The notes under the pieces were generated by a model that made no database searches, was not told the origin of the DNA, and saw only the letters and a program-made list of their open reading frames with translations. A stretch of DNA of 64,000 nucleotides, from positions 13,330,001-13,394,000 of the forward strand of contig OZ281494.1 in the NCBI GenBank assembly GCA_965637545.1, in the 5' to 3' direction. Of this stretch, positions 1 to 64,000 are shown in pieces. Position numbers and translations under genes: made by a program. This DNA comes from Phallusia mammillata. Its lineage: Eukaryota. How positions within the stretch are numbered: position 1 is the stretch's first letter; each line of letters begins with the position of its first letter.

Positions 1-3000
1 GTGGTGGATTTCAGATGGAAGGAAGTGTCTTTTATTACGGTCAAGTTCTCTGTGGGCTGAAAGACGTAGTGCTAGTTGTTCCGAATTATCGTTTAAACGC
101 TTTCGGGGTTTGGGATCTTGGCAAAAGTTCCAAATGGACCGGAAACATGGGCCTGCTTGATCAAATTATGGCACTAAAGTGAGTTTAGACTTTCTAAATC
201 ATGGTTCACATTGACCGTTTGTTTGTTAGGATAAGAAAACTAGATTATCACAAAAATTGCTTTACTTTAGTACTTATCGGCAAATTTAGGCTTTATAGTT
301 GCTTGTTGTCTCACTCTAAAGCCGTATACATTGATGACAAAGTTTCGCGTTTTTACGAAATCATGCACACGTTTTAAACATTATGCATGTCGCTATTTCG
401 CTTGTCATGTTTAAACAATCAGTAACTTCATTTTAACATACACTACTTAGTATTTGCACAAAGAAGCGAGTAAGTGTGCTTTTAAAACTTCAATTTCTAT
501 GGATTTTACGGCACAGACAAAGTAAACTTAATTAGTATTCCGCACGTTTCAACTTCACATACTAGTTTAAATTTTTGAACTATAGTGTAATGATTTATGA
601 AACTTGTTTCTACTATTTAATATTTATTTGTTTTTATTTTGAGTTGCTTAATTGGTTTAAATGCAAGGTATTATTTGGACTTGCCATACCTGATCTTTTT
701 AGGTGGACTAAGGAAAATATTAGAAACTTTGGAGGCAATCCGAATAATGTGAAACTTTTTGGTGAAAGTGCGGGTGCAATTTCAGTTGGAATGCACGTCA
801 TTTCTCCAATGACACGTGGTTTGTTTCACAAAGCAATAAGTCACAGCGTAAGTAAAATTACTTCTTTTTACAAATATATATATATTTACATACTGTTTTA
901 TTAATGCAATCAATAAATATAAACTTTGGGCGTTGTTTGAAGCACTTGTGTTTGAGGATCAATCAAAAACACTTAAATCAATGCTGGATAAGTTGAAAAT
1001 CACGGAAACGGAACCGAATTCCATCATGAAAAAACTAAAGGCGCTTTCGGCTGAAGCTATCATGGATGCCCAGGATATTGTAATTTATATGCACGGAGAG
1101 TAAACAAGTATTTGCAAAAATACGTGTTGAAGCTTGCAGCTCATGGCCTTTCATTGCTTGTTTTAGTAAAATTTATGTTTGAGCATGTCGCAAAGCAAAA
1201 AAGCAAAGGTAAAAAAAATATAAATAACTTGTTGAAACACCCTCCAATACAATGACAATAACACCACTATAACTTAACTAGGAAATCATTGTATTACGCC
1301 AGGCCCATTAAAGGCGCAATACTGAATCAACCGGTCTCCAAATGTTTCCACATATACTAACCTGCGGTGGGATTAACCCACAAATTGAGACTTGGAAAGT
1401 TGGGCAAAAGCGGAGTCACAAGCAGCACATGTCAGCTTCGTAGTAGGAAGATGTACTATGATTTACATATAAGTGTGCCGTGATTGCTGGTCTGCATCGA
1501 CGCTTCAGAGCTAATCCCAGTGTTGAATTTATGTTTAGGAGAGTAACGTGTTTTTCGGCGTGACGTTCTGAAATGAGTTTCTTCCCAAACATCCGCAAGT
1601 TCTTTTAAGGAAAGGAAACTTTGCTCCGGTGCCATACATTATTGGTTGCAATAACAGTGAAGGATACGGGATCATGGCAAGCGACTTTCCTCCTGGCTTT
1701 AGGGACGGATACGACAAAAAACTTGGAGAGCAAATGGCTAAGAGAATTTTGACTCTGTCTGTGAAGGTATAGTACGCGATTTCGGTCTATTTGACTTCGA
1801 TATATTTTTTCAGAAAATTTGACAATCTTGTAGCATTCGTACCCTGCTTTCTCCTCTTATCACACTTTCAAACTTACCACCCCCAGACACATTTACCAAA
1901 GTAAAGAAAGAGTCGTCTTTATTCATTTTAGCCCGAAAAAATCGAACAAGCATGGAAGTTGGTTGAAAAACGATTTGCCACCGCATTTCCCGCCGATGAC
2001 CAATTTTGATGGCGCAAAATTGTCGGCTGTGTAATTGCTGAAATGACGTTTGTAGCGCCATCTATTGAGCAAGCAATGGCTCACGCAGGTGAACACTAGT
2101 CTATAACTTTGCTGCGCTGAAACATTTGTGAGTGTGTTGTTGTGCCTTTAGAACGATGTATATACTTCCAAGTGAAATCGATCTACTTTTTGAATGTCCC
2201 ATTCGAAGCACATTGTTATGATAGTAGTAGCATCGTTTAAATTTGTTTCAGACAAAGGTCATCAAACCTATATGTATTGGATGGCGCACAAAACCAGGTC
2301 TGGACACGAAGAAGAATTTAGCGGCGGTTGGAAAGGTAAAGCACCATTTTGTGAGGCTGACCATACAGATGATATTCCTTTTACATTTGGAATTCCTATG
2401 GCAAAAGGAAAGTTGGAACCCCCGGTGAAATTTAGCGACGAAGAAAAACAGCTTTCTAACGACTGGATGGACTGCTTAGTCAATTGTGCCAGAAATGGGT
2501 ACGTTACTAGTTGAAACATTTTTATTTTGCAAAAAGAAACGTTTATTAGAGATCTATCCGAGCGTCAAATGTAGCCCGTCACAGCGTTTTCATTGAACCA
2601 GTAAATGCTAGCTTTTTTGACACATTGAAAAGTATGACCCTTCACTTAATGCGGTCTTCTCAATGTGCACCCGATCCAAGTTAGTCACCCGCCCATATGG
2701 ATTAACAAAGATAAGGAGTTATTTTTTGTTCGTAGCTTTTTAGTCATAGACCAGTGGTTCTTAATAGCGATGTACCGAATCGGCGAAATTTCGATTCGGC
2801 CGAAACCGAATATTCGGCGGTTTTGCCGAATAAATTCGGCCGAATCAACCGAATCATTTCTGACGTCACGCGAAGTCGTACGGTACGCGTTTGACATGAA
2901 AACATAAGTTTATCTACCAGGCAATTAGTGCAGAATGGTTGTGTTTCGTCCTTATTTCAGTTCTGTGCAGTTTAACATTGCCTTAAGCATAATTTCCAAC

Positions 3001-3795
3001 CCGGCAATGAATTACTATTTAGTTGTCTGCAGTGGGGAAAACGATAAAAAAACGAAATGTGGCTTTAAAAGTGTGTTCATAAAAGAACTAGAGATGTACC
3101 GAATATTCGGTTTGCCGAATTTATTCGGCCGATCGGCCAGTTTTGCAAAGATTCGGTTTCGGCCGAATAATTTGTTGCGATTCGGCCGAAACCGAATCTT
3201 TTACGAGCACATATTCATAACGTTAAACTTGTCTTTTCTGCTTAGTACCAACGAAAATCGCGCCAATCATTATATTTTTTAACACATTATCGTTTTCCCA
3301 CTGCAGACAACTAATCAGTAATTCATTGTCGGGTAGGCAATCATGCTTGAGGCAATGTTAAACCCAACAGAACTGAAATAAGGACAAAACACAACCATTC
3401 TGCACTAATTGCCTGGTAGATAAACTTATATTTTCATGTCAAACGTGTGGCGTACTACTTCGCGTGACGTCATAAATGATTCGGTTGATTCGGCCGAATT
3501 TATTCGGCAAAACCACCGAATATTCGGTTTCGGCCGAATCGAAATTTCGCCGATTCGGTACATCACTCTTAAGAACCACTGGCATAGACAAACAATTTTA
3601 ATCGGTCTTTTTAAACTGTCTGTACACATTTTATTATGTAGTGATCTGCACAAGGGTGAGAATATGACAATTGAATGGCCTACGTATGAAGTCAATACTC
3701 GTCGACACTTGGTGTTTAAAAGTCTTTTCACAGTTGATTCCAACTTGTTGTCGGATCGATATGAGTTCTGGATGGAAACGTTGCGAAATTTGTAG
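1..3795 (+). pseudogene. Carboxylesterase pseudogene CES-A (5' end outside window); recent duplicate of CES-C
   Basis: Exons <1-178, 703-847, 943-1079, 1539-1766, 1932-2088, 2252-2498, 3642-3795 match CES-C exons (GESAG, GCNNSEG, EADHTDD motifs). Lesions: 19-nt deletion at the end of exon 4 (145 vs 164 nt, frameshift) and in-frame TGA at 1569-1571 and 2007-2009. Confidence 0.9.
2752..3581. mobile_element. Foldback/composite MITE with ~295-bp inverted arms in the last intron of CES-A
   Basis: Ends CAGTGGTTCTTAA / TTAAGAACCACTG. Arms 2752-~3047 and ~3287-3581 are near reverse complements. 8-bp flanks TCATAGAC / GCATAGAC. Absent from the matching CES-C intron. Confidence 0.85.
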
Positions 3796-4041
3796 AAAAG
3801 CCTGAATGTTTATTTGTGTTTTTCTTATGATAAACCACAGCTAGAGTATTTTTGAGTATTTTTTTTTTTTTGGAACTGGAACGCATTTTTTGTATGCAAT
3901 CAAACTTAATTTAAAAAAGCACGGAGTCATTACACACCAAGCTAGCAGCAGTTACTGTACCCAGTTTCGACCTGTAAGGTTTCGTCACTTCAGCTGGTGA
4001 CAAGACATTACCTGCACATGTTAGTGTAGCTAGGTTACAAC

Positions 4042-4540
4042 CAGTGTTTCATACCGGAACGGAACGAAACCAAATAACGTTGTTCGTTCTGAGCAAATTA
4101 TTTATTTCGTTCTGGACCGATATTTTCATTTCGATCCGGTCTAACCGAAATAAATTTATAACGGTATTTTTCGGTATTTCGGTCTTAACAAACGAACGTT
4201 TCTTTGTGGTCTTTGCAACTATTAAGCGAAAAAAGGAAGAAAGTTGCAACACACAAAAATTATTGTCGGTAGTTGTTACGTCACATAACATTTGTCAATG
4301 ATGGTCAATCGGATGTAAATTGTAGGAGCTTCAATTTTTATTATAGCTTAACGGCGCGAAATTTTTGAGCAATTGTATCATGTCAAATGTCCAGAACGAA
4401 ATACCGGAATAAAATTTAACGGTATTTCGTTCTGTTCCGGTATTTTAAATATTTTTTATTTCGGTATTTCGTTCCGGTATTTGAGCCAAAAAATATTTAT
4501 TTCGTTCCGGTATAACGTTCCGTTCCGGTATGAAACACTG
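4042..4540. mobile_element. hAT-type MITE
   Basis: TIR CAGTGTTTCATACCGGAACGGAACG at both ends. Perfect 8-bp TSD GTTACAAC (4034-4041, 4541-4548). Empty site in the paralogous region near 15750. Confidence 0.9.
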
Positions 4541-4676
4541 GTTACAACACTCCTGTTTATTAAGATAAACATGCTGAAAAAGACAGGCCTAACATTTGTT
4601 CAAACCACCAGAGGCACTGTTTCCACTGAATTTTGTTCGTCTTAAGAAGGAAAGTAGGTATACATTATCGTGTTTA

Positions 4677-4759
4677 TTACTTATGCGCAATAAAACCCAG
4701 AGCTGCATTTTTCTGATACTGAAATAGGTCTTTTATTTCTTTAATGACTTCGGTGTCAT
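4677..4759 (-). pseudogene. Relic last exon of an antimicrobial-peptide-family gene
   Basis: Acceptor tgtgtcatttgtttcag then AT GAC ACC GAA GTC ATT AAA GAA ATA AAA GAC CTA (DDTEVIKEIKDLF...), homologous to DDIELIEEMEDLLY of the copies at 25-40 kb. Original stop lost; no intact upstream exons found. Confidence 0.65.
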
Positions 4760-4975
4760 CTGAAACAAATGACACACATAGTAGTTTTCTTTATAACAAA
4801 CTACTCCATTTATTTTGAGTAACTCACCCCTAAAAAATCATGGTTCAAAATGCTTTTTTTAATTTCTAAACGTTGGGTCACTGTTTGTTAGTTATTGTCA
4901 GTCATGAGGAATGATATCTACAGTGTGAACATTATGCAAACGGTAACTTTACGTAACAGTTTAAACTCTTTACGC

Positions 4976-5212
4976 CAGTGGTCGGCAACCGCCGGTCCGC
5001 GGCCCGGTGCTGGTCTGCGAGGAGTTCGTTACCGGGCCGTAAAATTTTTCAGGTTTAATGCTATAAAACATTTTGCCCATGTATCCCGGGGATGATAAAC
5101 TAATTTAAGCGTTTTTATTGCTAAATGTTTGCATTTTTTTTTAAAGACCGGTCCGCGATAAAATTTGAGTTTCAAAAACGGTCCGCAGTGCAAAAAAGGT
5201 TGCCGACCCCCG
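4976..5212. mobile_element. hAT-type MITE
   Basis: CAGTGGTCGGCAACC ... GGTTGCCGACCCCCG. 8-bp flanks CTTTACGC / CTCTACGC. Confidence 0.8.
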
Positions 5213-5223
5213 CTCTACGCTAC

Positions 5224-5402
5224 CAGTGGTGGAATTCAGCTAGTTCGCACCGGTTCTACACAACGGTCTCACGAAATTTTATGAGATCAGCGAACCGGTC
5301 AGCATTACCGGTTACTGTTAATGGACTTTTTGTAACAGAACCGACTGAAAAATATGACCTTTTAATGGAACCGGCTGACAAAAAAATTGAATCCCACCAT
5401 TG
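5224..5402. mobile_element. MITE (same family as 22578-22756)
   Basis: CAGTGGTGGAATTC ... GAATCCCACCATTG. Body nearly identical to 22578-22756. TSD not recognisable. Confidence 0.8.
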
Positions 5403-6320
5403 CCTTTAAGTGCAAAACGTATCGTTTTGTTTACTGAAAAAACTATATTCTCGAGGTTTTGTCTAAGTTGACCCCTATCTATTTAATCTGCTTTAGGTTT
5501 CCACACAACCTCTTTTTGTGAGATTTGTCAATTGTCACGTATTACCCTTTGCAACTAACCAACTATCAGCGCGGATGGAAGTTTGTTGGCAAATTGGTTA
5601 CCTGGGGCATGAGTGCACCGGCGTTGATTGCACTATCGAAAAGCTTTGCGTTGTCGGCGAAGTATTACAAGAGCTTTACTGTTAACTCTTGGCAGGCCAG
5701 TTAGCATGCATCTTTACCGTGTGTGAATTTCTGATTTAAAAGTGTCGACTGAAAATAGTAAGGTGACTAGTATGATTTTTGAAATTCCGCAAGTTCTTTA
5801 TCGCCATTCTGGAATACATGCAACATTGACACAAAAGTATTATGAAATTGGACTGCCAATATCCAAAGGTAGAATCGTTGTTTTTCTGGTAGATTTTTAT
5901 GACTAAATTTCCAATAACATCCGGGTTTCTCAATTTTTTTTTATTATTTAGAATAATCAATAAATACATATACCAATATATACATAAAGAAGTCATAAAT
6001 AAAGCTAATTGCTGGTTTGAAGGTTTTTATGTCCATATCTAGACTGCTGTTAGGCTATATGTGCGACTACGCGTTTTACTCAACACTGATAGACATCAAC
6101 TGTTTATATCGGTTTTTGTTACCGTCGTCAGCAGAGTGAACCACAATTGGTACACAAATATCGACAAACAATAGCAAATTACTTTTAAATTGGCGCATGT
6201 TTATCAGCAATCGTCATTAAACAATGTCTTCCATTTTCATTAAACAATTTCTTCCATTTTCAGTTAAAATAACAAAACTGTCAACGTTAAAACATTGCTT
6301 AAACGGTTTACTTGGGTCAA

Positions 6321-9300
6321 CTAGCTGATGACTCCACATAGTGTGTCCATCCAAAAATCGTAACGATCAGCAATGAGTTTTTCACCCACGGAGAAGGGAA
6401 TGCGCACAAGCAAATGTCGGCGATTACTCCCATCGTACTGCGGCCATTCAGCTGCCATATCCACGCCTTTATTGGGATTGCTGAAAAAATGTGTTGACTT
6501 ATTAGTTAAGGTTTAGAAGAAAACAAAACACCCAAGAAACATGTTTGTATGTAATATTTCTATGCTTCCCGCCATTTTCAAGTATTTACGAGTTGTACTA
6601 CAATGTCACTCTGTGACGTCATAGACGATTGTATTTTGGAAAATTAACAGGGCCATTCCACAACACAGCTTGCTGAAGAAAAGGCACATCTTAAAGTGTT
6701 AATTGTAAACTCGCGAAAAAGTTAAGTTGTGTCACCTGTGGTCTGTAGTCAGTTGGTAAGTGTATAGTGATTTGTGAAAGCTACTGGTGCTGTTTTTTTT
6801 TGGTTGAACTATAGCAATCTATTTCTTTGTTTTTTTGTAGCCATATCTATGTAGTATCTATGAGCCATATTGGGAAAAACGAAAGAACTTGGTTGGGCAT
6901 TTTTTTGTGTTAACTTGTATTTAAAATCCAAACCGTAGCCTACCAACATCTGATGTCTACCAAGAAGACTAGAACATGTGTAGTTTGGGTTTCCAAGTTC
7001 TAAGAATGCTTGTTATACAGTAACTGAAAAAGTTGACAGCCGCGTTTTTAAAGTTTACAACATTATAACATTTGTTATTGTTTTTGGCCCCCAATGACAT
7101 CCGTTTTTTTACACAGTGTTATTTACCCTGATGAAGACGACCTGTATAGGACGTCGAAACGTCGGAATAAAATCACATTTGCCAGAAGAGCTCTTTAAAC
7201 TTAATACTATGCCTGGCAGCAATAGCTTATAGATTAAATCATTGTTGCCTTGTATTGGTAGTTACTTGAACCCTTTTTTGCGCATCAAATGACTAGTAAA
7301 AAAATTGTGTTATCAATAAGATTGGAAAAAACAAACATGAAACAAATTTGTTTTAGGGTATTGTTACAATATAACATAGGCCTATACACTAATCAATAAT
7401 AAACTGACTTATTGCATGATACGTTTGTTTAGGCATAACCATACCCAGTCTGGGCAAAATTCGTGATGTAGTCTATCCACAACTTGGACAGTTCTTCTTC
7501 TTCCGTACTAAACCTGATTGGTGGGGTGATTATGCCATTTGCAAACGGTTCTCCAAACGTTAGAGAAACGTCGTCCCCATGATCAGCTTCACAAAAGTCC
7601 GGTTTTCCTTTGTAACCCCCACTAAACTCCTCTTCGTGCTGCCACCTCATTTGATGAGTCATTAAATACATGTAAGTCTTATAACCTTTACCTGAGAGAA
7701 AATTGTTTTTTAGTTTTTTGACAAATTTAACCAATAGCATATCCTAGCAAAATAGAAATTATGTGTAGCTTTATATCGCCCGTTTGGAAATTGTAGTATC
7801 TATATTGACGTGCTATTGGAATTGGCATGTTGTTTGACGGACCCGAATTCGTTATGCCAGATTTAAAACTGATTCGAAAACATATTTGTCAAACTTGAAG
7901 CGACACGCTCAGTTTACAGCATGGCAGTCAGCGTTTGGAAAAACAAAGGTTTGTAAGTTCACTTCATTTTATACACGGTATGTTTAAGTTAGGTTTTTAA
8001 AGTTCTTTATAGCATTTTTGCACGTATGCTCGTAAGCAAAAACGCAGTAAGTAACGAGTGAAGTTAGGGTCAAGAAAGAGTTTGCAATGTTATGCGGTTT
8101 CTGTTGGCAGTACAGAAATCATCTTCAACGTTTAATGTTTAACGAAACAACCACACCTGCATGGGCTTGGGATTGTTGAACGGCCGGTGTCACAAACCAA
8201 GTCTCCGCGATAATGGAACCAAGTATTTTACTCCACCTCTGCTTGTCATCAGCTGGAAATACACTCTCAAACTTTTTCTCAATTTTTTGCCAAGCTGATC
8301 GAATTTTGTCTGGCTGAAAACAAAACATCAAGCAGATGTATAATATTGCTTAAAGAATCGGCAAAGTCTTACACAACGTCTAGTTCAGTGGTTCTCAAAC
8401 TTTTTTATTGTCGGGGCCAAATGGTATTTTTTAAGTGTGTAGGGAGCCGCAAAAAAACGAAACTTTGAGAAAATCAATAAAGAAGATGACTTTGAAAGCT
8501 AAAATAGCAATGTTTGGTGGTTTTGTGAGGTCTGATGCGAGCCGCAATGCAGTTGGGAGCCGCATGCGGCCCCGAAACCGGAGTTTGAGAACCACTGGTC
8601 CAGTTTCACCAAATTTCTAATTTACTATGGTAAAATCAGCGTAATCCCAAACGGCTGTGAAAAGCACTGCTTACCTCTAAAGTGAGAGCTAACATTCCAT
8701 GACAAAGTTCGATCGCTGTTTTTCTGTCATATCCTTCAGCAAATCCTGGTGGGAAGTCTTCACTGAGGAGACCATATCCTTCTGTGTTGTTACAACCAAT
8801 TATGTAGGGGACGGGAGCAAAGTCTCCTTTCTGAAGAAGAGCGTTAGGCGTCTCCGGAAGAAAATCGTCACCAGCAGTAGGGGAAAATATCTGGTACTTT
8901 TGCTTAATAGAAAACATAAAGTTTATGCTCAATCTTTACATCTTTTCCAAGAAGTTTTGTACAAAATTAGGCTTTTACCGCATCCAAACTGCTGAGAACT
9001 TTTTCTGCTGGCAGCGCCTTGAGTTTCTGCATAATAGCCTCGGGTTCCGAGTCGGTGATACCAAGATTTTCTAACATAAGTTTCAATGTCGCGGACTGGT
9101 CTTTCTTTAACACTACGGAACAAAAGATATATTTTGTCAAATGATCATTTGATACAGAACGTTTTTATCATTATCGAAGTTTAAATAAGTTACATTTGAT
9201 GTAATAGAAGACTTCATAATGTAAGGCTTGGGCAAAGCATTTTAAAATATTATTCGACTGTGTCACTTACTAGGACAGTTCGCGTTTCCACTGTGACTTA

Positions 9301-10629
9301 TTGCCTTGTGAAACAAACCGCGCGACATGGGTGAAACAACGTGAAGCCCAACCGAGATTGCGCCAGCACTTTCCCCGAAAATCGTTACATTATCGGGATT
9401 GCCGCCAAAGTTTCTGATGTGTTCCTTTGTCCACCTTTATGCAGGAATATGGTAAATGTATGTCGTTTTTTTATGCTCATTTAGAAACCAGTCTAGTGCA
9501 GACAAGTTGAAAAGTCACTAACCGATTTTGTTTTCACAAAATGTTGTAAATATGTCATCTATTTACCTCATTGCCATGACCTGGTCCTTGAGCCCCATGT
9601 TTCCTTTCCATTTTGTGTCTTTTCCCAGGTCAAAAAAGCCAAAGATGTTAACCCGGTAATTGGGCACAACCAACACGACATCTTTCATTCCACATAGCAC
9701 TTGTCCATTGTAATAAGGGCTACCACCCATTACAAAACCGCCGCCGTATATCCAAAACAACACCTGAATATCAACACGTTTCAGTTGAAATAAAAAGACA
9801 GCATGTATATAGGAAGTTTTGTTTGGTTTACGTTAATAAAAAGCACAGAACTGCTTTTTGTACAGATACAAGTATAAAAACACAATGCTATTAGGCGAAC
9901 GGTAAGCGGAAAATCTCTTACTGGTAAGTTTGCGGTTTTGCTTGCATTGGGTGTAAACACGTTCAAGTACAGGCAATCTTCGCTAAATAGTTTCAGCTCT
10001 TCGTTTGAAACTTTTATAGTAGCTAGGCTATTAAATATTCTATCCACCATTTTGTGGTCCTGCATTGGACTTGGTATGCTTTGTGTTCCATCCAAAACGC
10101 CATCCCATTTCTCAGCCCTAAATGTTTAGAAAAGTTCATTAAATGCTTAATTTATTTCGACAAAAAATTGGCTAATCCTATAACCACGTCAATGAGAAGT
10201 GATTTTGAAACCTTAAATCCCATGTTCCGTTTGTTTATTGTGCGGTTGCCGTTGATATTTAAGAAAATGAATACATTGAATATTGTGACCAAGCATAAAC
10301 GGCGTTAGTCACAAAATTACCAGATGAACAACATTACTTTGTTTCCATATGGAGCCTACATTGATTCAACGTAATGCTTACATAGCGAGATTATTTACTT
10401 TTATGGTCAAATTACGTTTTTTTCCCCGTTTGCGAAGTAACCTTTATTATAATTTAAGATTTTCCACTTACTTTTGAGGTGGTTCAAACCGTAGTTCACC
10501 CAATGGAGGTTTAGCAAACGGAATTCGGGAGTACTGAAATACAGCTTGTGCGCCTCTGCATTTGGCTTTGGGCAAAACCAAGCCTTTCACTTTTCCCAGA
10601 CTTGTTTCGACGACAGGGCAGTCTCCCAT
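6321..10629 (-). CDS. Type-B carboxylesterase CES-B, 546 aa, intact
   Basis: Exons 10629-10472, 10117-9922, 9763-9567, 9434-9271, 9112-8979, 8902-8675, 8313-8157, 7691-7445, 6480-6321. All GT-AG, phases consistent, total 1641 nt. Motifs [47 protein letters not shown]. Confidence 0.93.
7119..7170 (+). ncRNA. Minimal type-I hammerhead ribozyme motif (Penelope-like element type)
   Basis: CTGATGA (7128-7134), A, stem II GACGACCT-gtat-AGGACGTC, GAAA (7156-7159), palindromic ACGT, GUC site (predicted cut after 7163). Stem I: CC/GG plus TTATT/AATAA. Confidence 0.75.
8386..8597. mobile_element. hAT-type MITE in CES-B intron 6
   Basis: CAGTGGTTCTCAAACT ... AGTTTGAGAACCACTG. 8-bp flanks GTCTAGTT / GTCCAGTT. 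Confidence 0.88.
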
Positions 10630-11474
10630 AATAAACTCTTATTCTAAACTTATATCTAGATTTTTGCGCAAATTTTTATTTAAGCTAAAAGATTTAGCAA
10701 AGCACAATTAAAGTTTATTATTCCTAAATCTAGTTTTTTATTCGACTTTTTTATCCCATCTACTGCTATATCGAATGTATTTTCTACTACTGGCTGTGGA
10801 CAACACAATGTCCGGTTTCTTTGGACTCTCCGTACCACAAAACTCTTATCACCACGCCTGTTCTGACTTATTTGCCTTGCTTGTGCGCGGCACACGTGAA
10901 CAAACAATCATAGAGCAAACAGAAAAACGATTGAATAGGTGGTTTATGCAATCGTGTCTAGCCTATGTTACACGATTTATGTTGCACAGTTGGGTCGCCC
11001 GCACTATACCCCTGGAGTAGTTTGGCATCAAAGTGTGATTTTATCTGGCCGTAACGTTGTGGGTGTAATTTCCAAATTTAAAAATACTGGTAGAAAATTC
11101 GACTGTTAAGAGATTCAGTAAGTTTTAATAAAACGATTTGTATGCTTTGCCTGTTTAGTCATAAAGTTTATTTTTTATTGCTGGTGTTTAAACATCAGCA
11201 ACGCATATAGCTTAATAACTGGCTCTTTCAATCGTCGAACATGTGTTTACAGAGTATTGTTTGCTCGGTTGACTTGCCCCAAAAGGTTCTATATGTTGAC
11301 GAAGTTTTGAACTTTGTGCCTATATGTGAAAACGAGGGTGTGCTATTTGTATTAATGATGTGTTAAACCTAAGATCGAGCGCAAATATAATGTAGTTTTG
11401 AGTTTCGAGTCGAAATTGTGCAAAATCATGTTTTTATGTTTTTGCATTTTGACAGAAGTAAAACTCACATCACA

Positions 11475-15399
<3,925 letters not shown>

Positions 15400-16984
15400 A
15401 AAAGCCTGAATGTTTATTTGTGTTTTTCCTCATGATAAAACACAGGTAAAGTATTTTTTTAAACATAATTTGTCACGGTAAATTCGTTGGCATTATTTAC
15501 TTATCAAATTCGTTTTTGTCTTAATTTACTTTGTTAGTGGTGTTTTTTCCGTACATTGTATTAAAAAAAAACACTAAAAGTAGTTTATTAGGTCGGCAAC
15601 TGTTTCGTGGTGAAAATTGTTTGGAACTGGAACGCAATTTTTGGTATGTAATCAAACTTAATTTTAAAAAAAGTGTGGAGTCATTACACACCAAGTTAGC
15701 GACAGTGAGTGCACGCGCGAGACATTAGCCGCACATGCGGGTATAGCTAGGTTACGACACTCCTGTTTATAAAGACAAACATGCTGAAAAAAAGGCCTCC
15801 ACATTTGTTCAAGCCACAACTGGACACAATCCACTAGAGGCACTGGTTCCGCTGAATTTGTTCGTCCATGCTTTCTGCAAATTTGTTCGTCCATACTTTC
15901 TGCAAAGCTGATTTTTCATCAACAGCGTTTAATCTTTGCAGAGTTACATGATTAAATAGTCATATATAGTCGGAGAATCAAGTCAACGCCAATCAAAATA
16001 ACATTGGTTTACAACTTCAACTAAACTTGGTTTGTGAACCAAATGTTTTAATTTACAAGTAAGATTTTCAGCAGCAATATCATTCTGGTACCTATGAATT
16101 TTCATGGCTCTTATTGTTACATTATCATAGTAAAATACTTTTTGACATGACAATTTACTGACCGCGCTTACATTTTGCCGCATAATACAATTTGCAACGA
16201 TAAGCATACGACTTTACTGAGATGTTTATTAGTGGTACTCTCAGTGGTAAAACGAAAAACGTTTATAAATCAGTATCAGAATGTTTAATAAATCAGTATC
16301 AGATAATCGCCGTTCTTAAACACAGCTGGAAGTTAAACGAGTTTGTTAGCTCTCCTTTGGTTTCCCTTGGACAAAAACTAGAATGTTCAATATTATATTT
16401 TCCTCAAATTATTTTATCTTTTCGTTTTGAAAACACTGTCGTTCTTACAACTACAAAAAAGCATTAACATGTTGTCTGTTACTTAAAATGTGAGCCTTGC
16501 GCAGGGCCAAGCAAACCTGTAGTTTTAGATGTTATTGCCAACATACTGGATACCTCAAAATGAAAATGATTTCGATCCCAGTTAGAAAATTCTCTGGTCT
16601 TTTTGGAACCATGATATGTCACAACTCTTGGCGTATAAACTCACGTGTATTTTAGTTACCACTGTTTCATGATACGTTTATGAGTCCTTGGGTCCCCAAA
16701 ATTTCGTGCCTATAATTATTTGATCTTTCAAAATAAAAATGACTACGCGTGTCAACATTTACTACGAACTTGAAGTTTGCGCAATTGTTAGTTATCAAAA
16801 AACAGACAGGTCGGTGCGCATTAACTTGAAAAAATCAAACGTGGCTCGTAACATCTTAGGCTAAAAACGGTTGAATATTTGGACTGTTTTCATAAAAAAA
16901 CTTTTTTTTTGTAACAAAAAGTCAAAATACGTTTCTAAGGGGCTAGATATAATATTTTATTTTGCGCTTAGAAGATATTTCAGT

Positions 16985-17161
16985 TTACCTCAGTGCTCCT
17001 GATGCAGCTCCTGTAGCTGCTGCTTCCGCTGGTTTAGCGACACTGCCAACTGCCTTACCAGCTTTCTTGGCAAATTTTGATAATTTGCTCCACTTTGCAT
17101 CACTTTGGCGACAGAAAACAAGAAGGCAGATTAACACGATAGAGAGCACCTTGCTGTTCAT
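16985..17161 (-). CDS. Antimicrobial-peptide-like precursor AMP-1, truncated (no exon 3/4); 58 aa if the donor is read through
   Basis: MNSKVLSIVLICLLVFCRQSDA-KWSKLSKFAKKAGKAVGSVAKPAEAAATGAASGAL, then AG|gtaa (read-through gives R-stop). 5'UTR exon donor at 17506-17507. No exon 3/4 homologue in 15900-16980. AATAAA on the minus strand at 16956-16961. Confidence 0.7.
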   Translation of the reverse strand: MNSKVLSIVLICLLVFCRQSDAKWSKLSKFAKKAGKAVGSVAKPAEAAATGAASGALR

Positions 17162-17167
17162 CTATAC

Positions 17168-17415
17168 CAGGGGTCACCAAACTACGGCCCGCGGGCCGGA
17201 TCCGGCATTTTTTAGGTTGCCAAATTGTAATAATAACTTTGTAACATTAAAAGTTAATCTACTCCTTACAAAAGTTTTTCTGTGGGGATATTCAGAATTG
17301 ATATACCGATTTTCATAGTTGGAAAGACGGCGCTAGGGCATGTAAACTATGCGGCCCGCGTGAATCATTATTAGCACTCATCCGGCCCACAGTGAAAAAA
17401 GTTTGGTGACCCCTG
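17168..17415. mobile_element. hAT-type MITE inserted at the AMP-1 acceptor/start codon
   Basis: TIR CAGGGGTCACCAAACT / AGTTTGGTGACCCCTG. Perfect 8-bp TSD ATCTATAC (17160-17167, 17416-17423). Confidence 0.93.
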
Positions 17416-18788
17416 ATCTATACAATAATGCAACACAAAATGACTTGTTTTGATTTTTTGATTGTTAAACACAAACCTACTGTTAGGATTATTATCATGT
17501 CACTTACTTTTTGTTGCGTGGCTTCACACAAGATATCTTTGCAACTGTGACTTAACAGGACGGCAATTGAAAGGGCGGGAAAACTTTATAAGTGTTATAA
17601 AGCCAAAGCAGCTGTTTTTTCAATTACTTGCGAGGATGTTAAAATGTGTAGCAACCAAATCCAACTGTATTAACAAATTATGTTCGGACTTTGTAATATT
17701 TCCTGTGGCAGTTAATTAGGATGTCGATGCAACTTTGTGATCTAGGGTTTGCAAACTTTTACCGTATGGTTTGTTCCGTGCTGTGATTGGACACTGCTTT
17801 GGGTGGGAATTTGTGCAAGATCTCAGTCTCAGTGCAAATGCAACTGATGGTGTATCTAAACGTATATGTGTATAATAGTCTTTGGAAGGTTTGCTATCTT
17901 AACTAAAAAAAATTCGTACTTGCGGTTAGTTTCCTTATTAGTTAGATAACAAAAACTGTTCGTTGCGTCTGAGTCATTTAAACGTTTTGTTAGATCCTTC
18001 CGTCCATTGATGGAAAAACATATGGCCGAAATAACGAAACGCAAAAGCCATATGCTATCAGCCCGCCGTCCATATTTTACCACAAAAGCAGAGTTGCAGG
18101 TATATGTTAAAAATACGATAAAACCTCAAAGGTAGGTATCTTACTTTTGATTACCCCAAAAACTACTTTCGTTGCATTGTGTATTATCGCAATGAAGTTC
18201 ATTCCACGTTTGCTACAGTGTATTGGTAATTCTTTCAACATACAGCAGCCGTAGTGTAGTGGTTTACAACAAGTAACTTACTAACGAGGCTACCCTCAAC
18301 CGTATGGCGCATGTATGCTGTAAATTGTAACTTTAACAAAAAGCAGATTAGCAGTGGCAATTTTACAAAGGGATAACCTCCGAAGCAATATTTTTTTGTT
18401 ATAACAGAATAGAAGTATTTTAAACATTCGTTTCGTTGTTTTGCAAAATCAATGGAAAGCGAGTTAGTTTGTATGATAGTGTAGCGCTGATTATTTGCGC
18501 GAGTTTAAATATCGAATGACAACAAGACGGAAAGGGTAAGACAAGACACGTTGCAAAAAAGGCATGTGACGTATTGTGCGGTTCGTGCGCTAACGATAGT
18601 AAACATTCTGCCTAAAATCAGTGTGTACAGTCAGAATGGTTTGAAAAATATAAACTATACTTTACTGTAGACTAGAGAAACGTATATACTTTTATTTAAA
18701 TTGAATAAAGACTTAAATTCGAACTCGTTTAACGTACATACGGCAAAACGTGTTTTTTGTAGGTTACAAAAAGTGATACAGGCTCAAA

Positions 18789-23620
<4,832 letters not shown>

Positions 23621-24476
23621 TGATTAGTTTCTCGATGTTTTTGAACAATGAACTCAGGTAAAACCGTCTTTAATTTTATCTGTCATGGTGAGTTAGATAA
23701 AATTTGTATTTAAAATTTCTATCATATTTATATTTTTGTCGTGTATTCAGAGTGTAACAATCAAAATGCTGACTGAAATTAACTGTTTGGTTTTTAGCAA
23801 ACTTTGTTTATGTCTACAAAACAGTGCCAAAGCGAAGTTTTTTTGCCCTGTTTTTGAGTAGCAGGTTTAATTTAAACCTAAGAAAGCAATATTGTACAAG
23901 TAATTTCACGCTGCAAAATTTGGTCGTATTTTTCATAACTTTACAGCATATGCAGTCATACGTAGTAATAAACAATGTCGTAAGAACGTGTACATTGACA
24001 ATGTGTGTGTTAACTTTTCCTAAAAACTTGTGAGCTATTGACTAAACAGAATGTATCAGAATACACAATATGTATTTCAACCAAAGTTTTAGGAATGACA
24101 TGCCGCTTGGACTAATACAATCTTTATTGTTGTGTTCAGTCGTGTATATAAATGAAGGTAAAACCAGGTGGTTAAATTTGTTTAAACTACCCGTCAATTG
24201 TACACACAGATATACTGATACGTAGTCAATGCAATTTGTGTTTAATCAATAATTCGTTTGATTTTTAAGCAATAAATTTGTCCAAACTTTTTGTCAATGT
24301 AAAAGTAAATTATACGATGTAATCTTAAATCATTCCTAAAAAAAAAACGATTAGATTAGTTTTAATTGCTGCGTCTAACTTCCACATGATGTAATCGAGC
24401 GCTTTACGAAGTGTCTTTGCTGTTTACGACGCTTGCCGACGAATTTTTTTCCTTCAGTTACATGGAAAATTTAGTA

Positions 24477-24773
24477 ACACCTCACCTCACAGCGGGTCAA
24501 CATTTAGCTAATTTCTGATAAGTGGCGCAAAGAGCACTCTTTCATTTGAAACGATATATCTCTAAAAATACTCACGGTTAGGGCTATTACGGTCGGGGTA
24601 AGGTATTAGCACATAAAATTCAATAAAACTAGCAATAGAACTTATAGTAATGTAAATTTTTCAAAAACTTACATCCTAACCCTACCTATTTTCGGTCGCT
24701 AAATAAATAATTCAGCTTTTTGCGTCACCTATCGGAAATTAGCTAAATGTGGGTCTGCCGTGAGGTATGGTGT
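24477..24773. mobile_element. MITE with long imperfect TIRs and TA flanks
   Basis: ~55-bp imperfect inverted termini (CCTCACAGCGGGTCAACATTTAGCTAATTT / AAATTAGCTAAATGTGGGTCTGCCGTGAGG). Internal GGTTAGGG / CTAACCCT motifs. TA on both sides. Confidence 0.7.
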
Positions 24774-25092
24774 TAGTAGCTGTATCCAGTTACATAACAT
24801 ATTTCCCATATCCAAGATAACCTTTCCACAAAAAAAGCCTTACTGCAATTTTCGTTTTTATTGTTTATTAATGTAAGTTTTACAACTACACAAAGCGTTA
24901 ACCAAACATGATACCTTCGTGGAGTGTGCCCAACTAGGAAACAAAAGCTATTTAATACTTTTGTTCGCTTTTCATTTAAACAAGGCATAAAAAATATGGA
25001 AAGAGTTAAGTTGGTAATGTCCACGTATTTTTGCATTTATTACGAACGCTAATTCACGTAATAAAAACACCATGGACGATATTCCCGTCACG

Positions 25093-25823
25093 CTAATAAA
25101 GTAGGTCCTCCATTTCTTCAATGAGTTCGATGTCATCTGAAACAATAACACATTTGCTAGTTTCTCTTGCAAAATCTATTTTGTATCTTGAGTAACCAAC
25201 CTATGTTCAATCTTTCGTGCAGCCTAGAGTCTCCAAGAGCACTGAAAAATCGCAATATAGGCCTAATTCAAATTTAAGTCACTCGCATAGGGCTATACGT
25301 TAAGCAAAAAGGAGTTGTTTATTTTGTGGCAGTTTTTAATGGTGGTCACCACATATGTGCGCAAATGTTGGCACACACAAACATTAAGTTTAGACTCAAA
25401 CAACAACATATTGCATTGGTATCAGATATATTAATGTCACTATTTTGTGTTGTTGACATATTGCCAATGTATTTCAAAACCTAATTGTCAGACAAATAGA
25501 AACTATTAAATTGTTTCTTGAAACGTTTTTGTTGTTGTAGTTTTATATGACCCGAAGTTTAACATCAACACTGGCAAAGTTCTCAGCCAGTAGTACCTTC
25601 GAAGAAGCTAGGTTTTAAGTATCTTGCACTTAAAACTGTCTGTCAGTTTACAAAAAAAGCTACGTTATTGCTCCACTTGCCCTGATTTTACTGCCTTAGT
25701 GACGCCACCACCAGCTACCTTCATAGCTTTCTTGATTATGCTTGCAATACTGTGCCACGATGCATCGCCTTGACGACAGAAAAGCAGGCAGATTAACACG
25801 ATTGAGAACACTTTGCTGTTCAT
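25093..25823 (-). CDS. Antimicrobial-peptide-like precursor AMP-2, 75 aa (GC-AG second intron)
   Basis: Coding exons 25823-25681, 25241-25201, 25136-25093: MNSKVFSIVLICLLFCRQGDA-SWHSIASIIKKAMKVAGGGVTKAVKSGAL-G-DSRLHERLNIDDIELIEEMEDLLY*. Donor GG|gcaagt. 5'UTR exon donor 25938-25939. Confidence 0.82.
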
Positions 25824-26080
25824 CTAAAAAACAATGCAACACAATGTGACAAAATGAATTTTGTTGTTATTTTTAACGCACACATAACCGATTCTATTAA
25901 ACCTGAAACTACTGTTAGCATTATTATCATTGTACTTACTTTTCGTTATGTCGCTTCACAAAAGATATTCTTTGCAACTATAATTCCACAGAACGGCTAG
26001 TGAAATCGCGGCAATACCTTTTACGTGCAATAATGCCGAAAACAGCTTTTTTCTCTCTCGCGCCATGGGAAATGATCCCT

Positions 26081-26113
26081 TATCCTGAATTGTTCACGTT
26101 TGAAACCAGCTGG
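26081..26113. promoter_or_regulatory. Conserved upstream module of AMP genes
   Basis: TATCCTGAATTGYTCACGTTTGAAAMCAGCTGG-like block at a similar distance above exon 1 in four copies (26081-26113, 30295-30327, 34587-34618, 40520-40552). Function inferred only. Confidence 0.45.
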
Positions 26114-26524
26114 CAACTTAATTCTGAAAACAGAGAGTGAAAACAACTTTAAAATATACAGTCATTATTCTATAATAAGAAATAAAAATAAAAGATTTTT
26201 TTTATAAATTTTGTTTGACACCAAAGACAAAAATAAAACTGGTTTCGAACAAAATAATATTTGCACATTTTTTGACAAAAACATATTATTATGGGCCAAA
26301 CAAAGTTTCACAAGGTAAAGTTTAGCATTTTTTCAGTTTAATTTCCGTCGTTAAAATAGCATCTAAAGTTTGTTTAACATTTTTGGTTAAACATTGTGCC
26401 CATAACACACTACATTAAGTTGTTTGCCTGCCCGCACGTATTTCTCAAGCCATGCCTGCACAAAATAGGCGGTCAATATTTTTGACGACATTTGGATGCG
26501 ACGTTTTATGGCTTTGTCTTAAAA

Positions 26525-27051
26525 CAGTGGTTCCCAAACTATGGTACGCGTACCACTAGTGGTACGCGAAGGTCTCCAAGGTGGTACGCGAGCGGGGAGC
26601 AACTTATTCAGTTCACACCAAACGATCGCAAATGATCTTCTAGTGATTATCGTAAACATTATTTTAATTTACACAAGTTACGTAGAGCGTGAAATTTTAC
26701 CCTACTAAATTCCAATTCCTTGGTGTATTGACGCATCGAACTGTAAAGCAGGGTTTCTTTGTGACGAAATAGGTGTATTATGACGTAATGAATCTGTTAT
26801 TACCACGTAATAAATCCTTAAAGTCTGACTTTTTTTGTTTAATATTTGCGAGCCTTTTGTTACTAAAGGCTAAAGTTACTAAGGTAAAGTTAGTTAGTGA
26901 AGTTTAGTAACATTTTTATTCATTAAACATTTTGCCTATCATTTTTTTATTTGTGAATTCTGGAGTTTTCTAACAATTATTGTAGATGGTACGAGAACGC
27001 TGCATGAACCCAAAAAATGGTACGCGAGTAGATAAAGTTTGGGAACCACTG
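26525..27051. mobile_element. hAT-type MITE
   Basis: TIR CAGTGGTTCCCAAACT / AGTTTGGGAACCACTG. Perfect 8-bp TSD TCTTAAAA. Confidence 0.92.
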
Positions 27052-27479
27052 TCTTAAAAGGAACATATGCTCAGTTCTTTTCAGTGCAACTACAACTGAG
27101 GTCTTTATTTTGGTACTCGCGGTTAGTTGCCTTGTTTGCCCGATTACAAAAGTGCTTGTTGCATTTTATAAATACAATTAAACCTTGGGTAGGTATGAAG
27201 CTGTTAGTTACTTGAATGAAATTGCTTTGATTACTTTGTGCAATGTATTTTTTCGGAAAAGCATATACATAATGATACAACAGTGGCAATTTAATCATCT
27301 GTTGTTATGTAGCTTTTTAGTTTGTAGTTGTACCACGTTTGCTGCTGCTGTTCATAAAAAATGTAATACCAGAATGGTTGTAGTTTTCTTTGTTTACAAA
27401 ACAAGGGAGAGTTTGAAATATTAATGGGTCAATGCACCGTATCGCAATCGTAGTTACCCGCCAGGTTTGCCCACAATGT

Positions 27480-27830
27480 TCATATTGTCCTCTTTCGTAA
27501 AACAGTATTTCATACCCTCAGTTGGCATCAAATGCAGCTTTTGTCCAAAGGAAAGAAATCACCCTTTATCCTTTCTAGAGCACTGGTATTTAGCACTCGA
27601 GGAGAGCATTACTCATCTTTATTACGTTCAGTTGATTTTGTTTGGGAAGTTCCTCTCCCTGTCGCGATGTATGTTGGCTGGGCAGATTTTGTTAACATTT
27701 TGCTATTGCATATTGTATATGGAACTTTGATTTTCACTGCATTAAAAACTTGCCTAATGAATTCTAGAGCCTTATTATTGAAAGATTCATATTTGGCTAT
27801 ATATTAGAGTTTGGTTATCTTGACATCTGG
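27480..27830. repeat. Recurring ~350-bp block upstream of AMP genes (part of the tandem unit)
   Basis: Homologous copies at ~32110-32470, ~34980-35220, ~35370-35470 (partial), ~38030-38330, ~40905-41200 (shared CTCAGTTGGCAYCMAATGCAGC ... GAGCGCGTTACTCAT ... CATATGTTGGC). Confidence 0.8.
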
Positions 27831-29142
27831 GTTTTGGCCACAGCCTTGTACCCGCAAAAGTAGAGTATGCTGCAATGACGTCAATTAATTTTTGTCTGCT
27901 AATATAGCTTTATTGTAGGTTGTGTTGGCATTGGGTTGCATTATACAAATACCTGAGTCGTATTTGTCCTTGACAATTACTACAAAGACTTTCAGTAGAC
28001 TGAACCCAAGTTTTAGTAAAAAAACATAAAAAACACCAAATTGACGAATGTCAAGTAAGACCCAAAACGTCTCATTTAAACTAAAGTCCGAACCCGGCCC
28101 AACTTACCACTCTGTGCAGAATGTACAGTATATTTAGCATGCAAAAGTGAATAAACGTGAGAAGTTGATTTAAATGCTATAGCCTAATTGTTGCTGCATT
28201 GTTTGAGCAATTTGTTCATTACGTGGTGTTGACTCGTTCTAAATGGTTCGTATATGTGTCTGTGGCTTCATAATTCGAATTATAGACGCTTCAAGATGAA
28301 ACTGGCGCAATAATATTCGCAACAAGCAGGTCAATCAAGTCAAGTCAAAAATTTATTTGCAAAGTCACTTTATCATCACAGTTTTCACATATGGGTCAAA
28401 ATGCGATGCCTTGCTGACAGCATTTATAAAAAGCTATTTAACCTACATTTAGGGATGGAAAGGCGGTTTTACTAGCAAGTGGGGCGTTAGAAAATAATTT
28501 ATATCCTTTTTCTTGCTTCTGTTAAAAAACAACAGGTGCGAATCTGGCCCGACTGTCAAATCTGAAGTGGGGCTTAAAACGCGTGAATGATCTTGGATTG
28601 TCAAAATACCAGGCTAAAAGGTTATCACTAGTGGTAAATTTTATTGAGAAACCTCTTCCTTAACAATTTAATGTATCGCATTGGGTTTAACCATTTATTC
28701 CGATGTTACACTGCTGTTAAGTTTATTTCAAATGCATACAATTCATCACATAGATATTTTTAGGCATTTTTTAAACATTACTGGTATTGTTTTCAGCCAC
28801 CCTTTACATCTGTTTCTTTACAAGTTTCCTTCACTACAAAACTGAACTTTCATTCAAGTTTATGAAAACATTAAGTCATTCATGCTTAAAGATTTTAAGA
28901 TATACATATTTCACCTTTATGGCATTATCAGTATGTAAAACAGAGGTTTGAACCATTTTTTAGTTATCAGAAAACAGACAGGTTGGTACGCATATATTGT
29001 GGTTAGTAACGTCTTAGACTCAAGCTTATTTTGCACGCTGCCAAATTTACAACCTTCTTATTTTGGTAATGTCTACATATTTTACTTTTATTACGATTGA
29101 CAATTCACGTAATAAAACACTATGAGCAATCTTTCCTTCACA

Positions 29143-30040
29143 CTAATAAAGTAGGTCTTCCATTTCTTCAATGAGTTCGATGTCATCTGAAACAATGACA
29201 CATTTGCTAGTTTGTCTTGTAAATCTATTTTTTATTCTTGAATAACTGACCTATGGTCAATCTTTCGTGCTGCCTAGAATCACCACTGAAAAAGAGAATA
29301 AAATTCAAATTCTGTTTAACTAGTCACTCACATAGTTTAACTTGTCACTACATTAAGAAAAAAGGTCGTTTATTCTGTGCAAGTCTTTGGTCGTGGTCAA
29401 CATAGATGTGCACAAATGTTGGCAGATGTGCGGACCTTTTTTTAAGTTAAAGCTGACTGTTTTGTTTGTAAAAGTAAAAACAGCAACATTTTACATCGGT
29501 ATCAGATGTTTTTTTTTAATTTCGCTATATTGTGTTGTTGACATAATGCCAATGTAGTTTAAAACTTAACTGCCACAGAAACAAAACATCTATTAAACTG
29601 TTTCTTCAAACGTTTTTGTTGTTGGAGTTTTTTATGTCACGAAGCCTCAAACGTAAACACAAACACTGGCAAATTTATTCGACCAACTTTCTAAAACGGT
29701 AAAACGCATTTGTTATGTAGGGTATCTTCGACAGACAACAGAATATAAAAAGAATCATTCTTGCTTCGAATAAGGTGAGAATTTCGACTATTTTCTAAAA
29801 AATTTTAAAATACTAATTTTTTCTAAAACACTACATGTAACATCTTATATTGCGCTTATAATACATTTCAGTTTACCTCATTGCTCCATTAACGGCTCCT
29901 GTGGCTGCCTGTTTAGCGGTTTTACCAATTGCTTTACCCGCTTTTTTACCAAACCTTTTCAGTTTCTTCCACCCCGCATCACTTTGGCGACAGAAAACGA
30001 GAAGGCATATTAAAACGATAGAGAGCACCTTGCTGTTCAT
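29143..30040 (-). CDS. Antimicrobial-peptide-like precursor AMP-3, 80 aa, intact
   Basis: Coding exons 30040-29877, 29285-29251, 29186-29143 (243 nt, all GT-AG): MNSKVLSIVLICLLVFCRQSDA-GWKKLKRFGKKAGKAIGKTAKQAATGAVNGAMS-G-DSRQHERLTIDDIELIEEMEDLLY*. 5'UTR exon donor 30146-30147. Confidence 0.9.
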
Positions 30041-31644
30041 CTATAAATCAATGAAACACAAAATGAATAATTTTATAAAAAATCTATGCACATACAACCT
30101 TCTGTTAAACACGAAACTACTGTTAAGATTATTGTCATGTCACTTACGTTTTGTTGTGTAGCTTTACAAAATAAATCTTTTGCAACTATAATTCAACAGG
30201 ACTACAAATAAGGGTGCGGTAATGCTTTTTACGTGTTATAAAGTCGATAACAGCTTTTTTTCTCCATAATTACTCACGCTATGGGAAATGTTTTTATCCT
30301 GAAGTGCTCACGTTTGAAAACAGCTGGTACTTTATCACACTGAAGACAGAGAATAAAAACATCCTGAGAATACATGACTATAAAGTAAAAATAAAACTTT
30401 CTTTTCTACATATTGTTAAGCACCAAAAACGAAAATGTAATTGGCTTAGAACAAAATACTTTTTGCACATTTTGTGGGTGGCATCAAAATATTTTCGTTT
30501 CAACGTTTTAACGTCAAAATAACTGTATATTTGCTCTATATTTATGCGAAACCACCTGGTCTTAAGTTTCACATTTAACCTTTTATTTTAGTTTGCGTCT
30601 TTGGAAGGTACAGCCTCCAAACTCCGTTTACCATTTATGCCATAAACGTTATGTATATTACACATGGCATGCATCCTTTTTGCCCACACATTTGTTTTCC
30701 GGCGAGCGACGTTTTATTGCTTTGTCTAAAAATGAGCAAAACCACATTTAGTCTCTGTGCAACTTTACAACTAAGGTTTGTTATTTGGTACTTGCGTTTA
30801 GTTTCCTTATTTGCATTAGTTAAGATGAATATATTCATATTGGGATCAGCCCTGAAGCGTTCATGCACACTCGAGATCACTTGCCATATGGGAATGCTTG
30901 GAAAATCGACTTGATTCGGTATCACACCTTCAATAGGCCTGGCATACTATGATTTGCCTGAGTGAAATGACTAAAACGGTTTGTTGCATCTGAGTCATTT
31001 AAACGTTTAGTAGACATACCCTAAATCCTTCCGTCTCTTGTAGGAAAACATATGTGCGAAATAGACCCAAAAGTGCATATGCTACCAACCAGAAACAGCT
31101 CATTGTAAGTTTTTCCAAAAAGCAGCTGTGTTACAAAATCAGAACCTTAGAAGGTAAGTGTGTAACTGTTAGTTACCTAAATGAAATTGCTTGCATTACA
31201 TTGCACAATAGAAATGTTTCGCAAAATATGTAATGATAATGAAATGATAATGAGCATATGTAATGATTACTGACGGTAGTAGTAATTTAAATATTTGTTG
31301 CTATTTCACAATGTAGTTATACCACGTTTTCTACAAATTTTGGTATTGCTGTTCAACATACATCAGCTATCTTTACATATTTACAGATGACCAACAAGGT
31401 TTGTCTTATGATGCTGTTCTGTCTTGTCATAAGTTGTCAACAATGTGAAGGAAGTTGGAAAAAATTCATCCGTTATATTGCTCGTAATTGGTAAAGAACA
31501 TTTTCAATTTGTTTTATTTGTTCCTGTATTTGACAAAAGAAAATAAAAAGCGGTACAAAGCTCGTTCAGATTGGTATAGGGAAGACCATTTACTGGATTA
31601 TACATAAACTTTTCATTGTTCACCTTCTTCGCCTTAAATAAATC

Positions 31645-31862
31645 NNNNNNNNNNNNNNNNNNNNNNNNNNNNNNNNNNNNNNNNNNNNNNNNNNNNNNNN
31701 NNNNNNNNNNNNNNNNNNNNNNNNNNNNNNNNNNNNNNNNNNNNNNNNNNNNNNNNNNNNNNNNNNNNNNNNNNNNNNNNNNNNNNNNNNNNNNNNNNNN
31801 NNNNNNNNNNNNNNNNNNNNNNNNNNNNNNNNNNNNNNNNNNNNNNNNNNNNNNNNNNNNNN
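31645..31862. other. Assembly gap (218 N)
   Basis: Run of N characters. Confidence 1.
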
Positions 31863-33675
31863 ACAGGGATGAACGAGAGGAACTCTCAAAAATTGCACAA
31901 AATGAGAGACTGGCAGTTGATTCAGCCGACAACGCTATGTTTGTGGATGTTGTGGCATGACGTGCTGTTTAGCCCGTAATCAACTATAAAACTGTAAAAA
32001 TGTAATAACAGAAACGGTTGTAGTTTGTTTGTTTACAAAACAAAAGAAAGTTTAAAATATTTTTTGGGAAATGTACAGTGTATTATAGTTGCCCGACTAT
32101 ACTTTGCCCCTATGTTCATATTGTCTTCTTTCGTAAAAAAATGATTCTCATAACTTAAGTTGGCATCCAATGCAGCGTTTGCGTAATGGAAACCCCCTTT
32201 ATTCTATCCAGAGTACTGATATTTAACACTATGAAGAGCGCGCTACTCATTCTTTAATACGTTTAATTGATCCGATGGGGAGCTTTTTTATCTATCGCAA
32301 CATATGTTGGCAAGGCAGAAAATTTTGAATATATGCAAGCCTTTGCATGTTACGTATAAAAGTTGGATATTCAGGCAAGCGAAAGTTGCCTTATGAAGCC
32401 TTTTTAGCCAAAGATGCATATTTGGCTTTATATCTGAGTATTATGACCTTGGCATCGCGTTTGGTTTACAATCAGAATATGCAGCATTGACAACATTTTA
32501 TGTTTTGCTAACAAAGCGTAATTAGTTTTGTTGTCTTCGAGTTTAATTATATAAATCCCTGACTATTTTTTTTCAATCATTTTACGATAAACCAAATTAA
32601 TTTAACAACCACCGCTTTTGTAAACCAAAATGCTTTTTTTAGGAGACGACAAGGTAGTTTTTTATCGGTCGGTCGTCACTTGTTGAGGCTGGGAAGGGCT
32701 TTTTCACATGGTAGGAAAAAAGTTTCTGCAAGTATCTTCAACATTTTTTGTGTGTCTTCTGCCCTTGGTAATTACTGCAAATCAGTCAAAACTACTCACT
32801 GATACTATAGACTAGAGAAAGTGTAAAATTGCCTCCAAACAGGCCAGAACCCAAGATTTTTCAAAAAAAAAAGTTTTAAATAGAGATGTCATTATAGGAT
32901 CGAACGTTGTGAAATTGTGGCGCAAGTGAGGCGAATGTGACCTAAGACCCAAATAAAGTTTGTTTTATTCAAACTTAGGCCCGAACCCGGTCTGTCCGAT
33001 TTCTAACTCATGCGTTGGAAAGGAACCAACGTTTTAATGCACAAGTCTTTCTAACTCAACTGCTTGAAAAAGATCTGACGCAATGTGAAACTTTTTCCAC
33101 AATCTCATAATGCTCATGATTTGTACTGAGAGCGATAATAAGTAAATGTTACGTATTACTGTTTATACCAGCAGTCACCAAACTCCACCCTTTTTGTTCG
33201 ATCCGAAATAGTACTAGAATTGGTTTAAAAAAGTATGAAACAACTTTGTAATATATTTTGCTGAACATATAAGCCATTGACGCTTGTGAACATCTGTTGA
33301 CTTCTACATGCTTTAGACATGGTACGAACTTTTTTTAAATCACTGAAGTAAATGGACTGTCCTTTGAACGATTGCCCTTGTTAGTATAGCCTACCTTTTT
33401 CTATTTGATATTTGATCTTTCAAAAAAAAAATTTCGCGTGTCAACAATTTGCTACAAAATAGAGGTTTGCGACCATTTTTAGTTTTTAGAAAAAGACGGG
33501 TTGGTACGCATAAAAACAGTCAAATGATTCGTGGTTAGTAACTGGTTATAGGCTCAAACTGCTTTTGTACGCTGCCACCATCACAGCTTTATTGTTTTGG
33601 TAATGTCCTTATATTTGTACATTTATTACCATTAATTCACGCAATAAAAACACCATGAACGATTTTCCCTTTACA

Positions 33676-34348
33676 CTAATAAAGTAGGTCCTCCATATCT
33701 TCAATCAATTCGATGTCATCTGAAACAATAACACATTTGCTAGTTTGAAACCTATTTTTTTATTCTTGAATAAATTACCTATGGTCAATCTTTTCCTGCA
33801 GCCTAGAGTCAAGTTAGTTCAACAAGACACTTGCATAGGGCTATATTAAGGAAAAGGGGGTCGTTCATAATGTGCCAGATTTTTAATGGCGGTCATCACA
33901 TACATGCACAAATGTTGGAACCCACAATCGTTTTTATAAGTTTTTACTCACTGTTGTGTTTGTAAAAGTAATCAACAGCATATTATATCGACATGAGGTT
34001 TATTTGTGCGATTATTGTGTTGTTAACATATTACCAATGTATTTCAAAAACTAACTGTCAGAAAACGTTTTTTTTTGTTATAAACATCAACACTGGCAAA
34101 GTTCTAAGTCAGTAAATTTTACTAAGAAGCTTGGATTTTGGTGCCTTGCGTGTTAAATGTCTGTCTGTTTACGAAAAAAGTCTACGTTATTTCTCCACTT
34201 ACCCTGATTTTAGTGCATTTTTAGCAATACCACCAGCTGCCTTGTTAGCTTTCTTTAGAAAGTTTTTAAAACTGCCCCACGATGCATCGCCTTGTCGACA
34301 GAAAACAAGAAGGCAGATTAACACGATTGAGAACACCTTGCTGTTCAT
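33676..34348 (-). CDS. Antimicrobial-peptide-like precursor AMP-4 (original exon-3 acceptor deleted; predicted new acceptor)
   Basis: Exon 34348-34203: MNSKVFSIVLICLLVFCRQGDA-SWGSFKNFLKKANKAAGGIAKNALKS. Predicted 17-nt exon 33795-33779 gives G-K-R-LTI. Last exon 33719-33676: DDIELIEDMEDLLY*. 5'UTR exon donor 34462-34463. Confidence 0.75.
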
Positions 34349-36623
34349 CTATAAACAATGCAACGCAATGTGACTTAGTTTTTGCCAAGGAAATTTTGTT
34401 GTAATTTGTTCACATAACCTTTTTAAACACGAATCTACTTAGAGTTATTATCATTGTACTTACTTTTCGTAATGTGGATTCACAAAAGATATCCTTCTCA
34501 ACTAAAATTCAACAGGACGGCAAATGAAAGCGCGACAATACCTTTATGTGTAATGAAGTCTGAAACAGTTTTATTGTCAATTTCCCTATCCTGAATTGCT
34601 CACGTTTGAATTAGCTAGTGAGAATATACGTCCATAAACACTAAAAAAATATAGTTTTTTTGTCCTAGTGGTTCAAATAAGTTACCACATTTGAATGGTA
34701 ATTATAGCACTTTTTTAGTTTTTTTACACTTTTACCCTCACGCCTTTGTTTTGTAATGTATGTGCAAATTAGGCGATCGATATTTTAAATGGCGTTTTAA
34801 AGCGACTTTTCTATTGCTATATCTAAAAATGATCAAATGCACATCATTCTATGTGCAACCCAACTAATCTGGACATACTTCAGACGTACGGGCCGCTATT
34901 TAACTTTTAGTTTCTTTGTTTGACATATAGTTAGAGAAAAGTCCATATGCCGCCAGCTTGTCCCTTATTGTTCATGATTCTTATATCCTCAGTTGGCACC
35001 CAATGTATCATTTAAACGCCAATCATTCTATTCAGAGTATTGTTATTTAATACTCCGAGGAGCGCGTTACTCATCTTTGATGTGTTTAATTGATCCTGTT
35101 TGGGACGCTCTTTTATCTTTTGCGACATATGTTGGCGAAGACGCATTTTTAAGGGCGTCAATCACTTGCCTAATGAGTTCTAGCCTTGTTATATTATTTG
35201 AAAATACCTATTTAAATCAGAACCGGCGTTAACTTACATCACATGAATATCTACATCGTATATTCCGATATTTAAAGTAAAAAAAAGTTTTTACAAAACT
35301 TTCCTACAAAGTGCCTTTTTCAAAAAATAAGCGCTCGGTGTTAGGTTACATTACATATTGACCTCTTTCGTGAAAAATGATTTTCATATTTTTATTTGGC
35401 ATCCAATGCAGCTTTTGGGTAAAGGAAACGCCCTTTATCCTTTCAGAATACTAATATTTAACACTTTGCCCAAATTCTAACTTGCGCTGGAAAGGAACCA
35501 ACGTTTTAATGCATGAGTCTTTCTAACTCAAATGCTCGAAAAAGATCTAACGCATTGTGAAACTTTTTCAACACTCTGATAGTGCTCATGATTTGTAGAG
35601 AAAGCGATTAAAGGTAAATGTTATGTATTACTGTTTATACCAGTTGCCACCAAACTACAGCCCTTTTTATTCGGCCCGAAAAAGTACTAGAATTGGTTGA
35701 AAAATGTATGAATCAACTTTGTAATATATTTTACTGAGCATATAAGCAATTAACGCTTGTGAACACTTGTTGACGTCTACATACTTTGGACATGGTAAGA
35801 ACTTTATTTAAATCACGGCAGTCAATGGACCCTATGGAACATTTCCGAGTAATTGTCATCCCAGCTAAATGTATAAAGTGAATCTTGAGTTAATTATTGA
35901 AACTTATAGATTTACGCCTTGCAAAGTATTTTAGGATTTGCAATAGAAGTATTTACAATCCCGCAACAACATATAGCATTATTTATCCTAGTGTGCAGAA
36001 TTACAACCATTTGTTGCAACATAAAGTAGATTACCAAATAACAGTTGTGCGCAAACGATTGTCCTTTTTCAGTATACCTGTAACGAAATCAGAACAATTG
36101 CTTGACAGATTTGACATTTATGTATTCCACATTATTTTGCATTTTACGATTCGCGCCATCTGACTTCAAATAAGACACCTTAAAAAAACACTGAGCACAA
36201 AGACCACAGACGTTTGGCGGTCCTATTACAATCACTTCGCCGATCTCGGTTTAGAAACTACTGCGTCAGATTTTGCAAGCTAAGCTATGGGGCCCATCAC
36301 GCTACAATCCCATTTAAATCCCAGTTTGTAAAAGCAAATACAACAACATGTTGCGTAGGTATCAGATGAATTAATGCTGCTATTTTGTGTTATAATGTAT
36401 GCCAATGTAGTTGAATTCTTAAGTGAAGCAGAAATAAAAACAATTAATCGTTCTTCATATTTTAATGTTGTTATAAGTTAGTTTTTATGTCCCGAAGCCT
36501 AAAATACTAACATAAATACTGGTAAAGTTCTTAGTCAGAAATACTTTCTAAGAATCTAGATTGTCACTGTCTTGCGATTAGAACGTTTAACAATCTTAGT
36601 TTACGAAAAAGCGTATAGGCTAC

Positions 36624-36743
36624 CCTCCCCAGCTAGTCACTTTTTTAACTCCACCAGCAACTGCTCTACCAGGTCTCTTAGCAAATTTGTTTATGTTTTC
36701 ATTCCCACTATTCCGTGAAACCTTCCTCAGTCCATGCGTCGCC
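36624..36743 (-). pseudogene. AMP-5 fragment (signal peptide deleted, frameshift, no exons 3/4)
   Basis: GDAW, +1 frameshift, then LRKVSRNSGNENINKFAKRPGRAVAGGVKKVTSWGG|gtag; paralogous to AMP-7. Abuts the 3' flank of AMP-6 at ~36745. Confidence 0.75.
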
Positions 36744-36827
36744 AAACACCGTAATGTCCACGTATTTTTACTTTTATTTCCAACGCTAATTTACATAAGA
36801 AAACACCAATGACGATTCCCCTTCACA

Positions 36828-37586
36828 CTAATAAAGTTCGTTCTCCATTTCTTCAATGAGTTCGATGTCATCTGAAACAATGACACATTTGCTAGTTTGT
36901 CTTGCAAAATCTTTTTTATTCTTGAATAACTTACCTATGGTCAACCTTTCGTTCAGCCTAGAGTCTCCAACACTAAAAAGTCAAAATTGAATTGTAATTT
37001 AGTTCAACAAGTCACTCGCATGGGGCTACATAAAGGAAAAGCGGGTCGTATATTTTGTGTCTATGTTTTAATGGTGGTCACCACACATATGCGCAAATGT
37101 TGCCACTCACAATATTTCTTTTAAAGTTAAGACTCACTGTTGTGTTTGTAAAAGTAATCAACGGATTACATCGATATAAGGTGTATTAATGCCAATAGTT
37201 TGTGTTGTTGACATATTGTCACTATATTTCAAAGCTTGACTATCAGAGAAATAGAAACTATTAAATTGTTTTTTGAAACGTTTTTGTTGTTATATTGTTA
37301 TATGACCGGAAGTTTAAAATGTAAACATCAAGAGTGGCAAAGTTCTTAGGCAGTAATACCTTCAAAGAAGCTAGGTTTTAAGTGTCTTGCACTTAAAATG
37401 GCGGTCAGTTTACGAAAATAGTTTACTTTATTGTTCCACTTACACTGATTTTAGTGCATTTTTAGCAATACCACCAGCTGCCTTGTTAGCTTTCTTGAGT
37501 AAGTTTGAAAAACTGCCCCATGATGCACCTTGGCGACAGAAAACAAGAAGGTAGATTAACAAGATAGAGAGCACCTTGCAGTTCAT
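36828..37586 (-). CDS. Antimicrobial-peptide-like precursor AMP-6, 74 aa
   Basis: Coding exons 37586-37444, 36972-36935, 36871-36828: MNCKVLSILLIYLLVFCRQGA-SWGSFSNLLKKANKAAGGIAKNALKSVV-G-DSRLNERLTIDDIELIEEMENELY*. The AG acceptor immediately before ATG is mutated to AT. Confidence 0.78.
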
Positions 37587-39503
37587 ATATAAAACAATGA
37601 AACACAAGATGACTTAGTTTCTTCCAAATATTTTTTTTGTTATTTTTAATGCACACATAACCTTTTTTCAACACGAAACTACTGTTATTATCATGTTACT
37701 TACTTTTTGTTTTGTGGCTTCACAAAAGATATCCTATTTAACTGAGTTATAATTCCACAGGACGACAAATGAAAACGCGGCAATACCTTTACGACAAAAA
37801 TAAAATAGTTTGTTAAAAAAATATAGTTTGTTTTATCCTAGTGGGTCAAACAAGGTTTCACATTTAAACTGGTAATTGTAGGAATTTTTCAGTTTTTCAA
37901 GACTTTTACCCTAATCTGAACATACTTCAAACGTAAGGGCCGCTATTTAACTTTTAGTTTCCTTGTTTGCCATATAATTAGATATAAGTCCATATGCCGC
38001 CAGCTCGCCTCTCATTGTTCACGATTCTTATATCCTCAGTTGGCACCCAATGCAGCTTTAAACGCCAACTATTCTATTCAGAGTATTGATATTTAGTAAT
38101 AACAGGAGCGCGTTACTCTTTCTTGCGTTTAATTAATACTATTGGGGACGTTGGTTTATCTTTCACGACATATGGCGAAGATGCATTTTTTAGGGGCGTC
38201 AAACGCTTGCTTATGATTTCCAGCCTTCTTATATTACATGAACATACCTATTTGACTCAGTGCTGGCATTAATTCGCATCACATGAACACCTGGTTTTGA
38301 CATCGCGTTTTTGCTCACAATTAGAATACGCAGCAATGTCATCTTTTTATGTTTCTCTGCTAACGTAGCTTTATCTGTTAGTTGTTTTTTGTTTTTTCGT
38401 TTCAAATCTTTGACTACTTTATTTCATCTAAAATACGACAAACCAAACTAACTTACCAACTACCATTTTTGTCAACCAAAATGCAATTGTTGAAGTCGGC
38501 GACATGATAGTTTTTTATCGGTCGGTCGTCACTTGTTGAGGCGGGGCGGGGCCTCTTTACATTCTAGAAACAAAGAGTGTTCACAATTATCATCTTTATA
38601 TGTTACATTAACATTTTTGTGTGTCTTCCGTCCATGGTAATTACTGTAAACCCTGATTAAACAATTCACTGGTAGTATAAAGCAGATCGGAAATTGCCCC
38701 TAAACCGGCCTAACCTCAAGTTTTTTCAATCAAATGTTGATGTAATTATGGCGCAAATAAGGCAAATGTGAAAAGACCCAAAGTCAAGTCCGTCTTATTC
38801 AAACTTAGGCCCAAACCCGGTCTGTCCGATTTCTCACTCTTGCGCAGTGAGGAACCAACGTTATGACGCACATGTGAGGGTCTAACATGTAACGGCTGTT
38901 TAAACGTATGATTTCAACTTAAATTGCCGAAAGTACATTGGGTAACTTAAGCCATACTAATACACAATCGCATCGATGTCCAAGAAAACACGACGTGGTA
39001 GTTGTCGCTAAATTATTTAACGTTGTATTCACGTTTCTTTAATAAAGCCAGCATTTTTTAAAACATTACCAGTTGCCTGATTCTTATAAAGTGAGACAAC
39101 CCCAGGCCAAGTAACCCTAGTTTTAGACATTATTGCCAATATACTTGCTCCCGTTTAAATGAAAATTGTTTCCCAACATAAACAAAAACACGCTGGTCTT
39201 TTTTGTATCACAATAGAACACAACACTTGGTGTATAAACTTACTGGTATTTTCGTTTCTATTGCTTTCTAAAACGTTTTACAAAAAAACGGCTTGGTCCA
39301 AGTGTCGTGTAATTGACCTTCGCAAATGAAAATGACTTTGCGTGTCAACAATTTTGTACGAAATAGAACTTTATTTAATTGTCAGAAAACAGACCGATTT
39401 GTACACGTTTTAAAGCTCATTTTGGGATTTGTCTGTTTACTTGTACTTTTATTACGAATTCTAGTTCACGTTACAAAACACTGTTAACGCTTTTCCCTGT
39501 TCG

Positions 39504-40257
39504 TTAGTGCATTTCGTCGTCGATCTCTGCAAGGAGTTCGATGTCATCTGAAACAATGACACATTTGCTAGTTTGCCCTGCAAAATGCATTTGTTATTAT
39601 TAATTAACTTACCTATGAACAAATTTTCGTCCGATCTAGAATCACCGAACGTACTGAAAAAAATCTTTGTTTTAATAATCACATTCAAATTAAGTTTAAT
39701 CAGTCACTTGCATGGGCTATACAGAAAAAAAAAGGTCGTTTATACTGTGAAGCTTCTCCAACAGTGTTAAACACAGATATGTGCAAATGTTGGTCCTAGT
39801 CCGAATGAGCTAATTATTTGTTTGTAAAAGAAAAACAACAACATAGTGCGTATCAGTATTAATGTCACTATTTTATGTTGTTTACATAATGTCAATATAG
39901 TTAAATACTTAACTGCCACAGAAATTAAAACCTTAATTCGTTTCTTAATATTTTGTTGGTGTTACAGTTTTGTTATGTCCCTAAGCTTAAAAAGTAAACA
40001 TAAATACTGTTAAGGTTCTTCGTTAAAAATACTTTTTAAGAAGCTAGATTTCAGTTGTTTGTGCCTAAAATGTGTAAAGATTTTAGTTTTTTAGTTTACG
40101 AAAAAGCTTACCCTCCCCAGGTACCAACTTTTTTAACTCCACCAGCAACTCCTCTACCAACTCTCTTGGCAATTTTGCCTATGTTCCACTTGGCATCATT
40201 TTGGCGACAGAAAACAAGAAGGCAAATTAACACTATTGAGAACACTTTGCTGTTCAT
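39504..40257 (-). CDS. Antimicrobial-peptide-like precursor AMP-7, 76 aa, intact
   Basis: Coding exons 40257-40112, 39653-39613, 39547-39504 (231 nt): MNSKVFSIVLICLLVFCRQNDA-KWNIGKIAKRVGRGVAGGVKKVGTWGGTF-G-DSRSDENLFIDDIELLAEIDDEMH*. 5'UTR exon donor 40376-40377. Confidence 0.9.
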
Positions 40258-41739
40258 CTAAAAACAAAGTAACACATTATGATTTTTTTTCAAGAAAATT
40301 TAGTTGTTGTTTTTAATGCACAGATAACCTTGTGTTAATCACGAAGATACTGTTAGCATTATTTTTATGTTACTTACTTTTGTTATGTGGCGTCACGAAA
40401 GATATTCTTTGCAACAACAATTCAACGGGACGGCAAGTGAAAGCACGGTAATACCTTTACGTGTAATATAACCGAAAACAGCTTTTTTTCTCAGTTACTC
40501 ACGCTATGGAAGTGTTCCTTATCCTGAATTGCTCACGTTTGAAAACAGCTGGTGAGAATATACGGCCATCAGCCTAATGGGTCAAACAAGGCATCACATT
40601 AAAATGGTAATTGTAGTATTTTTTTAGTTTCAGAACTTAACTCGCGCGCCTTTGTTTTGTCATGCATGTACAAGGCGATTAATACTTTGAATGGCATTCA
40701 GAAGCGACGTTTCTATTGCTTTCTCTATGAGAAAATGTACAGTTGTTCTATGTGCAACTACAACTAATCTGAACGTATGCCAGCAGTTGAAAATTAAACT
40801 TTTTAAAGGGCTACTATCCTAACCGTCAGTGCCTTGTTTGCCTTATAGTTAGAGAAAAGTCCATATGCCGCCAGTTCGTCGCTTATTGTTCATGATACTC
40901 ATATCCTCAGTTGGCACCCAATGCAGCTTTTGAACGCCACTTATTCTATTCAGAGTATTGATACTTAGTACTTCGAGGAGCGCGTTACTCATCTTGATGT
41001 GTTTAATTTATCCTGTTTGGGACGTTGCTTTATCTTTCGCGACATATGTTGACGAAGCGGCATTTTTTATTTTGCGAGTTTTTGCACATTGCATTTAAAA
41101 CTTTGATCTTGAAGCGTCAAACACTTGCATCATTAATTTTAGCCTTCTCATTTAAGGACACCTATTTTGAAGAGCTGGCATTGAGTTGCATCACATGAAC
41201 ATTTTCTTACAGTGCCTTAAAAAATAAGTGCTTGGTATTACTTTACATTACAAATTTTAGTGTGTCTGCTGCCCTTGACAATTATTGCAACGACTGTTGG
41301 TACAGCTTACACCGCTAGTAAACAGTAGAGTTGTAAGAAGGCGTGAATTTACCTCTAAAACGCAGGCCCGAATATGAACTGACAGTTTGCACGTGCGATT
41401 TCGACTTAAATTGCAGGAAGTACGTTGGTGTAACTCAAGCCACACGAATACACAATTGCATCGACGTCCAACAAAACGTGTCAAAGTGTTAGCTATCGTA
41501 ACGTGACACGGCGCGACAATAGTGTGGGACATGAAAACGCGTGAATAATCTTGGGTTGTCAAAATACCAGTCAAAAATGTCAAAAAAAGGTTACCACTAG
41601 TTGTCAAATGTTACCAGACATCTTTGTTTAGAGTAAAAACCCCTTTACTTACAATGTGATGCACCGCATTGTGTTTAACGATTTATTTCGTGCGAGTTTA
41701 TTTCCAATGTACGTTGGCAAGATGTATTTATAGGTGTAT

Positions 41740-44700
41740 TTATTTTAGCATTGCTGGTACTGTCTCCAACCACAGCTTGCATCTGTTTTCTAACAAGTTT
41801 GATCCGACTTCATATGGGATTTTTAGAATCAGATGCTTCTTCGTTTGCGGATCGTATTTGGGCCACTCTTCTTTTAATGTCGTATTTGGATTTCTGCAAA
41901 TTGTATTTAAACGACTGTAAGTTTTTGATTAACGTTGTCGTACTTAGAATGCGTTAAAAATAAATTTTGTGTAAAAATCGCGTGTTAACTTTTGCTTTAT
42001 AAAGTTAAGGCATTTTCTCAAGTTATTGCCGAAACAGTTTTTGAAACATATTAGAACCCAATGCTTTTTGTGGTAAACGTATGAAGTTGATGAAATTTAG
42101 AACACTTACCCTGTTCTGGCGAACTGGCAAATACTATCCATCCATCGTCTGCTTAAATTTGTTTCATCTTCGCTATAGCGACACTGCATCGTCATCTTGC
42201 AATCCATGAACGGGTAACCAAACGTCATCATGATGTCATCGCAGTGGTCCGCCTCGCAGAATGACGGTTTTTTGCCCACTTCGCTTGAAAACGTCTCGTC
42301 GTGATGCATGTGCATTGGCTGTGTCATGTAGTACAGATACGTATTATTGCCGGCCACTGAAAGCATAGAAAACAAAGTTTAAAAGAGTAGCACGTGAAAA
42401 AATTGTCACACTATAGGTTTTTGTACAATATGAGTCACTTTTTATGTTTTGGTTTTCTCATTCGCTTATCCTGGACCTTAAAGATTTTGTGGATTACCTT
42501 TCACACTTCTCGTAAAGTTGCAAAAAACTAGGCACTTTCTAATGTTATGACATCAAACATCGAAGCCAGTCTTTTTTAGCAGATTAAATAGTGCCATAAT
42601 AGAGTAATATTTACATATATCTGTTACTCAACCTTTGTTAAAAAAAAATAGAGAAGAATCTTACTGGAGTGAATCATGGCTTGCGCAATTGTCGCACAAC
42701 AGAAGTTTCCATCAGCTAAGATATTGCCCAGTATCTTGCTCCACTTGTATTTGTCTTCTTCTATTTCCTTACTGTAGAAGTCAAGTACTTCCTTGGACAC
42801 TGCTTCGACGTTTTCCGGCTAAAAGTAGTGTGGTATTTGTCATCTTGTAATAAACTTATGCTTTCTACGCTCGACATGGTGAAATTGGCAACACAAAGAT
42901 AAGAAATTAAAATTATCAAACTTTAAGTCTTTGCTGCGTTAAAAGCTGTTTGGGTTTAAACAAGATTGTTATATGAAGCTTGGGATTACTTACGGGTACA
43001 ACGGTTGCTACCATTCCAGTAACAACCTGATGTCCAATCTCCTGACTTAAGCCTTCGTTAAAGCCGGGCGGGAACATAGAGGAAAGCACACCACAACCTT
43101 CGCTGTTCGTTACCCCAAAGATGTAAGGACACGAGTTGAAATTCCCCTCCTCGAGCAAAACTTTTGTATGTTTGGGATTAAACTTGCCATCCACCGTTGG
43201 AACAAAAAGAGTTTTCTCTGGCTGTAATACAGTGTATGGAATTAAAATTTGACATAACGCTGTTAATGAAGTGAGAACTTTGCACTGTCTGTTGTTTTGG
43301 ATTAAATTATGAAGTGTTAATCCAGCGTTCAATTTAATTTGTTAATATTTAATCAAAAAACGTTTAGTTGACATGTTTGTTTTCAAAGCAAAAATTTTCG
43401 AACCTGAAGGGCTTCTACTAGTTTTGAGGCATCAAGCGCCTTTAACTTCTTCATTATGTGCTCCGGGTCGGTATCAGTTATCTTTAGTTCCTTCAGGAAG
43501 GCGTTCCTCTCCATGCTTAAATCCGGTTTCATCGTTGCTGTGAAAACATGTTTTGAAGACGGATAACAAATGACACAGACACATTATGCAGTAAAAATGG
43601 TCCAGCAAATTACTGACATGGTACGCTCCCGACCCCGCTATGACTGATCGCCCGATGAAAGAGACCACGTGACATGGGCGAGGTCACGTGCATGCTCACT
43701 GAAATGAAACCTGCGCTCTGACCGAAGATTGTGACGTTGTTTGGATTTCCTCCAAATGAAGCAATATTTTCGCGTATCCATCTGCAAACAAAAAAATGTC
43801 AAAAAAGCGAGTTTTAAGCAACAACTGTTTCATGTCATTTTCGTGTGCCAGAACGAAAACATAGGCTAAACAGACATGGAAGTGTGACAAATCTTACTCA
43901 CTTGAGTGCCAAAACCTGATCGAGAAGCCCCATGTTTCCAGGCCATTTCGTGTTTTTTCCCGCTGAATAGAATCCGAATACGTTTACACGGTATTGCGGC
44001 ACGACCAGCACCACGTCATTCATGCCGCATATCGCTTGTCCGTGATATCCGATAACGGACCCAATACTGTACCATCCTCCATATATCCAGACCAATACCT
44101 AAATATGCAATTTATAAGCTGCACAAGAAATCTCACCGAACTTTAAACACACAATTTATTGAAAAAACTAGTGTGCCAGAGAGAAAGGATCCTTTCAATC
44201 GCATGCGCATAACGCCTTTAACGAGTTTTAAAAACCTTTAGCGAGCTTAGATATTTTGCTTGTCGGAAAAAAGCCTATTGTGTCAATATGTTGTAAATTC
44301 GGTAAATGCAATGAAACGTCAAAAGACTGACAAACCAACCGGCATGTTTGCTGTTTTGCTTGGGTTGTTTGTGTACACGTTGAGGTAAAGACAGTCTTCG
44401 CTCATGTTGGAGAAGCTTTCATCCCCAATCATCGCGTAAGGTTGGTAGGGATAAAGTTTCTCTCCATAGTAGGAGTCCTGAATGGGAATAGGAGGAGACT
44501 TTGTACAGTCTCGTACTCCTTTCCACGCTCCCATTCTGTGGGTAAATGTTTAGTCTCATAAAAACGGTCTCCACAAAGATTTTCACAGATCGATGGAACG
44601 TTCAGCATGAATTGTAATTTAATTTGCTTTAAGTTATTAAAATATTCATACAATTAACTTATCTGCTGCCAAAGTGTAAGCGAGGGAACCGACTCCCACA

Positions 44701-45335
44701 AACGAGGTTTTCTAGAATCGTGGCAAAATAACTTCTTACATTACCGCGATGAACGCCAAAACGGACGTTCTAATGCCGATAACTTTTCGGTCGCTTTTGC
44801 ACCATTGAGCTAGGTGTTATCGTTCGACCATTGGTGTGCACTGCGTTTTTAACCACTGCATTTTGTGTGTACTTTACCGCCCTTGTTGCTATAACAACTT
44901 TGTGCTTTTTAATTTATGTCATTACCCTGATGAAGGTGTCTCGTATGGGACATCGAAACGTCGGCACCTTATACTAAAAACTGCTAAAAGAGCTAAAAGA
45001 ATGTTGATACATCATGCCTGGCAGCAAAAGTTTATTTATTTAGACAACCTTGCAGGTACGAGAATGGATTTGATATTACATTGTGTATTTTATTTACTCA
45101 GAACGCCGCACGAGATGCTCACTTGTTTGTTTTAGATAAGTTATCTGATCTGAATATGTAAAAAGCAACAATTTACTTACTTTTGTGGTGGTTCAAACCG
45201 CAGTTCTCCTGTTGGAGGTTTTGCAAAGGGCAAACCCATGAAGGCAAACACTTGCTTTGCTTCGTCGCATTTTGCTTTAGGCAGCGCAAATCCCTTTGCT
45301 TTTCCGGACGGCGTACTGACGACTGGAAAATCCAT
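41740..45335 (-). CDS. Type-B carboxylesterase CES-E, 542 aa, intact, atypical WIYGGWY and GQSAG
   Basis: Exons 45335-45181 (alternative in-frame ATG at 45380), 44535-44340, 44098-43902, 43781-43618, 43537-43404, 43221-42994, 42818-42665, 42356-42110, 41893-41740 (1629 nt). GVTNSEG, EADHCDD. Confidence 0.9.
44919..44964 (+). ncRNA. Minimal type-I hammerhead ribozyme motif within a ~290-bp repeat (~44750-45045)
   Basis: CTGATGA (44927-44933), A, stem II GGTGTCTC-gtat-GGGACATC, GAAA, ACGT palindrome, GUC (predicted cut after 44962), CC/GG stem I. Stem II differs from the 7.1-kb copy but pairing is kept. Confidence 0.7.
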
Positions 45336-45637
45336 TTTTCGCTGTTGACCAGGCAGCACCAAAGATACGGATGAACCCATCGTAATGCGTACGTTGGTTA
45401 AGGTTTTGATTTAAACTGGAAAATGTCTACAGGAAAAAAGACGTTTTTTGCCGCGATTTGTCTCGCCTGCCACAGTTTGTACGCCGGTAGCTGGATTTTC
45501 AACAAAATTGCCGAGAAAATGCATGCACAATGTAATGTATTTCGTGCAGTTTCTGTGGTCTAAAAATGAGTTAAGGCACTTTGAATCCCTGATATAAGGT
45601 CGCTTTAGGATCGCAATATGATGCCGAATGTAAACAT

Positions 45638-45815
45638 CAGTGTTCTTAACCTTTTGGGCTGTCGGTACCGCGTAGAGTGATCAACCAGTTCTCACATACT
45701 CTTTTTATCCGGAAAGTAACTATGATATTACAGCAATGGCTCAGAACACTAACACTCCCTGGAAATAGGTATTGCACCTCTTAGGGGTTCGCACACCCTT
45801 GGTTAAGAACCCCTC
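45638..45815. mobile_element. hAT-type MITE
   Basis: CAGTGTTCTTAACC ... GGTTAAGAACCCCT termini. Confidence 0.65.
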
Positions 45816-46394
45816 GCCTTTTTAGATTGTACATGTCGAAAACATACTTGTTTTTAACTACTTTTAAAATTCAAGATTTTAGGTAATCTATCGCTGCTAT
45901 TTTATTCTCATCTGTTGAAAAAACTAAAGCATCAATGTCTTATCTGACCTAAAGAATGACTTAGACTAAGCTTATAACATATTGTACAGCCATGTGCAGC
46001 AACCTGTCAAAAGTAAAATGATATTTGAGAAATGTAGAAGGTGATTGTCACTTACCAGCGTTTTAATTACGCTTTGAAACAGAAATCCGTCACTTTGCAT
46101 GAGTCAGGTTGGCCATAAACATTTGCCAGGGTTCCTGAAGTTAGCTGACATGAAACATTTATTGGTGCTGCTATTAAAAATACATATTGTATACATTACA
46201 ATTAGGCTGAAATGCAGCGGATGTGAAATTACATTGTTATCGCGCTTCGTGTAAACTAAACAACGGTCAATACGTTCTAGCTTAATTAGCAACGGCAAAA
46301 ATATATTGTTACACATATTGTTGATAAATATATCGTGATACAGCTAAGAGCATACTTTTTGACATACTTTCTTGTGACAATATTTTTTTTTGGA

Positions 46395-46640
46395 CCAACG
46401 TTAAAACAGATGTTCTAATGCCGATCGTTTTATCACTACGTTGGTGCGAGTTTGCAGCCGCACGATCTTGTTATCGCTGTTTTTTGGGTATGGTTGGTTG
46501 CAATTTGTCCCTTTATAAGAAATGTATCTTGCAAGATATGCCATTATCCTGATTAAGGCGTCTTGTATAGGACGTCGAATATTTATAATAAAACTGCTTG
46601 ATAAGCAATTCTCGCGGTTATTTATACCATTTGCCTATAA
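46395..46640 (+). repeat. Degenerate third copy of the hammerhead-bearing repeat
   Basis: Upstream homology to 44750-44820. CTGATTA (46549-46555), stem II GGCGTCTT-gtat-AGGACGTC, then GAAT: core mutated. Confidence 0.65.
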
Positions 46641-47661
46641 AAATGCTTATCCTGCTGATAGATCCTTCACTTTACGATTTGTTTGAGTTTGACATTTCCC
46701 TTTTTTGAAAGGGGTCCCAGGTCTTACGAGGTTACTGAAAGGGGGCCACGAGGTCCAAAAGTTACTTTTAGGGGGCAAGATCCATGAAAGGTTGATAACC
46801 ACGGTTTTAAACTTTGAGCTGATGTTTTTGATTATTTATGTGCTGCTAATATTAGCCAGTTTTTCAAATAAGGCTGTGCTTTTTTAGATTATTGCTGTAC
46901 AAAAAGTTAATAAACCAGCCTTGATTAACCAATGTTCTTTGGGCCATTAAAAATTAAGCGACTTGGCGAACTTAAGACATGAATTTGTATTACGACTTGT
47001 CTTGTTAATCACAGAACAATAAGTAAATGACTTGACTTGACTTAAAACCCGACTGAGACGACTTATTTTAGGTTATTTTAGGAGACGACTTAAGTTATTT
47101 TTCTGTAAAATCGATTAGACTGATAGTAGTAATAACACTATCAATCCACGCCTATTTTTAGCTTGGCTTTAGTTAGCGTTTTGCATGTAACATTTAACTT
47201 TCATGAAATGTAGCCTACTTGACCGGCATACAAATCTTATTATTTTCGTCATCTGTTATTTAGTTTTTTCAATACACTTTGGTAAGTATTTTGCTTTTTT
47301 TTTCATCCGATTTCCTTTGTTTATTTACAATGGTTTTTAATGCATAAAACTGTTAAGACGATATCAATCAAACATTTTAAAGCCAAAACGTCAGTATAAT
47401 TTCCGCATCAGGTAAAGGTAGAATTAAAGTACAGTACATTAATGGTACATTAACAACTAATCAACCAATACATAAAAATAATACATTAATAATTTAACAT
47501 CGAATAATAATAATAAGTTATAAAAAAAGATTTAATGGTTATAAAAGATTATAATCATTGATTGTGCAGGCAACGTCACTAGTAAATCACAAATTATACG
47601 TCAACAACTTGCATGGTCAAAACCGCAACGCTGATTATTGCGATGAAACAAAACTGTGCAT

Positions 47662-51858
<4,197 letters not shown>

Positions 51859-54800
51859 TTTTTGTCTCAAATAGCACAAACTGTAATTGCTACTAACTTC
51901 TACAAAATCTTTGCCAAACAAGACTTATCATTATAGCTTTGTTACTACAAGTATGCTGAGTTACTACAAGTATGCCTAGCGACAATTTACGTTCGTTTTG
52001 TTTCATTACTCTCATTCACCTTTTCCCGATTATTAAAATCGTGTATTGCATGCACACTGGTTTTTCTTTTGGCAATAAAAGACCTTCGTAAATTGTATGT
52101 AAACTTTGCATTTTAAACATACAACCGAAACTGAAATCAAAGAGCTTCATTTCCACCTAATCGCAACCATTGTCCTCAGTTTCAACATATCTAGCGGGAC
52201 AAAGCAGCATATACCTTACCGGTAAACTTTGTTTGCAGTGCCACTTCTCACTCTCCACAAACTGAATGATCGATAAAATATTGGTTGTCAGACCATTGAT
52301 TGGACCTGGCAATGCAAACATCGTCAAACGCCGGTAGGCCATATCGGTAGAATATCATAGGACCAATATTTGACCCCAATGCTGGGAAAAAGTGGTTTTT
52401 GCCTACACCTACATACAAATTTTGGCAAATAATCACACATTTTGCTTATAAAACAACTAACATCTTTTTTTAGTTTTGGCTTTACTTTTTGTACAAACAC
52501 GCTTGGTTTTACCAGTGGTTTCACCAATAAAATAAGGGATTTTGCTTTCATCGTGGAATTCTAGTAAAAATACAGCACCAAAACCGTTTTTTTTTTTTTT
52601 TGGAAAAGTGATTTATTTCTGCTTTTGCTATGGATAATCTGACGGCAAAGAAAACGCAACCAGATTGATTAAAAAACTAAGGTTGTTTGGGACATAAAAA
52701 AATAACCGACTTGGCAAACTAGAGACATAAACTTATTACGACTTGTCTTGTAAATCGCAGACCATTACGTGACTTGACTGGGAATCGAATTTCTTGATAC
52801 ATGACTTAAATTGGAACCCGACTAAAATGAAGTTATTTTTCTGTAAAGATTGATTAGCTTGATTGTCGTAATAACAGTATGACACTATTTCAACATTGCC
52901 TATTTTAATTTGGCTTTTTGTGTTTTGCATTTAAGATTTAACTCATATAAATTATACTTCACCTGCATGCAAATCTAATTAAGTTATTTGCGTATTTTGT
53001 AATTTAGTTTTATTAATGCATTTTGCATCAGATTTCTTTTGTTTTACTAACAGTAATCACTTCAACGGTTTTTGATACATAAAGCTTTAAAGATATCAAA
53101 CAAACATTTTAATGCCACAAAGTTATTCAAATTTACGCATCAAGTAAATGTAGAAGGACGCATCAAGTAAAAGCAAAGTTAAAAAAAATATTTTACGTTT
53201 AAACTGTAGGCTACATTAATAATTAATCAACAAAGAATGATAAATTAATATTGATTGTTCAGGGAACGTCACTAGTAAATCACAAATTATACGTCAACAA
53301 TTTTCATTGTCAAAACGCAACGCTAATAATTATTGCGATGAAACAAAACTGTAAATTTATTTCAGCAGAGCTGGAATTTTTTCCGACCAAAACTTGAAAC
53401 GCTTCTCAAAAATGTCAGTCCGAACATCGTAAGGCCATTTTAACTCAAGAAATTTCTTCGTGTCGTATTTTGGCCACTCTTTTTCTCCGTCACAGTTTGG
53501 GTTTCTTAAAAATTGCCAAAAGATGAGTTTTATTGTTGGCACACAGTTAATTTATTTTACAAATTTGATCCTAAATAAACGTGCCAAATTTTTCCATTTG
53601 AAAAAATTAACAATATTGAAAACGACATTATGAAACGATGAAGCGTATTTGGCAAAAACATAAAACGACAGAATAAGAATGCTTTGCAAAATGGCGAGCC
53701 CCACCATTGCTTTAATACTGATATCATGAATTTAAATATCTCAAAACGTTTGACTAACAAACGCGTATAAGCAAAAGATATCAATAGATCTACATTGGGT
53801 TTAAAAATGTAATATATGTGTCCCAATTATAATTCTCAAATAACCGTATACTTACCCGGTTTTGGCAAACTGGCATATAGTTTTCATCCACTGCTTACTG
53901 AGTTTCTTCTCCGTGTCACTGAAGCCCGCCTGGGGAATGAACTTGCAATTCATTAGCGGGTAGCCCATGGTGAGCATGATATCGTCGCCATGATCGGCTT
54001 CACAGAATACGGCTTTGGGTTTGATTTTTCCCGCGTACGCGTCATCATGATGCATACGTGGCTGTTGCGTCATATAGTATACGTAGGTGTCATGACCAGC
54101 GCCTGCAACAGTACGTAAGTAACTTAAATTCACTGTACAAAGACATAATCATTTATGGGGATCGGTAATTCACTATTTGATGTTTTCAACTAACAAGAAC
54201 CTAAAAACATAAAAGCACATCTACTAGCGTACTGTGTAACTTTAAAGCATTCGGTATTTCGGTTACAAATGAGGAACGCTTTAATTGTAAGCTCTGTTCA
54301 GTATTACCGAGCAGCGGTTTTGTTACCTTTTGCGGGTTTTTTTATCCATCAACTTTTGTTATCTACACTAAAATATGTTAGTGATGAGTGATGACTATAG
54401 TCTTACCAGAATGTGCTATTGCTTGGCCAATGCTTGGAACAATAAAGAAGCTGTCTCCAAAATAAGAAGCAACCACTTTACTCCACTTGTATTTATCACC
54501 ATCGTCCAACTGTTTTGAGTAGAAATCAGTTACTGCTTTGTTTACAGATTCGAGTTTGTCAGCCTGCAAAGTTTAAAAACTCATGTTTTTTTGCTTAAGA
54601 CACTTTGTGTAAAGTATTTACAAACCGGAATTCCTTCCGCCAGCATTCCCGATATAATACTTTTGGCAGTTTCCTCGCTAAGACCCTTAGGGAAATCTTC
54701 AGTAAAGTTACTACCGAGCATCCCGGCTCCTTCTGTGTTGTTAAATCCAATGATATAAGGAACCGGATTGTATTTTCCTTCTTCCAATAACTTTTGGGTG

Positions 54801-55367
54801 TTCTTTGGATGAAACTTTCCGTCCACAGTGGGAACCAACATTTTCTTCTCCGCCTAATTTCAAAATAGTCGGTGGCATGAGAAAATGGCACTATATACTG
54901 TTCAAAACCAAATCTTTAGGTATAAACTATTGTCCTACGTTTGAATCCAAAGCTTTTGTTATTTTCTTCGCATCCATTGCTTTCAGTTGTTTAACAATCT
55001 CTTCTGGTTCAGTCGCTGTAATCTTCAACTCATCCAGAATCAGTTTTACTGGTTCAGAAAGGTCATCCCGCATCATACCTGTTACAAATCACATCAGAAC
55101 TCGTTTCAGAAAACAGATAGAAAAATTGGGTATGTGTCGATTTAATTAGGTTGAAATGGTTTTAGCCCGTATGGCCAGTGACAGAGTCATATTTATTGAA
55201 ATATCAACATGACGCGCGCGAAAGTTGGATCCCATAAAGAAATGCAAAAATTCTGTGTTGCACAAGACTCTTGATTTCGGGTAATCACAATACCTTAATT
55301 TTCAAGTCCTTTTTTGCGTACCGAGTCCTGAACATTGGTTCATGATTAGTGTTGAAAATAACGCACC

Positions 55368-57713
55368 TGTCACAAATGTTTTATGGGCCAGGTTTTTAAC
55401 GGGGGCGATTGTGACAAATTTTGTTTGGAGTGTCGGTTTCAAAAACTGTAAGACTCAGCTAACTTTATCTTACAAGCATTTTTTTCTCTTGCAAACAAAC
55501 AACATGCTTATTAGGCGGATGAGCCTAAACATGCTGCTGTTTGAAAAAAAAGTGTTTGCCGGCTTTGTGTTTTTTTTTGTGATTTAGGGAGCAAGGTTGG
55601 GCATTTAATTTCCAAGCGGTGACACGGTATTATGGCTATGTATGGTGACAGACCATACCTTTTAAAAAGAACGATACCGCACTTTCCTTTATAGTTGTCT
55701 CGCTTTCATACTTACTATACTTACAAAATCGTAATTTTTTCTTGTCTTTCATGGAACAAAGTTTCCTAAGATTGGTAGAATTGCATGAAGTAGACCCTGC
55801 AATCTATTTGCTCACAACTGCCCAAAAGGAAAAAAACAACTTTGAAACAAAATAAAATCTCATATGGGGCGATTTTGAGCCAGTGCCCAAGAAAGGGAGC
55901 GATTTTGCAAAAAAAGGTTGAAGACCACTGTTTTAGACAGTCCCGTGACAATATCCCGCAGCCATGTTTTACGGTTTCCCTGCGTTCCATCTATTGTTGC
56001 AAACGCTATCATTTTGTATTCGCCACAGTGTGCCAATTTTATCACTTCGCACTTTTATCGGGTGCAAGTCAGGAGGAAATAGCCACGGCGAGTTAACGCC
56101 TTGTACCACAATCAAGCTTTAAAAGAATACCTCTTCCATTAGATTCGGACAAGAGGGAAGTCTGCCTGGTCAGAAAAAAAGGGTTGTTGCACGTGAATAA
56201 ATGTAAAATGAAAGTTTATTGTCCATCAGGGACCATAGTGCACGTGCGTTAATGTCAAGAAACATCCTAATAGTCAGTCCCGCTTTTTAGCGTTTAAAAG
56301 CTTGCATGTGAAAGTAGGAAAGTAACTTGGGCTTGTTGAAGAGGATTAACGTGAGTACGTAAAGAACCAGATGAATCATATCTGTGAAGAGCAAAGGTTC
56401 AACCTTGAGGCCGAGCAGAAAAGGCGCGACGATGAGGCCGAGCAAAGGAAACTTCACGCGGAGTTCGAGCAAAGAAATCTTGAAGCCGAAAATGAAAAGC
56501 TGCAACAGATCCGAGAGATTGTGCACGAACTGCATATACACAATCTTGAGTTGGAATCTGGGTGCCGCTGCGAAGGTAAAACGAGCAGGATGGCCCCTGT
56601 CCTGTTAGACGAGCAAGACGATCATCCATGGCAGGGTCGCTCTGAAAACGAAGTAAAGACCTGTGACAAAGTACACACGGCTTCTGCAACACAAACGGCA
56701 AAGCAAAACGTCACGACCCAAGATGTCGACGATGAGTCAAATACGGAGTTTACGCAGAAGCTGATCAAAGTACAATTACACACAATGGACGGGAGCAAGA
56801 CGATTTCTTCGAATCAAAAATCGTCGGAACAAAACGCCGCAACCCAGACGGTCGCCGATACCCAATATAAGGAATTATTTCAGGATCCCCCCTATATTAA
56901 AGGGCAATTGGTGGATACAAGAAGTTCTATTTCTGCATTACAACAGATTGTCGAGCAACCAACTGAAGACAATCTCGCTTTTGCAGACACCAGTGAGAGC
57001 ATCGTTTACAGCGCATTCTTTCGCGTCCTTTCGTCCATAACAACCCGCCGACACATGCAGCAACCAATGCTGTCAGGTTTTGCGGAATCTTATTTCCGGG
57101 ATTCGAAACCAAACCACTTACGGGAAAACTTTCACACGTTCTTCAGGAGCAGAAGAAAGCAGGGAAAAGGTAAACGAGGAAAACATCGGATACGGAAAGA
57201 AATATCGTCAGTGAACAAGAGTTTTGAATTTCCGGTGGCATTGATTAATTGTAGGCACATTTGTGTTAGTTTGTGCGATAGTTTCTTGAGAGAAAATCTC
57301 TTTCTAAAAACGAGGTTGTGTCACAAATGCTCTACACCTTCCCGTGACAATATCACGCGACCTCTTTATTACGGTTTCCGTACGCCCCATCTATTGTTGC
57401 AAACGCTATCCTTTTGTATACGTCACTGTGTGCCAATTTTATCGCTTCGTACTTTCACCGGGTGCAAGTCACCATTGTTTTATCTGGAGGAAACAGCCAC
57501 GGCGAGTTGACGCCTTTTACCACAATCAAAGCTGTAACTGAACCCCGACTCGACAATTAGGAAGTCGCTCTAGCCAAGTGACTTTGTCGCTTCCCTTGTT
57601 TTAAATCTATTTGAATAAGCTTGTTGCATGTAAAATAAAGGGTTTATTGACGAGTACACGTGCGTTAATGTTAAGATACTTCCAAATAGTCAGTCCCGCT
57701 TTTTAGCGTACCA
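55368..57713 (+). mobile_element. Internally deleted LTR-retrotransposon-like element in CES-G intron 4
   Basis: Diverged direct repeats starting TGTCACAAATG (55368, split by a MITE-like insert to ~55930 and continuing to ~56290; and 57319-57713), each with AATAAA. The internal ORF has a coiled-coil N-terminus and a retropepsin-like LVDTRSSIS. No RT/IN seen. Confidence 0.65.
56371..57510 (+). CDS. 379-aa ORF: gag-like coiled coil plus degenerate aspartic-protease motif; C-terminus runs into the LTR
   Basis: E/Q/R-rich heptads (EEQRFNLEAEQKRRDDEAEQRKLHAEFEQRNLEAENEKL). IKGQLVDTRSSIS at ~56896-56934 resembles retropepsin LVDTG(S/A). Only long ORF in the window. Confidence 0.55.
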   Translation: MNHICEEQRFNLEAEQKRRDDEAEQRKLHAEFEQRNLEAENEKLQQIREIVHELHIHNLELESGCRCEGKTSRMAPVLLDEQDDHPWQGRSENEVKTCDKVHTASATQTAKQNVTTQDVDDESNTEFTQKLIKVQLHTMDGSKTISSNQKSSEQNAATQTVADTQYKELFQDPPYIKGQLVDTRSSISALQQIVEQPTEDNLAFADTSESIVYSAFFRVLSSITTRRHMQQPMLSGFAESYFRDSKPNHLRENFHTFFRSRRKQGKGKRGKHRIRKEISSVNKSFEFPVALINCRHICVSLCDSFLRENLFLKTRLCHKCSTPSRDNITRPLYYGFRTPHLLLQTLSFCIRHCVPILSLRTFTGCKSPLFYLEETATAS

Positions 57714-58038
57714 GTGAAAATGGAACGTGCCAACGGCTAATTGCCTATATTAGTTGCAAGATAAAGCTTATCAAACTGCAGTTTAGTCGAATGTCTTTAT
57801 GCTGTAAAAAACTTACCGGCCATTGTTCCAACCCCGCTGTGACTGATAGCCTTGTGGAACAGACCACGTGACATAGGAGAGGTCACTTATAATACAAATA
57901 CAACGAGACAGGAAAATGCAGTGTAATTAAAAGTATTTGCGAAAAGTGCCTTTCAGAAATTGCTTATCCAGTGTTTTTGTCTGTTTTTAACTGGCGCTGT
58001 TAAACGTGAGGCAAAAGAATGGACATCATATTCTACAA

Positions 58039-58440
58039 CAGTGGTTCTCAAACTTTTTCAATATTTTTTCAAAATGGTCACTTTGCCATTTTTTCGGAGG
58101 CTCGCGGTCCTTAAGCCTGAATGTGTATTCAGGATCTTAGCTAGTTATGCAAAATTGCTCATAACAATGATCCAAAGACAGCATGTGACATCACAGACAA
58201 GACAAAATACATTACGATTGACCGCGAACGAATAGTATACATTTATTGTTAGTTGTCACGTAATAAAAGCTATTGTGTTGCAATAGAGACAGTCGATTCT
58301 CAATTGTACTTTGATTTAAACTTATTTCGTGGCACAACTTTCTCCAAATAAGATTATAGAAGTACTTCAACCTTTTGCGGTCCCCCCAAAATGGCCTCAC
58401 TGACCCCAAAGGAACGCGGTCCCCAGTTTGAGAACCGCTG
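58039..58440. mobile_element. hAT-type MITE in CES-G intron 3
   Basis: CAGTGGTTCTCAAACT ... AGTTTGAGAACCGCTG. Flanks TTCTACAA / TTCTACAT. Absent from the CES-F intron. Confidence 0.88.
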
Positions 58441-60318
58441 TTCTACATCCTGTACCTATTTATGTCAGTTTCTTGATTATGGCAAGTGTTGAAAAAATGG
58501 TTTTACAGTAAAATGTAATTAGATCCAACTTACTCCATAGCCATGATTTGATCGAACAAACCCATGTTTCCAGGCCACTTCGTGTCTTTTCCTGTTGTGA
58601 AGAATCCGAACATGTTAACTCGATATTGCGGTACAACCAATACCACGTCATTTAGCCCGCAGATCGCTTGGCCGTTGTAGCCGGCAGCCCATCCCATGTT
58701 AAATGCTCCACCGTAGATCCAGAAGAGAACCTTTTTATCAGACAAATAAATTTAATTTCTATTATTTCTTTAAAGCTGAAGTTGTGATATATCGTACCGG
58801 CATATTTGCTTTTTTGTTGGGGTTTGTTGAGAACACATTCAAATACAGGCAATCCTCACTCATTTTTTCCGGATCCTCGTTGCTTAATAATGGCATGGTA
58901 AAGTAATCTCCCATTTCGTTTGTGAAAAATGTGCTTTGCATTGGTGAGGGTGGTGCTTTCGTGGCGTCAAATACTCCTTTCCAGGGCTTCGTTCTGCACA
59001 TAATGTTTAATATGAAACTACGGCAAAGAGTGGAAACTAATTCACTCGTCAGGGTTACAGAAAAAGATTCTTACAGTTGGCAAGGCTTCGACGGTCGTTT
59101 TATGTTCGTGTCACATCGTAGTGTCAATAAATGGAATATAACAACAGCGTAAACAGGAATTGACCAACAACCAAAAACACGAATTAAGTTAATGTGTCAA
59201 TTGTCAAGCTTAAGTTCAATCATTCGGTACGCGTTGGCGTTTGGTGATGGTAAATGTATTTGACACCTTTGTTTTCAGCACATTCAGCAGTAAAGGACTT
59301 ACTTTTGTGGAGGTTCGAACCGCAGTTCTCCGAGAGGAGGCTTTGCAAACGGCAAACCCATGAAGGCAAACACTTGCTTTGCTTCGTCGCATTTAGCTTT
59401 TGGTAGCGCGAAACCCTTTGTTTTGCCCAGCGAAGTGTTGACGGTTGGACAGCTCATTTTTTTGTCTCAAATAGCACAAACTGTAATTGCTACTAACTTC
59501 TACAAAATCTTTGCCAAACAAGACTTATCATTGTACCATTGTTACCATTACTTTGTTAAGTATGACTTGCTAAAATTTGTGTTCGTTTTGTTTCATTACT
59601 CTCATCCACCTTTTCTCAAAAAGTAAAATAGTGTATTGCTTGCATACTGGTTTTCATTTTGGCAATAAAAGATCTTCCTAAATCGTAGGTAAACATACAA
59701 CTTAACGTCAAATCAAAGAGCCTAATTTCAACTGAATCTTAACTGTTACCCTTAGTTTTAACAGATCTAGCGGGAAACGCAGCATATACCTTACCGGTGA
59801 ACTTTGTTTGCAGTGCCACTTCTCACTCTCCACCAACTGAATGATTGTTGAAATATCGGTTTTAAGACCATTGATTCGATCTGGCAAGGCAAACATCGTC
59901 AAACGCCGGTAGGCCATGTCGGTAGAATATCATAGGATCAATATTGGACCCCAATGGTGAGAAAAAATTTGGGCAAAAGGTCATGGATGTAGCTGAGCTG
60001 AAAGTTCGTTTTGTTTATAATGCATAGTGTATTATATGTACCATAATGTACTACTGTATTTGAAACAGCAAGTATGATAAAAAAATACGATTGCAATCGT
60101 GTCAAGGTTGAAGGTTTTTGCTGAGAGCTTATTGTCACAAAGTCGAGATCACATCATATTTTATTATGCACATTAGGGTAGATACAAAATTGTTCCACAC
60201 TCAAACTCAGTCAGCACATAAGGTTGATCAAGCTTATAATTTTTAAATACTATTACAAATACGAATTAAACTTTCCATTAAAAATGGTTAAAAATGCATT
60301 ACATTAAAATAACCCATT

Positions 60319-63963
<3,645 letters not shown>

Positions 63964-64000
63964 CTTCAAAAAATAAGAAGTTTTTGCTTATGAATTGCAT

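Follow-up and report, generated by a model that had tools for sequence, protein, structure and literature searches.

What is encoded by the tandem row of seven related loci that runs along the minus strand over ~16.8-40.6 kb of the window (the whole stretch of Phallusia mammillata DNA analysed here, 64 kb in length), and are these loci working genes? The reading put forward here, to which a probability of about 0.7 is attached, is that the array specifies secreted precursors of cationic helical peptides of the antimicrobial peptide (AMP) type, stored with an acidic tail, duplicated and diversifying, which probably represent the expanded counterpart of the Ciona gene KH.S908.1, and for which we infer an antimicrobial role.

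Organisation of the Array

An earlier note on this DNA had described at least seven related minus-strand loci between 16985 and 40257, each comprising a 5'UTR exon and three coding exons spliced into precursors of 74-80 aa. The count of seven holds and the limits are corrected to about 16780-40560, but the full layout was found in only five of the seven loci (ATGs at 25823, 30040, 34348, 37586, and 40257), as g17 retains a 5'UTR exon and exon 1 only and 36697-36324 is the wreck of an exon 1 (Table 1). The splice models of g25, g30, g37, and g40, with introns in phase 2 and phase 1, agree with both the layout and the lengths (75, 80, 74, and 76 aa, respectively), while g34 yields 68 aa in the window allele and 75 aa in the RNA allele. 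Exon-1 open reading frames (ORFs) with the family signal peptide number six, all on the minus strand (ATG at 17161 and the five above), and a heuristic scan of every ATG on both strands for ORFs combining a signal with a cationic segment returned the six family members and only two unrelated ones.

The assembly gap at 31645-31862 is separated by more than 1.3 kb from any family sequence and is crossed by no exon or intron of any model; the flanking homology ends near 30476-30600 on the g30 side and begins at 33456 on the g34 side. A further family copy could lie inside the gap, and the ORFs listed across it were discarded as artefacts of the N letters. The entire window gave no match in Rfam, and nothing was found in the ESM Atlas for its 379-aa ORF. 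Another comparison showed one ORF of the window to share 99% identity, along its entire length, with a Phallusia mammillata protein in UniRef.

Table 1. Positions of the array members and associated features in the window.
Feature	Position	Strand	Details
g17, truncated copy	16989..17619	-	5'UTR exon ~17619-17508; coding exon 1 17161-16989; exons 2 and 3 deleted
g25, 75 aa	25093..26089	-	5'UTR exon ~26089-25940; exons 1-3 25823-25681, 25241-25201, 25136-25093
g30, 80 aa	29143..30303	-	5'UTR exon ~30303-30148; exons 1-3 30040-29877, 29285-29251, 29186-29143; splice model
Assembly gap (N run)	31645..31862		Intergenic, g30 to g34; outside all gene models
g34	33676..34595	-	5'UTR exon from at least 34595 to 34464 (RNA); exon 1 34348-34203; exon 3 33719-33676
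r36, pseudogene fragment	36324..36697	-	g40-like 3' half of exon 1 and part of intron 1
g37, 74-aa model	36828..37785	-	5'UTR exon ~37785-37704; exons 1-3 37586-37444, 36972-36935, 36871-36828
g40, 76 aa	39504..40528	-	5'UTR exon ~40528-40378; exons 1-3 40257-40112, 39653-39613, 39547-39504
Exon-3-like relic (…DDTEVIKEIKDLF…)	4722..4828	-	Isolated; homologous upstream intron end retained; 12 kb off the array

Transcription and Splicing

Contigs from three sequencing runs classed as RNA-like (the label being the tool's guess) were compared with those of a DNA run, X4. The spliced transcripts anticipated in the earlier note were encountered in all three RNA-like runs as minus-strand GT..AG joints exactly at the predicted exon borders, and none of the same joints was seen in X4; the array therefore holds genuine transcribed, spliced, and hitherto unannotated four-exon genes. 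The joints confirmed in this manner comprise the 5'UTR intron (34349-34463) and the end of exon 1 (34203) of g34, together with the intron at 39548-39612 and the start of exon 2 (39653) of g40. Depth in the RNA-like runs falls to zero over the introns and over the intergenic stretch 34660-36459. The spliced g40 mRNA contig displayed the greatest depth among the contigs compared (161.6 in X1), and spliced contigs in X2 and X5 carry a 3-bp deletion of the g25 type. A 5'UTR donor guessed at 'GCGTGAGT' was ruled out by the RNA, which in g34 puts this site 115 nt ahead of the ATG. The NF-kB-type motif GGGRNNYYCC showed no enrichment, with four sites against 2.4 expected and none near a start.

Features of the Predicted Precursors

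The signal peptide is near-invariant among the copies (consensus MNSKV(L/F)SIVLICLLVFCRQ.DA) and consists of the n-region MNSK, a 12-residue hydrophobic core, S/G/N at position -3, and Ala at -1. It is followed by a Cys-free, Lys/Gly/Ala-rich segment of 27-34 residues with Trp at position 2 and a net charge of +5 to +9, the highest (+9) belonging to g30, and then by a G-DSR junction and a 24-residue acidic tail of net charge -7 to -9, which starts with Asp after Gly in g25, g30, g37, g40, and the RNA allele of g34. The computed charges and junctions agree with the precursor design originally read from the letters. The helical hydrophobic moment of the cationic segment amounts to 0.54-0.76 in 18-residue windows, with 0 to 1.2% of 2000 shuffled versions scoring as high, and AlphaFold2 returned a single helix for the exon-1 product at a pLDDT of only 68.

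The precursor criteria laid down for ascidian linear cationic AMPs (LCAMPs) are a length of 50-100 residues with an N-terminal signal, a Cys-free cationic amphipathic helical segment after the signal, and an anionic proregion at the C-terminus whose boundary is marked by an acidic residue (PMC7387483). All of these features are present in the array products (68-80 aa, with the signal judged by sequence features), so that the proposal of secreted precursors combining a cationic, amphipathic, probably helical peptide with an acidic C-terminal piece matches a published layout. Following signal cleavage, the acidic tail would keep the peptide harmless in storage until it is released by cleavage before Asp, of the kind reported for styelins and clavanins, with the junction Gly possibly being turned into a C-terminal amide; the freed helix would then rest on and disrupt anionic microbial membranes.

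The same physical chemistry is that of lytic peptides, and the main target could be animal cells, with any antibacterial action a by-product; the peptides would then be cytotoxic haemocyte effectors that act in inflammation or allorecognition, or tunic toxins directed against predators or fouling. Ascidian morula-cell peptides such as botryllin do join cytotoxic reactions (PMC9966394), but the Gly/Ala-rich, weakly hydrophobic helices of the array are nearer to selective AMPs of the dermaseptin type than to strongly hydrophobic cytolysins, and a primarily cytotoxic role is considered improbable beside the antimicrobial one.

Damaged Copies, Alleles, and Divergence

Several members of the array are visibly damaged. 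In g17, the 5'UTR intron holds a MITE-like insertion at 17163-17420, and exons 2 and 3, sought by homology, were not found; homology breaks off early in intron 1 and resumes only in the 3' flank, hence their assignment as deleted. The unspliced ORF of this copy ends in ...GALR and a stop codon, with an AATAAA at 16961. The fragment r36 keeps an exon-1 stretch (…KRPGRAVAGGVKKV…) with a spoiled donor and has neither ATG nor signal. In g25, which keeps its open frame, exon 1 has a GC donor (GCAAGT) and a 3-bp deletion in the signal. The window allele of g34 has lost ~30 bp, including the exon-2 acceptor and the first exon-2 bases, and gained one base at 33791, leaving exon 2 as a remnant at 33811-33779, while the RNA allele, which stems from other animals, is intact with a normal 38-nt exon 2. 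In g37, the AG preceding the ATG is lost (TATAT), and the 5'UTR exon is joined to a cryptic acceptor at 37528 so that the ATG is skipped; as the single contig spanning that intron splices in this way, g37 is probably a transcribed pseudogene. Altogether, three or four of the seven loci show damage (g17, r36, g37, and g34 in its reference allele), and two or three count as dead or dependent on the allele. There is a slight chance that the array represents a population-variable repertoire under balancing selection, in which null and intact alleles segregate as at g34.

At the nucleotide level, the copies have an identity of 0.65 over the peptide part, compared with 0.76 and 0.88 for the introns and 0.87 for the signal; the sequence coding for the peptide has diverged more quickly than the introns that surround it. 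The dN/dS ratio, estimated from about 17 synonymous sites per pair that are partly saturated, spans 0.00-0.34 for the signal (one pair being undefined), indicating purifying selection, and 0.24-1.5 for the peptide part. Could the whole array be decaying without any present function, its transcripts being noise from promoters copied by duplication and the rapid evolution of the peptide part reflecting relaxed constraint instead of selection? The damage to g17, r36, g37, and the reference g34 allele is in keeping with this, as is a peptide-part dN/dS mostly near or below 1. On the other hand, open frames, splice sites, charge, amphipathicity, the invariant Trp, and the junction are all preserved in g25, g30, g40, and the g34 allele of the RNA, the signal remains under constraint, g40 mRNA is abundant in one run, and pure decay would not let the peptide part outpace the introns, all of which leaves general decay very improbable. 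If the array encodes AMP-type precursors as preferred here, duplication and diversifying change of the helix would provide the animal with a varied repertoire, and g17, r36, g37, and the reference g34 allele would be individual copies in decay. The array is a compact case of birth-and-death evolution, in which the signal and propiece are conserved, the peptide part evolves faster than the introns, and live copies stand next to dead ones and a null allele; this is not a new principle, given that Ciona, frogs, and mussels already display this architecture and pattern.

Database Searches

Exon-1 translations, as opposed to spliced full-length proteins, served as database queries. Exon 1 of g30 yielded no candidates in a word-index search that covered 5.8 billion proteins, and the g34 peptide had no match in a PDB sequence search. 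An HMM of the six exon-1 products produced eight matches among 1.84 billion representatives, which were rejected as spurious: all but one were long proteins, each was matched in several short stretches, and the two inspected were matched at a '…ERQxDxSW…'-type or a low-complexity repeat. The suggestion that the peptides may be undescribed thus stands for the exact sequences, which are absent from the protein databases and literature searched, but not for the family, as a Ciona relative with an active synthetic peptide, KH.S908.1 (UniProt H2XPU9), had already been described. The array enlarges the small group of candidate linear AMPs from tunicates by at least four intact, expressed, and hitherto unannotated peptides.

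Comparison with Known Peptide Families

Among the parallels first proposed for the array were the styelins. Styelins and botryllin, both haemocyte AMPs, share with the array an ascidian origin, a signal, and a cationic helical peptide that is cleaved ahead of Asp from an acidic extension at the C-terminus (PMC7387483; PMC9966394). However, the styelins of Styela clava are Phe-rich, heavily modified 32-mers with a conserved KHK motif, and the botryllin precursor of Botryllus schlosseri has 158 aa (PMC9966394). By these published descriptions, the array peptides, which lack KHK and have 0-2 Phe each, do not bear out a styelin relationship. The Ci-MAM, Ci-PAP, and 'MNKSALL…' families of Ciona likewise follow a three-part precursor plan with a signal conserved within each family, but differ in the signal consensus (MDRKIVFALxLV… in Ci-MAM (PMC7387483), which does not occur in the array) and in their Arg/Trp-rich or Arg/Val-rich peptides. 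No sequence relation between the array and these three families was detectable.

Dermaseptin families combine a conserved signal with a hypervariable peptide, a pattern common to them and the array, and their precursors carry an acidic piece before the peptide that ends in Lys-Arg. Dermaseptins and fish pleurocidins also resemble the array in having Trp close to the N-terminus and an amphipathic helix, ~30 residues long, that is rich in Lys, Ala, and Gly, and g30 matched the frog dermaseptin-type dermadistinctin K (PDB 2jx6) with a phmmer E value of 0.013. The likeness is confined to the helix: the acidic spacer with its Lys-Arg end, by which the dermaseptin superfamily is recognised, is not found in the array, where the peptide directly follows the signal and the acidic piece comes after it, behind Gly-Asp. 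Convergence is the likeliest account of this resemblance.

The nearest relative is KH.S908.1 (KY21.Chr2.890) of Ciona intestinalis, an LCAMP found in silico and validated as a synthetic peptide (Ohtsuka & Inagaki 2020, PMC7387483). The synthetic peptide is lethal to E. coli, S. aureus, P. aeruginosa, and yeast and withstands 500 mM NaCl, and its gene is induced by LPS in haemocytes (PMC7387483). H2XPU9 was matched by BLASTP (E 2e-7, 35% identity) and by hhalign (probability 79%), in a gapless alignment running from Met1 through the cleavage site into the peptide. Against within-segment shuffles, the global score of g34 with H2XPU9 gave a z of 5.45, reached by 0 of 3000, followed by g37 (4.3), g25 and g30 (3.5-3.6), and g40 (only 2.1), the peptide of which showed no similarity to that of KH.S908.1. 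Colinear similarity beyond composition is hence present, but the acidic tails resemble each other only as much as shuffled sequences do (z 0.1-0.8), and the resemblance stems from the signal peptide and the Lys/Ala-rich helix, which are both compositionally biased.

In design, the two are close: 74 aa in Ciona against 74-80 aa, a 22-residue signal, a Cys-free Lys/Gly/Ala-rich amphipathic peptide (+6 in Ciona), a Gly-Asp junction, and a tail of -8, in the same order, with an NFLKKA core common to KH.S908.1, g34, and g37. They differ in that the Ciona peptide lacks Trp2, the tails are alignable by composition only, and KH.S908.1 is the sole bearer of its peptide in the Ciona candidate table, a search finding no other protein, as against seven loci in Phallusia. 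Activity and LPS induction are reported for the Ciona peptide only, the Phallusia array being known from sequence and RNA contigs.

This relative also bears on whether the array might instead encode secreted peptides that serve in signalling or development, resembling hormones or neuropeptides or related to metamorphosis, whose cationic helix binds a receptor or matrix instead of killing microbes and which only look like AMPs. A number of the LCAMP candidates of Ciona originally received their names as metamorphosis genes (Ci-META4, Ci-META6), the RNA-like runs holding array mRNAs may come from embryos or larvae, and the window g34 allele, if spliced at its new AG, would create a Gly-Lys-Arg site typical of hormones. 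Nevertheless, dibasic sites are absent from the intact genes, copies are freely lost, ligands are usually conserved beside variable propieces whereas the presumed active part evolves fastest here, beyond the introns, and KH.S908.1 itself is microbicidal and LPS-induced. A signalling role is accordingly rated as unlikely.

The antimicrobial reading, by contrast, gains a described counterpart: judged by alignment and design, the array probably corresponds, in expanded form, to the single gene KH.S908.1. There is a slight chance that the two belong, as its tunicate branch, to an ancient line of linear Trp/Gly-Lys-Ala AMP genes in chordates that was also the source of fish pleurocidin/piscidin-type and frog dermaseptin-type peptides, in which case the likeness to dermadistinctin K would be due to descent and not convergence. 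KH.S908.1 gains its first probable homologue outside Ciona, and it is therefore suggested that the family dates to the common ancestor of both genera; the array peptides come from a marine, salt-adapted animal, and their Ciona relative is active at 500 mM NaCl.

Organisation of the peptide-gene array

Six signal-peptide ORFs, all on the minus strand of the window (G+C 37%), were located by six-frame searches, and a heuristic "signal + cationic" ORF scan covering all ATGs on both strands returned six family ORFs and just two unrelated ones. The corresponding gene copies are designated g17 to g40 after the position of their ATG in kb. Self-BLAST with the unit around g30 as query recovered homologous units at four of the other copies, a partial unit at g17, and an extra family fragment belonging to r36, a g40-like pseudogene fragment. 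The proposal of an earlier note that this region holds a minus-strand family of at least seven related loci was thus borne out by the ORF searches, self-BLAST, and alignment; seven is the number within the span then given, a distant exon-3 relic being extra.

The six-way alignment revealed one plan common to the copies, in which the intron behind the 5'UTR exon ends right at the ATG, and coding exon 1 encodes the signal and the cationic part. In the four copies whose exon 2 is intact, intron 1 measures 439-591 nt, exon 2 35-41 nt, and intron 2 63-65 nt; exon 3 comprises 44 nt, stop included. The earlier note had assigned this plan, and precursors of 74-80 aa, to every locus. Both hold for the models of g25, g30, g37, and g40, but g17 has lost exons 2 and 3, r36 is a fragment, and the window allele of g34 is damaged in exon 2, with a predicted product of 68 aa (75 aa for the allele seen in RNA). 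The deletion in g17 follows from its homology, which breaks off about 80 nt into intron 1 and resumes in the 3' flank; the unspliced frame of this copy meets a stop 2 codons past the exon end, and AATAAA then occurs at 16961. Overall, g25, g30, and g40 look intact, g34 is intact in some animals, and the remaining loci, g37, g17, and r36, are either dead or of doubtful status.

Positions of the peptide-gene loci (coding exons 1 / 2 / 3; the first position of each of the six named copies is its ATG) and of other features of the window
Feature	Position	Strand	Self-BLAST unit	Remarks
g17	17161-16989	-	16782-17619 (partial)	5'UTR exon and exon 1 only
g25	25823-25681 / 25241-25201 / 25136-25093	-	25011-26274	75 aa; first donor GCAAGT, GC-type
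g30	30040-29877 / 29285-29251 / 29186-29143	-	28900-30600 (query)	80 aa
g34, window allele	34348-34203 and 33719-33676	-	33456-34610	exon 2 damaged
r36	36697-36324	-	36324-36532	g40-like, begins within exon 1; donor spoiled, no ATG
g37	37586-37444 / 36972-36935 / 36871-36828	-	36751-37770	74 aa
g40	40257-40112 / 39653-39613 / 39547-39504	-	39416-40553	76 aa
Exon-3 relic	4722-4828	-		
G+C-rich stretch	near 4900-5000			
Carboxylesterase-family exons	12072-14922	+		PF00135
Carboxylesterase-family exons	42916-51228	-		PF00135
MITE-like insertion	17163-17420			
N run	31645-31862			
ORF across N run	31504-31932	-		artefact
ORF across N run	31616-31960	+		artefact
Repeated stretch	38513-38557			
Single-exon ORF	56371-57510	+		379 aa

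The single N run of the window lies between the upstream edge of the g30 homology (~30476-30600) and the downstream edge of the g34 homology (33456); it falls in no gene model, and its flanking sequence on either side is free of family homology. Such a gap might conceal a further copy. No missing copy is needed, however, given the near-equal spacing of g25 to g30 (4217 bp) and g30 to g34 (4308 bp, estimated gap length included). Two ORFs that run across the N run were rejected as artefacts.

In g17, a MITE-like insertion sits precisely at the 5'UTR-intron acceptor, bounded by 21-nt terminal inverted repeats (…CAGGGGTCACCAAAC…) with TATAG remaining at each end; a G+C-rich stretch near 4900-5000 may be of the same kind. 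The exon-3 relic, detected by self-BLAST as an isolated homologue together with the upstream intron end, encodes a less acidic tail (…DDTEVIKEIKDLF…) that continues for 13 more codons, and no matching exon 1 was found nearby. Carboxylesterase-family exons lie on either side of the array and may provide synteny anchors when it is compared with Ciona. The 379-aa ORF, located where the window is richest in G+C, has 99% identity over 100% of its length to the UniRef entry "Uncharacterized protein LOC108950802" of Phallusia mammillata; its N-terminus is coiled-coil-like, and no Pfam domain was found in it.

Precursor features

The signal, MNSKV(L/F)SIVLICLLVFCRQ(S/G/N)DA, contains a single basic residue and a hydrophobic core of 12 residues; positions -3 and -1 are occupied by small residues. 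The segment that follows spans 27-34 residues in the five spliced copies, is Cys-free with an invariant Trp at position 2, and has a net charge of +5 (g25 and g37), +6 (g34), +7 (g40), or +9 (g30). Its Eisenberg helical moment over the best 18-residue window is 0.54-0.76, a value matched by 0 to 1.2% of 2000 shuffles, and AlphaFold2, supplied with the six-sequence alignment, returned a single continuous helix, although the mean pLDDT was only 68. Behind this segment, the tail opens with Asp directly after Gly and bears a net charge of -7 to -9, so that the propeptide is almost neutral overall. The Trp2-containing cationic amphipathic segment and acidic tail described in the earlier note are therefore confirmed, within the same charge ranges, by the computed charges and moment.

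Expression and splicing

Five sequencing runs, X1 to X5, were compared with part of the window. X1, X2, and X5 come from one study, carry the tool label "RNA?", and contain 2-13% of the words of 31863-40700, whereas X3 and X4, from another study, contain 98% of these words and behave as genomic DNA. Run contigs and depth were then compared over 33660-39659, where coverage in X1, X2, and X5 is confined to exons and 3' regions, with zero depth in all nine bins of 34660-36459 and in the first coding introns of g34 and g37, and X4 has depth in 30 of 30 bins. All three RNA-like runs join 34348 to 34464, which is the 115-nt 5'UTR intron of g34, exactly at the ATG. Their contigs also join 33811 to 34203 (where g34 exon 1 ends), 39547 to 39613 (the 65-nt g40 intron), and 36871 to 36935 (the g37 intron position), and break at 39653, where g40 exon 2 was predicted to start. 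Four joints, of the 5'UTR-intron and second-intron type, read CT..AC on the plus strand and hence GT..AG for minus-strand genes; the g34 joint between exons 1 and 2 falls on the damaged exon 2 of the window and is not clean there. None of the splice joints occurs in the X4 contigs over the same interval. Given these joints and the exon-limited depth, X1, X2, and X5 are taken as RNA, and the genes as being transcribed and spliced at the predicted borders. A g40 mRNA contig reaches a depth of 161.6 in X1, and contigs bearing the g25-type loss of 3 bp in the signal reach 40.8 in X2 and 8.2 in X5, contig depth not being equivalent to expression level.

Contigs of low depth extend 1 kb past the g40 stop (37785-39504, minus strand) and are spliced from GTAAGT at ~38456 to AG at ~37786, joining the g37 first exon at ~37785; they therefore represent read-through, chimeric transcripts across neighbouring copies. 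A spliced and abundant X2 contig (record 7, depth 103) has ~90% likeness to the g34 signal and exon 3 only (34277-34348 and 33673-33720), with ~25 bases fewer in between; it is a paralogue absent from 33660-39659 that may lie within the gap or at another place in the genome. The G+C-rich stretch of ~45 nt at 38513-38557 (…GGTCGGTCGTCACTTGTTGAGGCGGGGCGGGG…) is a high-copy repeat of the genome, with a DNA-run depth of ~9100 against ~290 around it, and many contigs have loose ends to either side of it. This stretch is present in RNA contigs as well and had no match in Rfam.

Damaged copies

The window allele of g34 lacks ~30 bp, comprising the exon-2 acceptor and the first bases of that exon, and has one base added; its frame would be kept only via a new AG within the exon, yielding the predicted 68-aa product with Gly-Lys-Arg. 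In X5, contig 20 agrees with exons 1 and 3 and the 5'UTR exon of g34 with zero mismatches, but has a normal 38-nt exon 2 that begins TGTTGG, without the extra base at 33791, and its translation is the 75-aa precursor, in which the …SGVG|DSR… junction has its usual form. X1 carries the same form of exon 2; other animals thus possess an intact allele of g34. In the assembled animal the lesion is real, because X4 shows no deletion at 33791.

Copy g37 has TATAT before the ATG where TATAG is expected, a 3-bp signal deletion, and a Cys-to-Tyr change. The sole contig across its 5'UTR intron, of depth 5, splices the 5'UTR exon onto 37528, a cryptic acceptor within the signal-coding part, giving an mRNA that lacks the start codon; g37 is thus probably a transcribed pseudogene.

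Evolution of the copies

When the five full copies are compared pairwise, mean nucleotide identity is highest in intron 2 (0.88) and the signal (0.87), followed by exon 3 (0.84), exon 2 and the 250 nt upstream (0.79 each), and intron 1 (0.76), and is lowest in the peptide part (0.65). By the Nei-Gojobori method, dN of the signal is ~0.04 in intact copies with dN/dS of 0.00-0.34 (one pair undefined), and the peptide part gives dN of 0.3-0.9 and dN/dS of 0.24-1.5, its dN mostly exceeding the intron distance of ~0.29 derived from the 0.76 identity. From these comparisons, the peptide part appears clearly accelerated. This would be compatible with diversifying selection, short of proof; as the counts are small and partly saturated, the reading is held to acceleration.

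Relationship to known antimicrobial peptides

The g30 exon-1 product found zero matches among 5.8 billion proteins, a profile of the six exon-1 products retrieved only spurious repeat proteins from 1.84 billion representatives, and none of the six peptide strings occurs in a corpus of 8.4 million papers and preprints. The suggestion that the peptides may be undescribed accordingly stands for the databases and literature searched, but a tested relative exists in Ciona. This is KH.S908.1, listed in Table 1 of PMC7387483 as a cationic helix with FLNFLKKAAK plus an acidic helix, whose 74-aa protein, H2XPU9, was retrieved by the Table 1 sequence.

H2XPU9 aligns with g34 exon 1 without gaps from Met1 (BLASTP 35% identity, E 2e-7 as a single comparison), and hhalign against the family profile gave a probability of 79%. 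As a control, the Ciona signal, peptide, and tail were each permuted within themselves and global scores compared: the excess was 5.45 SD for g34, reached by 0 of 3000 shuffles, 4.3 SD for g37, 3.5-3.6 SD for g25 and g30, and 2.1 SD for g40. The signal by itself gave z of 2.5-4.4 in all five copies, and the acidic tails showed no likeness to the Ciona tail above shuffles. The two species also agree in cleavage site, total length, and Gly-Asp junction. Judged from these comparisons, common descent of the Phallusia family and KH.S908.1 is given a probability of roughly 70%.

The Ciona peptide inhibits E. coli and S. aureus with MICs of <3.1 µM, the MIC being 6.25 µM against P. aeruginosa and yeast; it is still active at 500 mM NaCl, and its mRNA is up in haemocytes after LPS (PMC7387483). 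A later paper counts the gene among the "known Ciona AMP genes" (PMC10888236). For the Phallusia peptides themselves, antimicrobial activity, amidation, and haemocyte origin were over-stated in the earlier note, which is right as to their kind, namely ascidian linear cationic helical AMP-type precursors. A styelin relationship was not borne out, the KHK motif and Phe-rich 32-mer of styelins (PMC9966394) both failing in the Phallusia peptides. The g30 peptide resembles the frog dermadistinctin K (2jx6; E 0.013), which, in view of the different precursor plan, is taken as probable convergence. Cleavage of ascidian LCAMP precursors probably takes place before an acidic residue, as in styelins and clavanins (PMC7387483), and the G|D junction of the Phallusia precursors fits this proposed cleavage.
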